A stretch of 64,000 bases of DNA, taken from the NCBI GenBank assembly GCA_945906765.1, contig CAMDRF010000001.1, positions 12,958 through 76,957 of the forward strand, written 5' to 3'. Made by a program: the position numbers and the translations under genes. Position 1 is the first letter of the stretch; every line of letters begins with the position of its first letter. The notes under the pieces were generated by a model. It saw only the letters and a list, made by a program, of their open reading frames with translations, was not told the origin of the DNA and ran no database searches. Origin of the DNA: Nitrosovibrio sp. Nv4. Lineage in GTDB: Bacteria; Pseudomonadota; Gammaproteobacteria; Burkholderiales; SG8-39. Positions 1 to 64,000 of the stretch are shown one piece after another.

Positions 1-604
1 TGGCGCCCGGGTCGGCCGCGACGGCGCGGAATTTGAGGCCCAGGCGCGTGAAGATGCGCGTGTAGGTGTCGTACATGTTGCGGTACTCGCGCTCGAGGTC
101 CGCGTAATCGGCGTGGAAGGAATAGCCGTCCTTCATGATGAACTCGCGCCCGCGCATGACGCCGAAGCGCGGCCGGCGTTCATCCCGGAACTTGGTCTGG
201 ATCTGGTAGAAATGCACCGGCAGCTTGCGGTAGCTGCGCAGCTCGGCGCGCGCAATTTCGGTGATCACCTCTTCCGAGGTCGGCTGGATGACGAAATCGC
301 GCTCGTGCCGGTCCTTGAAGCGCAGCAGCTCCGGCCCGTAGGCGCCCCAGCGGCCTGACTCCTGCCACAGCTCGGCGGGCTGGACCACCGGCATCGACAG
401 CTCCACGGCGCCAGCGCGGTCCATTTCCTCGCGCACGATGGCCTCGATCTTGCGGACCACGCGCAACCCGACCGGCATCCAGGTGTAGATGCCCGCCGCC
501 AGGCGCCGGATCATGCCGGCGCGGACCATCAGCTTGTGGCTGAGGAGTTCGGCGTCGGCCGGCACCTCCTTGATGGTCGAAATGAAGTGTCGCGAAGTAC
601 GCAT
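1..604 (-). CDS. proS: prolyl-tRNA synthetase, N-terminal part (gene continues beyond the window edge)
   Basis: Reverse-strand translation from the ATG at 604-602 reads [49 protein letters not shown]..., a typical ProRS N-terminus. The frame is open to position 1. It is absent from the ORF track because it is incomplete. Confidence 0.9.
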
Positions 605-686
605 TCGTAGAGGTAAACTGCGCGTTGAATTTACGCTGAGGCTGTGGAAAAATGAGGTCGGGAATTCTAGCTTAGGTGGTGTTGCC

Positions 687-1208
687 ATGCTCGACCGAGA
701 CGGCTACCGACCGAATGTGGGCATCCTTCTGCTGAACGCGCATAACGACGTGTTCTGGGGCAAGAGGATCAACCAGCACGCGTGGCAATTTCCGCAGGGC
801 GGCATCAAGTCCGGCGAATCCCCCGAGCAGGCCATGTTCCGCGAGCTCGAGGAGGAGGTTGGCCTGAAGCCCGAGCATGTGCGCATCCTCGGCCGCACGC
901 GCCAATGGCTGCGCTACGAGGTGCCGGAGAAATGGATCCGGCGCGCCTGGCGCGGCACCTACCGGGGCCAGAAGCAGATCTGGTACTTGCTGCGCATGCT
1001 GGGGCGCGACTGCGACGTCAAGCTGCGCGGCAACGGCAAGCCCGAGTTCGACGCCTGGCGCTGGCACGATTACTGGGTGCCGGTGGAGGCCGTGATAGAG
1101 TTCAAGCGCGAGGTCTACCGTCAGGCGCTGACCGAGCTGCACCGGTTCCAGAACGCCGACCGGCGCCACCGGCCCAGTACCGACCAGGCCACCACGTCCG
1201 CGGGCTAG
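687..1208 (+). CDS. rppH: RNA pyrophosphohydrolase (Nudix)
   Basis: [17 protein letters not shown]... with Nudix box [26 protein letters not shown] 687 is preferred over the ORF-track start at 489 because homology begins there. Confidence 0.9.
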
Positions 1209-1238
1209 CGCCGCCCCGTCCAGAGTCAGGCCGCGCGC

Positions 1239-1778
1239 GTGACCCTTGAATCACCGGCGCTGGATGTGATGACCGATCTATGCCGCACCAGCCCGGCGAC
1301 CATCCGGGCGCAAGCGCCGATCGAGGGAGCAAGGCAGTTCATGATTTCGCGCGGCGTGCGCCTGCTGCTGGTGGCCGATGATCGCGAGTCGGTGCTCGGC
1401 GTGCTAACCGCCACGGACGTGCTCGGGGAGAAGGCGATGCGCGTCGCCGCCGAGCGCGGCATGAAGCACGGCGAGCTCGTTGCGGGCGATATCATGACGC
1501 CGGCGTCGCAGGTCGAGGTCATTTCGCTCGACGACGTCAGCGGCGCGCGGGTTGGCCACGTGCTCGAAACGCTGCGCCGCGCCGGGCGCCAGCACGCGTT
1601 GGTGGTGGATTTCGACGTAATCCCGCCAAAGAGCCTGATCGATGCGCCCGTCCGGCGCAGCATGGTTCGGGGTATCCTGTCCCTCTCGCAGCTGGGGCGC
1701 CAGCTCGGCATCGTGCTGCAGACCTCCGGCGAAGTGGCGCGCACCTTCTCGGAAATCGAAGCCGCCCTGGGCCGATAG
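1239..1778 (+). CDS. CBS domain-containing protein
   Basis: 179-aa ORF with two CBS-like repeats (VLGVLTATDVL..., MVRGILSLSQL). The start is uncertain (GTG 1239 or ATG 1269). Confidence 0.7.
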   Translation: MTLESPALDVMTDLCRTSPATIRAQAPIEGARQFMISRGVRLLLVADDRESVLGVLTATDVLGEKAMRVAAERGMKHGELVAGDIMTPASQVEVISLDDVSGARVGHVLETLRRAGRQHALVVDFDVIPPKSLIDAPVRRSMVRGILSLSQLGRQLGIVLQTSGEVARTFSEIEAALGR

Positions 1779-1788
1779 CGCGGCTCTA

Positions 1789-1818
1789 TTGCGATCATTG
1801 CAAGAAACAATTTGTTTC
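1789..1818. promoter_or_regulatory. two adjacent palindromes (candidate operator) upstream of the rubrerythrin remnant
   Basis: TTGCGATCATTGCAA (1789-1803; arms TTGC/GCAA) is directly followed by the perfect 7-1-7 palindrome GAAACAATTTGTTTC (1804-1818). AGGAGG and ATG 1868 lie downstream. Confidence 0.35.
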
Positions 1819-1867
1819 GGTAAGGCGTCAGTCGTAGCTTGCCCGTTCCCTTTACACAGGAGGCTGT

Positions 1868-2068
1868 ATGCAACTCAAAGGTTCCAAGACCCACGACAAC
1901 CTGAAAGCGGCGTTTGCCGGCGAATCGCAGGCCAACCGCAGGTATCTCTACTTCGCGGCGAAGGCCGATGTCGAAGGCCAGAACGATGTCGCGGCGCTGT
2001 TCCGCTCGACCGCCGAAGGCGAAACCGGGCACGCGCACGGCCATCTGGAATACATCGTACCTGGGTGA
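1868..2068 (+). pseudogene. rubrerythrin, 5' fragment only (about 62 homologous codons, then IVPG-stop)
   Basis: MQLKGSKTHDNLKAAFAGESQANRRYLYFAAKADVEGQNDVAALFRSTAEGETGHAHGHLEY matches the rubrerythrin N-terminal helix pair. Full-length proteins are about 140 aa, and the second half is missing. Confidence 0.7.
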
Positions 2069-2298
2069 TGGTCGAAGGTCTTGCCCCTGTGTATGCGATC
2101 GCGGACGAGGACATGGAACGCGAGAACGAAGAGAAGACCTCGGCGGTGCATTTCGTGCGCTTCGAACTCGACGCCGGGATGCGCCAGGCGCTGAAGGCCG
2201 GCGCGGGACTCTCGGTCGGAGTCGACCATTCGAACTACCGCGCCAGCGTTGAGGTCGCGCCCGAGGTGCGGCGCTCGCTCGCCGGCGACCTCGCGTGA
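2068..2298 (+). pseudogene. DUF3501 family protein, C-terminal fragment (about 76 codons)
   Basis: [76 protein letters not shown] resembles the C-terminal third of the roughly 190-aa DUF3501 proteins (recollection). ATG 2068 overlaps the TGA of the rubrerythrin stub. Confidence 0.55.
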
Positions 2299-2857
2299 GG
2301 CGCGCGCTCGCATTGATCGTGGTCGCGGCAGTCGCCGCTGGCGCGGCGCAGGCCCAGCCGGTGCCGGAGGACAGGTATCGCAAGCAGAACCAGAAAAGCG
2401 ACTGGGAGCTGGAGCAGGAAAAGCGCGACTGGACGGAGGGCGAGAGCAAGCTGCCCGCCTATCCCAAGGCCGAGGACCTGATCGAGTTCTTCGTCAGCGG
2501 CGCCACCAGCTTCCGGTTTTTCATCGACCCCGCGTCGGTCTTGCCGGGGCGCGACGGCGTGGTGCGCTATGCGCTGATCGCGCGCAGTCCTTCGGGATTC
2601 GCCAACACCAGCTACGAAGGCATCCGCTGCGCCACCAATGCCTACAAGGTGTACGCGCTTGGCAACGACGGCCGCTGGACGCCGAAGGATTCCGAGTGGC
2701 GCGAGATCGAGCCCAGGTCCGTGCAGCGCTGGCACCTTGAGTTGCGCAGCCGCTATTTCTGCCCCGGCCGCACGCCGATCTACACGGCGGCGGAAGGTGT
2801 GGACGCTCTGCGCCGCGGCGGGCATCCGGCGGTATCCATAAGAACCGGTTCGGAGCG

Positions 2858-2861
<4 letters not shown>
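2295..2861 (+). CDS. CNP1-like family secreted protein
   Basis: 188 aa with signal peptide [20 protein letters not shown]. The overall pattern is recalled from CNP1-like proteins of betaproteobacteria. The GTG start overlaps the upstream stop (GTGA). Confidence 0.55.
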
Positions 2862-5066
<2,205 letters not shown>

Positions 5067-5087
5067 TACGCGGAGTCGGTAAAATAG

Positions 5088-5345
5088 CTAGGCCGGGAGA
5101 ATGCTCACGGTTTTCTTGTTGCCCGCGCCTTTGACCGAGTATTGGACTTTGCCAGCGATGCGCGCGTACAGCGTGTGATCGCGGCCGATGCCGACGTTGA
5201 CGCCCGGGTGCACCACGGTGCCGCGCTGCCGGATCAGGATCTGGCCGGCGCTCGCGCTCTGGCCGCCGTAGGTCTTGACGCCCAGGCGTTTCGCGTTTGA
5301 GTCGCGCCCGTTGCGTGAACTTCCGCCTGCTTTTTTATGTGCCAT
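5088..5345 (-). CDS. rpmA: 50S ribosomal protein L27
   Basis: [24 protein letters not shown]... is the canonical L27 sequence. Confidence 0.97.
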
Positions 5346-5366
5346 GGTGACTTTTCTGTTGAGCTC

Positions 5367-5681
5367 TTATGCGCCGACGATTTCGTCGATGCGCACTTCG
5401 GTGAAACCCTGCCGGTGGCCCTGGGTCTTGGCGAAATGCTTGCGGCGGCGCAGTTTGAAAATGCGGATTTTCTCGCCGCGGCCCTGCGCCACGACCGTCG
5501 CCTTTACGGTGGCGCCGCTCACGAACGGCGCGCCGACCTTGACGCCGTCGCCTTCGCCGAGCATGAGGACGCGGTCAAAGGACACCGTCGCGCCGATCTC
5601 GGCCGCGAGCAACTCGACCTTGACCTGCTCGCCGGATTTGACCCGGTACTGCTTGCCGCCCGTCTGGATTACTGCGTACAT
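5367..5681 (-). CDS. rplU: 50S ribosomal protein L21
   Basis: [23 protein letters not shown]... is the canonical L21 sequence. Confidence 0.97.
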
Positions 5682-5719
5682 GGCTGGACCTGTGCTGAAA
5701 TAGCGTGCAAAGACTTGGA

Positions 5720-5749
5720 ATTATAAGGGATTTCATGCGGTCAGGTCAA
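5720..5749 (-). promoter_or_regulatory. sigma-70-type promoter for rplU-rpmA
   Basis: The minus strand reads TTGACC-18 nt-TATAAT (-35 at 5749-5744, -10 at 5725-5720), about 40 nt upstream of the rplU ATG. Confidence 0.5.
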
Positions 5750-5776
5750 AGGCTGCTGTGATATTTTGCCTCCCCT

Positions 5777-6757
5777 ATGGAGAATCTTCCCTTTCTGGCG
5801 CCGGTCGTGGCGGGCATGCAAAGCGTCGACCGGGTGATCCGCGAGCGGCTCGGCTCGGACGTGGCGCTGGTGCGCCAGGTTGCCGAATACATTGTCGCGG
5901 GCGGCGGCAAGCGCCTGCGTCCTTCGCTGGTCCTGCTTTCCGCCGGCGCCGCCGGTTATCCAGGCGATAGCGGCGGCGAGCGGCACTTCGAGATGGCCGC
6001 GGTGGTCGAATTCATCCATACCGCCACGCTGCTGCACGACGACGTGGTGGACGCCTCCGAAATGCGGCGCGGCCGGAGGACCGCGAACGCCGAGTTCGGC
6101 AATGCCGCCTCGGTGCTGGTGGGCGACTTTCTCTACTCGCGCGCGTTCCAGATGATGCTCGGCGCCGAAAGCATGCGCGTAATGCAGGTGCTCGCCGACG
6201 CGACCAACACGATCGCCGAGGGCGAAGTGCTGCAGTTGATGAACTGCCAAGACCCGGATGTCGACGAGGGCGGTTACCTCGAGGTGATCCGGCGCAAGAC
6301 CGCGAAGCTGTTTGAGGCGGCGGCACGTCTGGGCGCGGTGCTGGCCGGGGCGAGCGCCGCTGTCGAGACGGGCCTGGCCGAGTACGGCATGCACCTGGGC
6401 ACGGCTTTTCAGCTGATCGACGATGTGCTCGACTATTCGGGCGACGCGGCGACCATCGGCAAGAGCCTCGGCGACGACCTGGCCGAGGGCAAGCCGACGT
6501 TGCCGCTGATCCGCGCCATGGCCTGCGGCTCGGCCGCGCAGGCGGCCACCGTGCGCCGCGCGATCGTCGAGGGCGGGCGCGACGATTTCGCGCAGGTACT
6601 CGAGGCGCTCAGGGCCACGGGCGCCCTTGAGTACGCGCGCGAGGTCGCGGTGCGCGAAGCCGAGGCCGCGCGCACCGCGCTGCTGGCAGTTCCCGCCTCG
6701 AACTTCAAGGATTCTTTGCTAGAATTGGCGTCCTTCTCGGTCGTTCGTCGGTCGTAA
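5777..6757 (+). CDS. ispB: octaprenyl (polyprenyl) diphosphate synthase
   Basis: Two aspartate-rich motifs (LLHDDVVD and FQLIDDVLD). Divergent from rplU, as in many proteobacteria. Confidence 0.9.
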   Translation: MENLPFLAPVVAGMQSVDRVIRERLGSDVALVRQVAEYIVAGGGKRLRPSLVLLSAGAAGYPGDSGGERHFEMAAVVEFIHTATLLHDDVVDASEMRRGRRTANAEFGNAASVLVGDFLYSRAFQMMLGAESMRVMQVLADATNTIAEGEVLQLMNCQDPDVDEGGYLEVIRRKTAKLFEAAARLGAVLAGASAAVETGLAEYGMHLGTAFQLIDDVLDYSGDAATIGKSLGDDLAEGKPTLPLIRAMACGSAAQAATVRRAIVEGGRDDFAQVLEALRATGALEYAREVAVREAEAARTALLAVPASNFKDSLLELASFSVVRRS

Positions 6758-6759
6758 TT

Positions 6760-6836
6760 CGGGGTGTAGCTCAGCCTGGTAGAGTACTGCGTTCGGGACG
6801 CAGGTGTCGCAGGTTCGAATCCTGTCACCCCGACCA
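6760..6836 (+). tRNA. tRNA-Pro (anticodon CGG)
   Basis: CGGGGTGTAGCTCAGCCTGGTAGAGTACTGCGTTCGGGACGCAGGTGTCGCAGGTTCGAATCCTGTCACCCCGACCA folds as a cloverleaf: 7-bp acceptor stem, anticodon loop TTCGGGA, T-loop GGTTCGAATCC, encoded CCA. Confidence 0.93.
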
Positions 6837-6895
6837 AGCTTTTTGTTCTTGCCGCGCATACGGCGCGATGCCGTCGGACGCTTCATAATCCGTCC

Positions 6896-7129
6896 ATGAC
6901 ACGCCTGATCCTCATCGTCGTTGCCGTCGTCGCCGTCATCTGGCTGCTGCGCCGCGCGCTGGCGGGGCCGCGCGCCGGCAAGCCGCCGGGTGAGGCAGGC
7001 GAGCAAAAAGGCGAGCTCGTCGCCTGCGCCCAATGCGGCGTGAACCTGCCGAAAGGCGAGGCGCGCGGCGCTGGCGGGCGCTTCTACTGCAGCGAGGAGC
7101 ATTGGCGGCTCGGGCCGCGGGACGGCTGA
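6896..7129 (+). CDS. PP0621 family small membrane protein with a C-terminal Cys/His motif
   Basis: 77 aa: one TM helix, then CAQCGVNLP...YCSEEH. It sits directly upstream of a kinase/sigma-54 regulator pair, as this family does (recollection). Confidence 0.55.
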   Translation: MTRLILIVVAVVAVIWLLRRALAGPRAGKPPGEAGEQKGELVACAQCGVNLPKGEARGAGGRFYCSEEHWRLGPRDG

Positions 7130-8718
7130 TGCAGCAAGCGCCGCGCTATGCTGGGCTCTTCGGGCGCGACGACCGCACACCCGACTCGTTCTGGACTTCG
7201 CTGCGCTATTTCAATATCTACCGCATGGCGGTGGCCGCGTTGTTCCTGGGCATCACGCTGTTCTTCGATGATTCGCTCAATCTCGGTTCGCATCGCTTGA
7301 ACGCGTTCCGGCTGGTCTGCGTGATGTACCTGACGGTGGGTGTGGTGTTCCACAGCCTGCTGCGCAATTTGCGCGACCTGTTCAACCTGCAGCTCTCATT
7401 GCACCTGGGCCTGGACATCCTCGCCATCACGCTGCTCATGTATGCGAGCGGGGGAATACACAGCGGCCTGGGGGTGATGCTGCTCATCGCGCTCACCGGG
7501 GCGGCGCTGGTCGCGCCGCGCACCCTGGCGCTGCTCTACGCGGCGTTCGCCGCGATCGCATTGCTGCTGGAACAGGGCTACTGGGTGCTCCGGTTCGACG
7601 CGCCGACGCAGAATTTCCTGCAGCCGGCGCTGCTTGCGATCGGCTGTTTTGCCAGCGCCGGCGTCACCGGCTGGCTGGCGCAGCGCGTCGCCGCCAACGA
7701 GAGCCTGGCGCGGCGGCGCGGCGGCGCGCTGGAGACCCAGCTGCGCATCAATCAGCTGGTGATCGCCGATATGCAGGACGGCGTGCTGGTGCTTGACCGC
7801 GAGGGCCGCGTGGCGCAACACAACCCGCAGGCGCAGCGCTTGCTCGGGGCCGGGTCGCTGCTGGGCATCGAACTCGCGCGCCTGCTGCCCGGTTTCGGCG
7901 AACGCTGGCTGGCCTGGCGCGCCGGCGACAGCGCCGCGGCGCGCGCCGAACTTGACCTGCGCGGGCGCGGCCTGCGCTTGCGCCTGATGGAGACTGGCGA
8001 GGAGCTCGCCGTGCTGTTCGTCGAGGACACGACGCGCGCGCGCGAGGAGGCGCAGCGCCTCAAGCTCGCCGCGCTTGGCCGGCTGACCGCGAACATCGCG
8101 CACGAGATCCGCAATCCGCTCTCCGCGATCAGCCATGCCGCCGAGTTGCTGAACGAGGAAAAGAGCGGCCGCGACCGCGGCCGGTTGACGCGCATCATCC
8201 ACGACAACACGCTGCGCCTGGAGCGCCTGGTGTCGGACGTGCTGCAGCTCAACCGGCGCGACCGCGCCGCCGCCGACCGTGTCGCCCTGAATCCCTGGCT
8301 GGCGTCGTTCATCGAGGACTTCGCGGCCAATGAGGCGGTTCTGGTATCGCGCTTCCATGTCGAGACGATGCGCGAGGTGACGATCGAATTTGACCGCGAG
8401 CACCTGCGCCAGGTGCTGTGGAATCTGCTGCGCAATGCCGTGCGCCACGCGCCGCCGCGGGATGGCGGCGTGCGCGTCGTGCTGAACGCCTATGGCGACC
8501 AAGTAGAATTGAACGTGATCGACGACGGTCCCGGCGTCACGCGTGAGATCCAGGGACAGTTGTTCGAGCCGTTCTTCACCACCGAGAGCAAGGGAACCGG
8601 CCTGGGCCTTTATCTCGCCCGCGAGTTGTGCGCCGCGAATCGCGCGGTGCTGGAGTACGTCGACGACATGCAGGGCGCGCATTTCCGGGTCCTGTGCCGC
8701 GAGGCGCCGGCCGCATGA
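7129..8718 (+). CDS. two-component sensor histidine kinase (PilS-like, multi-TM N-terminus)
   Basis: H-box AHEIRNPLSAI, with DDGPGV and GTGLGL ATP-lid motifs and hydrophobic N-terminal helices. ATG 7129 overlaps the upstream TGA. The ORF-track start at 7033 lies inside the previous gene. Confidence 0.85.
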   Translation: MQQAPRYAGLFGRDDRTPDSFWTSLRYFNIYRMAVAALFLGITLFFDDSLNLGSHRLNAFRLVCVMYLTVGVVFHSLLRNLRDLFNLQLSLHLGLDILAITLLMYASGGIHSGLGVMLLIALTGAALVAPRTLALLYAAFAAIALLLEQGYWVLRFDAPTQNFLQPALLAIGCFASAGVTGWLAQRVAANESLARRRGGALETQLRINQLVIADMQDGVLVLDREGRVAQHNPQAQRLLGAGSLLGIELARLLPGFGERWLAWRAGDSAAARAELDLRGRGLRLRLMETGEELAVLFVEDTTRAREEAQRLKLAALGRLTANIAHEIRNPLSAISHAAELLNEEKSGRDRGRLTRIIHDNTLRLERLVSDVLQLNRRDRAAADRVALNPWLASFIEDFAANEAVLVSRFHVETMREVTIEFDREHLRQVLWNLLRNAVRHAPPRDGGVRVVLNAYGDQVELNVIDDGPGVTREIQGQLFEPFFTTESKGTGLGLYLARELCAANRAVLEYVDDMQGAHFRVLCREAPAA

Positions 8719-10112
8719 AGCGCGCCGAACGGCGCGTGCTGGTGGTCGACGACGAGCCGGACATCCGGGAACTCCTTGAGCTGACGCTCGTGAAGATGGG
8801 GCTGGGCGTGGATTCGGCGGGTTCGATCGCCGAGGCGAAGGAGCGCTTGCGCGCGACCAAGTATCAACTGTGCCTGACCGACATGCGGCTGTCGGACGGC
8901 GAGGGCCTCGAACTGGTGCGGCACATCGCCGGGATGGCGGGCGACCTGCCGGTGGCGGTGATCACCGCGTACGGCAGCGCCGAGAACGCGGTGGCCGCGC
9001 TCAAAGCGGGCGCTTTCGACTACGTCTCCAAGCCGGTCGGCCTCGAACAGCTGCGTACGCTTGTGAGGTCGGCGCTATCGCTGCCAGAGCGCAACGCTAC
9101 AACGCCATCGGGTCAGCGGCTTTTGGGAGAAAGTGCGCCGATCCGGGAGGTTCGCGAAATGATCGCGAAGCTCGCTCGCACGCAAGCGCCTGTCTATGTC
9201 ACGGGTGAATCGGGAAGTGGCAAGGAACTCGCCGCGAGACTGATCCACCTTGGCGGCGCTCGTCGCGATCATCAGTTTGTCCCGGTGAATTGCGGTGCGA
9301 TCCCGGAATCGCTCATGGAAAGCGAACTGTTTGGCTATCGAAAGGGCGCGTTCACCGGCGCCAACCAGGATCGAGACGGTTTCTTTCAGGCTGCTCACGG
9401 AGGGACGCTTTTCCTCGATGAGATCGCGGAACTCCCGCTCTATATGCAGGTCCTGTTGCTTAGAGCTATTCAGGAAAAGCGTGTGCGCAAGGTAGGCGCA
9501 ACACAGGAAGATCCCGTCGACGTGAGGGTAATCAGTGCGACTCATCAAAACCTTGCGGCACTTGTCGAAACCGGACGGTTTCGGCGGGACCTTTATTACA
9601 GACTGAACGTTATCGAACTCAAGATGCCATCGCTCCGCGAGTGCCGTGAGGATGTAAAGATAATCGCGGAGACGATGCTGGAGCGCCTGGCGCGCCAGAG
9701 CGGGGTCAATCCGTCTCGTCTTTCCGAGCAAGCGCTTCATGATCTCGAGGGCTACGATTTCCCTGGCAATGTTCGCGAATTGGAGAACATCCTGGAGCGT
9801 GCGGTCGCGCTATCCAGTGACGAGCAAATCAATCCCGATGACTTGCGGCTGCATCCTCTGATAGAGAAGGACGAGGCGGGAGAGGGCGAACACATGCAGC
9901 CCCACCCCGTCGGCAAAGCACTTGAAGGTCCAATTGACAGCCCGTTACCCGCATACCTTGATCGCGTGGAGCGGGAAGCAATCTTGGTCGCGCTGGCGAA
10001 GACGCGATTCAACCGTACCGCGGCGGCGAAGCTGCTCGGTGTCACCTTCCGCACGCTGCGCTACCGCATGCAGCGGCTCGGCATAAACGAGCCGGAGCAG
10101 GATGGCCACTGA
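8715..10112 (+). CDS. sigma-54-dependent response regulator (NtrC/PilR family)
   Basis: Receiver domain (VLVVDDEPDIRE...LTDMRLSDG), AAA+ Walker A GESGSGKE, GAFTGA loop and a C-terminal Fis-type HTH. The start ATGA overlaps the kinase stop. Confidence 0.9.
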   Translation: MKRAERRVLVVDDEPDIRELLELTLVKMGLGVDSAGSIAEAKERLRATKYQLCLTDMRLSDGEGLELVRHIAGMAGDLPVAVITAYGSAENAVAALKAGAFDYVSKPVGLEQLRTLVRSALSLPERNATTPSGQRLLGESAPIREVREMIAKLARTQAPVYVTGESGSGKELAARLIHLGGARRDHQFVPVNCGAIPESLMESELFGYRKGAFTGANQDRDGFFQAAHGGTLFLDEIAELPLYMQVLLLRAIQEKRVRKVGATQEDPVDVRVISATHQNLAALVETGRFRRDLYYRLNVIELKMPSLRECREDVKIIAETMLERLARQSGVNPSRLSEQALHDLEGYDFPGNVRELENILERAVALSSDEQINPDDLRLHPLIEKDEAGEGEHMQPHPVGKALEGPIDSPLPAYLDRVEREAILVALAKTRFNRTAAAKLLGVTFRTLRYRMQRLGINEPEQDGH

Positions 10113-10641
10113 AGGCTGGGTGGCGGGAGCGCGGCGGGTAGTGTCGCCGAACTGCGACAACCGGCCGCCGGGCAGCGACGTCACGCTGCTGGTGCTGCAT
10201 TCCATCAGCCTGCCGCGCGGCGAGTACGGTGGCGACGCCATCGAGCGGCTGTTCACCAACCGGCTGGAACCGGCGGCGCACGCCTCGTTCGCGGAGCTCA
10301 CAGGACTGCGCGTGTCTGCTCACTTCCTCGTGCGGCGCGATGCTGCGCTGATCCAGTTCGTGCCGCTGCGAAGCCGCGCCTGGCACGCCGGCGTATCGAG
10401 TTGGCGCGGGCGCAAGCGCTGCAACGACTACTCGGTCGGCATCGAACTAGAAGGTACCGACCACAGCCCGTTCGCCGACGCGCAATACGACCGCCTCGCA
10501 AAGCTGGGCCGGACCCTGTGCGCGGTGCTGCCGATCCGGGATCTGGCGGCGCACAGCGATGTTGCGCCCGGCCGCAAGACCGATCCCGGCACGCGCTTCG
10601 ACTGGCCGCGGTTCCTGTCCGACCTGGCGCGCGCGACGTAA
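10102..10641 (+). CDS. ampD: 1,6-anhydro-N-acetylmuramyl-L-alanine amidase
   Basis: Amidase_2 pattern (LLVLHSISLP..., RAWHAGVSSW, YSVGIELEG, HSDVAPGRKTDPG). Confidence 0.85.
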   Translation: MATEGWVAGARRVVSPNCDNRPPGSDVTLLVLHSISLPRGEYGGDAIERLFTNRLEPAAHASFAELTGLRVSAHFLVRRDAALIQFVPLRSRAWHAGVSSWRGRKRCNDYSVGIELEGTDHSPFADAQYDRLAKLGRTLCAVLPIRDLAAHSDVAPGRKTDPGTRFDWPRFLSDLARAT

Positions 10642-10683
10642 TTCCTGCCGTAGCCCTACCTGTAGGGGTTGCACCGCATCGGA

Positions 10684-10699
10684 GCACTACATGTTGCGG
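10684..10699. promoter_or_regulatory. NrdR box 1
   Basis: GCACTACATGTTGCGG fits the 16-bp NrdR palindrome consensus acaCwAtATaTwGtgt. It lies upstream of nrdA. Confidence 0.6.
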
Positions 10700-10718
10700 T
10701 GCGCAACGCCAATCCTGC

Positions 10719-10746
10719 TTGCAAATTATTCTCCGCATGGTAAAGT
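10719..10746 (+). promoter_or_regulatory. candidate nrdAB promoter
   Basis: TTGCAA-16 nt-TAAAGT, between the NrdR boxes and about 120 nt upstream of the nrdA ATG. Confidence 0.35.
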
Positions 10747-10780
10747 GCCTCACAACAAGTAGTTGCCAATCAATACTTCA

Positions 10781-10796
10781 CCACTACATATTGTGG
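10781..10796. promoter_or_regulatory. NrdR box 2 (best match), with a degenerate partner about 30 bp upstream
   Basis: CCACTACATATTGTGG matches about 12 of 16 consensus positions. A weak half-palindrome CACAACAAGTAGTTGC at 10751-10766 sits about 30 bp upstream, centre to centre. Confidence 0.65.
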
Positions 10797-10866
10797 TTCT
10801 GCGCTAGGTCGTAACCGGGCGGTCATTCCCGGGCGCGCGGGACTCAGGCACCAGGGAGACGGAAAG

Positions 10867-13779
10867 ATGCACATCGCGCAGCAGGGAACGGCAGCGAACA
10901 CGGCCATCGGCGTGGACGTCACCGAACCTAGTAGCCCCGCGCGGCGTTCGCCGTACGCCGACTACAAGATCATCCGGCGCAATGGCGCGGTGGTCGGCTT
11001 CGAGCCGGCGAAGATTTCGGTCGCAATGACCAAGGCTTACCTCGCGGTGGGCGGCAGCCAGGGCGCCGCTTCGGCGCGGATACGCGAACTGGTCGTCGAG
11101 CTCACCGCTAGCGTGGTCAACGCGCTGCTGCGGCGCCAGCCCCAGGGCGGCACCTTCCATATAGAAGACATCCAGGACCAGGTTGAGCTCGCGCTGATGC
11201 GCGCCGGCCAGCACGATATCGCGCGCTCCTACGTGCTCTACCGCGAGGAGCGCACCCGCATTCGGGCCGAACAGCAGGCGCAGGAGAAGAGCGCGCGCAC
11301 GCAGGGGGAATCCGGGGCGAGCGCCGCTCCGGTGCTCAACGTGGTGGAAAACGGCCAGCGCCGGCCGCTAGACCTGGCCGCGCTCGACCGGCTGCTCGCT
11401 TCGGCTTGCGCGGGCCTGGAGCCGGGCGCAACACCCGCGGCGATCCGCGAAAGCACGCTGCGCGACCTGTACGACGGCGTGCCGATGGAAGAGGTGCGCA
11501 AGTCCGTGATCCTCGCCGCGCGCGCGCTGATCGAGAAGGACCCGGCCTACAGCTATGCCACTTCGCGCCTGCTGCTGCACACCATCCGGCTGGAAGTGAT
11601 TGGCGAGGAAGTATCCCAGGAGGAGATGGCGACGCGTTACGCGGCCTACTTTCCCGAGTTCATCGCCCGCGGCATCAAGGCCGAGCTGCTGGACCCGGAA
11701 CTGGCGCGTTTTGACCTGGCCCAGCTGAGCCGGGCCCTTAACGCCTCGCGCGACCTTCAGTTCGGCTACCTGGGGCTGCAGACCCTGTACGACCGCTATT
11801 TCCTGCATGAGCGCGGACAGAGGATCGAACTGCCGCAGGCGTTTTTCATGCGCGTGGCGATGGGGCTGTCGCTGAACGAGAAGCACCGCGAAGCGCGCGC
11901 GATCGAGTTCTACAACGTGCTCTCGACCTTCGATTTCATGAGCTCGACGCCGACGCTGTTCAATTCAGGCACCCTGCGCTCGCAGCTCTCGTCCTGCTAC
12001 CTGACCACCGTCGCCGACGATCTCACCGGGATCTACGACGCGATCAAGGAAAACGCCCTGCTGGCGAAGTACGCCGGGGGGCTGGGCAACGACTGGACGC
12101 CGGTGCGCGCGCTCGGCTCCCACATCAAGGGCACCAACGGCAAATCGCAGGGCGTGGTGCCGTTCCTGAAGGTGGTCAACGACACCGCCGTGGCGGTGAA
12201 CCAGGGCGGCAAGAGGAAGGGCGCGGTCTGCTCCTACCTCGAGACCTGGCACCTCGACATCGAGGAATTCCTCGAACTGCGCAAGAACACCGGCGACGAT
12301 CGCCGCCGCACCCACGACATGAACACGGCCAACTGGATTCCGGACCTGTTCATGAAGCGCGTGTTCGAGAACGCGGAGTGGACGCTGTTCTCGCCTTCCG
12401 ACGCTCCGGAGCTGCACGACAAGGTCGGCCGTGCCTTCGAGGAAGCCTACAACCGCTACGAGGACAAGGTGGCGCGCGGCGAGCTGAAGCTCTTCAGGAA
12501 GGTGCCGGCGGTGCACCTGTGGCGCAAGATGCTGTCGATGCTCTTCGAGACCGGGCATCCCTGGATCACGTTCAAGGATCCGTGCAACCTGCGCAGCCCG
12601 CAGCAGCACACCGGCGTCGTGCACAGCTCCAACCTGTGCACCGAGATCACGCTCAACACGTCGGAAGACGAAATCGCGGTCTGCAACCTTGGCTCGGTCA
12701 ACCTGGTCGGGCATCTGATCAACCGGGGCAACGGCACCACGGGGCTTGACTTCGAGAAACTCGCGAAGACCGTGCGCACCGCGATGCGCATGCTCGACAA
12801 CGTCATCGACATCAATTACTACGCGGTGGACAAGGCGCGCAATTCCAACATGCGCCACCGGCCGGTGGGCATGGGCATCATGGGGTTCCAGGATTGCCTG
12901 CACACGCTGCGCATTCCCTACGCCTCCGATGAGGCGGTGGAGTTCGCTGACCGCTCGATGGAAATGGTGGCGTACTGGGCGTACTGGGCGTCCACCGAGC
13001 TCGCCGAGGAACGCGGGCAGTACCCGACCTTCCGCGGCTCGCTGTGGGACCGCGGCATCCTGCCGCAGGACACGCTCGATCTGCTCGCCGCGGAGCGCGG
13101 CGGCTTTGTCGAAGTGGACCGTTCCTCGGCGCTCGACTGGGAACCGCTACGCACGCGCATCCGGCAGCACGGAATGCGCAACTCCAACTGCGTCGCGATC
13201 GCGCCGACCGCCACCATCGCCAACATCGTCGGCGTCTCGGCCTCGCTCGAACCAACCTACCAGAACCTTTACGTGAAATCGAACCTCTCGGGCGAATTCA
13301 CCGTCACCAATGAATACCTGGTGTCGGACCTGAAGCGCGCCGGGCTGTGGGACGAGGTGATGATCTCGGACCTGAAGTATTTCGACGGCAATCTCGCGCG
13401 CATCGACCGGGCGCCGGCGGAGCTGCGGCGCCTGTATGCCACCGCCTTCGAGATCGAGCCCAAGTGGCTGGTGGAGGCCGGCGCGCGGCGGCAGAAGTGG
13501 ATCGACCAGTCGCAGTCTCTCAACATCTACATGGCCGGCGCTTCGGGCAAGAAACTTGATGAGACCTACAAGCTGGCCTGGATCCGTGGCCTGAAGACCA
13601 CCTACTACCTGCGCGCGATGGGCGCGACGCACGCTGAGAAGTCCACCAGCAAGGCGGGTGCGCTGAACGCGGTGTCTTCCGGTGGCGTCACCGAGTTGGC
13701 TTCGGCCTCTACCACCGCGCTCACCGAGGATCCAAAGGCCTGTTCGATCGACAACCCGGATTGCGAGGCCTGCCAATAA
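10867..13779 (+). CDS. nrdA: class Ia ribonucleotide reductase, alpha subunit
   Basis: 970 aa with an N-terminal ATP-cone, the active-site region SNLCTEI and a C-terminal Cys pair (DCEACQ). Confidence 0.97.
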
Positions 13780-14915
13780 TGCTCAATTTCGAGGAAGAGG
13801 GAAAAGTGGGCGCGTTTGCCGGTCTCGGCATCCAGCCCGCGTCCGGCTTCGTGCCGAGCGGTCCCGCCGCCGCCGACAGAGCTACCGACACTGCGTTCCG
13901 CCGCATCAGGGTAGAAGACAAAAGCATCATCAATTCCAAGGCGGACGTAAACCAGCTGGTGCCGTTCAAGTACAAGTGGGCCTGGGAGAAGTACATCGCC
14001 GCCTGCGCCAACCACTGGATGCCGCAGGAAGTGAACATGAGCCGCGACATCGCCCTGTGGAAGGATCCCAACGGGCTCACCGACGACGAGCGGCGCCTGG
14101 TGATCCGCAATCTTGGCTTCTTCGTCACCGCGGACTCGCTGGCGGCGAACAATATCGTGCTCGGCACCTACCGCCACATCACCGCGCCCGAGTGCCGCCA
14201 GTACCTGCTGCGCCAGGCCTTCGAAGAGGCGATCCACACGCACGCCTACCAGTACATCGCCGAGAGCCTGGACCTGGACGAGGGCGCCCTCTTCAACGCC
14301 TACCACGAGGTTGCCTCGATCCGCGACAAGGACGAGTTCCTGATCCCGTTCATCGACACGCTGACCGATCCGGCGTTCAAGACCGGCACGCCGGAGGCCG
14401 ACCAGAAGCTGCTGAAGAGCCTGATCGTGTTCTCCTGCCTGATGGAGGGCCTGTTCTTCTACGTCGGCTTCACGCAGATCCTCGCGCTCGGCCGGCAGAA
14501 CAAGATGACCGGCTCGGCCGAGCAGTACATGTACATCCTGCGCGACGAGTCGATGCACTGCAATTTCGGCATTGACCTGGTGAACCAGATCAAGCTCGAG
14601 AACCCGCACCTGTGGACGCCGACGTTCCGCGAGGAGCTGACCGCGATCTTCCGCAAGGCGGTCGAGCTCGAATATGCCTACGCCGAGGACACCATGCCGC
14701 GCGGCGTGCTCGGCCTGAACGCGCCGATGTTCAAGGAATACCTGCGCTTCATCTGCAACCGCCGCTGCCAGCAGATCGGCCTGGACGTGATGTACCCGGG
14801 GGCCAGCAACCCGTTCCCGTGGATGAGCGAAATGATCGACCTGAAGAAGGAGCGCAACTTCTTCGAGACGCGGGTGATCGAGTACCAGACCGGCGGCGCC
14901 CTGAACTGGGAATGA
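13779..14915 (+). CDS. nrdB: class Ia ribonucleotide reductase, beta subunit
   Basis: Ferritin-like di-iron motifs ([19 protein letters not shown]). ATG 13779 overlaps the nrdA TAA (TAATG). Confidence 0.95.
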
Positions 14916-14919
14916 ACAA

Positions 14920-15174
14920 ATGACGAATCACCGAGTGACCGCATGCAAGGCCGAGGACGACTACAAACTGTGGATCCGTTTCGACGACGGGCTGGAGGGT
15001 AGCGTGTTCCTTGGCAACCTGCTCGAAATCGGCGCCTTCAAGCTGTGGCGCGACGTGCGGGAGTTCGAGAAGGTGAGCGTGGACCCGGAGTCCGCCACCG
15101 TGACCTGGGGGGGCGGCATCCGTCTCGACCCGGAAATCCTGTATCAGGATCTTGCCGCGCGAGGCAGCCGGTGA
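14920..15174 (+). CDS. DUF2442 domain-containing protein (solo)
   Basis: 84 aa: ...YKLWIRFDDGLEGSVFLGNLLEIGAFKLWRDVREFEKVSVDPESATVTWGGGIRLDPEILY fits the DUF2442 pattern. No DUF4160 partner is nearby. Confidence 0.7.
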   Translation: MTNHRVTACKAEDDYKLWIRFDDGLEGSVFLGNLLEIGAFKLWRDVREFEKVSVDPESATVTWGGGIRLDPEILYQDLAARGSR

Positions 15175-15279
15175 GGAAAACCAAGAATTCAATGCGCCCG
15201 GCGATCCTCGCCAGGCGTTTGAATAGTCCGGGCCAGTGTGGCCGGGCTTTCTTTCGCAACTACCTCTAAGGAGATTGAT

Positions 15280-15570
15280 ATGGCGAAGAAAAAAGCAAAA
15301 AAAGGCGGCAAGAAAAAGAAGAAGAAAGCATCAGGTAAAAAGAAATCGTCCAAGAAGAAAGCATCAAGAAGGGTAACGGGCAAAAAAAAGAAAGCCGCGA
15401 AAAAGAAGGCTAAAAAGAAAAAGAAAGCGGCAAGCAAACCCGTAAGTCCCAAGGCCAGCACTGCGATGACGGCAAGCGTAAGAATGCCGTCCGCCGCGAT
15501 GGGCTCCGGCGCGAGAACCGCGCTGAATCCAGCGGCCGCGTGGCCGTTTCCGACCGGATCCCGGCCGTAA
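15280..15570 (+). CDS. lysine-rich, histone H1-like small basic protein (candidate nucleoid-associated protein)
   Basis: MAKKKAKKGGKKKKKKASGKKKSSKKKASRRVTGKKKKAAKKKAKKKKKAASKP... ending ...LNPAAAWPFPTGSRP. A strong SD (AAGGAG) lies 7 nt before the ATG. The ORF-track start at 15238 is unlikely. Confidence 0.55.
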   Translation: MAKKKAKKGGKKKKKKASGKKKSSKKKASRRVTGKKKKAAKKKAKKKKKAASKPVSPKASTAMTASVRMPSAAMGSGARTALNPAAAWPFPTGSRP

Positions 15571-15590
15571 CCGGGAACCGATCGGGAATG

Positions 15591-15616
15591 CGGCGGGGGG
15601 CGAAAGCCCTCCGCCG
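15591..15616 (+). terminator. GC-rich stem-loop with GNRA loop after the lysine-rich ORF
   Basis: CGGCGGGGGGC-GAAA-GCCCTCCGCCG forms an 11-bp stem (one G-T pair) with a GAAA tetraloop. Only CCTTTG follows, so termination efficiency is uncertain. Confidence 0.45.
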
Positions 15617-15759
15617 GCCTTTGAAGATCTCCGGACCGCCTTTGCCCTCCAGCTCCACTGGCAGGCTTGGGTCGGTCCGCGAGACTTTGTTTAGGGTGCA
15701 ACCCAGCGGAGGCCGCGATTCTATCCCCCCTCAAGCACGCACCAGTTCCCTTTGATTTT

Positions 15760-15780
15760 CCTTGTCGAAACAAGGGTTTT
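15760..15780 (+). terminator. small terminator-like hairpin
   Basis: CCTTG-tcgaaa-CAAGG followed by GTTTT. The stem is short. Confidence 0.35.
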
Positions 15781-15820
15781 GCGGCGCACAATTTTTTGCA
15801 TTCAAAAGATGGAGAAGTTA

Positions 15821-15850
15821 TTGACATAAAAGAGAGTTTTAAGATATGAT
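15821..15850 (+). promoter_or_regulatory. near-consensus sigma-70 promoter
   Basis: TTGACA (15821-15826)-18 nt-TATGAT (15845-15850), in a local AT-rich stretch. Confidence 0.6.
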
Positions 15851-15856
15851 GCATTA

Positions 15857-16082
15857 TGTTGCGTCGCAACAATCGCCGCTGAAACCGGGAGCTTCTTCCC
15901 GACTCAAGCAGCGCCATTCCGGGACCACCGAATCCTCCCGGGGTGTGCGTAAACCGAGTGTCCAGGTTGTTCCAGGACGCCCGGGAATCAACCCCAATCT
16001 CAGATCGTCTGGCGCCTCACCGAGGCGCTTGCGGCTGATTGGGGAGGGCGGCAACCCGGCGCAGAAGGTATGGAGGTTGAAA
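15857..16082 (+). promoter_or_regulatory. structured leader of about 225 nt (or independent ncRNA) upstream of the SLT gene
   Basis: Four CCGGGA/CCCGGG motifs (about 15885, 15919, 15938, 15980). Nested helix CCCCAATC (15992-15999)/GATTGGGG (16037-16044) encloses the hairpin GCGCCTC-acc-GAGGCGC (16012-16028). An SD GGAGG lies at 16073. Confidence 0.4.
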
Positions 16083-16775
16083 ATGGAAACAACCGAACTC
16101 ACGATGAAGTTCTCCGGTCTGGCCGGCGCCCTGCGCCTGTTTTCCGCGGCGCGTGCGCTGCTGGCGCTGGTCGGCCTGGCGGTGATCCTTGCCGCCACCC
16201 TGCCAGCGCCGCGCGAAGCGCTGCTGCGCCAGTTCGCCGCCTGGACCGAGGCCTGGGACGGCGAGAGCGGCAATGTCACCGCGGGCACCATCCAGCCGGG
16301 CGCGCTTAGCGCGGCGGCGCGCGAACAACGCGCCGTCACCGAGTTCATCGCCAAGCGCTACCGGGTGGCGCAGGACGCGACCGCCGGATTCGTCGCCAGC
16401 GCCTACCGCGCCGGCAATGAGTGGCAGGTCGATCCGCTGCTGATCCTGGCGGTGATGGCGGTGGAATCGCGCTACAACCCGGTCGCCGAAAGCAACATGG
16501 GCGCCAAGGGCCTGATGCAGGTGATCCCGAAGTACCACCCCGAGAAGCTTGCCGGGCATGGCGGCGAGAGCGCGCTGCTCGACCCGCACGTCAACATCCA
16601 GGTCGGCGCGCAGATCCTGCGCGAGTACCTGCGCCGCTTCGGCGAGACCGAGACCGCGCTGCAGATGTACGCCGGCGCCTTCGACGAGCCGAGTTCGTCC
16701 TATGCTTTCAAGGTGCTTGCCGAGCGCTCGCGCCTGGAGCAGATGCTCAAGCAAGTCCGCCGGACCGCGGCCTGA
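16083..16775 (+). CDS. lytic transglycosylase (SLT domain) with an N-terminal membrane anchor
   Basis: METTELTMKFSGLAG..., a TM helix, and the SLT motif AVESRYNPVAESNMGAKGLMQV. GGAGG lies 6 nt before ATG 16083. The ORF-track start at 15846 is rejected. Confidence 0.8.
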   Translation: METTELTMKFSGLAGALRLFSAARALLALVGLAVILAATLPAPREALLRQFAAWTEAWDGESGNVTAGTIQPGALSAAAREQRAVTEFIAKRYRVAQDATAGFVASAYRAGNEWQVDPLLILAVMAVESRYNPVAESNMGAKGLMQVIPKYHPEKLAGHGGESALLDPHVNIQVGAQILREYLRRFGETETALQMYAGAFDEPSSSYAFKVLAERSRLEQMLKQVRRTAA

Positions 16776-17751
16776 TTTTTTTCTCGCAGAATCTTTTCAC
16801 CCGCGCGGCCGCTGCTTCGAGGTCCGGCATGCTGCGGGTATAGGCGAAGCGCACGTAGCCGCGCGTCGCGTTCGTTCCAAAGTCGATTCCCGGCGTTGCC
16901 GCGACGCCTTCGCTCTCGAGCAATTCGATGCGGCGCCGTTCGAGGATTTTCAGGGTGGATGGCGTAAAACAGGCAAGCGCCGCGTGCTGCGCCACCGACG
17001 GCGCGCAGATGAACAGATGCTGGGCGAGTTTCTCGAACTCGCACATCCGTGCATTTTCCTTCGTTCGTGGCAGCACGACCCAGCCCAAGCGCCAGCCGGT
17101 CATGCAGAAATACTTCGAGAAGCTGTTCACCACCACCACCTCGCCCGGCAGGCCGAGCGCGGTTGCGGGCTTCTCGCCATACACCAGCCCCTGGTAGATC
17201 TCGTCGACGATCAGCACGCCGCCGCGCTGCGCGACGAAGCGCGCGATTTTCTCCAATTCGGTATTTGAAATAATGGTCCCGGTCGGATTGGACGGCGAAC
17301 CGAGCAGCAGGCCGCGCGTGCGGGGGCCCCAGGCCGCGCGCACCATGTGGCGGTAGCCGGGATAGCCGGGATCCGGCAGCAGGATCTCGTCGCCCGGATT
17401 CACCTACAGCGCGAGCGTCAGCAACAAGCCTCCTGACGCACCGGATGCAATGGCAATTCTTGAATCTGAAACCTCAATGCCAAAACATCTCTGGTAGTGC
17501 CCCCCGATTGCCTGCCGGAGGGCGGGCAGGCCGAGGGTGGCGGTGTAGGCGCTGCGGCCATCGCGCAGCGCGCGCACTGCGGCTTCCACCACCTGGGGCG
17601 CGGCGGTGAAGTCCGGTTCGCCGATTTCCATGTGGATAACGCGCCGGCCCGTCGCCTCGAGCTGGTGGGCGCGCGAGAGCACGTCCATCACCACGAAGGG
17701 CTGGATTTCTGCGGCGCGGCTCGCGGCGCGCAAACGTACCGGGGTCTTCAA
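16747..17751 (-). pseudogene. class I/II PLP-dependent aminotransferase, inactivated (in-frame TAG plus two internal deletions)
   Basis: The N-terminal part is read from the tail of the 900-aa antisense ORF (...EIQPFVVMDVLSRAHQLEATGRRVIHMEIGEPDF...ASGASGGLLLTLAL). A TAG stop at 17406-17404 follows, then VNPGDEILLPDPGYPGYRHMVRAA|WGPRTRG...NSFSKYFCMTGWRLGW. About 26 and 55 residues are missing relative to typical ~390-aa homologs (recollection). Confidence 0.7.
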
Positions 17752-17802
17752 GGGGAGGGGGATTATACGGATATAATTTTTACCCGATTCTAGGAGCAGA
17801 AA

Positions 17803-20097
17803 TTGGACGAGGAACTGAGGAAGGACGCCCTCGAATATCATCGCTTGCCGCGTCCCGGCAAGATCGCGATCCTCGCCACCAAGCAGCTCGTCAACCAGCG
17901 CGATCTCGCGCTCGCCTATTCGCCCGGTGTGGCGATCGCCTGCGAGGAAATCCGGCGCGATCCGGCCGAAGCGGTCAACCTCACCTCGCGCGCCAACCTG
18001 ATCGCGGTGATCACCAACGGTACCGCGGTGCTTGGCCTGGGCGCGATCGGACCGCTCGCCGCCAAGCCGGTGATGGAAGGCAAGGCGGTGCTGTTCAAGA
18101 AATTTGCCGGCATCGACTGCTTCGACCTCGAGATCGACGAGCGCGATCCGGACAAGCTGGTCGATATCATTGCCTCGCTGGAGCCCACCTTCGGCGGCAT
18201 CAACCTTGAGGACATCAAGGCGCCGGAGTGCTTCATCGTGGAGCGCAAGCTGCGCGCGCGCATGAAGATACCGGTGTTCCACGACGACCAGCATGGCACC
18301 GCGATCATCGTCGGCGCCGCGGTCCTCAACGGCCTCAAGGTGGTCGGCAAGTCGCTCGACAAGGTGAAGCTGGTCGTTTCCGGCGCGGGCGCCGCGGCCC
18401 TTGCCTGCCTGGAACTGCTGGTGAAGATGGGCCTGCCGCGCGGCAACATCATCGTCACCGACATCAAGGGCGTGGTCTGGAAGGGTCGCAAGGAATTGAT
18501 GGATCCGGACAAGGAGCGCTTCGCCGTCGAGACCAAGGCGCGCACGCTGGATGAGGTGATGGACGGCGCCGACGTGTTCCTCGGCCTGTCGGCGGGCGGC
18601 GTGCTCAAGCCCGCTTCGGTGAAGAAGATGGCCGAGCGGCCGCTGATCCTCGCGCTCGCCAACCCGGAGCCGGAGATCCGGCCGGAGCTCGCCAAGGAGG
18701 CGCGGCCGGACTGCGTCATCGCCACCGGGCGCACCGACTATCCGAATCAGGTCAACAACGTGCTGTGCTTCCCGTTCATCTTCCGCGGCGCGCTCGACGT
18801 CGGCGCGACGACCATCACCACGGAGATGGAACTCGCCGCGGTGCACGCCATCGCCGAACTTGCGCAGGCGGAGGCCTCCGACATCGTCGCCATGGCCTAC
18901 GGCGGGCAGGACCTGAAATTCGGGCCTGAATACCTGATTCCCCGGCCCTTTGACCCGCGCCTGATCGGCAGGATCGCGCCGGCGGTGGCCAGGGCGGCGA
19001 TGGATTCGGGCGTGGCGACGCGCCCGCTCGCCGACCTGGAGGCCTACCGCGAGTCGCTCACCCAGTTCGTCTACCACTCGGGCCTCATCATGAAGCCGCT
19101 GTTCGCCGCGGCCAAGCAGAAGCCGCGCCGCGTGGTCTATGCGGAGGGCGAGGACGAGCGCGTGCTGCGCGCGGTGCAGGCGGTCCTGGATGAAGGCCTC
19201 GCCAAGCCGATCGTGATCGGGCGGCCGCAGGTCATCGAGCGCCGCCTCGAGACGCTCGGCCTGCGCATGCAGGCGGGGCGCGACTTCGAGCTGGTCAGCC
19301 CGGAGTTTGATCCGCGCTATCGCGATTACTGGACCACCTATCACCGTCTCACCGAGCGGCGCGGCGTGTCGCCCGAGTACGCCAAGATCGAGATGCGCAG
19401 GCGTCTGACGCTGATCGGCGCGATGATGATCCACAAGGGCGAGGCCGAAAGCATGCTCTGCGGCACCTTCGGCACTCACTCGCTGCACCTGGGCTACATC
19501 GACCAGGTGATCGGGCGGCGCCCGGGCATCAAGCACTACGCGGCGATGAACGCTCTGATCCTGCCCAATCGCACGATCTTCATCTGCGACACCTATGTGA
19601 CCCCGGATCCGGACGCCGCGCATATCGCCGAAATGACGGTGCTCGCCGCCGAGGAGATCCGGCGCTTCGGCATCGTGCCCAAGGTGGCGCTGCTCTCGGC
19701 GTCTAATTTCGGTTCGGTGGACCTGCCTTCGGCGCGCAAGATGCAGCAGGCGCTCGCGATCCTCGCCGAGCGCGCGCCCGAGCTCGAAGTCGATGGCGAG
19801 ATGCACGGCGATACCGCGCTCTCGGGCGAGATCCGCAGCAAGGTGTTTCCAAACTCGCGCCTGCGGGGCGAGGCCAACCTGCTGGTGATGCCGACGCTGG
19901 ATGCGGCCAACATCTCGTTCAACCTGCTCAAGGTCGCCTCCTCCGAAAACGTCACCATCGGCCCGATCCTGCTCGGCGCCGCGCGGCCGGTGCACATCCT
20001 CACGCCCTCGGCCACGGTGCGCCGTATCGTCAACATGACCGCGCTCGCGGTGGCCGACGCCAACGCGCCGCGCGGCCAGGAACAGTCGCTGTTCTAA
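17803..20097 (+). CDS. maeB: NADP-dependent malic enzyme (malic enzyme domain plus PTA-like domain)
   Basis: 764 aa, collinear with E. coli MaeB from [21 protein letters not shown]... to the end. TTG start with AGGAG 6 nt upstream. Confidence 0.95.
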
Positions 20098-21230
20098 TGA
20101 AAGCAAGAGCCGGACTCGTACTCACCGGAGGTGGTGCCCGGGCCGCCTACCAGGTTGGCGTGGTGAAGGCGGTGCGCGACATCCTGGGCAATCCGGTGAA
20201 GAACCCGTTTCCTATTTTATGCGGCACGTCGGCGGGGGCGATCAACGCCACCACGCTCGCGGTGTATGCCGACGACTTCAGTCGCGGGGTGGGCAATCTG
20301 ATCGAGGTGTGGGAGAACATGCACTGCCACCATGTCTACCGCACCGACGTATCGAGCATCACGCGCCGCGGCCTGCGCTGGCTGGGCGCGCTGTCGTGGC
20401 TGTCGCGCCAGAACCCGATCTCGCTGCTCGACAATGCGCCGCTGCGCGATATGCTGGAGCGCACGCTTGCGTTTGACCGCATCCAGGACCACATCGATTC
20501 CGGGGCGCTCTACGCGGTCAGCGTGACCGCATCGGGCTACACCACGGGCCAGAGCGTGTCATTTTTCCAGGGCGGCTCCGGGCTCGAGGGCTGGGAGCGC
20601 AACCAGCGCATCGGCGCGGCGGTATCGCTCAAGCTCGACTACCTGCTCGCATCGAGCGCGCTGCCGTTCATCTTTCCCGCGGTCAAGGTGCACCGCGAGT
20701 ACTTCGGCGACGGCTCGGTGCGCCAGATCGCGCCGATCAGCCCCGCGCTGCACCTCGGGGCAGATCGCGTCCTGGTGGTGGGCACCGGCCGCCAGAGTTC
20801 CGACCAGTCGCGCGCACGCTCCAACATTTATCCGTCGCTCGCCCAGGTCGCAGGCCATGCGCTCAACTCCATCTTCCTCGACGGTCTGTCGGTGGACCTC
20901 GAGCGCCTGGAGCGCATCAACCGCACGCTCAAGCTGATTCCGCCCGAGAAGCTGGCGGAGGCCAACCTGCCGCTGCGGCCGGTGAAAGTGCTGTTCATCT
21001 CGCCCTCCCAACCGCTGGAGCGCATCGCGGCGCGCTTCGTGCACGAATTGCCGCCGATGGTGCGCTTCGTGCTGCGGCCGACCGGGGCGATGAACCGCTC
21101 GGGCTCGAACCTGGCGAGTTATTTGCTGTTCGAGGAGTCGTTCTGCCGTACCCTGATCGACCTGGGCTACCAGGACACGGCGAGCCGCGAGCAGGAAGTG
21201 CGGAATTTTTTCAGCGAATCAGAGGAATAA
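20097..21230 (+). CDS. patatin-like phospholipase family protein
   Basis: Oxyanion motif LTGGGARAAYQVG and nucleophile elbow GTSAG. The ATG overlaps the maeB TAA. Confidence 0.85.
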   Translation: MKARAGLVLTGGGARAAYQVGVVKAVRDILGNPVKNPFPILCGTSAGAINATTLAVYADDFSRGVGNLIEVWENMHCHHVYRTDVSSITRRGLRWLGALSWLSRQNPISLLDNAPLRDMLERTLAFDRIQDHIDSGALYAVSVTASGYTTGQSVSFFQGGSGLEGWERNQRIGAAVSLKLDYLLASSALPFIFPAVKVHREYFGDGSVRQIAPISPALHLGADRVLVVGTGRQSSDQSRARSNIYPSLAQVAGHALNSIFLDGLSVDLERLERINRTLKLIPPEKLAEANLPLRPVKVLFISPSQPLERIAARFVHELPPMVRFVLRPTGAMNRSGSNLASYLLFEESFCRTLIDLGYQDTASREQEVRNFFSESEE

Positions 21231-21242
21231 GGAAGGACAATC

Positions 21243-21515
21243 ATGGCCGATCCGAATTCGCCGCAGAACCCGTTCGAGATGTTCCAGCGCTTGTGGGGCC
21301 CGCTGGGCGTACCCGTGCCCGGCATGACGATGCCGACCTTGGATCCGAAGGAAATCGACAAGCGTGTCCAGGAGCTGAAATCGGTGGAAATGTGGTTGTC
21401 GATGAACCTGAACATGCTGCGCACCGCGATCCAGGGCCTCGAAATGCAGAAGGCGGGGCTCACCGCGATGCAGCAGGCGATGCAGATGGGCATGCCGCAG
21501 GACAACAAACCGTAA
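21243..21515 (+). CDS. PhaM-family N-terminal-domain-only protein (PHA granule-associated regulator-like)
   Basis: 90 aa: ...FQRLWGPLGVPVPGMTMPTLDPKEIDKRVQELKSVEMWLSMNLNMLRTAIQGLEMQKA... resembles the PhaM N-terminal region (recollection). The lysine-rich tail is absent. Confidence 0.45.
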   Translation: MADPNSPQNPFEMFQRLWGPLGVPVPGMTMPTLDPKEIDKRVQELKSVEMWLSMNLNMLRTAIQGLEMQKAGLTAMQQAMQMGMPQDNKP

Positions 21516-21530
21516 CCAGGAGGCCAGGCA

Positions 21531-22502
21531 ATGGCAAAAGCTGTTCGGTACCACAAGCAGGGCGGACCCGAGGTCATGCAGTACGAAGACGTTCCGGTCG
21601 GCGACCCGGGGCAGGGGCAGGTGCGCATCCGGCATACGGCGATCGGCGTCAATTTTGTCGATACCTACCAGCGCTCCGGCCTGTATCCGATGCAGCTGCC
21701 GCAGGTGGCGGGCAACGAAGGCGCGGGCGTGGTGGATGCGGTCGGCGCGGGCGTGACCGACCTGAAAGCCGGCGACCGCGTCGCCTATACCGGCTTGTCG
21801 GGCTCGTATTGCGAGATGCGCCTCGTGCCGGCGGACCGGATGGTCAAGCTGCCGCAGGGCATCAGCGACGAGCAGGCCGCTTCCATGATGTTGAAGGGCC
21901 TGACGGTGCATTACCTGATCCACACCACCTACCCGGTGAAAAAGGGCGAGACGGTGCTCTGGCACGCCGCGGCCGGCGGCGTCGGCCTGATCGCCTGCCA
22001 ATGGCTCAAGGCGCTGGGCGTCGTCACCATCGGCACCGCGGGATCGGACGAAAAGACCGCGCTCGCCAAGGCCCACGGCGCCGACCACGTGATCAACTAC
22101 TCCACGGAAAAATTCGTCGATCGCGTCAAGGCGATCACCGGCGGCAAGGGCGTGCCCGTGGTCTACGATTCGGTCGGCAAAACCACCTGGGAAGGCACGC
22201 TCGATTGCCTGAGCCCGCGCGGCCTCGTCGTGTCGTTCGGCAACGCATCAGGCCCGGTGGCGCCGGTGAACCTGGGGATCCTCTCCACCAAGGGCTCGCT
22301 CTACGTCACGCGCCCGACGCTCGCCACGCACATCGCCAGCCGCGCCGACCTGGTCGAGCGTTCGAACTCGCTGTTCGACATCGTCAAATCCGGCAAGGTA
22401 AAAATCGAGACCACGGCGAAGTACAAGCTAGCCGACGCGCAGCAGGCGCACCGCGACCTGGAATCGCGCAAGACCACCGGGTCCGTGATCCTCACGCCCT
22501 GA
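21531..22502 (+). CDS. qor: NADPH:quinone oxidoreductase (zeta-crystallin type MDR)
   Basis: 323 aa with the medium-chain dehydrogenase fold and nucleotide motif AAAGGVG. Confidence 0.85.
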   Translation: MAKAVRYHKQGGPEVMQYEDVPVGDPGQGQVRIRHTAIGVNFVDTYQRSGLYPMQLPQVAGNEGAGVVDAVGAGVTDLKAGDRVAYTGLSGSYCEMRLVPADRMVKLPQGISDEQAASMMLKGLTVHYLIHTTYPVKKGETVLWHAAAGGVGLIACQWLKALGVVTIGTAGSDEKTALAKAHGADHVINYSTEKFVDRVKAITGGKGVPVVYDSVGKTTWEGTLDCLSPRGLVVSFGNASGPVAPVNLGILSTKGSLYVTRPTLATHIASRADLVERSNSLFDIVKSGKVKIETTAKYKLADAQQAHRDLESRKTTGSVILTP

Positions 22503-22520
22503 GGGCGGGGAGTCGCGCCG

Positions 22521-23123
22521 TTGACGCTGGAGGAACTTCGGCGGCGCTTCGCCGGGGCCGCGCCGCACTCTGAATTCCTCTATGGCGACGAGGGCACCCG
22601 GCCGGGGCGCGAAGCGCTCACCCCGGCCTCGGTTCTGATTCCGATCGTGGCGCGCGAGCCGGCCGGGGGCGCTGGCCTCACGGTGATCTTCACTCGGCGC
22701 GCCGCCCACCTGAAGGACCACTCCGGCCAGGTCAGCTTTCCCGGCGGGCGCGCCGCGGCCGGCGACTCTTCCGCCGAAGCGACCGCGCTGCGCGAAACGC
22801 GCGAGGAAATCGGGCTCGACAGCGCTCGCGTCGAGCTGCTCGGACGGCTGGCGGACTACCACACGCGCACCGGTTACCTCGTCACCCCGGTCGTGGGCGT
22901 GGTCGCGCCGCCCTTCGAACTGACGGCGGACGCCAACGAAGTGGATGAGATCTTCGAGGTGCCGCTCGTGTTCCTGCTCGACCCCGCCAACCACCAGCGC
23001 CAGTCGCGCGAGTGGCAGGGCGAGCTGCGCTGGTTTTTCTCCATGCAGTATGAGCGCCACACCATTTGGGGCGCGACCGCCGGCATGCTGGTGAACCTCG
23101 CGCGCCATCTGTCGCATGGTTGA
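22521..23123 (+). CDS. CoA pyrophosphatase (Nudix)
   Basis: Nudix box GGRAAAGDSSAEATALRETREEIGL and a preceding HSGQVSFPGG motif typical of NudL-type enzymes. TTG start. Confidence 0.8.
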   Translation: MTLEELRRRFAGAAPHSEFLYGDEGTRPGREALTPASVLIPIVAREPAGGAGLTVIFTRRAAHLKDHSGQVSFPGGRAAAGDSSAEATALRETREEIGLDSARVELLGRLADYHTRTGYLVTPVVGVVAPPFELTADANEVDEIFEVPLVFLLDPANHQRQSREWQGELRWFFSMQYERHTIWGATAGMLVNLARHLSHG

Positions 23124-23168
23124 TACCGAGCATGGTTGATACCGAGCATGGTTGATACCGAGCACGGT
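23115..23168. repeat. 16-bp tandem repeat, 3 perfect copies plus a partial copy
   Basis: CATGGTTGATACCGAG occurs 3 times (23115-23162), then CACGGT... The first copy contains the last codons and the TGA of the Nudix gene. Confidence 0.95.
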
Positions 23169-23182
23169 AGACTCTAGCGATC

Positions 23183-24088
23183 ATGGGAGTCCTCGCGATC
23201 ATCGCCGCGCTGGTGCTTGAGCAGTGGCGCCCGCTCAGCGACCGCAAGGCGGTGGCGGGCGCGCTGACGGCCTGGGCCGATTGGCTGGAGCGCACGTTCA
23301 ACGCCGGCGAATCGCGCCATGGCACGATTGCCTGGATCATCGCGGTGCTCGCGCCCGTGGCCGCGGCGCTCGTGCTCTACACGCTGCTCGCGTGGCTGAA
23401 CCCGTTCGCCGCGCTGCTGCTAAACATCGCCGCGCTCTACCTCACGCTCGGCTTCCGCCAGTTCAGCCATTACTTCACCGGCATCCAGTCCGCGATCCGC
23501 GATGGCGATACTGACCGCGCACGGCAATTGCTCGGCGCCTGGCGCGGTGAATCCGCGACGCACCGCAGCCGCGAAGAGGTGATCCGCCTCGCCGTCGAGG
23601 AGGCGATCGCCGCCTCGCACCGCAACGTGTTCGCGGTGCTGTTCTGGTTCGTGGTGCTGCCGGGCCCGAGTGGCGCGATCCTTTACCGCATGGCGGTGTT
23701 CCTCGACCGGCGCTGGGGCGGCAAGGGCGCGTTCGGCGGCTGCGCCCGAAAGGTGCACCTCGCGCTGGAATGGCCCGCGGCGCGCCTCACCGCCTTCGCC
23801 TTCGCGGTGGTCGGCGATTTCGAAGACGCGATCTACTGCTGGCGCACGCAGGCCGCCGCCTGGCCCGATCCGAACCTGGGCATCGTGCTCGCCGCGGGCG
23901 CGGGCGCGCTGGGCGTGAAGCTGGGCATGCCGCTCACCGAAGTCGAGGGCCTTCAGCCGCGGCCCGAACTGGGCCTGGGCGATGCCGCAGATGCGCCACA
24001 CCTGGACAGCACCGTGGGCCTGCTGTGGCGCTCGCTGGTGCTGTGGGTGTTCGTGCTGATCATCCTGTCGGTGGCCCGGGTCTTCTGA
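23183..24088 (+). CDS. CobD/CbiB family (AmpE-like) membrane protein
   Basis: 301 aa, multi-TM, with the family pattern ...RNVFAVLFWFVVLPGPSGAILYRM... Confidence 0.7.
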   Translation: MGVLAIIAALVLEQWRPLSDRKAVAGALTAWADWLERTFNAGESRHGTIAWIIAVLAPVAAALVLYTLLAWLNPFAALLLNIAALYLTLGFRQFSHYFTGIQSAIRDGDTDRARQLLGAWRGESATHRSREEVIRLAVEEAIAASHRNVFAVLFWFVVLPGPSGAILYRMAVFLDRRWGGKGAFGGCARKVHLALEWPAARLTAFAFAVVGDFEDAIYCWRTQAAAWPDPNLGIVLAAGAGALGVKLGMPLTEVEGLQPRPELGLGDAADAPHLDSTVGLLWRSLVLWVFVLIILSVARVF

Positions 24089-24377
24089 GCGCGCCGCATT
24101 TCCAGCACTGGGTGAATTGAGGCCCGGAGCTTTCGCCGCAGTCTTCGCAGTTCCAGTCCGGCCCGGTGGGCGCGGGTCGGCGCAGCACAGCGAACGCGCA
24201 CGGTGCGTCTTCGTCGTTCACTAGCCAGACCTCGGCCTGGCATTCGGCGGGCGGCAGTTCACCCATTGCCGACGAGAGAAATTCATTGCGTACTTCCGCG
24301 TCTATTCCTTCCGCGGCGAGAAGGTTCTTCGCGTGATGGACCGCGACGCGATCGAAAGAGCTGAATACGCGCCTCAA
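24060..24377 (-). CDS. DUF2007-type putative signal-transducing protein with a C-terminal zinc ribbon
   Basis: N-terminal region VAVHHAKNLLAAEGIDAEVRNE..., C-terminal CEDCG...CWKCG. Confidence 0.55.
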   Translation of the reverse strand: MRRVFSSFDRVAVHHAKNLLAAEGIDAEVRNEFLSSAMGELPPAECQAEVWLVNDEDAPCAFAVLRRPAPTGPDWNCEDCGESSGPQFTQCWKCGALRRPGPPTG

Positions 24378-24387
24378 GAGCTGCGCA

Positions 24388-24717
24388 TCATGGCTGGATC
24401 AGTGCGTCCGCCTTGGCGGCGCAGATGAAGTCGTTCTCCGACAATCCGCCGACGGCGTGGGTCGAGTATTCAACGCGGCACTTGTTGTAGCTGACCTGCA
24501 GGTCGGGGTGATGGTCTTCGCGGTGCGAGATCCAGGCGAGCGCGTTCACGAAGGCCATGGTTTCGTAGTAGTTCTTGAACGGATAGAGCTTCACCAGCTT
24601 GCCGTCCTCCACGATCCAGGCTTTGAGCTGCTTCAGCATTTCCCTCGTCTGCTCCGCGTCGTACGGCACGGTGCCGCCTTCGCAGGGCTTGCAGTGCTTT
24701 GTCACGAGACCGGTCAT
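24388..24717 (-). CDS. phhB: pterin-4-alpha-carbinolamine dehydratase
   Basis: MTGLVTKHCKPCEGG...FVNALAWISHREDHHPDLQVSYNKCRVEYSTH. Only the last 109 codons of the 517-aa track ORF are genuine. Confidence 0.85.
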   Translation of the reverse strand: MTGLVTKHCKPCEGGTVPYDAEQTREMLKQLKAWIVEDGKLVKLYPFKNYYETMAFVNALAWISHREDHHPDLQVSYNKCRVEYSTHAVGGLSENDFICAAKADALIQP

Positions 24718-25958
24718 GCAGCCCTCAATCTTGCTATCCGGGTTGCAGCCGGGGGATGCGAATCGTAGAACGCCGAATGCAGCGGATCCGGCGTCAGCGT
24801 CGAAGCGTTGTCGCGGTACAGTTTTACGAGCGCCTGAACGAGATCTTCCGCGTTTGAGTGCTGCGCCGCATAACCGTCCGCTTCGAACTCGTTCTTGCGG
24901 GAAAACAACGTCGTCACCGGTTGCAGGAAAAACATGAACTCGGGAAGGACTAGCATGAACAGCAGCAGCGCGACGGCAAGCGTCTGCGTTGTCACACCCA
25001 GGCCGGCGTAGAACCACGCCTGGCCGACGAGGACGCCGAGGACGTAGAGCATGATGAAGCTGACAGCCCAGCTCAACAGCATGCCTTTCACGATATGGTG
25101 CAACTTGAAGTGCCCCAGCTCGTGCGCGAGTACCGCTTCGACTTCGGCCGGCTGCAGGCGGCCGATCAGGGTGTCGAACAGCACGATGCGCTTCGCCGCG
25201 CCGAAGCCGGAAAAGTAGGCGTTGCCATGGGCCGAGCGTTTCGAGCCGTCCATGACGAACAAACCGCGCGACTTGAATCCGCAGCGCGCCAGCAGCCGCT
25301 GCATGCGCTCCACCAGCACGGGATCCTCGAGAGGGGAAAACTTGTTGAACAGAGGCATCACGAACGCGGGCACGATCATTTGCAGAATCATCGTGTAGCC
25401 GACGACAACCGCCCAGACATAGAGCCACCAAAGCCCGCCCGCCGCCGACATCAGCCAAAGCACCGCCAGAAGCAAGGGAGTTCCAAGGATGGCAACCACC
25501 GCCGTCGACTTCACCAGGTCGGCGAGGAACAGCTGCCAGGTCATTTTGTTGAAGCCGAATTTTTCCTCGATGACGAAGATCCGGTAGACGCTGGCGGGAA
25601 GTTCGAGCGCGCCGCGCGCGAGCAGCACGGACACGATCAACGCTGCGCCATGCCAAAGCGAGTCCGTGGGCAGCCAGCGGCTCCATAGCTCGACGATCGC
25701 CTGCAGCAAGCCGCCCAGTGTCAACGCCAGCAACACTGCTGCGTCCAGTACGGCATCGACGATTCCGAGTCTGACTTTCGCTATGGTGTAGTCGGCCGCT
25801 TTTTGGTGGGCGGCCAGGGTTATGGCGCTGGTAAAGGAATCGGGCACCGCGCCGCGGTGTGCGCTCACGTGGCGCGACTGGCGCGCCGCCAGCCATAGGC
25901 GCATGCCGACCGCCAGCGCGAGGGCGACGAGGAACAGCCATGTAAAAGCGTTGCTCAT
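24714..25958 (-). CDS. M48 family (Ste24-like) zinc metallopeptidase
   Basis: Start MSNAFTWLFLVALALAV..., multiple TM helices and the HEXXH motif HELGHFKLHH. Confidence 0.85.
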   Translation of the reverse strand: MSNAFTWLFLVALALAVGMRLWLAARQSRHVSAHRGAVPDSFTSAITLAAHQKAADYTIAKVRLGIVDAVLDAAVLLALTLGGLLQAIVELWSRWLPTDSLWHGAALIVSVLLARGALELPASVYRIFVIEEKFGFNKMTWQLFLADLVKSTAVVAILGTPLLLAVLWLMSAAGGLWWLYVWAVVVGYTMILQMIVPAFVMPLFNKFSPLEDPVLVERMQRLLARCGFKSRGLFVMDGSKRSAHGNAYFSGFGAAKRIVLFDTLIGRLQPAEVEAVLAHELGHFKLHHIVKGMLLSWAVSFIMLYVLGVLVGQAWFYAGLGVTTQTLAVALLLFMLVLPEFMFFLQPVTTLFSRKNEFEADGYAAQHSNAEDLVQALVKLYRDNASTLTPDPLHSAFYDSHPPAATRIARLRAA

Positions 25959-25976
25959 GCCATGAGAGAATAAGGC

Positions 25977-26522
25977 ATGGCGGCGGATTCCAACAACCTG
26001 ATCTGGCTCGACATGGAAATGACCGGCCTGGTGCCGGAAACCGACCGCGTCATCGAGATCGCGGTGGTGGTGACGGATTCGCAGTTGAACCTGATCGCCG
26101 AAGGCCCGGTGCTGGTGGTGCACCAACCCGACGAAGTGCTCGCCGCGATGGATTCCTGGAACCGCTCGGTGCACGCCAAGTCGGGCCTGGTGGAGAAGGT
26201 CAAGGCCTCGCGCCTGGACGAGGCAACTGTTGAGCGCCAGACGATCGAATTCCTCAAGCAGCACGTACCCGCCGGCGTCTCGCCGATGTGCGGCAACTCC
26301 ATCTGCCAGGACCGCCGCTTCCTCGCGCGCTGGATGCCGAAGCTGGAAACGCATTTCCTGTACCGCAACCTCGACGTCTCAACGCTGAAGGAGCTGGTCA
26401 AGCGCTGGAAGCCGGAAATCGTCAAGGGGTTGAAGAAGGAAGGCAAGCACGAAGCCCTCGCCGACATCTACGAGTCGATCGAGGAGCTGAAGTACTACCG
26501 CAAGCAGGTAATGACGATCTAG
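25977..26522 (+). CDS. orn: oligoribonuclease
   Basis: [12 protein letters not shown]... DEDDh exonuclease motifs, 181 aa. Confidence 0.95.
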
Positions 26523-27493
26523 TCCGCTGCAATTCCGGCCTGCTTGAACAGGCGCGCGTATTTCGCCAGTTGATCCGTCGTCGCCTTGCGCAGTTCCTCG
26601 GAGGAGGAGCCGCGTGGCGTCAGTCCCTGCAGCGCCAGCTTGTCGCGCACGTCCGGGTCGGCGAGCGCCTTCACTACTTCGGCGTGCAGGCGCGCGACGA
26701 TGTCCTTCGGCGTGCCGGCGGGCGCCACAATCGCGAACCAGGAATTAAAGGTGAAGCCGGGCAGCCCGGACTCCGACACCGTCGGCACGTCCGGGAACTG
26801 CGGATGGCGCGCCGGCGTGCCGACGCCGATCAATTTCATCTTGCCGCCGCGCACCAGCGTGGCCACAGTGGCGAGGCCCTGCATGGCGACCGGCACCTGG
26901 CCCGCGGCAACGTCGATCGCCGCCTGCGTCGCGCCCTTGTAGGGCACGTGCGTGAGCGAGATGCCCGCACTCGATGCGAACAGCGCCATGGCGATGTGCT
27001 GCGGGCTGCCGTTGCCGCCCGAGGCGTAGTTGATCGTGCCTGGGCTCGATTTGGCGGCAGCGATCAGATCCGCGGCATTGGCGTAGGGCGCGCCGTTGCT
27101 CGCCACCAAGCCCCACTCCACGGTCGCCACCAGCGAAACGGGGTCGAAATCCTTCAGGATGTCCCAGGGCATCTTCGTGTGCAGGTTCGGCACCATGGTC
27201 ATGACGCTGTCGTTGAACCCGCCGATGGTGTAGCCGTCGGGCGCCGATTTGGCGACGCGCTCGGCGCCGATCAGGCCGGCGGCGCCGGGTACGTTCTCGA
27301 CCGCGATCGCGCCCTTAATATTGTCCGCCATGCGCTGCGCCACGATGCGTGCAGCGTTGTCCACCGCGCTCGCCGCCGCGAGCGGGACGATCATGCGAAT
27401 CGGCCTTGAAGGATAGTTCTGGGAAAAAACATGGGAGGAAAAAAGCAATACGGCAAACGCGGCAACAACTCTCAAGAAACCTCCACGATGCAC
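26519..27493 (-). CDS. Bug family tripartite tricarboxylate transporter substrate-binding protein
   Basis: Signal peptide followed by [19 protein letters not shown] and the ...[10 protein letters not shown]... family signatures. Confidence 0.85.
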
Positions 27494-27915
27494 TCGATCT
27501 CGACGGGAATGCCCATCGGCAGCGAACCCATGCCGACCGCGGAACGCGCGTGCTTGCCGGCCTCGCCGAGGACTTCGACGAACAGGTCCGAGCAGCCGTT
27601 GATCACCTTCGGATGGTCGGTGAATTCGGGCGCCGCGTTCACCATGCCGAGCACCTTTACGACCCGCTTCACCTTGTCGAGGCTGCCGAGCTCGGCCTTC
27701 ATCACAGCCAGCAGGGCGAGCCCGACGGCGCGCGCGTGCTGGTAACCTTGCTCTACCGAGAATTCGAGCCCGAGCTTGCCTTTCACAGATCCAGGACCTT
27801 TACCTGAAAGAAAAAGCAGGTTGCCGGTGCGCACGGCATTGACGTAGTTCGCCATCGGCGGCGTCACGGGCGCCAGGGCGATGCCCAGTTCTTTCAGGCG
27901 TTTTTCGGCGCTCAT
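27472..27915 (-). CDS. RidA/YjgF family protein
   Basis: 147 aa: ...GNLLFLSGKGP...[11 protein letters not shown]-terminal pattern. Confidence 0.8.
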   Translation of the reverse strand: MSAEKRLKELGIALAPVTPPMANYVNAVRTGNLLFLSGKGPGSVKGKLGLEFSVEQGYQHARAVGLALLAVMKAELGSLDKVKRVVKVLGMVNAAPEFTDHPKVINGCSDLFVEVLGEAGKHARSAVGMGSLPMGIPVEIECIVEVS

Positions 27916-29303
27916 TCGAGGGGCACCACTTTGCCGGGGTTCATGAGGCCTTCCGGGTCGAAGACTTTCTTGATGTCGCGCATCAGGTCCATCATGTCAT
28001 CGCCCAGCTCCATGCGCATCGAACCCATCTTGCCCATGCCGATGCCGTGCTCGCCGGTGCAGGTGCCTTCCATTTTCAGCGCGCGCTCGATCAGGCGCTT
28101 GTTGAACTGCTTGGCGAGCTCGGTCTGCTCGGGTTTGTCCGGGTCCACCAGCAGCATGAGGTGGAAGTTGCCGTCGCCGATGTGACCGAGCAGCGGCACC
28201 GGATTGATGTAGTCCTTCATGTCTTCCATGGTCTCGCGCACGCACTCGGCGAGGCGCGAGATCGGCACGCAGACGTCGGTCGAGACCGCGCGCGCGCCGG
28301 GCGTCAACTGCAGGCAGGCGAAGTAGGCGTTGTGACGCGCATCCCAGAGCGCGGTGCGTTCCTCGGCCTTGGTCGCCCAGATGAAATCCATGCCGCCATT
28401 TTCCTTCGCGATCGCCTGCACTGTTTCGGCCTGTTCCACTACAGATGTTTTTGTTCCATGAAATTCAAAAAAAACAGTGGGCGCGACACGGTAGCTGGTT
28501 TTCTTGTACTTGTTGATCGCGCCCACGGTCTTTTCGCAGACGATGTCGCAGCGCGCGATCGGCACGCCGGCCTGAATGGTCTGGATCACGGTGTTGGTGC
28601 AGCCGTCCACCGATTCGAAGGCGCAGACCGCCGCCGACATGGCTTCCTGCACCGGGTAGAGGCGTACCGTGACCTCGGTGATGATCCCCAGCGTGCCCTC
28701 GGAGCCGACGAACAGGCGCGTCAGGTCATAGCCCGCGGCCGATTTCTTCGCGCGGCGCGAGGTCTGGATGATGCGGCCATCCGCCAACACCACCTTGAGG
28801 GAGATCACGTTCTCGCGCATCGTGCCGTAGCGCACGGCGTTGGTGCCGGAGGCGCGCGTCGCCGCCATGCCGCCGAGCGTCGCGTCCGCGCCCGGGTCCA
28901 CCGGAAAGAACAGGCCCGTGTGCTTGATATGTTCGTTCAGCTGCTTGCGCGTCACGCCGGCCTGGACCACGGCGTCCAGATCGGATTCATGCACTGCCAG
29001 CACTTTGTTCATCTGCGAGAGGTCGATGCACACGCCGCCCTGCACCGCGAGGATGTGGCCTTCGAGCGAAGTACCGACGCCGTAGGGAATCATCGGCACC
29101 CGGTGCGTACGGCAGATATTGACCACGTCACGGACTTCTTCGGTGGTATGCAGGAATACGACCACGTCCGGCAGGGCGTACGGGAAGTAGGACTCGTCCT
29201 TGCCGTGGTGCTCGCGCACCGGGGGCGAGGTGGAGACGCGCTCGCCGAGCAGGGCTTTCAGCTCGGCGACGACTGATTGATCAAATTCGCGGGCTTTGTT
29301 CAT
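27912..29303 (-). CDS. FAD-linked oxidase (GlcD/D-lactate dehydrogenase-like)
   Basis: 463 aa with an FAD_binding_4 N-domain (PYGVGTSLEGH) and a C-terminal FAD-oxidase domain (GTCTGEHGIG). Confidence 0.85.
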   Translation of the reverse strand: MNKAREFDQSVVAELKALLGERVSTSPPVREHHGKDESYFPYALPDVVVFLHTTEEVRDVVNICRTHRVPMIPYGVGTSLEGHILAVQGGVCIDLSQMNKVLAVHESDLDAVVQAGVTRKQLNEHIKHTGLFFPVDPGADATLGGMAATRASGTNAVRYGTMRENVISLKVVLADGRIIQTSRRAKKSAAGYDLTRLFVGSEGTLGIITEVTVRLYPVQEAMSAAVCAFESVDGCTNTVIQTIQAGVPIARCDIVCEKTVGAINKYKKTSYRVAPTVFFEFHGTKTSVVEQAETVQAIAKENGGMDFIWATKAEERTALWDARHNAYFACLQLTPGARAVSTDVCVPISRLAECVRETMEDMKDYINPVPLLGHIGDGNFHLMLLVDPDKPEQTELAKQFNKRLIERALKMEGTCTGEHGIGMGKMGSMRMELGDDMMDLMRDIKKVFDPEGLMNPGKVVPLE

Positions 29304-29307
29304 GGAA

Positions 29308-29514
29308 TTATTTTAGTCTGATCTCGCCATCGAAGGGCACCCTGAGCCCGAGTGAAGGGATCTCGAGCGTGACCTTCGCAGCCAGGGTTTCGCCGCCTTT
29401 GAGGCGCTGCGATTCGAGCGCCTTTTGCACTGCCTGCTCGATCTCGCGCTGCGAGCCGATGCCGACCATTTTCAGGAACTTGCGGATGCTGAGATTGAAG
29501 ATTTCCTGGTCCAT
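29308..29514 (-). CDS. DUF6494 family small protein
   Basis: MDQEIFNLSIRKFLKMVGIGSQREIEQAV... (68 aa). The ATG overlaps the pgi stop (TAATG). Confidence 0.6.
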   Translation of the reverse strand: MDQEIFNLSIRKFLKMVGIGSQREIEQAVQKALESQRLKGGETLAAKVTLEIPSLGLRVPFDGEIRLK

Positions 29515-30920
29515 TAGGTAACTCCTTTCAAGATGCGGTTGGCCAGTTGCTTGCCGAGTTCGACGCCCCACTGGTCGAAGGAATTGATGTTCCACAGCAC
29601 GCCTTGCGTGAAGACCTTGTGCTCATACAGTGCAATCAGCCGGCCAAGGTCGCGCGGCACGAAAGACCGGAATGCAAGGACGCTCGACGGGCGGTTGCCC
29701 TCGTGGCGCCGGTGCGCCGGCAACCCGGCGTCAGCTGTACCGTACGCAAGCGCGTCGGCCTGCGCGCGCGCATTGGCCGAAAGTACTTCGTTCACGGAGC
29801 AGTCGATGAAGTCCGCCGCCACGGGCTGGGGGCCCTGGTGCAGCAGCTGCATGAACGCGTGCTGCGCCGGCGTGCCTTCGGCGCCAAAGAGCACCGGGGT
29901 GGTGGCGTAGCCGACCGTGCGGCCTTCGCGGTCGATGCTCTTGCCGTTCGATTCCATCTCCAGTTGTTGCAGGTACGCTGGCAGCTGGCGCAGCCGGTGC
30001 GCGTAAGGCAGCACGGCGTGCGCGTGAATGCCGAGGAAGTTCACGTTCCAGACGCCGAGCAGCGCCATCAGCGCCGGCACATTGCTCGCCAGCGGTTCCT
30101 GCAGGAAGTGCTCGTCGATTTCGCGCGCGCCCGCCAAAAACTCGCTGAACGCGCTCTCGCCGACGGCCAGCAGTCCGGCAAAGCCAGCGGCCGACCAGAC
30201 CGAATAGCGGCCGCCGACCGAGTCCGGCATCTGCAGGATTTCGCTGGCGCCGAATTGTTCTGCAGCTTTGGCGTTTGCAGTTACCGCTATGAGGTTCTTG
30301 TATCCGAGACGGCGCGCGGCCGTGGCGTTCGAGATTGTTTCCAGAGTCGAAAAAGTCTTTGATACGGCGACAAGCAGCGTCGCGTCCGGTTCGGCGCCGG
30401 CGAGCGCGCGTTCCAGCTCGACCGGGTCGACGTTGGCGACGAAGCGCACATCCGGTGTGCCCGCATTTTCCGCGGATCCGAAGGCGTCCGCCAGCAGCCG
30501 CGGGCCGAGGTCGGAGCCGCCGGTGCCGAGATTGACGATTCTTTTGAATTTATTCTCGCTTCGAATCTTTGAGGCAAGACCTTGCATGCGAAAAAGAAGA
30601 TCCTGAACCTCTTTGGTCGCTGCGTCCCCGGCGCGCAGGGTGGTGTGCGTCGCCGTGTTGATTTCCTTTCCGGAAAAAAGCGCGGCGCGCCATTCATCGA
30701 AGCCGCGCTCGGTCGCGAGCTGGATCAGAAGGCGCAGCGTGAGCGCGCCCACGCGCTGGCGCGAATAGTCGAGCTGCACGCCCGGCGCTTCGGCGACCAG
30801 CTGCCGCGGGCGTCCCGGATCGCGCGCCAGCAATTCGGCGAGCCGCGCCTTGCGCCACGTGTCGGCGTGCGCCTCGAGTTTTTGCCAGGCGGGGCAGTCG
30901 AGGGGCGAAGTGGTGTTCAT
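29514..30920 (-). CDS. pgi: glucose-6-phosphate isomerase (compact 468-aa form)
   Basis: Motifs GTGGSDLGP, VGGRYSVWSA, QLEMESNGKS, GTPAQHAF and FDQWGVELGKQLA. It is shorter than the roughly 550-aa proteobacterial type. Confidence 0.8.
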   Translation of the reverse strand: MNTTSPLDCPAWQKLEAHADTWRKARLAELLARDPGRPRQLVAEAPGVQLDYSRQRVGALTLRLLIQLATERGFDEWRAALFSGKEINTATHTTLRAGDAATKEVQDLLFRMQGLASKIRSENKFKRIVNLGTGGSDLGPRLLADAFGSAENAGTPDVRFVANVDPVELERALAGAEPDATLLVAVSKTFSTLETISNATAARRLGYKNLIAVTANAKAAEQFGASEILQMPDSVGGRYSVWSAAGFAGLLAVGESAFSEFLAGAREIDEHFLQEPLASNVPALMALLGVWNVNFLGIHAHAVLPYAHRLRQLPAYLQQLEMESNGKSIDREGRTVGYATTPVLFGAEGTPAQHAFMQLLHQGPQPVAADFIDCSVNEVLSANARAQADALAYGTADAGLPAHRRHEGNRPSSVLAFRSFVPRDLGRLIALYEHKVFTQGVLWNINSFDQWGVELGKQLANRILKGVT

Positions 30921-30953
30921 TGAGCGCGCAGGCGTACGTTACACAGGCGCACG

Positions 30954-32579
30954 TTAGCCCGGCCCATAACGATACAGCCGGTAGCGCTCGCCGCGGTCGC
31001 CCGGCCGGCCGACGTCGGCCAGCTTGCGCCAGCCCGGTCCCGGGGTGATTTCCTGGCGCGGATGACCCTGGACGATGGTGTAGACGCATTTGGGCGCCCC
31101 CGGCGTGCCGGCCTGCGGTTGCGTGCGGAGGCCCGCGTGGTAGCTGAGCGCGGCGCGCTGCGGCGCGGCGAGCGAGGTTTGCGCGATGCAACCGGCGTTG
31201 GCGGGAATGCCGGATTTGAGCTGCAGCGCGACGCTGCGGTAACTCTTCACGTGGTCCGCCCATGGCATCCACAGCGTGGCGAAAGTTCCCCAGAGGAGCG
31301 CCACGCCCGCCGCCCAGCGCGTCACGCCGCGCGTCGGCGAAGGCGCGGTGAAGAGTATGAGGTAGACCCAGGCGAGCGTGAGCGCGAGCGCTGCGGCGAA
31401 CGGCAGCGGCTCGAAATGCGCGAGGAAGCCGGGCGCGGTCTTGGTGAAATTGTTCGCGATCCTCGGCGGCACGCCGCTCATCATCGCGATGTAACCGAGC
31501 CACACCAGCGCGGCGAAGAAGCTGAAGGTCATGACGCCGAACCAGTCGAGCAGGTTGGCCGCGCCGCGGCGCAGCCGCGCCACGCCGTGCGCGCCGAGCA
31601 GCGCCAGGGGCGCGAGCAGCACCATCGCGTTGATGTCCTGCTGCGGCCCGAGCCAGGCGATCGCCGGCAGCGCGAGCACGGCCGCGCACAGGGGGACAAA
31701 GATGCGAGGGGTACGAAATTCGCGCCGCAGCACCCACGCAGACCAGAGCGCGAGCGGCCAGGAGGGCCAGGCGAACCAGCTCGCGATGGAGAAGTAGTAG
31801 CGCAGATTGGGCCAGAATTCACCGCGCGCGTGCGTCGCGCCGAACCACCAGGACTGCGCGAGCTCCGGCGCGCGCAGGCTGAGCGCCAGCGGCCAGGAGC
31901 CGGCGACCAGCACGAATGCGGCGGCCGCCGCGGCGAGAAAACGCAGCGCGCGCGCATTGCGCCACTCATCGCAGGCGAGGTGCGCGAGCAGCGCGGCCGT
32001 TCCCAGCACCGCCGGTACCAGGGGGCCGGTGGACAGGAACGCGATGCCGAGAGACGCGCCGAACGCCAATCCCTTTTTGGCTGATTTTTCATGGCTGCCA
32101 GTCAAAAACAGGAGGGCGGCGCAGGCAGCGGCTAGCGTCGCAAGATCGGGCACCGCCTCGTGCGCGTGCACGATCAGGCCGACCGAGCCCAGCAGCAGCA
32201 GGGTGGCGCTTGCGCCGTTGGTCCGGCCTTCGCCCTTCAATGAGGAATGTCTCGAAGCCAGATACAAAAACCACAAAGCAGCCATCACAAACAGCCCGCT
32301 CGCGAGGCGCACCGCGTTATGGAATCCGAACAACCAGCCGAAGGCCTTGGCGAAGGCGAGGGCGAGCCAGTGGTAGAGCGGCGGGTCTTCGAGCCAGGGT
32401 TCGCCGGCGATGCGCGGCACGACCCAGTCCCCCGAGAGGTGCATCTGTTGCACGATCTCGATCGCGATGACGTCGAACGCGCGCCACGGGTCGTGCTCGA
32501 CCAGGCCCGGCGCGACGAACGCCAGGGCGATCAGGACAAGTACAGTGTGCGAGGGCGGGAGCGCTAGGCGGGGCAGCAT
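30954..32579 (-). CDS. ArnT/PMT-like membrane glycosyltransferase (GT39/GT83-type)
   Basis: 541 aa, more than 10 predicted TM helices. The N-terminal loop ...GEPWLEDPPLYHWL... is typical of this family. Confidence 0.7.
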   Translation of the reverse strand: MLPRLALPPSHTVLVLIALAFVAPGLVEHDPWRAFDVIAIEIVQQMHLSGDWVVPRIAGEPWLEDPPLYHWLALAFAKAFGWLFGFHNAVRLASGLFVMAALWFLYLASRHSSLKGEGRTNGASATLLLLGSVGLIVHAHEAVPDLATLAAACAALLFLTGSHEKSAKKGLAFGASLGIAFLSTGPLVPAVLGTAALLAHLACDEWRNARALRFLAAAAAAFVLVAGSWPLALSLRAPELAQSWWFGATHARGEFWPNLRYYFSIASWFAWPSWPLALWSAWVLRREFRTPRIFVPLCAAVLALPAIAWLGPQQDINAMVLLAPLALLGAHGVARLRRGAANLLDWFGVMTFSFFAALVWLGYIAMMSGVPPRIANNFTKTAPGFLAHFEPLPFAAALALTLAWVYLILFTAPSPTRGVTRWAAGVALLWGTFATLWMPWADHVKSYRSVALQLKSGIPANAGCIAQTSLAAPQRAALSYHAGLRTQPQAGTPGAPKCVYTIVQGHPRQEITPGPGWRKLADVGRPGDRGERYRLYRYGPG

Positions 32580-32616
32580 GGACCCCGAAGACCCGGCAAA
32601 GGTCTTCTCCTTGCGG

Positions 32617-32877
32617 CTAGGCCGGCGTTTTCTTGCTGTAGCGGCGCTTGAATTTCTCGACCCGGCCGGCGGTGTCCATCACCTTCTGCTTGCCGGTGTA
32701 GTGCGGGTGCGACTCGGACGAGATTTCGACCTTGATCACCGGATATTCCTTGCCGTCGGTCCACTTCATCGTCTCGCGGCCCTTGGTGTCGATCGAGGCG
32801 CGCGTGAGGAAGGAGAAGTTGGCCGCGGTGTCATGGAAGATCACCGGCTGGTAGCTGGGGTGGATGCCTGTTTTCAT
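32617..32877 (-). CDS. rpmE2: 50S ribosomal protein L31, type B (no zinc ribbon)
   Basis: MKTGIHPSYQPVIFHD...HPHYTGKQK, with no CxxC motif. Confidence 0.92.
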   Translation of the reverse strand: MKTGIHPSYQPVIFHDTAANFSFLTRASIDTKGRETMKWTDGKEYPVIKVEISSESHPHYTGKQKVMDTAGRVEKFKRRYSKKTPA

Positions 32878-32917
32878 GGGGCGCTTTGGTCTGGGTCAGT
32901 GATCAAAAAGGGCGCTG

Positions 32918-32925
32918 ATTATACA
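32918..32925 (-). promoter_or_regulatory. extended -10 element (TGtATAAT) upstream of rpmE2
   Basis: The minus strand reads ...ATGTATAATCAGC... about 40 nt before the rpmE2 ATG. It is embedded in the palindrome TGATT-N9-AATCA. Confidence 0.35.
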
Positions 32926-32946
32926 TAAAAATCAACCTGTTTGGTG

Positions 32947-34206
32947 TCAACCCCGGCGCATGGATTCGAAGAACTCGGCGTTCTGCTTGGTGGCCTTGAC
33001 CTTGTCGATGAGGAACTCGGCCGCTTCGAGTTCGTCCATCGGGTAGAGCAGCTTCCGCAGCACCCAGATCTTCTGCAGCAGTTCCTTCGGGATCAGCAGT
33101 TCCTCGCGCCGGGTGCCGGAGCGGTTGACGTTGATCGCCGGGAAAATGCGCTTCTCATGCATGCGCCGGTCGAGGTGGATTTCCAGGTTGCCGGTGCCCT
33201 TGAATTCCTCGTAGATCACGTCGTCCATGCGGCTGCCGGTGTCGATGAGGGCCGTCGCGATGATGGTGAGCGAGCCGCCTTCCTCGACATTCCTCGCGGC
33301 GCCGAAGAAACGCTTCGGCTTCTGCAGTGCATTCGCGTCCACGCCGCCCGTGAGCACCTTGCCCGAGGCCGGCTGCACCGCGTTGTAGGCGCGCGCTAGG
33401 CGGGTGATGGAATCGAGCAGGATGACGACGTCTTTCTTGTGCTCGACCAGGCGCTTGGCCTTCTCGATGACCATTTCGGCGACCTGCACGTGGCGCGAGG
33501 CCGGCTCGTCGAAGGTCGAGGCGACCACTTCGCCGCGCACCGAGCGCGACATCTCGGTCACCTCTTCAGGGCGCTCGTCGATCAGCAGCACGATCAGCGC
33601 GACCTCCGGGTGATTGGCGACGATGGCGTGCGCGATGTGCTGCAGCATCACGGTCTTGCCGGCCTTGGGCGGCGAGACGATCAGGCCGCGCTGGCCTTTG
33701 CCGATCGGCGCGATGATGTCGATGATGCGGCCGGTGATGTTCTCCTCGGCCTTGATCTCGCGCTCCAGCTTGAACGCCTTGTCCGGATGCAGCGGGGTGA
33801 GGTTCTCGAACAGGATCTTGTGCTTGACCGCGTCGGGCGCCTCGCCGTTGACCTTGTCCACCTTGACCAGGGCAAAGTAGCGCTCGCCGTCCTTCGGCGT
33901 GCGGATCTCGCCCTCGATGGTGTCGCCGGTGTGCAGGTTGAAGCGGCGGATCTGCGAGGGGCTGACGTAAATGTCGTCGGTGCTCGCCAGGTAGGATGTA
34001 TCGGGCGAGCGCAGGAAGCCGAAGCCGTCGGGCAGTACTTCCAGTGTGCCGTCGCCGAAGATGGATTCGCCTTTCTTCGCCTGGGTCTTGAGCATCGCGA
34101 AGATGAGGTCCTGCTTGCGCATCCGGTTGGCGCCTTCGACGCCATTGGTGGTCGCCGTCTCGAGCAGTTCGGAGACGTGGAGGTTCTTAAGTTCTGAGAG
34201 TTGCAT
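32947..34206 (-). CDS. rho: transcription termination factor Rho
   Basis: [16 protein letters not shown]... and Walker A PPKAGKT, 419 aa. The ORF-track start at 34362 is an upstream extension with no homology. Confidence 0.97.
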
Positions 34207-34325
34207 GAGTTTCGCAGTGATACGGCATGAATTGAATGGAATCCGGCCAGTGCTGCTGCCGATATTTCTTCTAGAGGAAGATGCGCTTGACCCTGCGCTG
34301 GGAGGGGAAGCAAACCCCGAAGACC

Positions 34326-34351
34326 CCGCGCCGTCGTCCAATCCGGCGCGG
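34326..34351 (-). other. GC hairpin in the trxA-rho intergenic region / rho leader
   Basis: CCGCGCCG-N10-CGGCGCGG (8-bp stem) with no U-tract. It lies in the 168-nt rho leader. Confidence 0.4.
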
Positions 34352-34374
34352 TTACGACTCAAAGAGTATGGTTT

Positions 34375-34704
34375 TTAGATATTGCTGTCAAGGAACGCGG
34401 TGAGCTGGGACTTGGACAGCGCACCGACCTTGGTGGCTTCCACGTTGCCGTTCTTGAACAACATCAGGGTGGGGATGCCGCGAATGCCGAACCTGGCCGG
34501 CGTCGACTGGTTCTCATCGACGTTGATCTTGGCGACCTTGAGGCGGCCGCCGTATTCCTTGGCCACCGCCTCCAGGATCGGGGCGATCGACTTGCAGGGG
34601 CCGCACCATTCGGCCCAGTAATCCACCAGCACCGGGACCTCGGACTTGAGGACCTCAGGTTCGAAATTGTCGTCCGTAATATGCTGAATATTGGAACCGC
34701 TCAT
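34375..34704 (-). CDS. trxA: thioredoxin
   Basis: [14 protein letters not shown] active site, 109 aa. Confidence 0.97.
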
Positions 34705-34810
34705 GACACCTCTGTAGTGGGGGTAACGCAGGAGCGCTTATTATGAGGCTTGCCAAGCCTTGTCGGCAGCCCTATGTTAAAACGTTGATTCAAATAACTT
34801 TATTAATCAC

Positions 34811-35137
34811 ATGACCTACGTCGTCACCGAGTCCTGCATCAAGTGCAAGTACACCGACTGCGTCGATATCTGCCCGGTGGACTGCTTCAAGGAAGGGCCG
34901 AACATGCTGGTCATCGACCCTGAAGAATGCATCGACTGCACCCTGTGCGTGGCCGAGTGCCCGGTGGAGGCGATCTTCGCCGAGGACGACGTGCCCGATG
35001 GCCAGCAGGAATGGATTGCCTTGAATAAAGAGCTGGCGGCTGGCTGGCAACCCCTCATCGCAAGGCAGCCCGCTCCCCCGGATGCCGACGCGTGGGCCAA
35101 GGTCAAGGACAAGAAGCATCTTCTGGAGCGGGGATGA
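34811..35137 (+). CDS. fdxA: 7Fe ferredoxin (Azotobacter FdxA type)
   Basis: MTYVVTESCIKCKYTDCVDICPVDCF...CIDCTLCVAECP. Confidence 0.93.
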   Translation: MTYVVTESCIKCKYTDCVDICPVDCFKEGPNMLVIDPEECIDCTLCVAECPVEAIFAEDDVPDGQQEWIALNKELAAGWQPLIARQPAPPDADAWAKVKDKKHLLERG

Positions 35138-35994
35138 AACTATTTTGGGGCCTGTTGTTGTCCGGTTTCCTGATCGGAAATGCATCGGGGCAGAACCCAT
35201 TTAGCATCCTCGGCAAGGCCGTGACCACTTCCATGGACGCCCGCACCAAGTCCGAAGTGACCGCCGACGCCGAAATCGGCGCCGGCGCGTCCAAGCGCCT
35301 GCTGGACAACAAGAAGGCGGAGTGGGCGGGGGTGACCGTGCTCGTCTTCGCGCAGCACGCGGTGATCGCGGGCGCGGTCAAATCGGCGGAGGTGAAGAAG
35401 CTGGTCGAGGAAATCGTCAAGCGCGATCCGAAGCTGCGCTCGACCCGGAATGAGCTCCTGGTGGGCGATATCGGCAGCCTCGCTCGCGATACCGCGCTGG
35501 AGGCGGAGATCAACGCCAAGCTCACCGCGGCGAAGGGCGTCTCGTCGGTCAACATGCAACTGAGCTACCAGACTGCCTTCAGCCCCCGCAGCTTGCGCAG
35601 TTCGGCATCGGCCGTGACCAGCGGAACGCCGTATTCGAGCGCCGTCGCAGCGACGAGGCGATCGGCAGGGTCGCCATGGCGAAACGCGTCCGATTGCGCG
35701 AGGACGGCAATTTCCGGCGTGATCGGCAGGGTGCGGATGTGGCGCGCCTGGAGCAGGTCGCTGATGAAGGCGGCGGGATCACCGCGCGCGTCGATTTTGC
35801 CCCTTGCGGCCAGCATCGCCATTTCCCACAGGCAGATGTCGCTGCAGGCGAGGCTGCGCGATTCGGTGCCCTCGGCCAGGGCCTGCTTCGCCCGGCGCGA
35901 AAGGCGCCTGGGTTCCAGGGCATCGAACACCATGACCTGGGTGTCCAGGGTGATCAACGCTCTGCGTCCCAGGTTTCCTTCGGCATTTTCATGA
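35134..35994 (+). pseudogene. DolP/YraP-like dual-BON protein, second BON domain truncated; ORF tail is antisense read-through of vapC
   Basis: Signal peptide, one complete BON domain (DAEIGAGASKRLL...VKSAEVKKLVEEIVKRDPKLRSTRNELLV) and the start of a second (DTALEAEINAKLTAAKGVSSVNMQ). Homology stops at about 35559, 6 nt before the vapC stop codon. Confidence 0.6.
35565..35957 (-). CDS. vapC: type II toxin VapC (PIN domain)
   Basis: MITLDTQVMVFDALEP...LVAATALEYGVPLVTADAELRKL, 130 aa. Confidence 0.85.
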   Translation of the reverse strand: MITLDTQVMVFDALEPRRLSRRAKQALAEGTESRSLACSDICLWEMAMLAARGKIDARGDPAAFISDLLQARHIRTLPITPEIAVLAQSDAFRHGDPADRLVAATALEYGVPLVTADAELRKLRGLKAVW

Positions 35995-36190
35995 TGTCGC
36001 CGACGATACGCGCCCCGTTCTTGCGCATTTCCGCCAGCCGCTTGCGCGCCGCCTCGGCGCGATCCTGCTCCGGGACGATGCGCGCCACCACCTTGCCGTG
36101 GACCATGACCTCGATTTCCTCGCCGCGCTTCACGCGCGCGAGATAGGCCGGGAGATTCTGGCGCAGCTCCGTAACCTTGACCTTGGGCAT
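35954..36190 (-). CDS. Phd/YefM family antitoxin
   Basis: MPKVKVTELRQNLPAYLARVKRGEEIEVMVHGKVVARIVP... overlaps the vapC start by 4 nt. Confidence 0.8.
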   Translation of the reverse strand: MPKVKVTELRQNLPAYLARVKRGEEIEVMVHGKVVARIVPEQDRAEAARKRLAEMRKNGARIVGDIMKMPKETWDAER

Positions 36191-36269
36191 GGGGTTTCCT
36201 TTATGTACATAAAAATTGTACATAACGCGGGCCTCGGCGGCAAGACCGAGGGGCTATCATTGCGCCCGC

Positions 36270-38882
36270 ATGCCCGGCCAGGAGATCGCTAAACAGGAGC
36301 TGTTCGTCGGCCTGGCCGAAAGCCGGGTGGGGGAGGATGCGCGCGGCATCACCGTCGTCACGCCCAACCGACGCCTGGCCCAGGTGCTGAAGTCCGAATT
36401 CGATGCCTTCCAGGCAAGCAAGGGTCTTGCCGTATGGCAAGACGCGGACATCCTGCCCCTTGAGGCATTCGTCGGCCGTTGCTACGAGGACGCCTTGTAC
36501 TCGGAAGAAGCCGCCTCGGGCGGCAGCCTGCCGATGCTCCTTTCCGACACGCAGTCGCGCGCGCTCTGGGAGGAAGCGATCCGCGGCTCGCGCTGGAGCG
36601 GCGCGCTGCTCGACGTGCCGCAGACCGCGGCCCGCGCGCAGGAATCCTGGCAACGGGCGCAGGCCTGGCGCATCGCGGGCGCCCTGGAAAAATTCGAGGC
36701 AACCGAAGACACGCGCGCCTTCGCCGACTGGGCCCGGGCCTACGCGCGCCGCCTGAAGAAGGACGGCCTCATCGATGCGTCCCTCCTTGCGGATCTTGAT
36801 CTGAAGAACAAATTCAAAAGCCCCGCACTGCTCGTCGCCTACGCCTTCGACGTACTGCCGCCGCAGACCGGGGATTTGTTTGCGCGTTTTGAATGGGTTT
36901 CCTGCGCCCCTGAAAGGAAAAATCCGGTTCTGAAAAAAACCTCGTTTGCCTCGCCGCGCGACGAGCTCGAAAGTGCGGCACGCTGGGGGCGCGCGCGGCT
37001 GGCGCAAGGCAAGGAACGCATCGGCGTTGTGGTGCCCGACCTGAAGCTGCGCCGGCGCGAGGTGGCGCGCGTATTCGCGCGCGTCATGGGCTCGTCCCTG
37101 CCGTTCGAGCTTTCCATCGGCGAGCCGCTGGGCAACTACCCCCTGGTTGCCTTTGCATTGAACCTTCTTGAATTTTCCCAGGGTGAAAAACCCTATGAAG
37201 AGGTGAGTCGCATCCTGCGCTCGCCTTTCCTCGCCGGCGCGGAGGGCGAGATGGCGGCGCGCGCGCGGCTCGACGCGAAGCTGCGGCGCGACGCAGGCGC
37301 GGAGATTTCCCTGGCGAAATTGACCGGCATGGTTGGCGGGAGTTTGTCTTTGCGCTTGATTTTGGAATCCTTATTCAAGAAATCAAAAGAAAAAGAAGGA
37401 AAACCTCTCTCCCCGCACGACTGGGCGCAGCACTACACCGCGCTGCTGGATGCGGCGGGCTTTCCCGGGGATCGCGTGCCCGATTCGGCCGAATTCCAGG
37501 CGCGCGCCAGGTTCAACGAGACGCTGGGCGAATTTGCCCGGCTGAGCCTTGTCACTTCCGGAATTTCCGCCCGGGACGCCTTGCGCCAGTTGCGCCGGCT
37601 GTGCGCGGAGACGCTGTTCCAGCCCGAGGGCGTGGGGGCGCCGGTACAGGTGCTGGGCCTGCTCGAATCCGCCGGCATCGAGTTCGACGCGCTCTGGGTA
37701 AGCGGGCTCACCGACGGCGCCTGGCCGCAGCGCGCGCATGCGGATCCCTTCCTGCCCGTGATGCTGCAGCGGCAGGCCGGCATCCCGGAAGCGTTCGCCG
37801 AACCCTCGCTCGCGCTCGACCGGCGCCGCACCGAGGGCTGGCTGGGGGCTGCGCACGAGGTGGTGTTCTCCTGGGCGCGGCGCGAAGAGGACCGCGAGCT
37901 CTCGCCCAGCCCGCTCATCGCGCAAGTGCCGGAAGGGATTGTCGATCTGCCGTTTCTGATTTCGTACAGGGATTTGATTTTCAAAAACGGAAAAACGGAA
38001 ACGTTCACGGACGAGAAAGCCCCGCTGCTTGCAAACAAGTCGGTGCGCGGCGGCACCCGCGTGCTCGCCGACCAGGCCGCGTGCCCGTTCCGCGCCTACG
38101 CGCGCCACCGCCTCGGCGCCGAGGCATTGGACGCGCCCGAACCGGGACTCGATGCGATGCAGCGCGGTCAGCTGCTGCACGCGCTGATGGCGGGGATCTG
38201 GGGCGAATTGAAGAGCAAAGCGGGTTTGGATGGCGATGTTTCTCTCGTCATTTCCAGGAGTGCGGAAAAAGCAGTAAGGGAAATGGAAATAGAAGGCCGC
38301 TTCGCTGAGTTGGAAGTACAGCGGCTGGTCCGCCTGGCGGGCGAGTGGCTCGACGTCGAGCGCGAACGTCCGGCTTTTGAGGTTATTCATATAGAACAAA
38401 AAAAGACACTTGAAGTCGGCGGTCTCTCATTGAACGGCCGCATCGACCGCATGGATCGACTCGAAGGCGGCACGCACGCCATCATCGACTACAAGACCGG
38501 CAGCCGCGCGACGCCGAACGACTGGATGGGCGAGCGGCCCGATGAACCGCAGCTGCCGCTCTACGTCATCACCGCGAACGTCAACGTCTCGGCGGTCGCG
38601 TTCGCGAAGCTGAAGACCGGCGACATGAAGTTCACCGGCTTGTCCCTGCGGGAAAACGAGATACCGGGCGTCAAGCCCGCCAAGTCCTGGCCCGGCCTGA
38701 TCCAGTACTGGAAGACGGAACTCGAAAAACTGGCCTCGGGTTTCGCGCAGGGCGAAGCGCGTGTCGATCCCAAAAAAGGCCTCGCCACCTGCCGCAACTG
38801 CGATTTGCAGCCGTTGTGCCGCGTGCACGAGCGCCTCAGCGCCCTCGCGGACGTAGAGGAGGGCGATGACTCTCATGGCTGA
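36270..38882 (+). CDS. addB: AddB-type PD-(D/E)XK nuclease subunit with Fe-S cysteines
   Basis: 870 aa. The C-terminal nuclease core is GRIDRMD...AIIDYKTG. The four-Cys set is AACPFRAY ... CRNCDLQPLC. It is followed by an overlapping UvrD-type helicase gene. Confidence 0.75.
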   Translation: MPGQEIAKQELFVGLAESRVGEDARGITVVTPNRRLAQVLKSEFDAFQASKGLAVWQDADILPLEAFVGRCYEDALYSEEAASGGSLPMLLSDTQSRALWEEAIRGSRWSGALLDVPQTAARAQESWQRAQAWRIAGALEKFEATEDTRAFADWARAYARRLKKDGLIDASLLADLDLKNKFKSPALLVAYAFDVLPPQTGDLFARFEWVSCAPERKNPVLKKTSFASPRDELESAARWGRARLAQGKERIGVVVPDLKLRRREVARVFARVMGSSLPFELSIGEPLGNYPLVAFALNLLEFSQGEKPYEEVSRILRSPFLAGAEGEMAARARLDAKLRRDAGAEISLAKLTGMVGGSLSLRLILESLFKKSKEKEGKPLSPHDWAQHYTALLDAAGFPGDRVPDSAEFQARARFNETLGEFARLSLVTSGISARDALRQLRRLCAETLFQPEGVGAPVQVLGLLESAGIEFDALWVSGLTDGAWPQRAHADPFLPVMLQRQAGIPEAFAEPSLALDRRRTEGWLGAAHEVVFSWARREEDRELSPSPLIAQVPEGIVDLPFLISYRDLIFKNGKTETFTDEKAPLLANKSVRGGTRVLADQAACPFRAYARHRLGAEALDAPEPGLDAMQRGQLLHALMAGIWGELKSKAGLDGDVSLVISRSAEKAVREMEIEGRFAELEVQRLVRLAGEWLDVERERPAFEVIHIEQKKTLEVGGLSLNGRIDRMDRLEGGTHAIIDYKTGSRATPNDWMGERPDEPQLPLYVITANVNVSAVAFAKLKTGDMKFTGLSLRENEIPGVKPAKSWPGLIQYWKTELEKLASGFAQGEARVDPKKGLATCRNCDLQPLCRVHERLSALADVEEGDDSHG

Positions 38883-41811
38883 TGCCTCGATTCGCGCGAT
38901 AGCCGACAGGGCCGAACGAGAGCGCGCGCTCGACCCCGCGCGCTCCTTCATCGTGCAGGCGCCCGCGGGCTCGGGTAAGACCACGCTCCTGGTGGGGCGG
39001 TTTCTCAAGCTTTTGTCTCTGACAACCAAACCTGAAGAAGTCCTCGCCATCACCTTCACCAAGAAGGCCGCGATCGAGATGCGCAAGCGCGTGCTTGAAA
39101 AACTTCCGAACTCAGGCGAAGTGGCCCACCGCCTGCGCATCGAGACCATCGACGCGTTCTGCCTCTCGCTCGCGCGCCAGTTGCCGGTGCCCTCGCAGTT
39201 CGGCGTCGCGCCGGGCATCACCGGCGATCCGGAGCCGCTCTACCGCGAGGCGGCCTGGCGCGTGGCTTCCAGCTTCGAGATTCCCGCCGTCGTGCGGCTG
39301 CTCGCGCACCTCGACAACAACGTCGGCACCGTGGTGTCGCTCATCGCGAGCATGCTCGCCAGGCGCGACCAGTGGCTGCGCAAGACCGGCCGCGCGCCCA
39401 CAAGGGAGGATCTTGAATTTGCATTTTCTTCTGAAAGAAAACGTCTTTCAGAAAAAGCGCGGAAACTTGACCCGCGTTCATCGGAGGAATTCGCCGCAAG
39501 CGTCCTAACGAAAAAGGGCGAGTGGCGCAAGCGCTCCAATGACGCCAAGCTGCTCGCGGGCAACGAAGCCTTGCGCGAAGCGCTCCAGGCCCTGCTTTCC
39601 CTTCCGCCAGACAGGTACAGCGAACCGCAATGGGAGGCGCTGGAAGCCATGCTGGCGCTCCTGCCGCTCGCGGCCGCCGAATTGAAACTCGTCTTCGCCG
39701 CGCGCGGCGAGGTGGACTTCACCGAGATCGCGCAAGGCGCGGTGCGCGCGCTGGGCAGCGCGGATGATCCAAGTGATTTGCTTTTATTATTGGATTCAAA
39801 AATAAATCATGTTCTGGTGGATGAGTTCCAGGACACCTCCATCAGCCAGTGGGAGCTGCTCGAGCGCCTCACCGCCGGCTGGCAGCCGGACGACGGTCGC
39901 ACGCTGTTCGTTGTCGGCGATCCGATGCAGAGCATCTACCGCTTCCGCGAGGCGGAAGTGGGCCTCTTCCTGCGCGCGCGGCGCGAGGGATTGGGAACTG
40001 CAGGCTTGCCGAACGTGAAGCTCGAGCCGCTCGCGCTGAAGACGAACTTTCGCTCCCAGGAAGGGATTGTGGAATGGGTAAATAAAACATTCTGTCTGCT
40101 TTTGCCCAAGGAAGAAAATGAAACGTCCGGCGCGGTGCCTTATTCGCCTTCGTCCCCCAACGATCCCGCGCTGCCGGGCGAGGCCGTGACCTGGCACGCC
40201 TGCCCGGATTCTGTTTTTGAATCTCAAAAAATAATTGAATTACTTCAAGAAACAAAAAATGATTGCGCGCTGCTGGTGCGCGGCCGCAGCGCGCTCGCTG
40301 ACATCGTGCCCGCGCTCAAGGCCGCCGGCATCCGCTTCCGCGCCATCGAAATCGACAAGCTGGGCGAAAAGCAGGTGGTGCAGGATCTCTTCGCCCTGAC
40401 GCGCGCGCTCACGCATTTGGCCGACCGCGTGGCGTGGCTCGCGATCCTGCGAGCGCCTTGGGTTGGTTTACCTTTGCTCGAATTCAGTTCTTTTTTCGAG
40501 GGAAAGCACGAAACAATCTGGGAACTCGTGCAAAACATTTCCAAACTCGAACGGTTTCGTTCCGTCCTCGCGCCCGCGCTCGCCAATCGCCTGCGCGGGA
40601 CGCTGCGCGACCGCGTCGAAAGCGTCTGGCTCTCACTCGGCGGCCCCGCCTGCGTCAGCGAGCGCGGCGAACTCGAAGACGCCGAAACCTATCTCGATGC
40701 GCTGGAGAAGCTGGAACAGGCGGGCGAGGTGGACTTCGCGCGCCTCGCCGAACTGCTGGGTGAACTCTACGCGCCGCCCGATCCCGCGGCCACCGGGAAC
40801 GACCTGCAGATCATGACCATCCACAAGGCCAAGGGCCTGGAGTTCGGCACCGTCATCGTGCCCGGCCTCGGGCGCGCGCCGGGCAAGAGCGACACGCCGC
40901 TCATGCGCTGGAAGGAACTGCCGGATAAAAGTCTTCTGCTTGCCCCTATAAAAGAAACAGGAAGCGACGATGAACCCGCCTACGAATACCTGAAGGCCCT
41001 GGACCGCGAGGCCGAAGACACCGAAGCCGCGCGCCTGCTCTACGTCGCCGCAACGCGCGCGAAGCACCGCCTGCACCTGCTCGCCTGCTCGAAGAAGGCC
41101 ATGCCGCCCAGGCGCAGCCTGCTCGCCTGCGCCTGGCCGGTCGCCGAACCGTTCTTCGAAGGCATCGCGCCGCCGGTAGCCGTGGTTGCAGCACCATCCC
41201 AACCCGCGCCCTTCATCCTCAAGCGCCTTGCCGCCGGCTGGACGCCGCCCGCGCTTCCGCCTGCCGCCGCGTGGACGGCGCCGCCCGAGGGACGCGAAGA
41301 CATGCAGATCGAGTTTTCCTGGGCGGGAGAGACGGCGCGGCACGTGGGAACGGTGGTGCACGCGTGGCTGCAGCGGATCGCCGAAGCGCAATGCAAAGGC
41401 TGGGATGCCAAACGCGTGGAATCCCTCCGGCCCGCGATTGAGCGCGACCTGCGCAGCCGGGGCGTGCAATCCGCTGGCCCCGCTGTCGAACTGGTTGTTA
41501 CCTCGCTGAAGAACGCCCTTGCCGACGAGCGCGGGCAATGGTTGCTCGGGCCGCACCCGGTGGCGCTGAACGAGCATCGGCTGCGCAGCCGCGGCCGCAG
41601 CTTCCGCATCGACCGGTACATCGAGGACGCCAAAGGCGGCAAGTGGGTCGTGGACTACAAGACGAGCGAACACAAAGGCGGCGGCATCGACGCATTCCTC
41701 GATGCCGAACGCGAGCGCTACAAGGCGCAGCTCGATCGCTATTCGGATGCGATGAAGGGCGCGCGGCGCGGCCTCTACTTCGCTTTGCTGCGCGGCTGGC
41801 GCGAGTGGTAG
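38866..41811 (+). CDS. addA: AddA-type UvrD/Rep helicase with a C-terminal RecB-family nuclease
   Basis: Walker A APAGSGKTT, VLVDEFQDTS, GDPMQSIYRFR, and the C-terminal motif FRIDRY...WVVDYKTS. Confidence 0.8.
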   Translation: MTLMADASIRAIADRAERERALDPARSFIVQAPAGSGKTTLLVGRFLKLLSLTTKPEEVLAITFTKKAAIEMRKRVLEKLPNSGEVAHRLRIETIDAFCLSLARQLPVPSQFGVAPGITGDPEPLYREAAWRVASSFEIPAVVRLLAHLDNNVGTVVSLIASMLARRDQWLRKTGRAPTREDLEFAFSSERKRLSEKARKLDPRSSEEFAASVLTKKGEWRKRSNDAKLLAGNEALREALQALLSLPPDRYSEPQWEALEAMLALLPLAAAELKLVFAARGEVDFTEIAQGAVRALGSADDPSDLLLLLDSKINHVLVDEFQDTSISQWELLERLTAGWQPDDGRTLFVVGDPMQSIYRFREAEVGLFLRARREGLGTAGLPNVKLEPLALKTNFRSQEGIVEWVNKTFCLLLPKEENETSGAVPYSPSSPNDPALPGEAVTWHACPDSVFESQKIIELLQETKNDCALLVRGRSALADIVPALKAAGIRFRAIEIDKLGEKQVVQDLFALTRALTHLADRVAWLAILRAPWVGLPLLEFSSFFEGKHETIWELVQNISKLERFRSVLAPALANRLRGTLRDRVESVWLSLGGPACVSERGELEDAETYLDALEKLEQAGEVDFARLAELLGELYAPPDPAATGNDLQIMTIHKAKGLEFGTVIVPGLGRAPGKSDTPLMRWKELPDKSLLLAPIKETGSDDEPAYEYLKALDREAEDTEAARLLYVAATRAKHRLHLLACSKKAMPPRRSLLACAWPVAEPFFEGIAPPVAVVAAPSQPAPFILKRLAAGWTPPALPPAAAWTAPPEGREDMQIEFSWAGETARHVGTVVHAWLQRIAEAQCKGWDAKRVESLRPAIERDLRSRGVQSAGPAVELVVTSLKNALADERGQWLLGPHPVALNEHRLRSRGRSFRIDRYIEDAKGGKWVVDYKTSEHKGGGIDAFLDAERERYKAQLDRYSDAMKGARRGLYFALLRGWREW

Positions 41812-41924
41812 CGCCTTTTACATCCGTGGCGGACGCGGCGACCCTGCTGGTGTCCGGTTGACCCCGCCGCGCCTCGCGCGTATCGTCTTACCTTAGTGTC
41901 TTACTTTTTCGGAGGGCGGCCGCC

Positions 41925-42221
41925 GTGGAAAGCACCAGGGTATCGAGCAAGGGCCAGATGATCATCCCCAAGCGGGTGCGGGAAGCGCTCGGCCTGAAGA
42001 AGGGGGCCGAACTCGCCGTTGAGCTGCTTCCCGGAGGCGGCTTTGCCGCGCGCCTGAAGGCGCCCGATCTGGTGACCCAGGTGAGAGCCCTCGCCGGGTC
42101 GCTCTCGCACCGTGGCAAACCCAGGTGGCCCGGCCTCACGGATGACGAGGCCGTGCTGCGGGCAGTCGCCGAGGACGATGCGCGCATTCGCGCCTACGCG
42201 CGCAAGCGGCGCCGCAAGTGA
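41925..42221 (+). CDS. vapB: AbrB/MazE/SpoVT family antitoxin (VapB-like)
   Basis: VSSKGQMIIPKRVREALGLKKGAEL swapped-hairpin motif. GTG start, with GGAGGG upstream. Confidence 0.75.
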   Translation: MESTRVSSKGQMIIPKRVREALGLKKGAELAVELLPGGGFAARLKAPDLVTQVRALAGSLSHRGKPRWPGLTDDEAVLRAVAEDDARIRAYARKRRRK

Positions 42222-42613
42222 TCGCGCTCGATACCAACGTCCTCGCGCGGATCCTGCTCGAGGACGACGCGGACCAGGTGCGTCGCGCGCGCCGGCTCCT
42301 GGCCGAGGAGGGCGCCACGTTCTGGGTGCCGGTCACCGTCGTCCTCGAGCTGACCTGGGTGCTGCGGACCAGCGGACTTGCGCGCGATGCTGTCATCGGC
42401 GCGGTGCGCGGCCTGCTCGCCCTGCCACGCATGCGTTTTCAGTCCCCCGATGCGCTGGCGGCTGCGGTGCGGTGGGGCGAAGCAGGAATGGACTTCGCCG
42501 ACGCCCTGCACCTCGCCTTGAGCGCCAAGGCCGAGCGCTTCGCGACCTTCGACGAGGGTCTCGTCAAACAGGCGCGCAAGGCAGGAGCGCTCCCGGTCGT
42601 TGAAGCGCAGTAA
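42218..42613 (+). CDS. vapC: type II toxin VapC (PIN domain)
   Basis: IALDTNVLARILLEDD...DFADALHLA...FATFD. The start GTGA overlaps the antitoxin stop. Confidence 0.85.
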   Translation: MIALDTNVLARILLEDDADQVRRARRLLAEEGATFWVPVTVVLELTWVLRTSGLARDAVIGAVRGLLALPRMRFQSPDALAAAVRWGEAGMDFADALHLALSAKAERFATFDEGLVKQARKAGALPVVEAQ

Positions 42614-42615
42614 CC

Positions 42616-43458
42616 ATGGCGCTGAAACGCCCCCGCGGCATCGGCTCGGAAACTGCCGGCACCCTCGTCGTCCTCGAGCATCACTCACGGATCCTCAAGG
42701 GCAACCCGCTCGGCGACCCGCACCTGCGCAAGCTCGGCGTCTGGCTGCCGCCGGGCTACGACGACGGCGGCCGCAGTTCTCGTCCCAAGCGCTTCCCGGT
42801 GCTCTACGACCTCGTCGGCTTCACCGGCTCCGGCCTCGCGCACGCCAACTGGAAGCCCTTCGGCGACAACGTCCCCGAGCGCGCCGCGCGCCTGATCCAC
42901 GAAAAGAAAATGGGGCCCGCGATCATCGTCTTCCCCGACTGCTTCACCGCGCTCGGCGGCAACCAGTACGTCAACTCTTCCGCCATCGGCGACTACGCCG
43001 ACTACCTCACGCGCGAGATCGTCCCCTTCGTCGACCGCGAATTCCGCACCCTCGCCAGCCGCGATCACCGCGGCTGCTTCGGCAAATCCTCCGGCGGCTA
43101 CGGCTCGATCATCCACGGCATGAAGTACGCGAAGTACTGGGGCGCCATCGCCGACCACTCAGGGGATGCCTACTTCGAGTTCGTCTACTGGCACGACTGG
43201 CCGAACACCTTGAACGAGCTCGCGAAATATCGCCGCTCGAAAACAAGCAAAAACCTGGCGAAAGGACTCGACGACGGACGCATCAAGCGCTTTCTCAACC
43301 ACGTGTGGAAGCGCGAAAAACTCTCGGGCAAGGAAGGCCACGCCATCATGAACCTCTGCATGGCCGCCACCTACGACCCCGACCCGCGTGCGCCGCTCGG
43401 CTTTCGCATCCCCTTCAACGCCGAAACTGGCGAAGCTACCCGCCCACGATTGGCCTGA
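42616..43458 (+). pseudogene. putative esterase (alpha/beta hydrolase, enterochelin-esterase-like), 3'-truncated
   Basis: Nucleophile elbow GKSSGGYG. Homology ends at ...FNAETGEA (about 43437), followed by 6 unrelated codons and a stop. The expected C-terminal ~100 aa are missing (recollection of family length). Confidence 0.6.
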
Positions 43459-44644
43459 GTGTCGTAGAGCCCCCACGGGATGGCGATGCCGCTCGCATCG
43501 GTCCTGAAATCGTGGTCGTTGACCAGGACTGGCGTGGTTTCCCAGGTCGCACCCGCGTTCTTGAAGCGCCCGACCAACTCCCGCTTCTTGGTGTCGATGC
43601 TGATGGCCAGCCCTGGCGCTCAAAGCGCCGGCGCGTCCGGTTGATGTACTCGAACTGCTGATTGCGAAAGGGACTGGATTTGCCGGCGACCTTCTTGTGA
43701 TTGACACGTAGCGAGAACTTCAAGCCCCTGAGCGAAGCGTGCGACGGTCTTGGGCGACACCACAATGCCGGCCTGGTGCAGCTCGCGACTGATCTTCAGG
43801 GTCGTCTTGCGCGTCCACTTGAGGCCGTTGATCGGATCGCCCGCGGTGTGGTGCGCCATCACCTTTTGGATCGCGTCGATGACTTGCGGCGTTTTTTTTC
43901 CAGCGGTGGACGTCCTGCGCCGGGACGCCGAATGCGTTCGAGTTGCACGTCGCGTTCGAGCAATTCGCTTCTCCCCTTGGCGATGGTGTGGACATCCAGC
44001 CCGGTCAGTTCGGCGATCCGGCTGTCCCCGCCATGTCCCAGGCGCAACGACTCGAGCCCGGCGTACAGCCGGCGTTGCCGCTCATCGAGCGTGCTGAAGA
44101 ATAGGATGATGGCCGCCTTCGTCTCGTCCGAGGTCTGCGCCAAGGGATCGCGTAAGAAGGGCAACGTCTGCGCAGTCACCGGCGTGTGGCGCTGATGCAG
44201 TTGCTCGGTGCGCTTTGCCGCGTCGGCCGCGCAATACACGTACTGGCCAGCGAGCTCCTTTCGGACCAGGCGCCGCGCGCTCACGAGCTTGAGCAGGGGC
44301 TCCTTGACGGGGACCTGGAGTTCACCCGCCAGCTCCGAGGCCAGACAGCCGCGATCGGCGCGCGTGACGAACTGCTCTGCCGTGTCAATGAGAGTGCCGA
44401 AGCGCGAAAAGCGAGCACCCCGGCAGGTCCACAGGCCCCGCTCGTCGAACTCGGCCAAGGCGTCCAGCGTGTAGAACTTGCCGCGGTGCGAATAGCTGGA
44501 GTGGTACGGAAATTCCTGCAATTTGCGAAATACCGTTCGCTCGACTGCAGTCCCCAACGCGGCCCTCATCTCGTCCATCGTCACAATCTGGCGGCGCCGG
44601 AACAGCGGCAGCAGCGCGTCAGCGTCGAACCGAGGTGTGCGCAT
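43443..44644 (-). mobile_element. ISAzo13-family transposase gene fragment: at least 3 frameshifts, 3' half deleted
   Basis: Pieces lie in four frames: MRTPRF...RPPLEKK (44644-43859), HHTAGDPINGLKWTRKTTLKISRELHQAGIVVSPKTV, LKFSLRVNHKKVAGKSSPFRNQQFEYINRTRRRFERQGWP and VGRFKNAGATWETTPVLVNDHDFRTDASGIAIPWGLYDTQANRG. The catalytic C-terminal half is absent. Confidence 0.75.
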
Positions 44645-44864
44645 AATGTCTGAAGTCGTCCATTAAAGGACGAATTCTGACATTTAGAACACACCTCGTC
44701 AAACTCCCGCCCCGAACGCCTTTCCCCTCTGTATTTCTGGCGCACCTGTGCCAGGTTCAGTCACGCTCCATCTGTCTGAATTAGGCCAAGAACTGATAAT
44801 TTATTTTTGCGCGGACCCTAAAGCTCATGCCCATGTCGGGCGTACACAAAGCATGCCGGGCCGT

Positions 44865-45110
44865 GCCGCCCGGCGCGGCGGCAGCGCGATTGCCGCACGC
44901 ACGACCCGGCACATCGGTTACGAACTGAGCCAGACGATCCGCAAGCGTATCGAAGAGCACTTCGGCTGGGGCAAGACCGTGGGCCATATCCGCCAGACCG
45001 TATACCGGGGACTGCGACGGGTCGATCAGCACTTCAAATTGACTATGACCGCGAGCAATATCATCAGAATCGCCCGAATGGCGTGCGCGGTACCGCAAGG
45101 AACGGCGTAA
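44865..45110 (+). mobile_element. IS5/IS1182-type DDE transposase, C-terminal remnant only
   Basis: ...YELSQTIRKRIEEHFGWGKTVGHIRQTVYRGLRRVDQHFKLTMTASNIIRIARM resembles the conserved C-terminus of this transposase class. No upstream catalytic region is present. Confidence 0.55.
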
Positions 45111-45249
45111 TGAGACCAAAGATGCAAGAAATCGGTCGCATCGGCGAGAGCCACAGCAATCGAACACCTGAAAATCAGATATCAATCGCGATCTCCACAC
45201 GTTCGAGCATCGAATAGCCGTCATGTTCAAGCGAATTTCAACAGCACTG

Positions 45250-46149
45250 CTAGTGCGAATCTGGCGTACCGGTTCGAGATTCCGACTTCAGATACCAGTC
45301 GAGGATCTGCTCTCCGTTCCAGTGCAGTACGCCTTTTTTCCGGTTTATTTTTTTATAAACTTCCTCAAGATATTTGATCCGGAACGGCTGCCCGCTGATG
45401 TAGGGGTGGATCGCGATCGCCATGATCTTGGGCCGCTGCCTGCCTTCCTCGTAGTAGCGCTCGAAAGTATCCAGGCACTTCTTCGTCCAGTACGCCGCTT
45501 CGTGGTGCTGCACCATCATCACCGGGATGTCGTTGGTCTCGACTGAATAGGGCAGGGTGACGAGCGGGCCGTGGGCGGTCCTGATCTGCGTCGGTTCGTC
45601 GTCGTAGACCCAGTCGCCGATGTACTTGATGCCGGCGGCCGCGAGGTTCTCGGGCGTGTCGAGCGTCTGCGTCAGGCCCGGCCCGAGCCAGCCGACCGGG
45701 CGCTTGCCGGTGAATTTCTCGATGGTGTCCAGGGATCGCTTGATCATCGCGGGTTGATCCTCCTCGCGGTGGATCGGTCCCTGTTCGTAGCTGTGGCCCA
45801 TGAACTCCCAGCCGGCGTCCAGGCAGGTCTGCGCCACCCGCGGATAGTCGACGCAGACGCGCGCATTCAGCGCCAGCGTCGGCCGGATCTTCAGGCGGCG
45901 GAACAGTGCTTCGAAGCGCCAGAAACCGACCCGCATGCCGTACTCGTGCCAGCTCCAGTTCGGCACATCGGGCAGCAGGGGGACGCCGGTCGGCGGCGGC
46001 AGCACCTGGCGCGCCATGGCGCGCGCGATGTCCCAGACTTCGAGGTTGACGATGGTCCAGACGACCACGCGCGCGCCGCCGGGCAGCTTGAGCGGCGGGC
46101 GGTCGACAATCGCGGAATAGGGGGTTCTTTCGCGTGGAATCATGGCCAT
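45250..46149 (-). CDS. polysaccharide deacetylase family protein (PuuE/allantoinase-like subgroup)
   Basis: 299 aa: ...VVWTIVNLEVWD..., ...GWEFMGHSYEQ..., ...IAIHPYISGQPFRIKYLEE... Confidence 0.75.
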   Translation of the reverse strand: MAMIPRERTPYSAIVDRPPLKLPGGARVVVWTIVNLEVWDIARAMARQVLPPPTGVPLLPDVPNWSWHEYGMRVGFWRFEALFRRLKIRPTLALNARVCVDYPRVAQTCLDAGWEFMGHSYEQGPIHREEDQPAMIKRSLDTIEKFTGKRPVGWLGPGLTQTLDTPENLAAAGIKYIGDWVYDDEPTQIRTAHGPLVTLPYSVETNDIPVMMVQHHEAAYWTKKCLDTFERYYEEGRQRPKIMAIAIHPYISGQPFRIKYLEEVYKKINRKKGVLHWNGEQILDWYLKSESRTGTPDSH

Positions 46150-46155
46150 TTCTTA

Positions 46156-46184
46156 CTATAATGCTCCATATCTATAATGCTCCA
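46156..46184. repeat. 16-bp-period direct duplication carrying two TATAAT boxes in a divergent promoter region
   Basis: CTATAATGCTCCA (46156-46168), tat, CTATAATGCTCCA (46172-46184). It lies between the deacetylase ATG (46149, minus strand) and the binding-protein ATG (46207). Confidence 0.9.
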
Positions 46185-46206
46185 ACATACCCTGAGGAGG
46201 GAAGCC

Positions 46207-47436
46207 ATGAAATTCCGTCACCTGCTTGCTGCAGTGCTTGCCGCGTTCTCATTTGCCGCGGTTGCGCAGCAGCCCGTCAAGATCGGCATGAGCATGCCGC
46301 AGACCGGCCCGCTCGGCGGCGGCGGCAAGGCGGCGCTGCTCGCGCTGAACATGTGGGTCGAGGACGTCAACGCCAAGGGCGGACTGCTCGGGCGCAAGGT
46401 GCAGTTCATCGCCTACGACGATCAGACCAATCCGGGCGTCGTTCCCGGCATCTACTCGAAGCTGCTCGACATCGACAAGGTCGACCTGCTCATCGCCCCC
46501 TACGGCACCAATGTCACCGCGCCGATCATGCCGATGGTGAAGCAGCGCGACCTGCTGCTGATGGGCAATTTCTCGTTCGACGCCAACGCGCAGATCAAGC
46601 ACGACAAGTGGTTCAACAACGCACCCTGGGGCGCCGGCGCGCTGGCTTGGGGCGGCACCTTCCTCCAGGCGGGCAGGGCGCTCGGCGGTAAATCCATCGC
46701 CATCATGGCGGCGGACGCGGAATTCGCGCAGAACCTGTGCAGCGGCGGGCGCGTCATCGCCAAGGCGATGGGCCTGCAGACGGTGTATGACCAGAACTAC
46801 CCGCCCAACTCCGTGGACTTCTCCTCGATCATCCGCGCGGTGCGCGCGGCCAAGCCGGACATCGTGTTCATCTGCTCGTACCCGGCCGAATCCGCGGCCA
46901 TCGTGCGTGCGGTGGCCGAACTCGGCGTCGGCCCGACGGTGAAGATCATCGGCGGCGGCATGGTCGGCCTGCAGTTCGCGCCCATCATGGAGGCACTCGG
47001 GCCCCTGCTCAACGGCTTCGTCAACTACAACAGCTACGTGCCGGAGAAGACGATGGACAATCCGGCGGTGCGCGAATTCCTCAAGCGCTATGAAGTACGC
47101 GCCAAGCAGGAAAAAGTGGATCCGCTCGGTTTCTACCTGCCGCCGTTCAACTACGCCATCGGGCAGATGCTCGAGCAGGCGGTCGGCGCGACCAAGAGTC
47201 TCGACCACAAGGTGCTCGCCGACTATATCCGCAAGAACGAGATGAAGACCATGGTGGGCAACATCCGCTATGACACGGTGGGCGAGTGGGCGAAGCCGAA
47301 TCTCGTCATGGCGCAGTTCCGCGGCATCAAGGGCAAGGACCTCGACCAGTTCCGCCAGCAGGGCAAGCAGGTGATCATCGGGCCGGCGGCGATGAAGACG
47401 GGCGAGATCATCCCGTTCGATAAAGCGCGGAACTAG
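46207..47436 (+). CDS. ABC transporter substrate-binding protein (Leu/Ile/Val-binding, type 1 PBP fold)
   Basis: MKFRHLLAAVLAAFSFAAVAQQPVKIG... is a signal peptide. GGAGG lies upstream. The ORF-track start at 46177 is less likely. Confidence 0.85.
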   Translation: MKFRHLLAAVLAAFSFAAVAQQPVKIGMSMPQTGPLGGGGKAALLALNMWVEDVNAKGGLLGRKVQFIAYDDQTNPGVVPGIYSKLLDIDKVDLLIAPYGTNVTAPIMPMVKQRDLLLMGNFSFDANAQIKHDKWFNNAPWGAGALAWGGTFLQAGRALGGKSIAIMAADAEFAQNLCSGGRVIAKAMGLQTVYDQNYPPNSVDFSSIIRAVRAAKPDIVFICSYPAESAAIVRAVAELGVGPTVKIIGGGMVGLQFAPIMEALGPLLNGFVNYNSYVPEKTMDNPAVREFLKRYEVRAKQEKVDPLGFYLPPFNYAIGQMLEQAVGATKSLDHKVLADYIRKNEMKTMVGNIRYDTVGEWAKPNLVMAQFRGIKGKDLDQFRQQGKQVIIGPAAMKTGEIIPFDKARN

Positions 47437-47438
47437 GT

Positions 47439-48308
47439 CTGGACGGCCAGCTTCTATACGAGGCGGTAGTCGCCGGAATCCTCCTCGGCTGCTTCTACGC
47501 CGCGGTAAGCGTCGGGCTGTCCATTTCCTTCGGACTGCTGGACGTGCCGCACGTCGCCCATCCGGCGTTCCTGGTGCTGGGCGCTTACGCGACCTACCTG
47601 CTGACCACCTACGGGATCGATCCGCTGCTGGCCGGCTTGCTGTTGATGCCGGTGTTTTTCGTTTTCGGCCTCGGCGTCTACCAGTTCTACTACTCGACCT
47701 TCGAAGGGCGCGGCAGCGACCAGGGCTTGCGCGGCATTGCGTTCTTTTTCGGCATTGCGTTCATCGTCCAGGTGGGCCTGATCCTCGCTTTCGGCGTCGA
47801 CCAGCGGCTGGTGGATGCCGATTACATCGGTACCAGCGTGGAGTTCGGCGACATGCGCATCCCCCAGAGGATGCTGGTTGCCTTCGGCGTCGCACTGGCG
47901 CTCACCAGCGCGTTGGCACTTTATCTGTCGCGCACTTTCACCGGCCGCGCGATCAAGGCGGTGGCCCAGGATGAAGGGGCTCTTCGCCTCATGGGCGCCA
48001 ATCCGGTGCGTATCAAGCGCTGGGCCTTCGGCATCGCCACGGCCACCTGCGCCATCGCGGGGGCGCTGCTGATCATCATCGGGCCGGTCGAACCGGGCCT
48101 TGACCGCCTCTACATCGGCCGCACCTTCTGCGTGGTGGTGCTGGCGGGCCTGGGCAGCATGAGCGGCACGCTCGCCGCCGGCCTGATTCTCGGTGTCGCC
48201 GAGTCGGTCGTCCTCACCACCGCCGGTACCGCATGGGCGCCGGCGGTCGCTTTTGGCATTCTGCTGATCGTCCTGGGCGTGCGTCCCGCCGGACTGTTTG
48301 GCCGCTGA
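47439..48308 (+). CDS. branched-chain amino acid-type ABC permease (LivH-like) with no canonical start codon
   Basis: Family-like N-terminus LDGQLLYEAVVAGILLGCFYAAVSVGLSISFG... is open from 47424. There is no ATG/GTG/TTG before GTG 47544. CTG 47439 is the only plausible initiator. Confidence 0.65.
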   Translation: MDGQLLYEAVVAGILLGCFYAAVSVGLSISFGLLDVPHVAHPAFLVLGAYATYLLTTYGIDPLLAGLLLMPVFFVFGLGVYQFYYSTFEGRGSDQGLRGIAFFFGIAFIVQVGLILAFGVDQRLVDADYIGTSVEFGDMRIPQRMLVAFGVALALTSALALYLSRTFTGRAIKAVAQDEGALRLMGANPVRIKRWAFGIATATCAIAGALLIIIGPVEPGLDRLYIGRTFCVVVLAGLGSMSGTLAAGLILGVAESVVLTTAGTAWAPAVAFGILLIVLGVRPAGLFGR

Positions 48309-49246
48309 TGAAACGTTTTTCCATCGGCGCGCTTGCCGTCCTGGCGTTGGCCGCGTCAATGCCATTGATTTTTCACAACGAGTATTTCTTCTTTGCCGCC
48401 TACGTGGTGCTGCAGTTCGTCGTGCTCGCCACTGCCTGGAACATCCTCGGCGGCTACGCCGGTTACGTGAACTTCGGCTCGGGCGCGTTCTTTGCGGTGG
48501 GCGCGTACACGGCGGTGGCGCTGTACAAGGCCTTCGCCCTGCCGTTGGGGCTGCAGATACTTGCCGGCGCCGCGGCGTCGGGGTTGCTGGGCTTCGGTGT
48601 CGGCATGCTGACGCTGCGCCTGCGCGGAATCTTCTTTTCCATCGCCACCATCGCGGTGGCGATCATTCTCGAGACCGTGGTGGTCAACTGGTCCTACGTC
48701 GGCGGCGCCAAGGGGCTGCCGATCATGCGCCCGACGGAAACGCCGTTCTTCGCCAACCATACCGTCTGGCTGTTCTTCGTCATGACGCTGATCGCGGTGG
48801 TGGCTGTAGGCGCCGCACGGTTCGTGGAGACCTCCTGGATCGGCCGGGGATTGCGCGCGATCCGCGACAACGAAGTTGCCGCCGAGTGCTCGGGCGTGCC
48901 GACGCTGAAGCTCAAACTTGCCGCCGCCACGCTGTCGGGAGCGCTGATGGGCGCGGCCGGCGCGCCGTATGCCCAATACCTGTCCTTCGTCGAGCCCACC
49001 TCCACCTTCAGCCTAAACTACGCGATCAACGCGCTGGCGATGCCGATCATCGGTGGCATGGGGCACTGGATCGGGCCGTTGATCGGCGCGCTGCTGCTCG
49101 GCTCGGTGCAGCAGATCGTCACCGTCACCATTTCCTCGGAAATCAATGTGCTGGTGGTCGGCGTCATGCTGGTTGTCTTTGTGGTGGCCGCGCCGGAGGG
49201 CATCCTCGGCCTGTTCAGGAAGTTCTTTCCCCGCAGAAAATCATGA
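48308..49246 (+). CDS. branched-chain amino acid-type ABC permease (LivM-like)
   Basis: MKRFSIGALAVLALAAS..., multi-TM. The ATG overlaps the upstream TGA. Confidence 0.85.
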   Translation: MKRFSIGALAVLALAASMPLIFHNEYFFFAAYVVLQFVVLATAWNILGGYAGYVNFGSGAFFAVGAYTAVALYKAFALPLGLQILAGAAASGLLGFGVGMLTLRLRGIFFSIATIAVAIILETVVVNWSYVGGAKGLPIMRPTETPFFANHTVWLFFVMTLIAVVAVGAARFVETSWIGRGLRAIRDNEVAAECSGVPTLKLKLAAATLSGALMGAAGAPYAQYLSFVEPTSTFSLNYAINALAMPIIGGMGHWIGPLIGALLLGSVQQIVTVTISSEINVLVVGVMLVVFVVAAPEGILGLFRKFFPRRKS

Positions 49247-49968
49247 CCGCCCTTCTTCAGGTCAGGGAGGTGTCGAAGAGCTTCGGGGGCTTTACCGCGC
49301 TTGACCGGGTAAGCATCGAGATCGCGAAAGGCGAGCGTTTCGGCCTGATCGGTCCGAACGGCTCGGGCAAGACAACGTTGATCAACTGCATTTCCGGCGT
49401 GCTCGCGAACGACGGCGGCGGGATCGTGTTCAATGGCGAGGAGATATCGCGCCTGCCCGCCTACCAGCGCACGCGGCGCGGCATCGCGCGCAGTTTTCAG
49501 ATTCCGCGGCCGTTTTCCAGTATGTCGGTGCTGGAGAACCTGGTGGTGCCGCTCGAGTACGTGGCGCACCGGGACTCGCTTCTCAAGGCCGACATGCAGG
49601 GCGAGGCGATGGAACTGCTGCGCGGCATCGGATTGGCCGACAAGGCGGATACGCCGTCCAATCGCCTGTCGCAGGTGGAGCTGCGCAAGATGGAGCTCGC
49701 GCGCGCGATGGCCGCGCGGCCGCAGCTGCTGATCTCGGACGAGGCGATGGCGGGGCTTTCGTCGAACGAAGTCAGCGAAGTGCTGGAGATCCTCTTCAAG
49801 TTGAATGCCACCGGCATCACCATCATCATGATCGAACACATCATGCAGGCGGTGATGAAGTTCTCGCAGCGCGTGATCTGCCTGGACGCGGGCCACATCA
49901 TCTGCGAGGGCACGCCGCAAGTCATCGTCGCCAACCCCGACGTGCAGAGGGCCTACCTTGGCGCCTGA
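49243..49968 (+). CDS. ABC transporter ATP-binding protein (LivG-like)
   Basis: Walker A GPNGSGKTT and Walker B LLISDEA. It occupies the last 241 codons of a 556-aa track ORF. Confidence 0.88.
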   Translation: MTALLQVREVSKSFGGFTALDRVSIEIAKGERFGLIGPNGSGKTTLINCISGVLANDGGGIVFNGEEISRLPAYQRTRRGIARSFQIPRPFSSMSVLENLVVPLEYVAHRDSLLKADMQGEAMELLRGIGLADKADTPSNRLSQVELRKMELARAMAARPQLLISDEAMAGLSSNEVSEVLEILFKLNATGITIIMIEHIMQAVMKFSQRVICLDAGHIICEGTPQVIVANPDVQRAYLGA

Positions 49969-50710
49969 TTCCAACCGGCTTGAACTGACGATCAGCGGCA
50001 TCGCCGCCGCCTACGGCGCCGTGCGGGCGCTGCAGGGCGTTTCGATCTCGGTGAAGGACGGCGAGACGGTGGCGCTGCTCGGCACCAACGGCAACGGGAA
50101 AAGTACCCTGATGAAGTGCGTAATGGGGATTGTTCGTCCCTCAAAAGGGAAAATAGAACTGAAAATTGAAAATCAAACCTACGATCTCACGCGCCTCTCC
50201 ACCGAGGAGATCGTCGGCCTGGGCGTCGCTCTGGTGCCCGAGGGCCGGCGCCTGTTCCCGAAGCTCACCGTGGAGGAGAACCTGCTGCTCGGCGCGTTTC
50301 GCCCGCAGGCCCGCCCGGACATCGCGAAGAACCTCGCGTTCTGCTACGAAACCTTCGATGTCCTGAAAGAACGCAAACGCCAGCTCGCCGGCTCGATGTC
50401 GGGCGGCCAGCAGCAGATGCTGGCGATCGCCCGCGCGCTCATGTCTTCGCCCAAACTGCTGCTGGTGGACGAACCCTCGGTGGGCCTGTCGCCGCTGCTG
50501 GTATCGGCCACGGTGACCATGATCAAGCAGCTGAAGGAGCGCCACGGCTTGACGGTGCTGATGGCGGAACAGAATTTCCACCAGGCGATCCGCATCGCCG
50601 ACCGCGGCTACATCATCGTGCACGGCGAGATCGTGTTCGAGGGCAAGACGGTCGCCGAGCTGGAGACCAACCCCCTGGTGAAGAACTACTACCTCGGCAC
50701 GGCCGGCTGA
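49958..50710 (+). CDS. ABC transporter ATP-binding protein (LivF-like)
   Basis: Walker A GTNGNGKST, signature MSGGQQQM and Walker B LLLVDEP. TTG start. Confidence 0.85.
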   Translation: MAPDSNRLELTISGIAAAYGAVRALQGVSISVKDGETVALLGTNGNGKSTLMKCVMGIVRPSKGKIELKIENQTYDLTRLSTEEIVGLGVALVPEGRRLFPKLTVEENLLLGAFRPQARPDIAKNLAFCYETFDVLKERKRQLAGSMSGGQQQMLAIARALMSSPKLLLVDEPSVGLSPLLVSATVTMIKQLKERHGLTVLMAEQNFHQAIRIADRGYIIVHGEIVFEGKTVAELETNPLVKNYYLGTAG

Positions 50711-50828
50711 GACAGGAGCCCGAGAGCGCTAACACCAGGGCGGCGAAGACCAGCGCGCCCGTGCTGCAGACCGCATTGGCGAGCGTGAACCAGTCCGCGA
50801 GGTGGAACTCGCGTCACTTAGCGAAAGG

Positions 50829-52217
50829 CTAACTCAGCTTGCCGAGGACCGGCGGCTGCCCGATGCGGCGCCAGAGGTATTTGCCGTGACCGCCGGGACC
50901 GGTGATCCTGCCCTGGTCCACGACGGTGACGCCGCGCACGATGGTCTTCACCGGCCAGCCTTTGAGCATCTGGTTTTCGTAGAGGCTGTAGTCGGCGTAG
51001 GAGCCGAGTTCGGCGGGGACGACCTTGCGTTCCTTCTCCAGGTCGACGAGGGTGAAGTCGGCGTCCGAGCCGGGCGCGATGCGGCCTTTCACCGGCGCGA
51101 GATCGAAGATGCGCGCCGGCGCCGTGGCGAGCACCTCGCAGATGCGCGCGAGCGACAGGCCGCGCTTGTGGTAGCCCTCGGAGAGCAGCACCGGGAGCAT
51201 GGTCGCGGTGCCGGGGAAACCCTGCGAGGCGAGCCACAGCGGCTTTTCCTTGGTGGCTTTTTTCCGCGGCACGTGGTCTGAGGCGACCACGTCCACGGTA
51301 CCGTCGGCGATCGCCTCCCAGAGCGCTTCGAGGTCGTCCCTGGTGCGAAAGGGCGGGTTGGCCTTGCCCAGGCCGCCCAGTTCCGAGTCTTCCGTATGCG
51401 TGAGGTAGTGCGGACAGGTTTCAATGGTCACGTCGGCGTAGCGCTTGCGCCAGCGGCGCACTTCGTCCAGCGCCAGGCGCGAGGATATGTGCGGAAAGTA
51501 GACTTTCGCGCCCAGCCGCTCGGCGAAATACATGGCGCGGATGCAGGGTTCGGACTCGGTGATCGCAGGCTTGGAAGCCGACCAGTCCTTCAGCGTGCCG
51601 CCGCCCGCGGCCTGGATGGCGCGGCGCGAGCGATTGACGATCTCGATGTTTTCGGTGTGGCAGACGATGGTCGGCCTGCCGGCGCGCGCGGATTCGGCGA
51701 GCAGCGCGTGGAAGTAGCCATCGTCGGTGCCATCGAGCCCGAGGTAGCGGCCTTCCTCGCCCTTGAAATTCATGAAGTACTTGAACGAGGTGACGCCGTA
51801 GTCCGAGACGTACATGCCCAGTTCCGTGATGTGCAGCTCGTTGGCGGCGCTGAAATGAAAGCCGTAGTCCACGTGGCAGCGCGTGCGCGCGTACTCCTGC
51901 TCGCGCTTGTAGACGTCGGCGTAGGCCTCGTTGTTGAGGAAGTAGCCGAGGATGGTGCTGAACCCGCCCTGCGCTGCGTAGACTGTCTCGGTGCTGTACT
52001 CGGTGATTTTCTCGCCGAAGCCGAAGTGTACGTGCGCGTCGATCAATCCCGGGAACACATGCAGGCCGGCGGCGGATTGCTCCGGCATTCCGGGCGGCAC
52101 CGCCGCGCCGGGGGGGAGCAGGGCCTTGACCTTGCCGCCCTCGACCAGCACGTCGTGCTTCGCCGGCTTGCGGTCCGGGAACACCACTTCGCCGCCGCGC
52201 AGTACGAAATCGCTCAT
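50829..52217 (-). CDS. cyclic amidohydrolase (dihydropyrimidinase/hydantoinase/dihydroorotase-like)
   Basis: MSDFVLRGGEVVFPD..., metal-ligand motif GLIDAHVHF and later SDHVP. 462 aa. Confidence 0.8.
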   Translation of the reverse strand: MSDFVLRGGEVVFPDRKPAKHDVLVEGGKVKALLPPGAAVPPGMPEQSAAGLHVFPGLIDAHVHFGFGEKITEYSTETVYAAQGGFSTILGYFLNNEAYADVYKREQEYARTRCHVDYGFHFSAANELHITELGMYVSDYGVTSFKYFMNFKGEEGRYLGLDGTDDGYFHALLAESARAGRPTIVCHTENIEIVNRSRRAIQAAGGGTLKDWSASKPAITESEPCIRAMYFAERLGAKVYFPHISSRLALDEVRRWRKRYADVTIETCPHYLTHTEDSELGGLGKANPPFRTRDDLEALWEAIADGTVDVVASDHVPRKKATKEKPLWLASQGFPGTATMLPVLLSEGYHKRGLSLARICEVLATAPARIFDLAPVKGRIAPGSDADFTLVDLEKERKVVPAELGSYADYSLYENQMLKGWPVKTIVRGVTVVDQGRITGPGGHGKYLWRRIGQPPVLGKLS

Positions 52218-53230
52218 TGTTGTGCCTGCCTCTCCTGGAGTTCCTTCATGGAATAGCTGGCTTGCGTGCCGGCCGGCGTGTTGAGCGCGGGCAGCGTCGC
52301 CGCGATGTCTTTCTCCGCGATGTCGCGCGCGATGCAGACGAGGCGATTGCCGCGCTCTTCGCCTGGCACGATGTCGGACCATGCGCGAAAGCGCCGCGGC
52401 GAATGGAAGACGCCTTGCACGCCCTGCACGAAAGCGATTTCCCCCGTGTCTTCCATCTGCAGCAGCCCTTTCACGCGGATCAGCCGCGCGCCGAACTCCG
52501 CCGCCACCAGCCGCGACCAGGCGGACCAGCCAGCCCAGGTGACGGGGGAGGGCGGGCGGAAGGAGAACGCGCGGATGCCGGAGAAGTGTTCCTTGCTGCG
52601 TATGGGGCCAAGCGAAGAAAGTGGGGTAAGGGGTTTTTTGAAAATAGTTTTATTTGTAAACGCGTCTTGAACGGAATCCACAATTTCAAGATTCAAGGCT
52701 TTCAAATACGAAATGACGGGATCCGCATCCGCCAGGTCGCGCTTGCTGATGACGATGCGATCGGCGACGGCCGCCTGCTTGTCGAGTTCCGGGTACTCTT
52801 TCCGCGAAGCGAGGAAGTGCTGCGCATCCACCACGCACACGGTTGCCGCGAAGGCATACGAACCGGTCACCAGCGGATGGCCGAGCAGCACGTTCAGCAG
52901 CGGCGCGGGGTCGGCGGCGCCGCTGGTCTCGATGATCACGCGCTCGAAAGCCGGGATTTCTCCGCGCGCGCGCCGGCCGCCGAGGTCCGCCAGGGTTTCG
53001 TGCAGCGCACCGGTGTTGGCGCAGCACAGGCACCCCGCATCCAGCAGCACGACGTTGTCGGTGGCCTGCGCGATGATCAGGTTGTCGAGGCCGATGTCGC
53101 CCAGCTCGTTGACCACGACCGCCGTGTTCTCCATGCCGGGTGAGCGCAGCGCGGCATTGAGCAGGGTCGTCTTGCCGCTGCCCAGAAAGCCGGTCAGCAG
53201 GTAGACCGGGATTTTATTTTCAGGAATCAC
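52214..53230 (-). CDS. COG0523 (CobW/YjiA/ZigA-type) metallochaperone GTPase
   Basis: P-loop GFLGSGKTT and metal-binding CXCC motif (GCLCC). The GTG start overlaps the lysR stop (GTGA), and its stop overlaps the amidohydrolase ATG. Confidence 0.8.
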   Translation of the reverse strand: MIPENKIPVYLLTGFLGSGKTTLLNAALRSPGMENTAVVVNELGDIGLDNLIIAQATDNVVLLDAGCLCCANTGALHETLADLGGRRARGEIPAFERVIIETSGAADPAPLLNVLLGHPLVTGSYAFAATVCVVDAQHFLASRKEYPELDKQAAVADRIVISKRDLADADPVISYLKALNLEIVDSVQDAFTNKTIFKKPLTPLSSLGPIRSKEHFSGIRAFSFRPPSPVTWAGWSAWSRLVAAEFGARLIRVKGLLQMEDTGEIAFVQGVQGVFHSPRRFRAWSDIVPGEERGNRLVCIARDIAEKDIAATLPALNTPAGTQASYSMKELQERQAQQ

Positions 53231-54156
53231 TTTGAGGATTTTTTCCGCTCCGGCCGGTCGCCGAACAATTCCAGCATGGCACTGCGCAGCCACTGGTTGG
53301 CGGGATCGTTCTCCACGCGCTCGTGCCAGCACAGCGAGACGTCGAAGCTCGGGATCGGGATCGGCAGCGGGTGCACCTTGACCTTCACCAGCCGCGCCGA
53401 GGCGCCCGCCACGCGGCTGGGCAGGCTGACCACCAGGTCGGTGCCGGCGACGATGACCGGCACCACCACGAAGTGCGGCACGCGCAGCGCCACGTTCTCG
53501 TGCACGCCGCGCTCGGCGAGCGTGCGCTCGAGCAGCTGGTGGCCCGAGCCCATCGAGGCGATGAGCACGTGCCGCGCGCCGAGGAATTCCTTGAGCGTGA
53601 GCGCAGCGCTGCGCCCGAGCGGATGGTCGGGGCGCGTCATGCAGACATAGTGCTCTTCGAACAAGCGCGCGCGGCGGATTTTGTCGGGCAGCTGGGGCAG
53701 GTAGCCGATGGCGAGGTCGATGTCGCCGGTTTCCAGGCGCACCGCGAGCTCGGCGGCCGGCAGTTGCGCGGTTTCCAGCCGCATCGCGGGGGCGTGGGCG
53801 TGCAGGTGGCGCATCAGCGCGGGCAGCAGCACCATTTCGCCGACATCGGTCATGTAGACGCGCAGGCCGCGCGTGGAGTTGCGCGGATCGAAGGATTCGC
53901 GGCTGCCCATCGCGCCGCGCACCATCGCCAGCGCCTCGGTGAGCGGCGGCGCGAGCTCAAGCGCGCGCGGCGTCGGCAGCATGCCCGAGCGGGTGTTGAC
54001 GAACAGCGGGTCGCCGAACTGCTTGCGCAGCCGCCCGAGCGCGCTGCTCATCGCCGACTGGGTGAGGCCGATCTGCGCCGCGGCGCGCGTCACGCTGCCG
54101 TGGCGGAACATGGCTTCGAACACCAGCAGCAGGTTGAGGTCCGGCGTTTCGCTCAC
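53227..54156 (-). CDS. LysR family transcriptional regulator
   Basis: N-terminal wHTH LNLLLVFEAMFRHGSVTRAAAQIGLTQSAMSSALGRLR plus a substrate-binding domain. Confidence 0.92.
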   Translation of the reverse strand: MSETPDLNLLLVFEAMFRHGSVTRAAAQIGLTQSAMSSALGRLRKQFGDPLFVNTRSGMLPTPRALELAPPLTEALAMVRGAMGSRESFDPRNSTRGLRVYMTDVGEMVLLPALMRHLHAHAPAMRLETAQLPAAELAVRLETGDIDLAIGYLPQLPDKIRRARLFEEHYVCMTRPDHPLGRSAALTLKEFLGARHVLIASMGSGHQLLERTLAERGVHENVALRVPHFVVVPVIVAGTDLVVSLPSRVAGASARLVKVKVHPLPIPIPSFDVSLCWHERVENDPANQWLRSAMLELFGDRPERKKSSK

Positions 54157-54180
54157 TCGGAAAAAGCTGTATCTAAGTAA

Positions 54181-54201
54181 TTAATAAATAAAATAGATTA
54201 A
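54181..54201. promoter_or_regulatory. LysR-type T-N11-A site
   Basis: TTAAT-N11-ATTAA is a perfect inverted repeat in the AT-rich 110-bp divergent intergenic region. Confidence 0.5.
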
Positions 54202-54266
54202 ATTGATTTGACTAATATTATAGGCCTGCCTAAACTTTCCAGCTCAATTCCTCAGGCATTCCCGCC

Positions 54267-54965
54267 ATGAAAAAACCCTGGGACGGCATCATCAGCGAGG
54301 AGGAGCAGAAGGCCTACGACGCGGCCGGCTTCGGCAGGCCCTCCGGCATCGGCAAGCGCCCGGCGCTGCTCATCATCGACGTGCAGTTCCGCACCATCGG
54401 CACGGCGCCCAAGCCGTTCTGGGAATCCATCAAGGAATTCTCCACTTCCTGCGGCGACATCGGCTGGAATGCGATGCGCAACATCGCGCTGCTGCTGGCG
54501 GAGTTCCGCCGCAACGGCTGGCCGGTGCTGTACCCGCACGTCGCGCCCAAGAACAAGTCCACCGACGGCGGGCGCCTCGCGCAGAAGGTGCCCTCGATCA
54601 TGAACATCCCCGAGAAGGGCTACGAATTCCCGGCCGAGATCGCGCCGCGCGAGGGCGACGTGCTGATTCCGAAGAAGCATCCCAGCGCCTTCTTCGCCAC
54701 GCCGCTCGCCAGCCACCTCATCGACCTGCAGGTCGATACCCTGGTGGTCACCGGCTGCACCACCAGCGGCTGCGTGCGCGGCAGCGTGGTGGACGCCTTC
54801 GCGTACAACTTCCGCGCGCTGGTGCCGCATGACGCGGTGTACGACCGCAGCGCGACCTCGCATGCGGTGAACCTCTTCGACATGGCCTCGAAATACGCGG
54901 ACGTGGCCAGTACTGCGGAGATTCTCGATACCCTTCGTTCATTGCGAAAGGCCGTTGCAGCATGA
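54267..54965 (+). CDS. isochorismatase-family cysteine hydrolase (amidase-type)
   Basis: ALLIIDVQ... and the catalytic Cys context VVTGCTTSGCV. Confidence 0.85.
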   Translation: MKKPWDGIISEEEQKAYDAAGFGRPSGIGKRPALLIIDVQFRTIGTAPKPFWESIKEFSTSCGDIGWNAMRNIALLLAEFRRNGWPVLYPHVAPKNKSTDGGRLAQKVPSIMNIPEKGYEFPAEIAPREGDVLIPKKHPSAFFATPLASHLIDLQVDTLVVTGCTTSGCVRGSVVDAFAYNFRALVPHDAVYDRSATSHAVNLFDMASKYADVASTAEILDTLRSLRKAVAA

Positions 54966-55921
54966 AAATCCTGATTGGGTTTGCAATTGCATTTTTTGCC
55001 GGCCTGGTCCATGCCCAAGCGTTTCCGAACAAACCCCTCAAATTCATCGTGCCCTACCCGCCGGGCGGCGGCACCGACATCCTCGGCCGCGCGCTGGGGC
55101 AGGTCATCGGCGAATCGGTCGGGCAAACCGTGATCGTTGAAAACCGCCCGGGAGCGAACGGCGCGGTGGGCTCCGACATCGTCGCGAAGTCGCCGCCGGA
55201 CGGCTACACGGTCGGTTTCGCGGGCTCGAGCACGCACGTGCTCAATCCGCTGCTCTACAAGCTGAATTACGACCCGGTGAAGGACTTCACGCCGATCTCC
55301 ACCGTCGCCACGACTTCTTTCGTGGTGGTCGTGAACCCGACCCAGGCGTCGTTCAATTTCAACACCCTCGCCGAGCTGATCGCCTACGCGAAGGCCAATC
55401 CGGGAAAGCTCAGCTATGCCTCGTTCGGCAACGCGAGCGCCGGCCACCTCGCCGGAGAGATGTTCAAGTACCAGGCGCGTGTCGACATGGTGCACGTCCC
55501 CTACAAGGGCTCGGCGCCGGGACAGGCCGACGTGATCGCGGGACAGATCCCCCTCATGTTCAGCGACATGTCCGGCATGCCGCACGTCAAGTCCGGGCGC
55601 CTTCGCGCGCTCGCCGTCACCGGCGGCAAGCGCCTCTCGTTCTATCCCGATATTCCGACCATCGCCGAGGCCGGCGTGCCGGGCTACGACGTGCAGGGCT
55701 GGTTCGCGGTGTACGGGCCCGCGGGTCTGCCCCGCCCGGTGCTCGATCGCCTGAACGCCGAGTTCGTGAAGGCGCTGAACAACCCGGCTATCCGCGAGCG
55801 CCTGACGGGCCTCGGCCTGGAACCGTCGACGACCACGCCGGAGGGCCTGGCGGCGCTGATGCGCGCCGACCGCGAGAAGTGGATAAAGCTGATCGCCGAA
55901 GCGAAGATCAAGGCCGAATGA
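54962..55921 (+). CDS. Bug family tripartite tricarboxylate transporter substrate-binding protein
   Basis: Signal peptide, then FPNKPLKFIVPYPPGGGTD and HVPYKGSAPG. Confidence 0.88.
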   Translation: MKILIGFAIAFFAGLVHAQAFPNKPLKFIVPYPPGGGTDILGRALGQVIGESVGQTVIVENRPGANGAVGSDIVAKSPPDGYTVGFAGSSTHVLNPLLYKLNYDPVKDFTPISTVATTSFVVVVNPTQASFNFNTLAELIAYAKANPGKLSYASFGNASAGHLAGEMFKYQARVDMVHVPYKGSAPGQADVIAGQIPLMFSDMSGMPHVKSGRLRALAVTGGKRLSFYPDIPTIAEAGVPGYDVQGWFAVYGPAGLPRPVLDRLNAEFVKALNNPAIRERLTGLGLEPSTTTPEGLAALMRADREKWIKLIAEAKIKAE

Positions 55922-56250
55922 CCCGCGGCGACAACCCCGGCGAAAAAGCCGACCTGGTCGCGGAGCTCGGCAAGCTCGGCGCGCGCGACCCGGAGTCCGC
56001 GCGCCTCATGGGCATGATCGTGGCGCTGGCAGGCGAGGTGTTCGTGCTCAAAGCGCAGGTCGAGCGCCTGACGCGCGCGCTGGAATCCGGCGGCGCGGTG
56101 GACGCGAAGCGCCTCGCGGCCGCCGCCGCGGACGAAGGCATGGTGAAATGGCTCGCCGAAGAGGAGGCCGCGTTCTCGCGCAGCCTCACCGCGCCGTACC
56201 TGGAGCCGGACCTGTCGGTGAATGCGACGCGCTGGATGCGCGAGAAATAG
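55918..56250 (+). CDS. hypothetical small protein (110 aa, helical)
   Basis: MTRGDNPGEKADLVAELGKLG... is translationally coupled on the upstream side (ATGA). I recognise no family. Confidence 0.5.
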   Translation: MTRGDNPGEKADLVAELGKLGARDPESARLMGMIVALAGEVFVLKAQVERLTRALESGGAVDAKRLAAAAADEGMVKWLAEEEAAFSRSLTAPYLEPDLSVNATRWMREK

Positions 56251-56261
56251 AGGAGCGGCCC

Positions 56262-57332
56262 ATGGCGAACGAAGCACCGCTTTCCTTCGAGGCAACCGCG
56301 TTCCAGTGCTTCGTGCGCGGCCTGCGCGGCGTCTGGCGCGACGAGGCCTACCGCGGCGCCGTCGAAGCGGCGAAGCGCGCCGGCAGCGACGACCTGCCGG
56401 AGATCGAGCGCCGCGCGCGGGAAAGTTCGGCGTACCGGCTCTATTCCTGGCTGGAGCGCCATTCGCAGCAGTTCAAGTACTACGGCCGCTACGGCGTGGT
56501 GCGCTGGATGGAACAGCGCAAGGGCGCGCTCGAAAAGGTCCTGCAGGACGCGGCGAAGCGGCATCCGGAACGGCTGGTCCTCGACCCGGCGCTCGCGCTT
56601 CCGGATTACGTAGAGCAGGTGGACACGCACCAGCACGGCGGCGGCATCTGGAGCGACGCCTGCGACGCTTTCGCCTACGAGACGTCCTCCAGCGCCTATT
56701 CGTTCTCCCTCTTCAATCCGCGCTCGCCGATGGACGTCTACGCCGCCGCGGCGCGCGCGATTGCGCCGCAGGCGAAAGCCATTCTCGACCTGGGCTGCAC
56801 TTCCGGCGGCTCGACGCGCGCGCTCAAGCGCGCGTTCCCGGACGCTAAAGTCACCGGCATCGACGTCGCGGCGCCGACGATGATGCTCGCGCACCTGCGC
56901 ACGCTGGAGGAAGGGCTGGAAATCCATTGGCGGCAAGCGAACGCCGAAAATCTGCCGAACGAACACGGCAGCGCGGACCTGGTCGCCTCGCACTGGCTGT
57001 ACCACGAGATGCCGCCGGCGGCGGTGCGCCGGTCCTTGCGCGAAGCGCGGCGCGTGCTGAAGAAGGGCGGCGGCTTCCTGGCCTACGACATGTACCTGGT
57101 GCCGGGCGGCGCCATCGGCCGCTGGCTGCAGGCCGGCTACGCGGCACGCAACAACGAGCCTTTCGCGCATACCTACGCGGGGATGGACATGAAAGCGGAG
57201 CTCGAAGCGGCGGGCTTCACGGGCATCGAGATGCGCGTCGCCCATCCCGAACCGGACGACGCGGTGAAGGCGGGCGCGCTGCCGGAATTCCGGACGCACT
57301 ACATGACGATGATCACCGCCCGCGCTGCATGA
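56262..57332 (+). CDS. class I SAM-dependent methyltransferase with an N-terminal extension of about 170 aa and unknown function
   Basis: Motif I ILDLGCTSGG and the later LVASHWLYHEM. GAGGAG lies upstream of ATG 56262. Confidence 0.7.
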   Translation: MANEAPLSFEATAFQCFVRGLRGVWRDEAYRGAVEAAKRAGSDDLPEIERRARESSAYRLYSWLERHSQQFKYYGRYGVVRWMEQRKGALEKVLQDAAKRHPERLVLDPALALPDYVEQVDTHQHGGGIWSDACDAFAYETSSSAYSFSLFNPRSPMDVYAAAARAIAPQAKAILDLGCTSGGSTRALKRAFPDAKVTGIDVAAPTMMLAHLRTLEEGLEIHWRQANAENLPNEHGSADLVASHWLYHEMPPAAVRRSLREARRVLKKGGGFLAYDMYLVPGGAIGRWLQAGYAARNNEPFAHTYAGMDMKAELEAAGFTGIEMRVAHPEPDDAVKAGALPEFRTHYMTMITARAA

Positions 57333-58798
57333 ATATCACCGAAACCTTCGCCCACCACGCGCGCGCGGTCCCCGACCGCCCGGCGATCGTGCACGGTGAT
57401 CGTGTCCTCCTTTTCCGCGACCTCGACCCGCTGGTGAGCCGGGCCGCGGCGCACCTGTACTCACTCGGCCTCGCGCCGGGGGACGTCGCCGGTGTGGCGC
57501 TCAAGGACAGCATCGAGCACCTGGTGATCCTCTCCGCCATGGCGCGCGCCGGCATCGTCATCCTGCCGCTCGACTGGCGCTGGACGCCGGCGGAGCAGGA
57601 GCGCGTGGTGGCGCATTTCGGGGCGAAGCTCGCGCTGATGGAGCCGGGGAAGCCGTCGCTCCAGAACTGTCCTTGCCTTTCCGTTTCTGAAGATTTTCTA
57701 TTCCTGGTTCAAAAACAAAAAACGGATCAAAAATTCCCCGAAGGTGATCTTCCCCTTCTGATGTCCCTGTCCTCCGGGACGACCGGCCGCCCGAAGGGCC
57801 CGCGCATCCGCCACAGCCAGTTTCTCGCGCGCTACCGGGTGTTCTGGATCAACCTGGGCTTCCACAGCCAGGACCGGTTCCTGTCGGCGACACCGTTCTA
57901 CTACGGCGGCGGCCGCACCTTTCCGCTGACGATGCTGTACTCGGGCGGCGCCGTCTACATGCTGCCGCCGCCCTACGAGCCCGAAGCGCTCTGCGAAGCG
58001 ATATCCAAGTACCGCATCACCTCGCTCTTTCTCGTGCCGACGCTGATCCGGCGCCTGCTGACGCTGCCGGCGGAGAAGCTCGCGCCGGTGCGCTCGCTGC
58101 GGCTGCTGCTGTCATCGGGCTCGGCGCTGCACGCCGAGGAGCGCCGTGCGCTGCGTGCCCTGTGCCCGGGCTTCGTCGAGTACTACAGCTCTACTGAAGG
58201 CGGCGGCGTGAGCTATCTCACCGCGGCCGATCCTGAGGCGTTCAGCGAATCGGTGGGCCGGCCGGTGTTCGGGGTGGAGGTGCAGTGCGTGGACGAGAGC
58301 CACCAGCCTCTGCCGTTGGGCGGCATCGGCCGCATCCGCTACCGCGGACCGGCGGTCGCCGACGGCTTCTGGAACGACCCGGAAGCGAGCCGCGAATCGT
58401 TCCGCGACGGCTGGTGGTATCCGGGCGACCTGGGCATGCTCGATGCGAGCGGCTACCTGACCCTCAAGGGCCGCGCCAAGGACATGATCATCCGCGGCGG
58501 CATCAACATCTACCCGGGCGAGATCGAGGCGGCGCTGCAGTCGCACCCGGCGGTGTTGGACAGCGCCGTGGTCGGCTGGCCGTCGCGCGAATTCAACGAG
58601 GAAGTCGCGGCCTTCGTGATTCTCAACGGGGAGTCGGCGCCCGCGGTCAGCCCTTCGGAACTGCGCGACCTCTGCCGCAAGTCGCTCGCGCCCTACAAGG
58701 TGCCGCGCGAGGTGTTCGTGGTGAAGGATTTCCCGCGCAACGCGCTCGGCAAGGTCATCAAGGCCGACCTCAGTGCCGGCCTGTCGCCGCTGGGATGA
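57329..58798 (+). CDS. AMP-dependent synthetase/ligase (acyl-CoA synthetase family)
   Basis: AMP motif SSGTTGRPKG, and later YPGDLG and GRAKDMIIRGG. Confidence 0.88.
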   Translation: MNITETFAHHARAVPDRPAIVHGDRVLLFRDLDPLVSRAAAHLYSLGLAPGDVAGVALKDSIEHLVILSAMARAGIVILPLDWRWTPAEQERVVAHFGAKLALMEPGKPSLQNCPCLSVSEDFLFLVQKQKTDQKFPEGDLPLLMSLSSGTTGRPKGPRIRHSQFLARYRVFWINLGFHSQDRFLSATPFYYGGGRTFPLTMLYSGGAVYMLPPPYEPEALCEAISKYRITSLFLVPTLIRRLLTLPAEKLAPVRSLRLLLSSGSALHAEERRALRALCPGFVEYYSSTEGGGVSYLTAADPEAFSESVGRPVFGVEVQCVDESHQPLPLGGIGRIRYRGPAVADGFWNDPEASRESFRDGWWYPGDLGMLDASGYLTLKGRAKDMIIRGGINIYPGEIEAALQSHPAVLDSAVVGWPSREFNEEVAAFVILNGESAPAVSPSELRDLCRKSLAPYKVPREVFVVKDFPRNALGKVIKADLSAGLSPLG

Positions 58799-58804
58799 CC
58801 GGCC

Positions 58805-59608
58805 ATGCGCATCTGGCACCAGAGCCTCACCGTTCTTGGCGACCTGCCCGCCTACGAGGCGCGCATGCAGGCGCACATCCGCAAGGTGGTGCAGCCAGGT
58901 ACCGAGGTGGTGCTGCACGGCATGCTGCCGGGCACCTATCCGGCGAACTATCCGGGCGACGACCTGGCCTACCGGTTCTTCTTCACCATGCACTCGGCGC
59001 AATGGGCGGTGCACGCGCTGAACGCGGAGAGCGAAGGCTTCGACGCCTTCGCGTTGTGCAGCTTGCCCGATCCGCTGCTCACCGAGCTGCGCACGCTGGT
59101 GGAGATTCCCGTGGTCGGCTGCGGCGAGACCTGTTTCCGGCTCGCGGCGCAGCCCGAACGGCGCTTCGGCATGCTGGTTTTCATCGAGCGCATGGCTGAG
59201 CGCTACCTGGAGCAGATCGCCTCGCTCGGCCTGTCGGCGCGCTGCGTCGGCGTATCGCCGGTGGGCTTCACGTTCAACGACGTGCTCGGCGCCTTCGACC
59301 AGCCGGGTCCGTTGATCGACCGTTTCCGGGTCGCCGCGCGCCGCATGATCGGCGCCGGTGCCGCCGCCATCATCCCCGGAGAGATTCCGCTGAATGTGCT
59401 GCTCGCCTCGGAAGGGATTGCCGAGGTGGACGGCGTGCCGCTCATCGATAGCCTGGGCGTGACGCTGCAGCAGGCCGAGGCGATGGTGGAGCGGCGCGCC
59501 ACCGCCGGCCCGCAGGCGCGTCCCGCGGGCTGGTCCACTTCCGCGCCGCCGCGCGAGCGCGTGAAGCAGGTGCTGGCCTACTACGGACTGGGGCGCTACC
59601 TCAAATGA
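58805..59608 (+). CDS. Asp/Glu/hydantoin racemase family protein (COG4126-like)
   Basis: EGFDAFALCSLPDPLLTELRTLVEIPVVGCGE resembles the HyuE-type Cys-containing core. Confidence 0.65.
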   Translation: MRIWHQSLTVLGDLPAYEARMQAHIRKVVQPGTEVVLHGMLPGTYPANYPGDDLAYRFFFTMHSAQWAVHALNAESEGFDAFALCSLPDPLLTELRTLVEIPVVGCGETCFRLAAQPERRFGMLVFIERMAERYLEQIASLGLSARCVGVSPVGFTFNDVLGAFDQPGPLIDRFRVAARRMIGAGAAAIIPGEIPLNVLLASEGIAEVDGVPLIDSLGVTLQQAEAMVERRATAGPQARPAGWSTSAPPRERVKQVLAYYGLGRYLK

Positions 59609-60315
59609 AAAGACTCGAAGGCAAGGTCGCGATCGTAACAGGCGCGGCGGGCGACATCGGCAAGGCGATCGTGCGGCGCTTTGAAGAGGAAGGCGCCAAG
59701 GTTCTGGGGGTCGACATCAGCCTGAGCGGCGCGGAGCGCTGTGACGTGAGCGACTCGGCGTCGGCCGCGGCCGCGGTGCGGACTGCTGAAGAGAGATTCG
59801 GTGCGCTGCACATCCTGGTGAACAACGCGGCCGCCCTGGTGTCGTTCGAACCGGTACATCTGCTCGACGAGCGGGAGTGGCGCCTCTCCCTGGAAGTGAA
59901 TCTTACGGGCGCTTTCCTCATGAGCAAGCATGCCGTGCCGGCGATGCTGCGCGCGGGCTCCGGAAACATCATCCATGTCGCTTCGCAGATGGGGCAGGTC
60001 GGCGCAGCCGGACGTGCAGCCTACGGCGCCACCAAGGCTGCGCTCATCCATCTCGCGAAGATCATGGCACTGGACTACGGCTCGCAGGGGATCCGCGTAA
60101 ACAGTCTCTCGCCGGGTGCCGTAATCACTAGCCGCGTGGTGGCACGCTACGGCAGCGAAGCGGCGATGAGTGCGCAGCTCGTGCCGAAGTATCCGCTGGG
60201 CAGACTAGGCACGGTCTCGGACGTCGCGCACGCTGCGGTCTTCATGGCGAGCGACGAATCCGCATTCATGACGGGCAGCGACCTGCTAGTCGACGGCGGA
60301 TACACGGCGCAATGA
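59605..60315 (+). CDS. SDR family oxidoreductase
   Basis: TGAAGDIGKA and the catalytic YGATKAA. Confidence 0.88.
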   Translation: MKRLEGKVAIVTGAAGDIGKAIVRRFEEEGAKVLGVDISLSGAERCDVSDSASAAAAVRTAEERFGALHILVNNAAALVSFEPVHLLDEREWRLSLEVNLTGAFLMSKHAVPAMLRAGSGNIIHVASQMGQVGAAGRAAYGATKAALIHLAKIMALDYGSQGIRVNSLSPGAVITSRVVARYGSEAAMSAQLVPKYPLGRLGTVSDVAHAAVFMASDESAFMTGSDLLVDGGYTAQ

Positions 60316-60343
60316 TCTTCAACCACACAGGAGGGCAGAGAGC

Positions 60344-61660
60344 ATGAACAAACGCGTGTCGGAGGAGAGCGAAGCCGCATTCATGGAGCACCTGAAGGTG
60401 ACACCCCCGGTGCAGCTTATCAACATGCCGCGTGCCTACGCGGTCATGCAGGAGCAGGGCTTGGAGGCGATGGTCGCGACCACGCACAAGAACCTTTACT
60501 ACAGTTCGGGCCACCTGCCGGATTCCGTCTACGGCGATTTTCAGGACCTCAATTCCGCGGCCGTGCTCCCGGCCAATCCGAAGGTAGAACCCACATTGGT
60601 CGCGTCAGACTACGACCTTGCGTTTCTCGTCACGCATCCGTCGTGGATCAAGCGTCTCCAGATGTTCGGCGCCAAAGAACGGTCGAGCGCAACATTCCTG
60701 CTCGAAGTGCTCAGCAAGGGTATTGGCATCGAGACCGCGCTGCGAGAACCGCTGCGTGCGTCGTATGCGGCTACGCGCGCAACCTTAGAGCCCGACGTCA
60801 ATGCGGCGGTTGCGCGCGCGGTGCACGACAGCGTTCCCTCCGGACAGGTGCGCGTGGCCTTCGACGACCTTCGGGTGGGCTACGAGGTCCGGCGCCGGCT
60901 CGGGGACCGCATCCATGTCATCGACGGTTTGCATCACTTCCGCAAGGCGCGGATGGTCAAGACCGAACCCGAGTTGGCGCTACTCCGCAAGGCGGCCGCC
61001 ATCAACGACATTGCGGTCCACGAAGCGGCCGCCGCCGCCTCGAGGGGCCGGCCGATGCTCGACATGGTCAACGCCTACCGGATGGCCATGGTGCGGCTCG
61101 GCGGCACCTATCTCGGGCGCAGAGGCATGATGTTCGGCGCGGGGCCCGACGGTGGTTTCGTTCTCGACAACGACTACGCGGAGGCGAAGATCTTGTCGAA
61201 GGGCGACGTGGTGGTATTCGACTGCTGCGGCAAGTACGAGCTCTACCACTGCGATACGGCGCGCACCGGGGTGGTCGAGGAGCCCTCGGCGAGGATGTCC
61301 AGACTTCACGAGGCGGTGCGTGAGGCGCTTGCGGCGGCCGAGGCCAAGCTGCGACCTGGCATCAACACCGAAGAATTAAAGGCCATCGCGGCAGACATCC
61401 TTTCGCGCAATGGCCTGAGCCTCGAGCTCACGACGCTCGCTTGGCACAACGTCGGCCTGGACATCGTCGAATACGCGCATCCTTCCGAGCGCACCAAGGG
61501 CTGGGTGGTCGAAGCGGACATGGTGATGAACTTCGAGATATTCCATCGTGATCCTGACGTCGGCGGCGTGCATCTGGAGGACAGCGTGCACGTCACCAGC
61601 GCTGGCCTGAATTACCTCTCTGCGCTGCCGCGCGAAGTCATCGTGACCGGCCGCGCTTGA
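60344..61660 (+). CDS. M24 family metallopeptidase-fold protein (creatinase/Xaa-Pro peptidase-like)
   Basis: 438 aa with a creatinase/prolidase-type N-domain and a pita-bread C-domain (...VVFDCCGKYELYHCDTARTG..., ...HLEDSVHVT). Confidence 0.75.
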   Translation: MNKRVSEESEAAFMEHLKVTPPVQLINMPRAYAVMQEQGLEAMVATTHKNLYYSSGHLPDSVYGDFQDLNSAAVLPANPKVEPTLVASDYDLAFLVTHPSWIKRLQMFGAKERSSATFLLEVLSKGIGIETALREPLRASYAATRATLEPDVNAAVARAVHDSVPSGQVRVAFDDLRVGYEVRRRLGDRIHVIDGLHHFRKARMVKTEPELALLRKAAAINDIAVHEAAAAASRGRPMLDMVNAYRMAMVRLGGTYLGRRGMMFGAGPDGGFVLDNDYAEAKILSKGDVVVFDCCGKYELYHCDTARTGVVEEPSARMSRLHEAVREALAAAEAKLRPGINTEELKAIAADILSRNGLSLELTTLAWHNVGLDIVEYAHPSERTKGWVVEADMVMNFEIFHRDPDVGGVHLEDSVHVTSAGLNYLSALPREVIVTGRA

Positions 61661-61685
61661 AATGCCAAACGCACAGGAGAGCTCC

Positions 61686-62645
61686 ATGATCGCTCGATTC
61701 GTTCTAACCATTGCGACACTGCTGGCCTGCGGCGCCGTCCAGGCGCAGGCTTATCCCAACAAACCCATCAAGCTCGTCGTCACCTTTCCCCCTGGTGGCG
61801 GAACCGACGTGGTGGCGCGCACTGTGGTGCCCAGAATGTCCGAGATCCTGGGACAGAGCATCGTGGTCGAGAACCGGCCCGGCGCGGGCGGCAACGTCGG
61901 GGCGGAGTTCGTCGCGAAATCCCCAGCCGATGGCTACACGATGGTGCTCGGCGCTTCGTTTATGTCGATCAACCAGAGCCTCACGCCCGGCCTGCCGTGG
62001 AATATCGCGCGCGACTTCGATCCCATCGTGCTGGTAGTCATGAACCAGAGTCTGCTCGTGGTGCATCCCTCCGTGGCGGCAACGACCGTCAAGGAATTCA
62101 TCGCGCTCGCGAAGGCGAAGCCAGGCGGCATTACCATCGCCTCATCGGGCAACGGTAGCTCGGCCCACCTGGGTGCGGAGCTGTTCAAGATGCTGACCGG
62201 GGCGAACCTTCTGCACGTGCCTTACAAGGGTGCCGCGCCAGCGCTGAACGACGTGATCGGCGGCCACGCCAACTCGATGCTGGTCGACATGGCGGTCGTC
62301 ACGCCCCACGTCAAATCCGGCAAGGTCAGAGTCTTGGGCATCGGTTCGCCGAAGCGCTTCGAAGGCATGCCGGATGTTCCGACCATCGCGGAGTCCGGTG
62401 TTCCCGGCTTCGAGGTGAGCGGCATCATCGCCTTCATGTTCCCGGCCGGCGCGCCGCCCGAGGCGATTCAGAGAATCAACGCAGCGACCAATCAGGCCTT
62501 GCAGACCACCGAGGTGCGTGAGCGGTTGACCGCACTTGCCACCATCCCCGTCGGCGGGGGGCCAGAGCGTCTCGCCGAAGCGTTTCGCATCGACGTGGAG
62601 AAGTGGGGGAAGGTCATCCGCGCGGGCAACATCAAGGCGGAGTAG
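61686..62645 (+). CDS. Bug family tripartite tricarboxylate transporter substrate-binding protein
   Basis: MIARFVLTIATLLACGAVQAQAYPNKPIKLVVTFPPGGGTD. AGGAGA lies upstream of ATG 61686. Confidence 0.88.
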   Translation: MIARFVLTIATLLACGAVQAQAYPNKPIKLVVTFPPGGGTDVVARTVVPRMSEILGQSIVVENRPGAGGNVGAEFVAKSPADGYTMVLGASFMSINQSLTPGLPWNIARDFDPIVLVVMNQSLLVVHPSVAATTVKEFIALAKAKPGGITIASSGNGSSAHLGAELFKMLTGANLLHVPYKGAAPALNDVIGGHANSMLVDMAVVTPHVKSGKVRVLGIGSPKRFEGMPDVPTIAESGVPGFEVSGIIAFMFPAGAPPEAIQRINAATNQALQTTEVRERLTALATIPVGGGPERLAEAFRIDVEKWGKVIRAGNIKAE

Positions 62646-62653
62646 CGCGGGCG

Positions 62654-63445
62654 ATGGATCTCGGGCTTTCCGGCAAGGCGGCCGTGGTCGCGGGTTCGAC
62701 CAAGGGCATCGGTCGCGCGACCGCCATTGGTCTTGCCCGGGAAGGCGCGCGCGTGGTCGTGAACGGCCGCGATCCCAAGGTGACCGAGGCCGCTGCCCAG
62801 GAGATCGCCGCGGAGACCGGCGCCCAGGTGTTTGGTGTTGCGGCCGATGTGGCCACCTCGGAAGGCGCCGAAGAGCTGATGAAGCGGGCCCATGCCGCGC
62901 TGGGCGGGGTCGATGTCCTGGTCACCAACGCCGGTGGTCCCCGGCCGGGCGGATTCGACGATCTCAGCGACGCGGATTTCATCGCCGGCTTCCAGCTCAA
63001 TTTCCTCAGCACGGTGCGCATGATCCGCGCCGCGCTGCCCCACATGCGCCAGCAGCGCTGGGGCCGCATCATCAACCTGCAATCCACCGCCATCAAGGAG
63101 CCCGTGCCGCTGGTGACGCTCACCAACAGCATCCGGCCCGGCGTCACCGGGCTGGCGAAGGACCTGGCCGGGCATCTCGGCGAGAGCCAGATCACCGTCA
63201 ACACCGTGCTCTCCGGCCCGGTGATGACCGACCGCCTGCGCGCCACCACCGCGGCGCGCGCGAAAGCCGCCGGGATCTCCGAGGAAGAGCAATGGAAGCG
63301 GTACCTCGAGCTCGTGCCGCTCGGCCGCTTCGGCAAACCGGAGGACGTCGCCGGCATGATCGTCTTTCTCGCCAGCGAAGCGGCGGGATGGATCACGGGC
63401 ACAGTGATCCAGGTCGATGGCGGCCGCATCCGTGGTGCCGTATGA
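62654..63445 (+). CDS. SDR family oxidoreductase
   Basis: MDLGLSGKAAVVAGSTKGIGRA... has an SDR-type glycine-rich nucleotide-binding N-terminus. Confidence 0.85.
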   Translation: MDLGLSGKAAVVAGSTKGIGRATAIGLAREGARVVVNGRDPKVTEAAAQEIAAETGAQVFGVAADVATSEGAEELMKRAHAALGGVDVLVTNAGGPRPGGFDDLSDADFIAGFQLNFLSTVRMIRAALPHMRQQRWGRIINLQSTAIKEPVPLVTLTNSIRPGVTGLAKDLAGHLGESQITVNTVLSGPVMTDRLRATTAARAKAAGISEEEQWKRYLELVPLGRFGKPEDVAGMIVFLASEAAGWITGTVIQVDGGRIRGAV

Positions 63446-64000
63446 CAACGAGAGATCTCGCCTTTGAGTTCGCCGAGCATGCATGCAGCAGGAGCTACGG
63501 CGATCTTCCCGCGTCGGTCGTCGCCCGGACCAAGAACTTCATCCTCGACACGGTCGGCGCGGCGATTGCCGGCTCCAGCGCCGATGGCATCGATGCGGGG
63601 CTGCAGCTCGTGCGCGAGGCGGGCGGCGCACCCCAGGCGACCGTGCTCCTCTTCGGCGACCGCCTGCCCGCCACCGGCGTCGCGATGATCAACGGCGCCA
63701 TGTGCCAGGCCCGCGATTTCGACCCGGTCTACGAGCCCGGGGTGATGCTGCCCTACGGGCCGGTCTTCGCGGCGGCGCTCGCGGCAGCGGAACTCGCGAA
63801 AGCGAGCGGCAAGGAACTGATCAATGCGGTCGCCCTGGGCACCGACGTGGCCTGCCGCGTGAGCAATGCCCTACTCAGCGGCCTGGCCTGGTCCCGGACT
63901 GCAACCCTGGGCGTGTTCGGCGCCGCGATCGCCGCGGCGCGCCTGCTGCGGCTGGACCGCGACCGGACCGTCCATGCGCTCGGCCTCGCGCTCAGCCAGT
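63441..64000 (+). CDS. MmgE/PrpD family protein, N-terminal part (continues beyond the window)
   Basis: MTTRDLAFEFAEHACSRSYGDLPASVVARTKNFILDTVGAAIAGS... The ATG overlaps the upstream TGA, and the frame is open to position 64000. Confidence 0.8.

Follow-up and report, generated by a model that had tools for sequence, protein, structure and literature searches.

What lies between a strong promoter and a downstream gene when the first credible start codon is some 225 nt away and the intervening stretch is itself an open reading frame in phase with that gene? The question is raised by a locus in a 3.1-Mb metagenome-assembled Burkholderiales genome, which we analyzed within a window of 64,000 nucleotides, i.e. 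the whole stretch of DNA from whose first letter all positions below are counted. The gene encodes a lytic transglycosylase with an SLT domain. Lytic transglycosylases cut the cell wall and therefore need tight control, and to our knowledge almost nothing is known about their regulation in Betaproteobacteria. A preliminary description of the locus had proposed that a near-consensus promoter drives a structured RNA, which was taken to be a riboswitch, an attenuator or an independent sRNA, and had set aside the in-frame N-terminal extension of the SLT protein as low-complexity and devoid of a Shine-Dalgarno sequence. The reading that we favor, at about even odds (a probability of roughly 0.5), is instead that the stretch has a dual use and is not a riboswitch: the promoter would give rise to a 230-aa enzyme, and a transcript from farther upstream to a 309-aa form of the same protein.

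The comparison on which this reading is based covers about 150 orthologous loci of uncultured Burkholderiales, with one set of 12 loci from the same genus and another of 80 loci from one genome per species. In order to remove selection bias, metagenome contigs were also scanned with the pattern of the promoter and its adjoining palindrome alone, which yielded 74 distinct loci, 53 of them with enough downstream sequence for analysis. All compared sequences are from uncultured organisms. The arrangement is present in a single copy per genome and is always found at the SLT gene.

The SLT gene and its neighborhood

The short form of the SLT protein (16083-16775, plus strand; 230 aa) has an N-terminal membrane anchor and an SLT domain that matches Pfam PF01464 with E = 9.8e-18 and 64.3 bits, compared to a cut-off of 21.3. 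The NCBIfam models for Slt, MltC, and EmtA match solely residues 183-301, which correspond to the SLT domain. The translation contains AVES...GAKGLMQ and thus both the Glu-Ser pair and the GLMQ motif of the family, to which we presumptively assign the roles that they have in family 1 enzymes. The stretch under study lies between this gene and the gene of a histone H1-like protein rich in lysine (15280-15570, plus strand; 96 aa), which is matched by NCBIfam NF038053 with E = 1.7e-13, under the curated cut-off of that model. Farther upstream, the same strand carries nrdA, nrdB, and a short gene of the DUF2442 family, and the order nrdB, DUF2442, H1-like, SLT is kept in most related loci, down to ~52% identity of the SLT protein. 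The DUF2442 gene (14920-15174; 84 aa; Pfam E = 2.9e-9), located between nrdB and the H1-like gene, is 80-96% identical at the nucleotide level across the genus, and its product has weak similarity to the model of the antitoxin DhiA.

Several hairpins bear on where transcripts might end in this neighborhood. Just 5' of AAGGAGA, the strong ribosome-binding site that precedes the H1-like gene, a terminator-like hairpin (15231-15260; GGCCAGTGTGGCC followed by GGGCTTTCTT) suggests that the nrdAB-DUF2442 transcript ends there. After the H1-like gene comes a long GC-rich hairpin (15623-15692, plus strand) with a consensus structure that includes compensatory pairs. It is a weak terminator candidate with a poor U-tract, which reads UUUGUUU here and CUUCCUU in relatives, and the terminator scan made no call at this position. 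The surrounding region (15506-15700), which runs from the 3'-terminal part of the H1-like gene into the DNA downstream, is 87-98% identical across the genus and hence better conserved than the end of nrdB. It folds into several hairpins, one of which has GNRA loops (GAAA, GCAA, and GUAA) and compensatory changes in its stem, with a consensus energy of -74.7 kcal/mol over 59 pairs. A search of this region against Rfam gives no match above chance; it is possibly a complex terminator or an RNA element of the 3' UTR.

The promoter

The promoter consists of a -35 hexamer, TTGACA (15821-15826, plus strand), and a -10 hexamer, TATGAT (15845-15850, plus strand), separated by 18 nt. It had been described as a near-consensus element and the best match in the window, and the scan of both strands bears this out with one amendment: it scores 11 of 12 against the sigma-70 consensus and is joint best. 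The sole other site with this score is TTGACC-18-TATAAT at 5749 on the minus strand, and none is better. Across ~70 distinct orthologous loci, down to ~52% protein identity, TTGAC is invariant, and the spacer measures 17-19 nt, its length being kept and its sequence being free. The second hexamer occurs in relatives as TATCAT, TACCAT, TAAGAT, TAACAT, TAGGAT, or TATAAT, always with A in the second position and T in the sixth. Because it always has the form TAnnnT with a variable middle, it reads as a -10 element. Judged by this pattern of conservation, TTGACA-18-TATGAT is a genuine sigma-70 promoter, with a predicted transcription start at G15858. The same hexamer also has a second role to play, in that its bases 2-4 form the ATG at 15846 that opens the long reading frame.

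We also considered other sources of transcripts in this region. There is no conserved sigma-70 promoter in 15700-15820. Candidates for a sigma-54 promoter or a second sigma-70 promoter in 15760-15820 were rejected on account of unfit spacing and a T6 that is not conserved. A leaderless mRNA starting from A15846 was likewise discarded, as positions -12 to -7 relative to it neither resemble a -10 hexamer nor are conserved.

A palindrome at the predicted start site and its upstream copy

At the predicted start site lies a palindrome, GTTGCGTCGCAAC (15858-15870, plus strand; HP1/O2). In nearly all lineages, the form GYTGC-N3-GCARC is found 6-8 nt past the -10 hexamer. Relative to the SLT gene, it is found in each of the three frames, and the constraint is therefore on nucleotides rather than on a peptide. 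The outer Y..R pair is often C..A. We looked for RNA covariation in this palindrome and found none, C..A mismatches being frequent. A long-range pairing between the palindrome and the region before the Shine-Dalgarno sequence was also considered; it looks plausible in two lineages but does not hold in general (mean z = -0.75).

A copy of the palindrome (O1; TTGCGGCGCAC, 15779-15789, strand not assigned) is centered at 15784, which places it 80 bp from the center of the start-site copy at 15864. Such copies, of the form T[TC]GC-N3-GCA, are found 78-80 bp upstream of the start-site palindrome in 20 of 51 distinct lineages, and in one more at 91 bp. O1 is located upstream of the -35 hexamer, and it can therefore not act as RNA made from this promoter. 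Since the upstream copy is untranscribed from this promoter, we read the pair as operators for a DNA-binding protein, which is the most likely interpretation of the conserved arrangement. The combination of promoter and palindrome occurs once in the 3.1-Mb genome. A search for a wider regulon recovered nine TTGCGnCGCAA sites in the genome, none of the others being located behind a promoter of this type.

Two further features were noted around these sites. A conserved palindrome at 15766-15781 (CGAAAC-AAGG-GTTTTG here and CGAAAC-N4-5-GTTTCG in relatives) abuts the upstream TTGC-N3-GCA copy and could be a further protein-binding site. Moreover, when an ATG is missing from the -10 hexamer, the three loop bases of the start-site palindrome and the G that follows them often make up a start codon, ATG, GTG, or TTG (lineages L058, L064, L065, L087, L071, L072, L074, L081, L063, and L073). 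This codon is situated only 6 nt from the predicted 5' end and would open a nearly leaderless ORF.

An in-frame extension of the SLT protein

From the ATG in the -10 hexamer, 79 codons (15846-16082, plus strand) run in phase into the SLT gene, making up a whole ORF of 15846-16775. The extension contains 10 Arg, 5 Lys, 11 Ser, and 8 Pro residues and no hydrophobic segment, from which a basic cytoplasmic tail is predicted. The preliminary description had recorded this extension as low-complexity and devoid of a Shine-Dalgarno sequence, and its dismissal of the segment is at odds with a strong constraint on the frame. Among genome loci with an ATG in the -10 hexamer, the SLT frame is free of stops in 34 of 35, with stop totals of 1, 48, and 30 by frame, whereas loci lacking this ATG show no such bias (37, 49, and 40 stops). 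Among the metagenome loci, the frame of the -10 ATG runs into the SLT protein in all 53 cases, through extensions of 24 distinct lengths ranging from 17 to 83 aa, and the stops by frame number 0, 101, and 37. In the alignment of the genus, every indel is a multiple of three.

The pattern of substitutions is codon-like chiefly towards the end of the extension. Over the whole extension, the synonymous fraction is 0.227 in frame 0, as opposed to 0.14 and 0.12 in the other frames, and the BLOSUM score is likewise highest in frame 0. For the last 22 codons, the frame 0 values rise to 0.369 with a mean BLOSUM62 score of 1.57, compared to 0.14/0.16 and 0.13/0.06 (synonymous fraction/BLOSUM62) in the other two frames. 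Third-position variation is visible in the alignment of the last ~20 codons (RRLRLIGEGGNPAQKVWRLK, 16023-16082, plus strand). The signal weakens towards the middle part and disappears over the first 30 nt, which hold the palindrome. A motif, LxG[LV][IVL]xxL[SA]RxLP, is common to the extensions of other lineages. Codon-position asymmetry is weak in the middle of the extension, with pairwise differences of 1799/1679/2266 by codon position as opposed to 3235/2639/6693 in the body of the enzyme, and GC3 is 0.74 in the extension vs 0.91 in the enzyme body. Since both the codon-position asymmetry and GC3 are weak, the peptide is only loosely constrained. Taken as evidence from alignments, these observations indicate that the extension is under strong reading-frame constraint, and they argue for translation from 15846 on comparative grounds.

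How ribosomes would start at this codon is less obvious. ATG 15846 is preceded at 9 nt by AAGAGAG, which is not a good Shine-Dalgarno sequence, and nothing comparable is found in other lineages. Two substitutes were tried and rejected: no alternative in-frame start is conserved in 15858-16020, and the TTG/CTG at codon 62 that is chosen by some gene callers cannot account for a frame constraint that extends over the preceding 150 nt.

A reading frame that is kept open with little regard for its peptide might also be expected if the leader were translated purely as a regulatory device, so that the act of translation would matter and the peptide would not. Ribosomes would then open the fold of the leader, prevent Rho termination, or reach the SLT start, and the in-frame fusion of the ORF to SLT would be incidental in most lineages. 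This agrees with an extension that is nearly unconstrained as a peptide and yet strictly stop-free and in frame, and with the coexistence of RNA structure and ORF in the same sequence. It agrees also with three lineages (L049, L062, and L057) in which the out-of-frame ORF ends at or near the SLT start. Such cases are few, however, and both the protein-level motif in several lineages and the conserved last 22 codons suggest that the product matters. The explanation moreover faces the same start-codon problem as the two-form reading, and on balance we consider it unlikely. The three exceptional lineages deserve mention in their own right: their ORFs, which begin in the promoter or the palindrome out of frame with SLT, end with an ATGA overlap at the SLT start (L049), within the Shine-Dalgarno sequence (L062), and 13 nt upstream (L057), which looks like translational coupling rather than fusion. 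In the window itself, the ORF is not a leader-peptide uORF but is fused in frame to SLT, separate uORFs being found in few lineages.

The internal start

The first credible start codon had been placed at ATG 16083, with a GGAGG 6 nt upstream. The GGAGG is indeed present (16072-16076; the whole site spans 16072-16085, plus strand) and is conserved. In nearly every lineage, a site of this type occupies positions -11 to -7 relative to the internal ATG, with 6-7 nt between the two. The peptide encoded across the Shine-Dalgarno sequence varies (WRL, ARRY, GRT, GRL, or RRW), and its Arg codon is always AGG, which is otherwise rare. By this comparison, ATG 16083 is a conserved and real start. Gene callers split three ways over the locus, with predictions of ~231, 248-256, and 305-316 aa. 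On comparative grounds, the 230-aa and 309-aa starts are both under selection, and nothing supports the intermediate calls.

The leader RNA

The RNA that would run from the predicted transcription start to the internal ATG is rich in potential structure. The 234-nt leader folds at -103.3 kcal/mol with z = -3.24 relative to dinucleotide shuffles, none of the 200 shuffles being as stable, and CCGGG/CCCGG words occur 7 times, compared to the 1.15 expected from the window average. The small hairpin, the CCGGGA/CCCGGG repeats, the CCGGGA...TCCCGG stem, and the nested element at 15992-16044 had all been pointed out before, and all are present; CCGGGA occurs at 15885, 15919, and 15981, CCCGGG at 15937 and 15980, and TCCCGG at 15936. 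The three structural elements named at the time all turn out to be part of a fold that is conserved in the genus with compensatory changes.

RNAalifold finds little structure when applied to the plain alignment, and species folded singly give the same series of hairpins in the same places from differing sequences. In these per-species folds, HP2 (15878-15909, plus strand) holds the CCGGGA at 15885; throughout the genus, each species has a hairpin at this site, built from differing sequences and with changes on both sides in 5 of 7 pairs. HP3 (15911-15950, plus strand) combines an outer GCGCC/GUGCG stem with an inner CCGGGA/UCCCGG stem (15919/15936) and has 70-77% of its alignment cells paired, with some compensatory pairs. 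HP4 (15958-15980, plus strand) shows changes on both sides in 8 of 9 pairs, a count taken from a 45-sequence alignment that was fitted to the model. The last element is a long helix (15992-16044, plus strand) between a C-rich strand, CCCCAAUC, and a G-rich strand, GAUUGGGG, which encloses GGCGCCUC-ACC-GAGGCGC. Within it, CCCCAATC (15992) pairs with GATTGGGG (16037) around the inner GGCGCCTC/GAGGCGC hairpin (16011/16022), and the same architecture recurs in the per-species folds.

Pair counts were made on MAFFT alignments, which are not fitted to structure. For the hairpin structure tested, 78.7% of cells are paired, compared to 35-45% when the partners are slid by 1-3 columns, with 14 double-change pairs against 4-10 for slid partners. 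For the 3' helix, the corresponding figures are 71.3% against 37-54%, and 9 double-change pairs against 2-6. In both cases, the covariation score was reached by none of 500 shuffles. An alignment of 45 sequences, which was fitted to a covariance model, has a covariation score of 0.208, that of the controls being at most 0.116. Controls derived from a structure are known to favor the structure under test. Minimum free energy z-scores are negative in 15 of 15 species of the genus, with a mean of -1.18 for the 31 leaders tested as against -0.09 for coding-sequence controls. The structure is confined to close relatives: leaders range in length from 36 to 330 nt across lineages and are not alignable between them, and the genus covariance model scores 95-114 bits within the genus and at most 37 bits elsewhere. 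The comparative alignment of upstream regions of SLT orthologs that the preliminary description had called for thus uncovers compensatory changes within the genus and no such fold beyond it. On the strength of these alignments, the leader RNA is structured and conserved with compensatory changes within one genus.

Covariation in excess of the controls also bears on the possibility that the locus makes a single long protein from ATG 15846. The promoter match would then be unused or minor, the hairpins would be incidental to GC-rich coding sequence, and the AT-rich block would serve as an unstructured landing site for ribosomes. The very strong frame constraint is what such a gene would show, many gene callers predict 305-316 aa, and one lineage (L069) has a 16-aa extension with no Shine-Dalgarno sequence before its internal Met. 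Against this, TAnnnT is kept even in lineages with no ATG in the hexamer, where the start codon is found elsewhere (in the spacer, at the edge of the hexamer, or in the palindrome loop), the -35 sequence and the spacer length are invariant, and the internal Shine-Dalgarno sequence with its rare AGG codon is kept in all peptide contexts. Together with the covariation, this makes a single long protein quite improbable.

The proposed identity of the RNA as a riboswitch, an attenuator, or an independent sRNA fares less well than its structure. A covariance-model scan against Rfam 15, which had been suggested as a check and which included the ydaO and GEMM-I families, gave no match in 15800-16100, whether gathering thresholds or lax filters with E<=10 were applied; the earlier statement that the RNA could be matched to no known class therefore stands. 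The terminator scan found no intrinsic terminator between 15858 and 16082. As the leader has no terminator, attenuation and an independent sRNA are unlikely, and because an aptamer would be expected to persist across lineages whereas this fold is confined to a genus, we set the riboswitch reading aside. We conclude that the leader is not a classical riboswitch, attenuator, or sRNA. The broader notion of a purely non-coding cis-regulatory leader (a riboswitch, a thermosensor, or a protein-binding RNA) with the open frame as a by-product is highly improbable: it would account for the conserved promoter, the long leader, the fold with its compensatory changes, the strong downstream Shine-Dalgarno sequence, and a composition nearer to intergenic than to coding DNA, but 53 of 53 in-frame ORFs of 24 lengths with zero stops cannot be a by-product, the substitutions are codon-like, and a fold that lacks an Rfam match and a terminator and is not conserved beyond the genus is unlike an aptamer.

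As to what the fold does, our preferred guess is that it protects and stabilizes the long untranslated 5' end rather than sensing a ligand. Another feature of the 3' helix may be noted here. Its G-rich strand GGGGAGGG (16037-16047) holds a second GGAGG (16043), 29 nt 5' of the true Shine-Dalgarno sequence (16072-16076), and either GGAGG, at 16043 or at 16072, is in principle a possible pairing partner for the conserved C-rich strand (15992-15999).

A model with two forms of the enzyme

The two-form reading draws on the conservation of the promoter and of the internal Shine-Dalgarno sequence, the frame and stop constraint, the codon-like substitutions, and the RNA covariation. We propose that the sigma-70 promoter directs synthesis of an mRNA that starts at G15858 and carries a folded, untranslated leader of 225 nt, and that this mRNA is translated from GGAGG-N6-ATG 16083 to give the 230-aa enzyme. 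The palindrome at the start site and its copy 80 bp upstream would act as an operator pair for a DNA-binding regulator of this promoter. Since the ATG in the -10 hexamer is absent from the promoter's own transcript, the long form needs an upstream promoter or read-through. We suggest that transcripts from farther upstream, probably arising by read-through from the H1-like gene past the hairpin at 15623-15692, cover ATG 15846. On these transcripts, the same 225 nt would be translated, yielding the 309-aa form with its 79-residue, basic, Ser/Pro/Arg-rich cytoplasmic tail. Transcription starts within coding regions, like alternative initiation of translation, are a recognized source of N-terminal proteoforms in bacteria, as reviewed in PMC13515050.

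A more far-reaching version of this model can be put forward only tentatively, and we hold it to be somewhat doubtful. It would have three conserved codes overlap in the stretch, namely the -10 hexamer with the start codon, the leader with the coding segment, and the palindrome with the first hairpin and codons 5-9. The choice of transcription start would add a basic cytoplasmic tail to the cell-wall-cleaving enzyme or leave it off. The leader, found in uncultured soil Burkholderiales, would be a novel regulatory RNA, in which the C-rich strand could pair either with the ribosome-binding-site mimic in GGGGAGGG or with the true GGAGG.

If the two-form reading is true, the locus is a widely conserved case of promoter choice setting two N-terminal forms of a cell-wall enzyme, and a rare documented instance of RNA-structure covariation inside a translated segment. 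There is also a practical consequence for the annotation of SLT gene starts.

Comparison with known systems

The arrangement is unusual but not categorically new, as its parts have counterparts in several known systems. Riboswitches of the ydaO family, which respond to cyclic-di-AMP and are represented in Rfam, lie upstream of rpf-type genes. Like these leaders, the present one is long and structured and lies between a strong promoter and the gene of a peptidoglycan-cleaving enzyme. Unlike them, it has no covariance-model match, no terminator, and no aptamer core shared across lineages, and it is an ORF as well as a leader.

The palindromes invite comparison with the lac operon, where the main operator O1 is located at +11 and the auxiliary operator O3 at -82. 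Here, the same palindrome is found at +7 and at about -74, with a spacing that is constant across many lineages. The present pair differs from the lac operators in that the upstream copy is recognizable in 21 of 51 lineages and in that the genome has no second such site.

For the proposed pair of proteins, a precedent is E. coli PBP1b, a membrane-anchored cell-wall enzyme whose alpha and gamma forms are made from one mRNA and have cytoplasmic tails of different length. In both cases, in-frame alternative starts would lead to a long and a short form. In contrast to PBP1b, the two starts at the SLT locus are separated by a conserved promoter, and the intervening sequence carries a conserved RNA fold.

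A further precedent is petH of Synechocystis, which reportedly gives rise to two isoforms of ferredoxin:NADP oxidoreductase (FNR) from two mRNAs with different 5' ends. In petH, the choice of start depends on the leader and its structure, and the isoforms differ by an N-terminal segment. The SLT locus is unlike petH in that the start codon of the proposed long form falls within the -10 hexamer of the downstream promoter, and in that it concerns a periplasmic cell-wall enzyme with a predicted cytoplasmic tail. Like petH, it would nevertheless be a single gene with two in-frame starts and two transcription starts.

Follow-up and report, generated by a model that had tools for sequence, protein, structure and literature searches.

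Genes of the GC-rich window analysed here, by which is meant the whole 64-kb stretch of DNA, are interrupted by short, sharply bounded islands of A/T-ending codons, and it is very probable that these islands are long-lived and position-specific, with alternative alleles that are swapped as blocks within a single bacterial clade. The islands are 12-30 codons long with GC contents of 0.21-0.47. As to why they exist, a non-adaptive cause is preferred, with a confidence that reaches evenness at best and may fall a little short of it; the complete proposition, in which AT islands native to the clade are swapped by recombination and owe their existence to a non-adaptive cause, has in our judgement about the same chance of being right as of being wrong.

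The index example lies in a gene for an FAD-linked oxidase (27912-29303, minus strand; Pfam FAD_binding_4 and FAD-oxidase_C) whose GC3 is 0.85 overall. An earlier, sequence-only reading of this DNA had described 13 A/T-ending codons in a row amid an otherwise GC-rich gene, and the run is indeed there, the longest of its kind in the gene (site B in Table 1). Within 28436-28520 the minus strand reads ...CCC ACT GTT TTT TTT GAA TTT CAT GGA ACA AAA ACA TCT GTA GTG GAA..., translated as APTVFFEFHGTKTSVVE, and by the patch criterion the site extends over 23 codons with AT3 0.74 and GC 0.43. The encoded peptide is strongly conserved apart from a variable tetrapeptide at its centre, and the form RVAPTVFFEFHGTKTSVVEQAET is both clade-specific and the commonest variant of the GC-rich clade, being found in 42 of the 120 closest homologues. 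A -1 frameshift site was considered and rejected: the window's heptamer U UUU UUU is not kept among relatives, since L086 and L002 read GTG/GTA TTT TTT.

Clustering of this kind far exceeds what chance provides. Across 57 curated genes (18,196 codons), stretches in which 8 or more of 12 codons end in A or T were counted and merged into patches, and the null expectation was taken from 500 shuffles of synonymous codons among identical amino acids inside each gene. There are 27 merged patches at this threshold, against 1.68 +/- 1.30 in the shuffled genes (maximum 6 in 500); at 9 or more of 12 the figures are 16 and 0.19, and at 10 or more, 10 and 0.01. The shuffle keeps the amino acids and yields 1.68 patches rather than 27, so amino-acid composition does not explain the clusters and is ruled out as their cause. 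Strictly embedded patches number seven in 18,809 codons of the window (0.37 per 1000) and three in 3,651 codons of the related locus L002, against one in ~356,000 codons from ~65 other GC-rich genome loci, these control loci all being drawn from the neighbourhood of one gene. Under a relaxed criterion the densities per 1000 codons are 0.58 in the window, 1.10 in L002, 0.53 in L004 and 0.08 in the other loci, and 12 of 14 further in-clade loci fall between 0.27 and 1.45. A general trait of GC-rich genomes was also considered: loose clustering of A/T-ending codons is common in them, much of it from mis-framed ORF ends, but sharply embedded islands are nearly confined to the clade. The islands are a heritable trait of one uncultured soil/sediment Burkholderiales clade, relatives of 'Betaproteobacteria bacterium RBG_16_66_20'.

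All seven of the other patches listed from the sequence are present in the window (Table 1), and the AddB/AddA-like genes (36270-41811) hold ten further patches beyond those first listed. That the patches are homologous sequence and not insertions, as had been claimed, is upheld by ungapped codon alignments; across the compared islands nothing points to an in-frame insertion or mobile element, and no repeat family includes any island. Each island compared with relatives, in the aminotransferase, YjgF/RidA-like, oxidase, pgi, AddB/AddA-like, deacetylase and LivF-like genes, very probably has its homologue in normal GC-rich sequence elsewhere. For the LivF-like ATPase the more specific claim, a patch homologous to LivF and free of insertion, stands as to homology (against the solved LivF-like structure 1ji0) and fails as to length, since four residues are extra relative to 1ji0; these four, measured against that distant protein, are kept in all close relatives. 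A diversity-generating retroelement finds no footing either, there being no repeat of any island within the 64-kb window and allele differences that involve all four bases.

Table 1. AT-rich islands within coding sequences of the window (positions counted from its first letter)
Island	Position	Strand	Remarks
NUDIX gene, two adjacent weaker islands	579-683	+	
Aminotransferase pseudogene	17444-17499	-	L087: homologous positions largely with GC codons, some residues changed
YjgF/RidA-like gene	27781-27816	-	Codons 34-45, AT3 0.92; common to L084; weak or absent in other relatives
FAD-linked oxidase, site B	28422-28490	-	Codons 272-294 of 464; 13 consecutive A/T-ending codons; T8 run
pgi, second, weaker island	30255-30290	-	Codons 211-222; common to L084, partly to L086
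pgi	30549-30614	-	Codons 103-124; homologous codons AT-rich in L084, L086, L001, L087, L002
AddB-like PD-(D/E)XK nuclease gene	37152-37199	+	L005/L008: GC codons, other residues; L086 intermediate
AddB-like gene	37359-37406	+	GC 0.27; ILESLFKKSKEKEGKP
AddB-like gene	38259-38294	+	
AddB-like gene	38364-38429	+	
AddA-like UvrD helicase-nuclease gene	39400-39480	+	Run of 16 A/T-ending codons; 8 differences to strain L088 cluster here
AddA-like gene, adjoining VDEFQD helicase motif	39763-39822	+	L209: nearly the same peptide from GC-ending codons
AddA-like gene	40060-40101	+	
AddA-like gene	40207-40263	+	19 consecutive A/T-ending codons, GC 0.21; identical in L088, partial in L209
AddA-like gene	40456-40494	+	
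AddA-like gene	40915-40974	+	L209: almost the same peptide from GC codons
Polysaccharide-deacetylase-like gene	45328-45375	-	GC 0.27; L211/L213: KYLEEVYKAIGKKKGV, written in GC-ending codons
LivF-like ABC ATPase, after Walker A	50120-50185	+	Peptide GKIELKIEN kept in the clade
COG0523/CobW GTPase	52610-52702	-	At the junction after the nucleotide-binding domain
Acyl-CoA synthetase	57668-57757	+	Directly before SSGTTGRPKG

The clearest view of how an island moves comes from the oxidase gene. Site B is missing from the near-identical strains L082 and L083, which belong to the same species and carry the ordinary GC-codon version; their flanks are ~99.5% identical to the window, and identity drops to ~70% across ~85 nt at the site; of the 34 changes that separate the window from L082, 27 lie in this short stretch (binomial P = 6e-27). 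This block includes changes that are not towards AT (ACC/ACG, GTG/GTC, AGC/AAC), and the AT and GC alleles are separated by ~20 synonymous changes, transitions and transversions both, and by only three amino-acid changes. The site is carried by L086, L087, L002 and seven metagenome contigs. Between the window and L086 it is identical at 66 of 69 positions, compared with 0.883 for the rest of the gene, and in a 30-nt bin at site B the window shows no difference from L136, L086, L122 or L158. For the oxidase island, to which this conclusion is confined, the alignments show a recombinant (mosaic) segment, and the recent mosaicism proposed from the sequence holds at least for this patch. In the 3' half of the LivF gene, the window and L212 are distinguished by an ordinary GC-rich recombination tract, so recombination is frequent here in general. 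Mosaic genes arising through homologous recombination between related lineages are familiar from the penicillin-binding-protein genes of Neisseria and Streptococcus. The likeness lies in a short block, ~30% diverged, within a gene that is otherwise 99.5% identical, and in donor-like alleles among relatives; unlike those mosaics, the island blocks are very short (~40-100 nt), occupy many fixed sites in many housekeeping genes, and are defined by a compositional switch without an obvious selected phenotype.

Short-read metagenome assembly, with its chimeric contigs and consensus errors, might be thought to produce such a picture, given that the window itself comes from a MEGAHIT-style assembly of short reads, that its support consists of assembled contigs, and that a public contig differs from it by odd in-frame TAG codons in rho. 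The islands are nevertheless in frame and homologous, with conserved residues preserved; an identical oxidase protein is found on five public contigs; the same alleles, that of the oxidase among them, appear in assemblies made independently from other samples and with other assemblers (the L085 scaffold, JGI contigs, NCBI MAGs); and allele divergence keeps step with lineage. An artefact is hardly credible as the source of the islands, and that of the oxidase in particular is no quirk in the assembly of a single contig.

The sequence-only reading had taken the islands for imports from a low-GC proteome or taxon, in which short recombined segments brought with them donor codons and K-rich amino acids. 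Sharp compositional boundaries, residues shifted towards K/I/N/E/F and the mosaic against near-identical strains would all suit an import, but the patch peptides are clade-specific and common to many GC-rich relatives, and the oxidase AT allele sits in at least 10 other in-clade contigs of 62-68% GC. Among the matches listed in a scan of metagenome contigs for the 18-mer TTTTTTGAATTTCATGGA, GC-rich contigs of the clade encode the clade peptide; in organisms of 26-54% GC that carry it, again among the matches listed, the surrounding peptide is a different one, PTLFFEFHGSE.SNKE.... The oxidase island has no blastn match in phage or plasmid collections, and a donor ~70% identical would be without the flanking identity needed for recombination. 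Import is highly improbable on these grounds, and for the oxidase, LivF and AddA islands the comparisons largely refute it. At these sites the AT-rich codons are shared with GC-rich relatives, an outcome that the earlier reading had itself named as speaking against recent mosaicism; it argues for old in-clade features, here reshuffled by within-clade recombination. The LivF patch peptide, rich in K, I, E and N, is kept in all relatives at 88-97% identity, and its core, ATA GAA CTG AAA ATT GAA AAT, is the same codon for codon in the window and in L211, L212 and L213.

For pgi, LivF, AddA/AddB and a second oxidase site, relatives have patches at the very codon positions seen in homologous genes, and the lineages combine these sites in a patchwork. 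The pgi site is AT-rich in six lineages; the second oxidase site (site A) is present in L084, L086, L002 and L004, and site B in the window as well as in three of its relatives. On the tree, patchy clades are set apart by patch-free lineages of GC3 0.95-0.98. The sister lineages L003 and L005 are free of patches. Island position is kept within the clade and polymorphic between strains, and for the oxidase it is absent outside the clade (~80 homologues). The sequences at these positions are by no means frozen: their rate of change often equals or exceeds that of the remaining gene, with amino-acid identity to relatives of 0.653 in patches and 0.767 outside them, and at oxidase site A identity is 0.71-0.83 against 0.84-0.88 for the rest of the gene. 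The pgi patch is only 0.38-0.60 identical to its relatives, against 0.69-0.79 elsewhere in the gene, yet its AT-richness persists. All three codon positions are AT-shifted, the substitutions being of the type R/A/G to K/T/N. The GC content of positions 1+2 is 0.500 in the window's patches and 0.607 at the corresponding codons of patch-free orthologues, compared with 0.551 and 0.581 outside patches, which bears out the earlier statement that codons and amino acids are both shifted. The island signal is one of nucleotide composition and not of codon rarity alone.

AT-biased hypermutation hotspots at fixed sites, created by faulty repair peculiar to the clade, by an error-prone polymerase or by frequent exposure of the DNA as a single strand, would accommodate the clade-specific distribution, the fast turnover at pgi and oxidase site A, and the raised divergence between close strains in or near islands of the AddB/AddA region, where 8 differences fall in 48 nt (39403-39450), 26 in 100 nt (38973-39073) and 11 in 63 nt (40093-40155), against ~1-2% elsewhere. 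Such hotspots are quite improbable as an explanation. Several islands, for example that at 40207-40263, do not differ at all between close strains, and the window's oxidase allele matches lineages that are otherwise 88-90% identical, so that it was transferred and not newly made. The oxidase alleles, with their excess of synonymous over amino-acid changes and their changes in directions other than AT, do not fit a single mutational burst, nor does the mixture of transitions and transversions fit a single deaminase-type signature.

Very probably, an island and its GC-rich counterpart are alleles of one set position in the gene, and blocks of ~40-100 nt are gained or lost when related lineages undergo homologous recombination whose end points fall in the conserved sequence on either side; the island of the window's oxidase was very probably acquired in this manner from an in-clade donor like L136 or L086. 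In the reading preferred here, the AT-richness would have arisen in place within the clade, through a local nucleotide-level regime acting on all three codon positions. Islands would occupy locally variable peptide stretches, in which the universal AT-biased mutation pressure may not be offset by the force that keeps the rest of the genome GC-rich, a force for which GC-biased gene conversion and selection for GC-ending codons are both candidates. A segment ~30% diverged from the GC allele would then form an indivisible haplotype, to be replaced or transferred whole. There are same-species strains without the oxidase island, so it is dispensable. In bacteria, AT-biased mutation is opposed by a GC-raising force (PMC2936529), recombination is linked to GC3 (PMC4450053), and within-genome GC heterogeneity has been tied to recombination under the hypothesis of GC-biased gene conversion (Lassalle et al. 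2015, PMC4450053). The islands share with that pattern GC-rich flanks beside segments that are AT-rich in both their synonymous and their non-synonymous sites, as if a GC-raising force were uneven; they differ in measuring tens of nucleotides with sharp edges, the published pattern being one of whole genes, and conversion bias is putative in this clade.

Several considerations count against a non-adaptive cause. The peptide under oxidase site B is, its central tetrapeptide aside, a strongly conserved one. The oxidase and LivF cores are unchanged in several lineages of ~85-90% nucleotide identity, which hints at constraint or at recent spread. The islands are far more AT-rich than the non-genic DNA of the window (GC 0.626, in a set that includes some unannotated ORFs). 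Dense mismatches in a diverged 60-nt segment might instead lead to repair towards GC, the persistence of AT at pgi amid turnover is also an outcome of selection for composition, and the first nucleation of an island is left unexplained by the non-adaptive model.

It is conceivable, if rather unlikely, that the islands are selected cis-elements acting via local composition, which recombination only shuffles. The candidates, no more probable than the general case, are rare-codon clusters that slow translation, AU-rich and weakly structured mRNA (RNase E entry), and easily melted or bent DNA for a clade-specific nucleoid protein. Such elements would suit the recurrence of AT-richness by position though the sequence changes (pgi), the persistence of islands against a background with G/C at 91% of four-fold sites, the LivF core that is invariant in four lineages and the oxidase core found in at least 11 contigs. 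The AT allele also weakens predicted folding of a 138-nt mRNA segment to -35 kcal/mol, from values between -45.5 and -52.7 kcal/mol. The signature is like that of conserved rare-codon clusters (Clarke & Clark; Chaney et al. 2017, PMC5438181) in that rare synonymous codons are clustered far beyond chance inside coding sequences, mostly within domains, and that positions rather than exact codons recur, here among homologues of the clade. Unlike such clusters, the islands keep their position in one clade only and not across the wider protein family, are polymorphic in presence even within a species, and carry an AT shift in amino acids and at codon positions 1+2, a departure from purely synonymous change that codon rarity does not need. 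Outside the clade the codons homologous to oxidase site B are not AT-rich (AT3 averages 0.166 over ~80 homologues, the background in the gene being 0.150), so a role in the folding of the shared protein fold is unlikely, and the absence of the island from same-species strains also speaks against selected elements.

Searches for a function have likewise turned up little that would favour selection. There are no promoter-like -35/-10 sites of an intragenic sigma-70 type on either strand of 27800-31000, which spans the oxidase and pgi islands, and the sole Rfam hit is a tRNA at 6760-6833, with none at the islands. Folding stability does not depart from that of shuffled controls (z -0.40 to +0.69), and among related sequences compensatory changes affect 2 of 33 predicted pairs. 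No shared motif or uptake sequence emerges, in that even the commonest AT-rich 10-12-mers reach 3-4 copies at most; the islands do have an excess of TTGAA/TTCAA and of A-tracts, as fits L/F-E and F-K codon pairs, and nothing common extends past these pairs. GANTC methylation sites are not enriched. AT-rich xenogeneic DNA is bound by silencers of the H-NS, MvaT or Lsr2 type and can give rise to spurious intragenic promoters (PMC3923964, PMC8894471), and the islands, as AT-rich tracts inside the genes of a GC-rich genome, are predicted to be preferred by such proteins. Unlike the usual targets they are native homologous sequence of 40-100 nt and not acquired genes, and, in contrast to spurious promoters, those of the oxidase and pgi lack promoter-like hexamer pairs. 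The window also holds a Lys-rich, H1-like ORF at ~15280-15570, without a Pfam match, which would sit well with selected elements but has no link to the islands.

A further reading, speculative and clearly unlikely, treats the islands as balanced trans-lineage polymorphisms, functional cis-elements read by a clade-specific factor. They might give a nucleoid protein or ribonuclease an AT-rich place to land, and so tune single housekeeping genes, or they might be 'immune' alleles, recoded in such a way that a sequence-specific nuclease directed against the conserved GC-rich version misses them; both ideas are as doubtful as the reading itself. Balanced polymorphism would explain why both alleles, AT and GC, endure at the same codons across lineages, why they spread by recombination and why they often stand beside conserved enzyme motifs.

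Whatever their cause, the islands look like foreign DNA to any screen for horizontal transfer that goes by composition, and in metagenome-assembled genomes they could be mis-called as chimeras. What holds bacterial genomes GC-rich against AT-biased mutation, selection or GC-biased gene conversion, is a long-standing question. This clade supplies natural, sharply bounded AT/GC allele pairs of the same codons, in the same species, in housekeeping genes and at dozens of sites, so that the question becomes testable at fine scale. If the islands are functional, they would constitute a clade-specific regulatory layer written in synonymous and near-synonymous sites.

The AT islands, short in-gene runs of A/T-ending codons within otherwise GC-rich genes, are firmly supported as real features of the window (GC 65.0%). 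The oxidase codons read as the sequence-only reading gave them, and each of the seven other patches that it named is present. When synonymous codons were shuffled among identical amino acids within each of 57 curated genes (18,196 codons), segments in which 8 or more of 12 codons end in A/T numbered 27 against 1.68 +/- 1.30 expected, those with at least 9 numbered 16 against 0.19, and those with at least 10 numbered 10 against 0.01. Islands make up 2.6% of window coding DNA. A public contig (L081; ENA ERZ27280223 k141_576616, 77 kb) matches positions 17896-39303 at 99.9%. An artefact is scarcely credible.

Coordinates of islands, host genes and neighbouring features in the window
Feature	Position (strand)	Observation
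FAD-linked oxidase gene	27912-29303 (-)	Overall GC3 0.85
Oxidase island (site B)	28422-28490 (-)	
Oxidase codon run	28436-28520 (-)	Over APTVFFEFHGTKTSVVE, an unbroken series of 13 A/T-ending codons that contains a T8 run
AddB-/AddA-like genes	36270-41811	Ten islands beyond those of the sequence-only reading
AddA-like gene, long run	40207-40263	19 A/T-ending codons in one run
AddA island	39763-39822	Near-same peptide with GC-ending codons in relatives
AddA 5' region	38973-39073	Hypervariable: 26 differences in 100 nt from strain L088 (otherwise ~97-99% identical); peptides differ; both alleles moderately AT-rich, below the island threshold in the window, above it in L088
LivF 3' half	50200-50706	~9% divergent from same-species contig L212, against ~0.5% elsewhere in 45500-50710
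Class I/II aminotransferase	16747-17800 (-)	True pseudogene retaining its AT island; TAC changed to TAG where L087 has an aligned Tyr; 25-codon deletion between two direct repeats encoding MVRA
PhdYeFM-type antitoxin gene	35954-36190 (-)	Adjoins the AddB-like gene; with the next feature, suggests that strain-variable junctions carry small mobile toxin-antitoxin cassettes
Region downstream of AddA	41862-42221 (+)	No synteny with strain L088
rho (essential)	32947-34206 (-)	Split into two genes by the gene caller on L081
rho TAG sites of L081 (5533-5547)	33759, 33771	L081 has TAG in frame twice, 12 nt apart, where the window, L086 and L087 read AAG and GAG/GAA; possible readings are a rho-defective variant, an error of the consensus and amber codons that are suppressed
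Tandem repeat	23104-23171	16-bp unit TCGGTATCAACCATGC (minus strand), intergenic, upstream of a CobD-like gene; one copy more than in L081
AT-rich stretch	15248-15445	
96-residue ORF	~15280-15570 (+)	Lies in the AT-rich stretch; starts MAKKKAKKGGKKKKKKASGKKKSSKKK; histone-H1-like lysine-rich composition; no Pfam match; possibly encodes a nucleoid-associated protein

A/T-ending codons are loosely clustered in nearly all of the ~68 GC-rich loci fetched. Because about half of the automatic island calls in the window were mis-framed ORF extensions, a strict criterion was adopted, requiring 9 or more A/T-ending codons in 12 and a GC3 of at least 0.8 in the 30 codons on either side. The window then holds 7 islands per 18,809 codons, the related locus L002 3 per 3,651, and all remaining loci together 1 per ~356,000; under a relaxed criterion the densities per 1000 codons are 0.58 in the window, 1.10 in L002, 0.53 in L004 and 0.08 in the remainder, every control locus coming from the neighbourhood of a single gene. 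Twelve of 14 further in-clade loci gave 0.27-1.45 per 1000 codons, a figure biased upward because several were selected as island carriers. It is firmly supported that the islands are a trait of the clade, not of GC-rich genomes generally. MAGs of uncultured Burkholderiales are the genomes nearest to the window; in one of them, 'Betaproteobacteria bacterium RBG_16_66_20' (L001), the oxidase is 92% identical in protein and ~81% in DNA.

The oxidase island is the one island compared against near-identical strains. Across the 1392 positions of the gene, L082 differs from the window at 34 and L083 at 38, with 27 differences concentrated in gene nt 781-900 (binomial P = 5.8e-27), the flanks being ~99.5% identical and the tract ~70%. 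Two protein homologues at 98-99% identity (P0002 and P0003) differ mainly inside the island, with SAAS for the window's TKTS, the most frequent variant in the 120 closest homologues. Some allele differences have no AT direction (ACC/ACG, GTG/GTC, AGC/AAC), and ~20 are synonymous, with three amino acids changed. The pattern excludes both gradual drift after the strain split and a single mutational burst, and the oxidase island is a recombination tract; hypermutation as the origin of the islands is improbable. The GC allele is found in all of the closest lineages (L082-L085, L001), and a gain of the AT allele in the lineage of the window is the likeliest course.

Recent import from a low-GC taxon, as the sequence-only reading proposed, would be contradicted by the same AT-rich codons in GC-rich relatives, and such codons were found: the AT allele is also carried by L086, L087, L002 and at least seven metagenome contigs of 62-68% GC, with the clade-specific peptide TVFFEFHG[TS][KQ][TS]SVVEQAE in L087, L002 and all of these metagenome carriers. 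L086 is 88.5% identical to the window over the gene, yet identical at 66/69 island positions, and in 30-nt bins the window shows 0 differences to L136, L086, L122 and L158 in the island core and ~3-4 elsewhere. Contigs of 26-54% GC sharing an 18-mer, among the matches listed, encode PTLFFEFHGSE.SNKE..., unlike the window, and phage and plasmid collections held no match to the oxidase island. The donor was very probably in-clade, and a low-GC source is very improbable.

Sequence comparisons firmly support the view that each island is one of several homologous alleles that can occupy a fixed position, and that GC-rich relatives trade the islands as whole blocks through homologous recombination. 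A second oxidase site (site A, codons ~38-58) is AT-rich in L084, L086, L002 and L004 and not in the window, and every combination of sites A and B is found among lineages. Homologous pgi codons are AT-rich in six lineages, with DNA identity of 0.38-0.60 between most of them in the patch, against 0.69-0.79 in the rest of the gene. Patch-free relatives are A/R/G-rich at the AddB positions, ungapped, and relatives encode a near-same deacetylase peptide with GC-ending codons; comparison with relatives extended to the islands of the sequence-only reading other than those of COG0523 and acyl-CoA synthetase. Where close strains differ, the differences are concentrated at several AddA islands or close by. 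Exchange is frequent in the population irrespective of islands: L212 differs from the window at 92 positions, of which ~45 fall within the 500-nt GC-rich 3' half of LivF, an ordinary recombination tract.

Selection for local composition is the main rival, possible but doubtful, and would relate the islands, as a feature peculiar to this clade, to conserved rare-codon clusters (PMC5438181). In its favour, AT-richness persists at fixed sites and the LivF and oxidase cores are conserved; the K/I/E/N-rich LivF peptide GKIELKIEN is kept in all relatives (88-97% identity), and its codons ATA GAA CTG AAA ATT GAA AAT are the same in four lineages. Aligned to the solved homologue 1ji0, this patch proves homologous, in keeping with the sequence-only reading, and has four residues more than 1ji0. 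The oxidase AT allele weakens predicted local mRNA structure (from a range of -45.5 to -52.7 kcal/mol up to -35 kcal/mol). Across the wider oxidase family the island position shows no AT-richness, which speaks against a translational pause that serves folding of the common protein fold. Promoter-like sites numbered 0 in the oxidase and pgi islands; the islands matched no Rfam family, folded no more stably than shuffled sequences, and showed no long repeated motif and no enrichment of GANTC. TTGAA/TTCAA is enriched, which fits L/F-E and F-K codon pairs. Within the 64-kb window, no island recurs as a repeat or as a template copy.

The islands are AT-shifted at all codon positions. A/T occupies 57% of four-fold sites inside and 9% outside, and at positions 1+2 the GC fraction is 0.500, compared with 0.607 for the equivalent codons of orthologues free of patches (0.551 against 0.581 outside islands), bearing out the earlier remark that codons and amino acids are both shifted. 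The protein segments in which the islands sit are the more variable ones, with an amino-acid identity to relatives of 0.653 inside islands and 0.767 outside. The reading favoured here, at not quite an even chance, is that the AT-richness is non-adaptive in origin: segments centred on variable peptide stretches would escape the GC-raising force acting elsewhere, drift AT-rich under AT-biased mutation, and then endure as indivisible haplotypes. AT-biased mutation countered by a GC-raising force, and an association of GC3 with recombination among bacteria, have been described (PMC2936529, PMC4450053). In a neighbour-joining tree the patchy lineages form two groups, {window, L084, L086, L001, L087} and {L002, L004}, and the patch-free L003 and L005 (GC3 0.95-0.98) fall between them, a layout which suggests that the islands may be an old trait of the clade erased under extreme GC pressure, or may have been exchanged between the groups.

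Follow-up and report, generated by a model that had tools for sequence, protein, structure and literature searches.

The addB and addA genes of the 64-kb window (the whole stretch of DNA analysed here) are GC-rich genes interrupted in frame by short AT-rich, rare-codon patches, and our analysis confirmed that these patches are real. They appear to reflect a lineage-specific pattern of evolution, not a new genetic element; on our best reading, they are the fastest-evolving segments of AddA and AddB and not discrete functional elements.

The addB/addA locus and its patches

Both genes, and all of the patches, lie on the + strand. addB (36270-38882, 870 aa; ORF and Pfam PDDEXK_1, with a match to PF12705) encodes a PD-(D/E)XK nuclease subunit. 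addA (38866-41811, 981 aa) encodes a UvrD-type helicase with a C-terminal PDDEXK nuclease; it matches PF00580, PF13361 and PF12705, and its translation contains the motifs GSGKT, DEFQD and GDPMQSIYRFR. With a UvrD-type helicase and a PD-(D/E)XK nuclease in AddA and a PD-(D/E)XK partner in AddB, the pair corresponds to an AddAB (helicase-nuclease) operon. The gene order rho-trx-fdx-addB-addA is kept among relatives, and recent horizontal transfer of the operon was rejected because of this conserved neighbourhood.

When compared with equal-length windows taken from 34 other genes of the window, all 13 patches of the original prediction ranked in the lowest 0-0.97%. Their GC content is 0.23-0.47 (23-47%, versus 65% in the window overall) and their GC3 0.14-0.46, and the GC3 of the remaining addAB sequence is 0.86. 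A fourteenth patch, absent from the earlier list, was found at 36774-36818 (addB codons 169-183, DLKNKFKS) and likewise ranked in the lowest 1% in the comparison with the 34 genes. Seven patches are located in addB, every one within codons 169-722, and seven in addA, at codons 45-703; the nuclease domain of AddA (codons 800-981) is free of them. The hand count of about 20% GC for 40210-40264 proved exact, with flanks of 67% and 73%. When patches were defined strictly, as 15-codon windows with a GC content of 0.42 or less, five were present in each gene, whereas codon permutation predicts 0.37-0.40 and synonymous shuffling 1.0-1.2. None of 200 shuffles reached five, and the finding thus survives the comparison with randomised synonymous recodings that had been set beforehand as its refutation test. 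The remaining 41 ORFs of the window contain zero to two strict patches apiece, several of them at gene starts.

An assembly or consensus artefact, which had been among the candidate explanations, is contradicted by the 5.7-kb addAB DNA, which is 100% identical in two MEGAHIT-style ENA and two Logan assemblies from different runs, and also by orthologs from other genomes that carry patches at identical codons. The view that the patches are not mere insertions was borne out, as most of them show no indels relative to patch-free orthologs.

In addB, the additional patch is followed by a mild one at 36873-36950 (codons ~202-227; GC 0.46, GC3 0.46) and by another at 37150-37203 (codons ~294-311; GC 0.43, GC3 0.24), the position of which shows a weaker dip in orthologs L014, L012, L011, L006 and L013. 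The patch at 37341-37410 (codons ~358-380, SLRLILESLFKKSKEKEGK; GC 0.33) was found in nearly all clade orthologs, L027 included, and that at 37935-38010 (codons ~556-580; GC 0.43, GC3 0.32) is common to the clade, including L027 and L012. Further downstream are the patches at 38205-38320 (codons ~646-683; GC 0.47; core 38250-38294) and 38373-38440 (codons ~702-724; GC 0.43, GC3 0.27), the latter containing the heptamer A_AAA_AAG at 38399-38405.

For AddA, a structure model of low confidence (pLDDT 64, pTM 0.30) was used for secondary structure alone, and most of the patches mappable on it appear as single predicted helices, often beside a conserved helicase motif. The patch at 39001-39043 (codons 46-59) probably covers the C-terminal half of the post-P-loop helix and the loop preceding motif Ia. 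The core of the patch at 39408-39515 (codons ~181-217), which is common to L008, L011 and L027, is a predicted helix (180-201). At 39765-39830 (codons ~300-322; GC 0.32, GC3 0.14), the model places a helix and a loop leading into the motif II strand; only L026, L012 and, weakly, L014 have a counterpart of this patch. The patch at 40061-40126 (codons ~399-420), a predicted helix after motif IV, occurs in three discrete peptide allele classes among relatives. The deepest patch, at 40207-40266 (codons ~448-467; GC 0.23, GC3 0.20), falls on a predicted helix (449-463), and the one at 40458-40563 (codons ~531-566; predicted helices 537-573) is present in nearly all clade orthologs, with at least four peptide allele classes in a mosaic distribution. 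The last patch, at 40921-40975 (codons ~686-703), adjoins an indel site, and its conserved peptide LLLAPIKETG is encoded as CTT xTG CTT GCC CCT ATA AAA GAA in several lineages.

The idea that some patches cover conserved motifs holds only in part. The AT-rich string described as leading to the helicase motif LVDEFQDT corresponds to 39778-39825. The conserved DLLLxLD, just upstream of the motif, does use TTG, CTT and TTA, but LVDEFQDT itself is normally coded (CTG GTG GAT GAG TTC CAG), and the AT-rich stretch ends at the motif border.

Composition and sequence content of the patches

The peptide bias noted earlier was reproduced: N, K, F, S and E are increased 1.5-2.6-fold in the patches, and A, G and R are decreased 2-3-fold. 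Codon usage flips to ATT/ATA, AAA, TTT, CTT/TTA and ACA. The signal is not purely synonymous; every codon position is affected, as is the make-up of the peptide, GC1 and GC2 being 0.53 and 0.35 in the patches versus 0.72 and 0.49 elsewhere. In the patch cores, GC is 0.48 at 4-fold and 0.34 at 2-fold sites, which is a modest composition and no extreme one; the corresponding values outside are 0.91 and 0.73, and intergenic DNA has roughly 0.62. These cores were selected for low GC, and therefore their composition does not require selection for AT. Some cores nevertheless have a GC content of only 20-33%, well below the rough intergenic value of 62%, an observation that runs counter to the explanation favoured below.

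Within the patches, AAAAA occurs 19 times and GAAAAA eight times, A-tracts and TpA steps are present, and runs of A6-A7 are found in AAA-AAA/AAG contexts. TTGAAT/ATTCAA was counted nine times versus 2.2 in dinucleotide shuffles of 18 patches (13 from addAB and 5 from other genes), TTTTGAAT five times versus 0.4 in dinucleotide shuffles of patches, and TTTTGAA ten times versus 3.6 window-wide. The counts are small and many k-mers were tried, and no k-mer was accepted as a DNA motif shared by the patches. Inspection by eye for IHF, LexA and sigma-54 patterns found none in the patches, and no regular patch spacing was detected. A single regulatory rare codon of the bldA type was also rejected: the patches are enriched in TTA (5 of the window's 12) but in neither AGA nor CTA.

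The patches tend to be T-rich and then A-rich, with a T-to-A lag correlation of 0.25 at +16 to +36 nt and ~0.06 at negative lags, a polarity that neither patch-free orthologs nor the remainder of the window show. It is weak at 4-fold sites (T:A of 24:7 in left and 17:14 in right patch halves), and patch-free orthologs retain a hydrophobic-then-hydrophilic order at the same places. We therefore rejected the polarity as a nucleotide-level signal and regard it as largely an effect of protein order seen through AT-rich coding. That hydropathy order accounts for it only partly is a point against the favoured explanation.

Searches for recognisable elements returned little. A sigma-70 consensus scan, which is a weak test, found no promoters inside addB or addA and so gave no support to the suggestion of intragenic promoters. 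Terminator-like sites occur at chance level, and no match at E <= 1 was obtained for the patches in Rfam. RNA folding of the 13 patches gave z-scores of -2.2 to +1.0 (mean ~-0.3), by which a hairpin or structured RNA was rejected. No repeat family was found; the matches obtained were driven by composition, including one 32-nt, 72% inverted match between two patches. An in-frame mobile or repeat element, or a structured RNA, accordingly fails for want of a shared family, of presence/absence as indels and of a stable fold.

Distribution among relatives and in other genes

A codon-level alignment with the addAB genes of relatives, as had been recommended, showed that the patch positions are conserved within the clade and specific to it. 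Patches are found at the same codon positions in approximately 20 orthologs of one betaproteobacterial clade, down to 71% identity, and are missing from a higher-GC clade member (L007) and from seven outgroup orthologs (57-70% identity) with similar GC3 and the same fold. The GC3 deficit at patch columns, -0.38 in this genome, ranges from -0.09 to -0.37 across the clade; L007 has -0.05, and the seven outgroups lie between -0.07 and +0.01. Patch depth thus varies by lineage and is greatest in this genome. Within clade genomes, the patches are concentrated in addAB. Nearby housekeeping enzymes of 768 and 1012 aa contain none, PGI has two weaker dips that are common to the syntenic clade genome L057, and a dip in an esterase gene is found in L056 and L027. 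In each of the six genes compared, the correlation of GC3 with local amino-acid identity is positive.

Variability, substitution and cassette exchange

Amino-acid entropy in the clade is 0.89 in the patches versus 0.48 elsewhere, and entropy and GC3 over 12-codon bins are negatively correlated (Spearman -0.68, p = 3e-12). At invariant amino-acid columns, GC3 is 0.71 in the patches and 0.90 outside; outside the patches, it is 0.90 at invariant and 0.79 at variable columns. The patch effect is one that acts on regions rather than on single sites. Variability alone is insufficient as an explanation, since bins of the nuclease domain (addA codons 800-981) and codons 133-144 are equally variable, yet keep a GC3 of 0.8-0.9. 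A further observation that goes against the favoured explanation is that two patches, at codons 296-326 and 682-703, lie over well-conserved peptide (entropy 0.41-0.50). In these, lineages whose synonymous sites are ~80% saturated repeatedly use rare codons, such as ATA, CTT, AGA and TTT, for identical conserved residues, which looks more like maintenance than drift.

Patch dS is 2-4.5 times and dN 2-4 times higher than elsewhere. Positive or diversifying selection was rejected because dN/dS is not raised (0.05-0.24 in patches versus 0.14-0.26 elsewhere). By a back-of-envelope estimate, a GC-favouring force that holds GC4 at 0.91 should lower dS approximately twofold. G<->C differences at 4-fold sites increase from 0.20 in conserved blocks to 0.26 in intermediate regions and 0.38 in patches; as such changes are GC-neutral, the patch DNA must be older or faster-evolving. 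Sites with A/T here and G/C in the nearest relatives outnumber the opposite by 26:4 and 19:3, a skew that is partly ascertainment bias, and the changes are mostly C>T and G>A. Likewise, AT-rich and GC-rich versions of the patches form a graded series with mostly single-base C>T and G>A differences.

Exchange of a whole patch was observed in one comparison. The window and L026, which are 97% identical, differ at 13 of the 17 codons of addA 43-59 (compared with ~8% gene-wide), in many cases at multiple bases. The L026 peptide at these codons is of a type found in other lineages, and the patch at 39001-39043 has been replaced as a block. Discrete allele classes, three to four each, are also present at addA codons 393-421 and 530-565. 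Orthologs with an overall identity of 70-80% show 93-100% identity in the patch flanks, measured over 60 nt. The best DNA matches of the swapped cassette among the sampled orthologs are clade members, at only 0.73 identity, and the patch peptides stay near those of GC-rich relatives. Two collection scans with EWVNKTFC and EGKHETIW as queries yielded no low-GC relative with the patch peptides: relatives at least 54% identical were all GC-rich (GC3 of at least 0.75), and the few low-GC matches were distant (21-51% identical). The clustered multi-base differences expected of an exchange were therefore seen in L026, but greater closeness to a foreign donor than to vertical relatives was not. Of the micro-mosaicism suggested earlier, the low-GC donor is mostly unsupported, and what stands is the exchange of patches as cassettes between lineages of the same clade.

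Origin of the patches

We propose that the patches are weakly constrained, cassette-like segments that have escaped from a force holding GC3 high and have drifted toward AT in place, a reading to which we give a probability of about one-half. Most coding DNA of the clade would be held at a GC3 of ~0.86-0.9 by a GC-favouring force, for which GC-biased gene conversion tied to homologous recombination and selection for G/C-ending codons are the candidates. In the patch segments, this force would be ineffective, allowing in-place drift, mainly by C>T and G>A, to a roughly neutral composition, and amino-acid usage would follow (R to K, A to S/T, L/V to I/F and G/D to N). The same positions would be AT-rich in related genomes because the landscape of protein constraint is inherited, and recombination that uses the near-identical, motif-coding flanks as anchors may exchange the cassettes among lineages. 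The existence of the GC-favouring force, its local failure and its nature are what we infer. Because the outgroups and L007 are equally variable without a dip, the explanation needs a lineage-specific mutation bias or recombination regime, which is assumed here.

A wider interpretation, put forward tentatively, is that the patches read out, at 50-bp resolution, what keeps these genomes GC-rich, or else form a lineage-specific, selected device that attenuates AddAB. In the former case, conserved motif-coding blocks would be homogenised and pushed to a GC3 of ~0.9 by recombination-linked biased gene conversion, and divergent, indel-prone helix cassettes, unable to form heteroduplex, would fall to an AT-biased mutational equilibrium. 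In the latter, which would be of similar novelty, AT-rich cassettes would lower AddAB expression via mRNA or a nucleoid protein.

Among the alternatives, selection for position-conserved rare-codon or AU-rich clusters, which would slow elongation or cause A-run drop-off or RNase exposure and so tune co-translational folding or the scarcity of the low-copy AddAB enzyme, is unlikely but deserves serious consideration. Positions are kept across near-saturated synonymous divergence, conserved residues repeatedly carry rare codons (ATA in PIKE, CTT-xTG-CTT, GAA-AGA and TTT), the patches are concentrated in addAB with none in the 768- and 1012-aa enzymes nearby, A6-A7 runs occur in AAA-AAA/AAG contexts, and the patches lie within domains between small structural motifs, as in PMC5438181. 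However, the rarity is conserved neither in the seven same-fold outgroup orthologs nor in L007, all codon positions and the peptide composition shift, the enrichment tracks A/T content rather than rarity (AGA and CTA are not enriched), dS is raised instead of lowered, and the similar dips in PGI and the esterase track local divergence. Local AT-biased mutational hot spots, in which AT-rich codons would seed easily melting DNA with faster cytosine deamination, possibly combined with a lineage-specific repair deficiency, are improbable. They would account for the joint rise of dS, dN and GC-neutral G<->C differences without a raised dN/dS, for the predominance of C>T and G>A, for the lower GC of transition-changing 2-fold than of 4-fold sites (0.34 versus 0.48) and for clade specificity; yet the mechanism and the missing repair gene lack independent evidence, the swap at codons 43-59 involves multi-base changes typical of recombination, and variable K/E-containing segments of the nuclease domain that stay GC-rich are left unexplained.

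It is very doubtful that the patches are DNA-level binding or nucleation sites for an AT-preferring nucleoid protein of the H-NS/MvaT/Lsr2 type that would silence or attenuate addAB transcription, e.g. by forming bridged filaments at which RNA polymerase pauses. The sharply bounded AT-rich islands of 40-115 bp, which contain A-tracts and TpA steps, the modest enrichment of TTGAAT/ATTCAA, a signal in composition rather than in a specific codon and the clade-specific occurrence would all suit such sites, but no common motif beyond composition and no regular spacing were found, placement follows protein variability and secondary-structure units, and the same type of dip occurs in the housekeeping PGI. 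Both translational pause sites and nucleoid-protein sites, as originally suggested, are weakened by the loss of the dips in seven outgroups and by local GC3 tracking protein divergence in neighbouring genes. Micro-mosaics, i.e. short gene-conversion tracts from low-GC donors that entered via conserved motif-coding flanks, seem more doubtful still. The whole-patch swap between 97%-identical genomes, the mosaically spread allele classes, the near-identical flanks that could anchor recombination and the rise of both dS and dN, as imported DNA would cause, agree with this idea; the graded single-base series between versions of one patch, the within-clade cassette matches at 0.73 identity, the GC-rich relatives at 54% identity or more in the peptide scans and the synteny around addAB, which indicates vertical inheritance, disagree. 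Finally, an assembly artefact, a small mobile in-frame insertion or a structured RNA or hairpin has negligible probability: their visual oddity and the single inverted match are all that recommend it, against four identical independent assemblies, the scarcity of indels and the lack of a repeat family, Rfam match or fold.

Implications

For the question of why bacterial genomes stay GC-rich although mutation is AT-biased, the leading candidate answers are selection and biased gene conversion. In addAB, a single operon of low expression, GC3 switches between ~0.9 and 0.1-0.3 over tens of bases and at clade-inherited positions, and given polymorphism and recombination data, the patches offer a natural experiment to separate the forces that maintain GC. 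Position-conserved rare-codon clusters are usually taken as selected translational pauses. Caution is warranted, because in the present case a conserved landscape of constraint can give rise to them as a side effect. Such patches in metagenome-assembled genomes should also not be taken for assembly errors or foreign inserts.

Comparison with known systems

The original statement that no standard feature class produces this pattern was fair: a literature search for a described equivalent returned general codon-usage work only, and the nearest described class is that of conserved rare-codon clusters. These were reportedly described by Clarke and Clark in 2008. As in that class, the addAB clusters far exceed chance, occupy the same alignment positions in homologs of the clade and lie inside domains rather than at their borders; Chaney et al. 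2017 (PMC5438181) place conserved rare-codon clusters inside domains, in the stretches that separate small structural motifs. The addAB patches differ in that codon positions 1 and 2 and the peptide also shift, that the rarity is confined to one clade and lost in same-fold outgroups, and that they are the fastest-evolving segments, with raised dS.

The outside of the patches resembles the translational-accuracy effect, which is said to link codon bias to residue conservation (Akashi in 1994; Stoletzki and Eyre-Walker in 2007), as G/C-ending codons are commoner at conserved residues. The effect is far larger here, however, with GC3 falling from 0.9 to 0.1-0.3 over 60 nt, and, unlike in a per-site accuracy model, invariant residues inside the patches also lose GC3 (0.71). 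In their interleaving of variable and invariant parts, recombining allele classes and low GC in the variable parts, the patches recall the segmentally variable genes reportedly defined by Zheng, Roberts and Kasif in 2004 and also hypervariable loci of low GC in species that are otherwise GC-rich, examples being the pyoverdine, pilA and O-antigen regions of Pseudomonas aeruginosa. The scale in addAB is nonetheless 40-115 bp instead of whole genes or domains, dN/dS is not raised, and the product is a housekeeping repair enzyme rather than a surface or restriction-specificity protein. Rickettsia palindromic elements, which are in-frame palindromic insertions in coding genes, are likewise short, compositionally odd in-frame stretches inside conserved genes, but the addAB patches are not insertions, and they neither belong to a common sequence family nor fold.

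GC-biased gene conversion in bacteria, reportedly proposed by Lassalle et al. in 2015, links recombination to high GC3, and it would predict AT-rich shadows where heteroduplex cannot form, such as in divergent, indel-prone segments. Its descriptions concern whole genes or regions of genomes, and we know of no effect at 50-bp resolution. The addAB pattern, in contrast, is on a scale of ~50 bp, and its link to conversion is one that we infer.

Census and composition of AT-rich patches in addB and addA

In the window, which has a GC content of 65%, addB (36270-38882, + strand; PD-(D/E)XK domain) and addA (38866-41811, + strand; UvrD-helicase and PD-(D/E)XK domains) overlap by 17 nt. The original prediction listed 13 short AT-rich, rare-codon segments that lie in frame within these GC-rich genes. 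They show GC contents of 0.23-0.47 and GC3 (GC at third codon positions) values of 0.14-0.46, and each ranks among the lowest 0-0.97% when compared with windows of the same length drawn from 34 other genes in the window; the hand-counted GC content of 20% for 40210-40264 was exact (67% and 73% in the flanks). When a strict patch was defined as a 15-codon window with a GC content of ≤0.42, five were found in addB and five in addA, versus approximately 0.4 per gene expected from codon permutation. Synonymous recoding, which had been proposed as a means of refutation, left the claim standing: 1.0-1.2 patches were expected versus five per gene, and none of 200 shuffles reached five. Each of the 41 other ORFs in the window contains zero to two strict patches, several of which are located at gene starts. 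A looser threshold yielded seven patches in each of addB and addA, including one missing from the original list (36774-36818, + strand).

The patches differ from the rest of addAB in GC1 (0.53 versus 0.72), GC2 (0.35 versus 0.49) and GC3 (0.46 versus 0.86). Codon choice is switched to ATT/ATA, AAA, GAA, TTT, CTT/TTG/TTA, ACA and TCT/AGT, and the encoded peptides contain more N, K, F, S and E and less A, G and R. In patch cores pooled from orthologs of the betaproteobacterial clade to which the window belongs, GC is 0.48 at 4-fold sites (0.91 elsewhere) and 0.34 at 2-fold sites (0.73 elsewhere), and intergenic GC is roughly 0.62; because the cores were selected for low GC, their composition is compatible with relaxation toward the neutral level.

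In addAB, T-richness leads A-richness by 16-36 nt (correlation of ∼0.25 versus ∼0.06 at negative lags), a polarity without counterpart in the rest of the window, which is symmetric. It is present in all patch-bearing orthologs, including those of the relatives L005, L006, L008, L010, L011, L012 and L013, and absent in the patch-free orthologs of L007 and L009. Because the polarity is weak at 4-fold sites and the patch-free orthologs keep the hydrophobic-then-hydrophilic order at the same places, it is largely the order of the protein seen through AT-rich codons, although hydropathy order does not account for all of it.

In one addB patch, codons 710-712 (CAA AAA AAG) contain a −1 slippery heptamer, A_AAA_AAG, at 38399-38405. 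A −1 slip here would lead to GAC ACT TGA, and the predicted truncation of AddB at approximately residue 714 would precede the C-terminal nuclease/Cys region. Judged from the sequence, the heptamer may have arisen by chance from the A-richness of the patch.

Distribution among relatives

Codons were threaded onto protein alignments of orthologs for which DNA was available (28 AddA and 11 AddB) in genome and metagenome collections. Patches recur at AddA codons ∼45-60, 180-200, 215-225, 300-320, 400-420, 450-470, 535-560, 690 and 775, and at AddB codons ∼170-185, 215-225, 295-310, 355-385, 560-580, 650-675 and 700-720. The GC3 deficit in the AddA patch columns is −0.38 in the window, −0.37 in the relative L008, −0.09 to −0.32 in other clade members and −0.14 in L027, the most distant patch bearer (71% identity). 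It is −0.05 in L007, which is nested in the clade and has 70% GC, and −0.07 to +0.01 in seven outgroups (57-70% identity, GC3 of 0.79-0.96). Because the deficit is present in the clade and near nil in the outgroups, the trait is clade-specific, with the window genome at the extreme. Non-patch synonymous sites are ∼80% saturated between the window and L027 (same-codon frequency of 0.649 versus 0.555 expected at saturation); therefore, the common patch positions are not mere inheritance of old sequence, and position-specific regeneration or maintenance is at work. The gene order rho-trx-fdx-addB-addA is kept down to 59% identity, which argues for vertical descent. Patch density in clade genomes is 0.7-2.4 per kb in addA/addB, and the flanking genes have almost none.

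The surroundings of addAB contain several other features. An opposite-strand ahpC-type peroxiredoxin gene separates addB from addA in the relatives L055, L056, L057 and L027, and a 4.5-kb glycosyltransferase cluster also lies between them in L056. In the most distant syntenic relative, L028, an island of lower GC content (13816-22590; 46-56% GC) lies downstream of addA and contains hsdR/M/S, the genes of a type I restriction-modification system, together with a SAVED-domain protein gene and a ParB-like gene. In the window, addAB is bracketed by toxin-antitoxin genes, namely a PhdYeFM-type antitoxin gene upstream (35954-36253, − strand) and MazE-like antitoxin and PIN toxin genes downstream (∼41925-42613, + strand). 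The latter pair is also present downstream of addA in L056 and L057.

Protein variability, evolutionary rates and exchange

The overall confidence of the AddA AlphaFold model is low, and only its secondary structure was used. According to this model, most AddA patches would correspond to a single helix plus an adjoining loop or strand (e.g. the helix that follows the P-loop and predicted helices 180-201, 398-411, 449-463 and 537-573). The patches are the most variable protein segments, with an amino acid entropy of 0.89 versus 0.48 elsewhere, and entropy and GC3 are negatively correlated by bin (Spearman −0.68). The effect is regional, because even invariant residues have a lower GC3 inside the patches (0.71) than outside (0.90). 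However, variability alone is insufficient for a patch: codons 133-144 and the nuclease domain (codons 800-981) match the patches in variability, yet remain GC-rich.

Nei-Gojobori estimates for 11 pairs gave values 2-4.5 times higher for dS and 2-4 times higher for dN in the patches. In these pairs, dN/dS is not raised (0.05-0.24 versus 0.14-0.26 elsewhere), and thus positive selection is not indicated. The frequency of G↔C differences at 4-fold sites, which are neutral to any GC-versus-AT force, is 0.20 in conserved blocks, 0.26 in intermediate regions and 0.38 in patches. Patch DNA is older or faster-evolving.

Several patches vary in a cassette-like manner. Between the window and its 97%-identical relative L026, 79 codons differ, and 13 of these fall in the 17-codon stretch 43-59, where many involve changes at two or three bases; the peptide type of L026 at this position (SRFLELLK..) is also found in more distant lineages. 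Patches 393-421 and 530-565 each show three to four discrete peptide classes that are discordant with overall relatedness. In the motif-coding flanks, stretches of 60 nt show 93-100% identity between orthologs whose overall identity is only 70-80%. Such blocks occur at addA codons ∼86-125, 316-375, 476-515, 636-670 and 701-740 (∼39121-41085 in the window). Their identity exceeds the expectation from codon bias alone and could reflect homogenizing recombination or strong site-specific codon constraint; these flanks could also serve as anchors for cassette exchange. Directly beside the codon-690 patch lies an indel hot spot, at which GC-rich in-frame insertions are present in L006 (∼window codon 687), L013, L027 and L028, that of L006 being a tandem (A)PSSPQELA repeat of approximately three copies.

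GC dips outside addAB

The pattern extends to genes other than addAB. The phosphoglucose isomerase (PGI) gene of the window contains two sharp GC3 dips (30542-30614 and ∼30254-30290, − strand), both of which recur at matching alignment positions in L057, a syntenic clade genome (PGI at 970-2307); the first coincides with an indel-prone, poorly conserved stretch. In L056 and L027, an esterase gene has such a dip. Local amino acid identity and local GC3 are positively correlated in all six genes compared, and the three most divergent, addB (68% identity), PGI (75%) and addA (77%), also have the clearest dips. Single internal patches were found in genes for a FAD oxidase (28420-28493, − strand), an ABC ATPase (50120-50198, + strand), an AMP-binding enzyme (57665-57757, + strand) and a polysaccharide deacetylase (45311-45393, − strand). 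They are of the addAB style, with T-runs followed by A-runs (e.g. TTCAAAAA and TTTTTGAA).

Possible origin of the patches

The most economical account of the addAB patches, to which we assign a probability of approximately 0.5, is an evolutionary process rather than a selected element. In the clade of the window, weakly constrained helix-coding segments may escape a GC-favouring force that acts on other coding DNA, and would then drift to AT in place, carrying amino acid usage along, and be swapped now and then as cassettes. The genes addAB would be richest in patches because their near-invariant helicase/nuclease motifs alternate with many poorly constrained helices. By a back-of-envelope estimate, a force keeping GC at 4-fold sites at 0.91 should lower dS approximately twofold, close to the observed contrast. 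AT-biased mutational hot spots are an unlikely source. Our confidence in the escape from a GC-favouring force is limited because conserved peptide is encoded with recurring rare codons in some patches, because some variable regions remain GC-rich and because we infer the lineage-specific cause. Selection for clusters that pause or attenuate is the highest-ranked rival but a doubtful explanation, and putative nucleoid-protein sites are a rather improbable one. No sigma-70-like promoter was found inside addB/addA.

Import from a low-GC donor is quite improbable. AT-rich and GC-rich versions of the patches form a graded series, single C>T and G>A steps apart, and the genome and metagenome collections yielded no low-GC genome carrying the patch peptides; the AT-richness therefore appears to arise in place. 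The chance of an artefact, a mobile element or a structured RNA is negligible. An assembly artefact is ruled out by 5.7 kb that are 100% identical in four independent assemblies (two pipelines, different runs), and insertion was rejected because most patches align gap-free to orthologs without patches. Metagenomes in which this contig is present are ERZ27280223, ERZ27280310, ERR5863107 and ERR3719144. Among the patches, neither a repeat family nor an Rfam match was found, and their RNA folding is no better than that of shuffles.

Comparison with known classes

The addAB patches are of moderate interest, chiefly for molecular evolutionists, and advise caution against a default functional reading of conserved rare-codon clusters. 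These clusters (PMC5438181) are the closest described class. Although the patches differ from them in that the signal is only partly synonymous and its conservation ends with the clade, they resemble them in being clustered and in keeping their positions within the clade.
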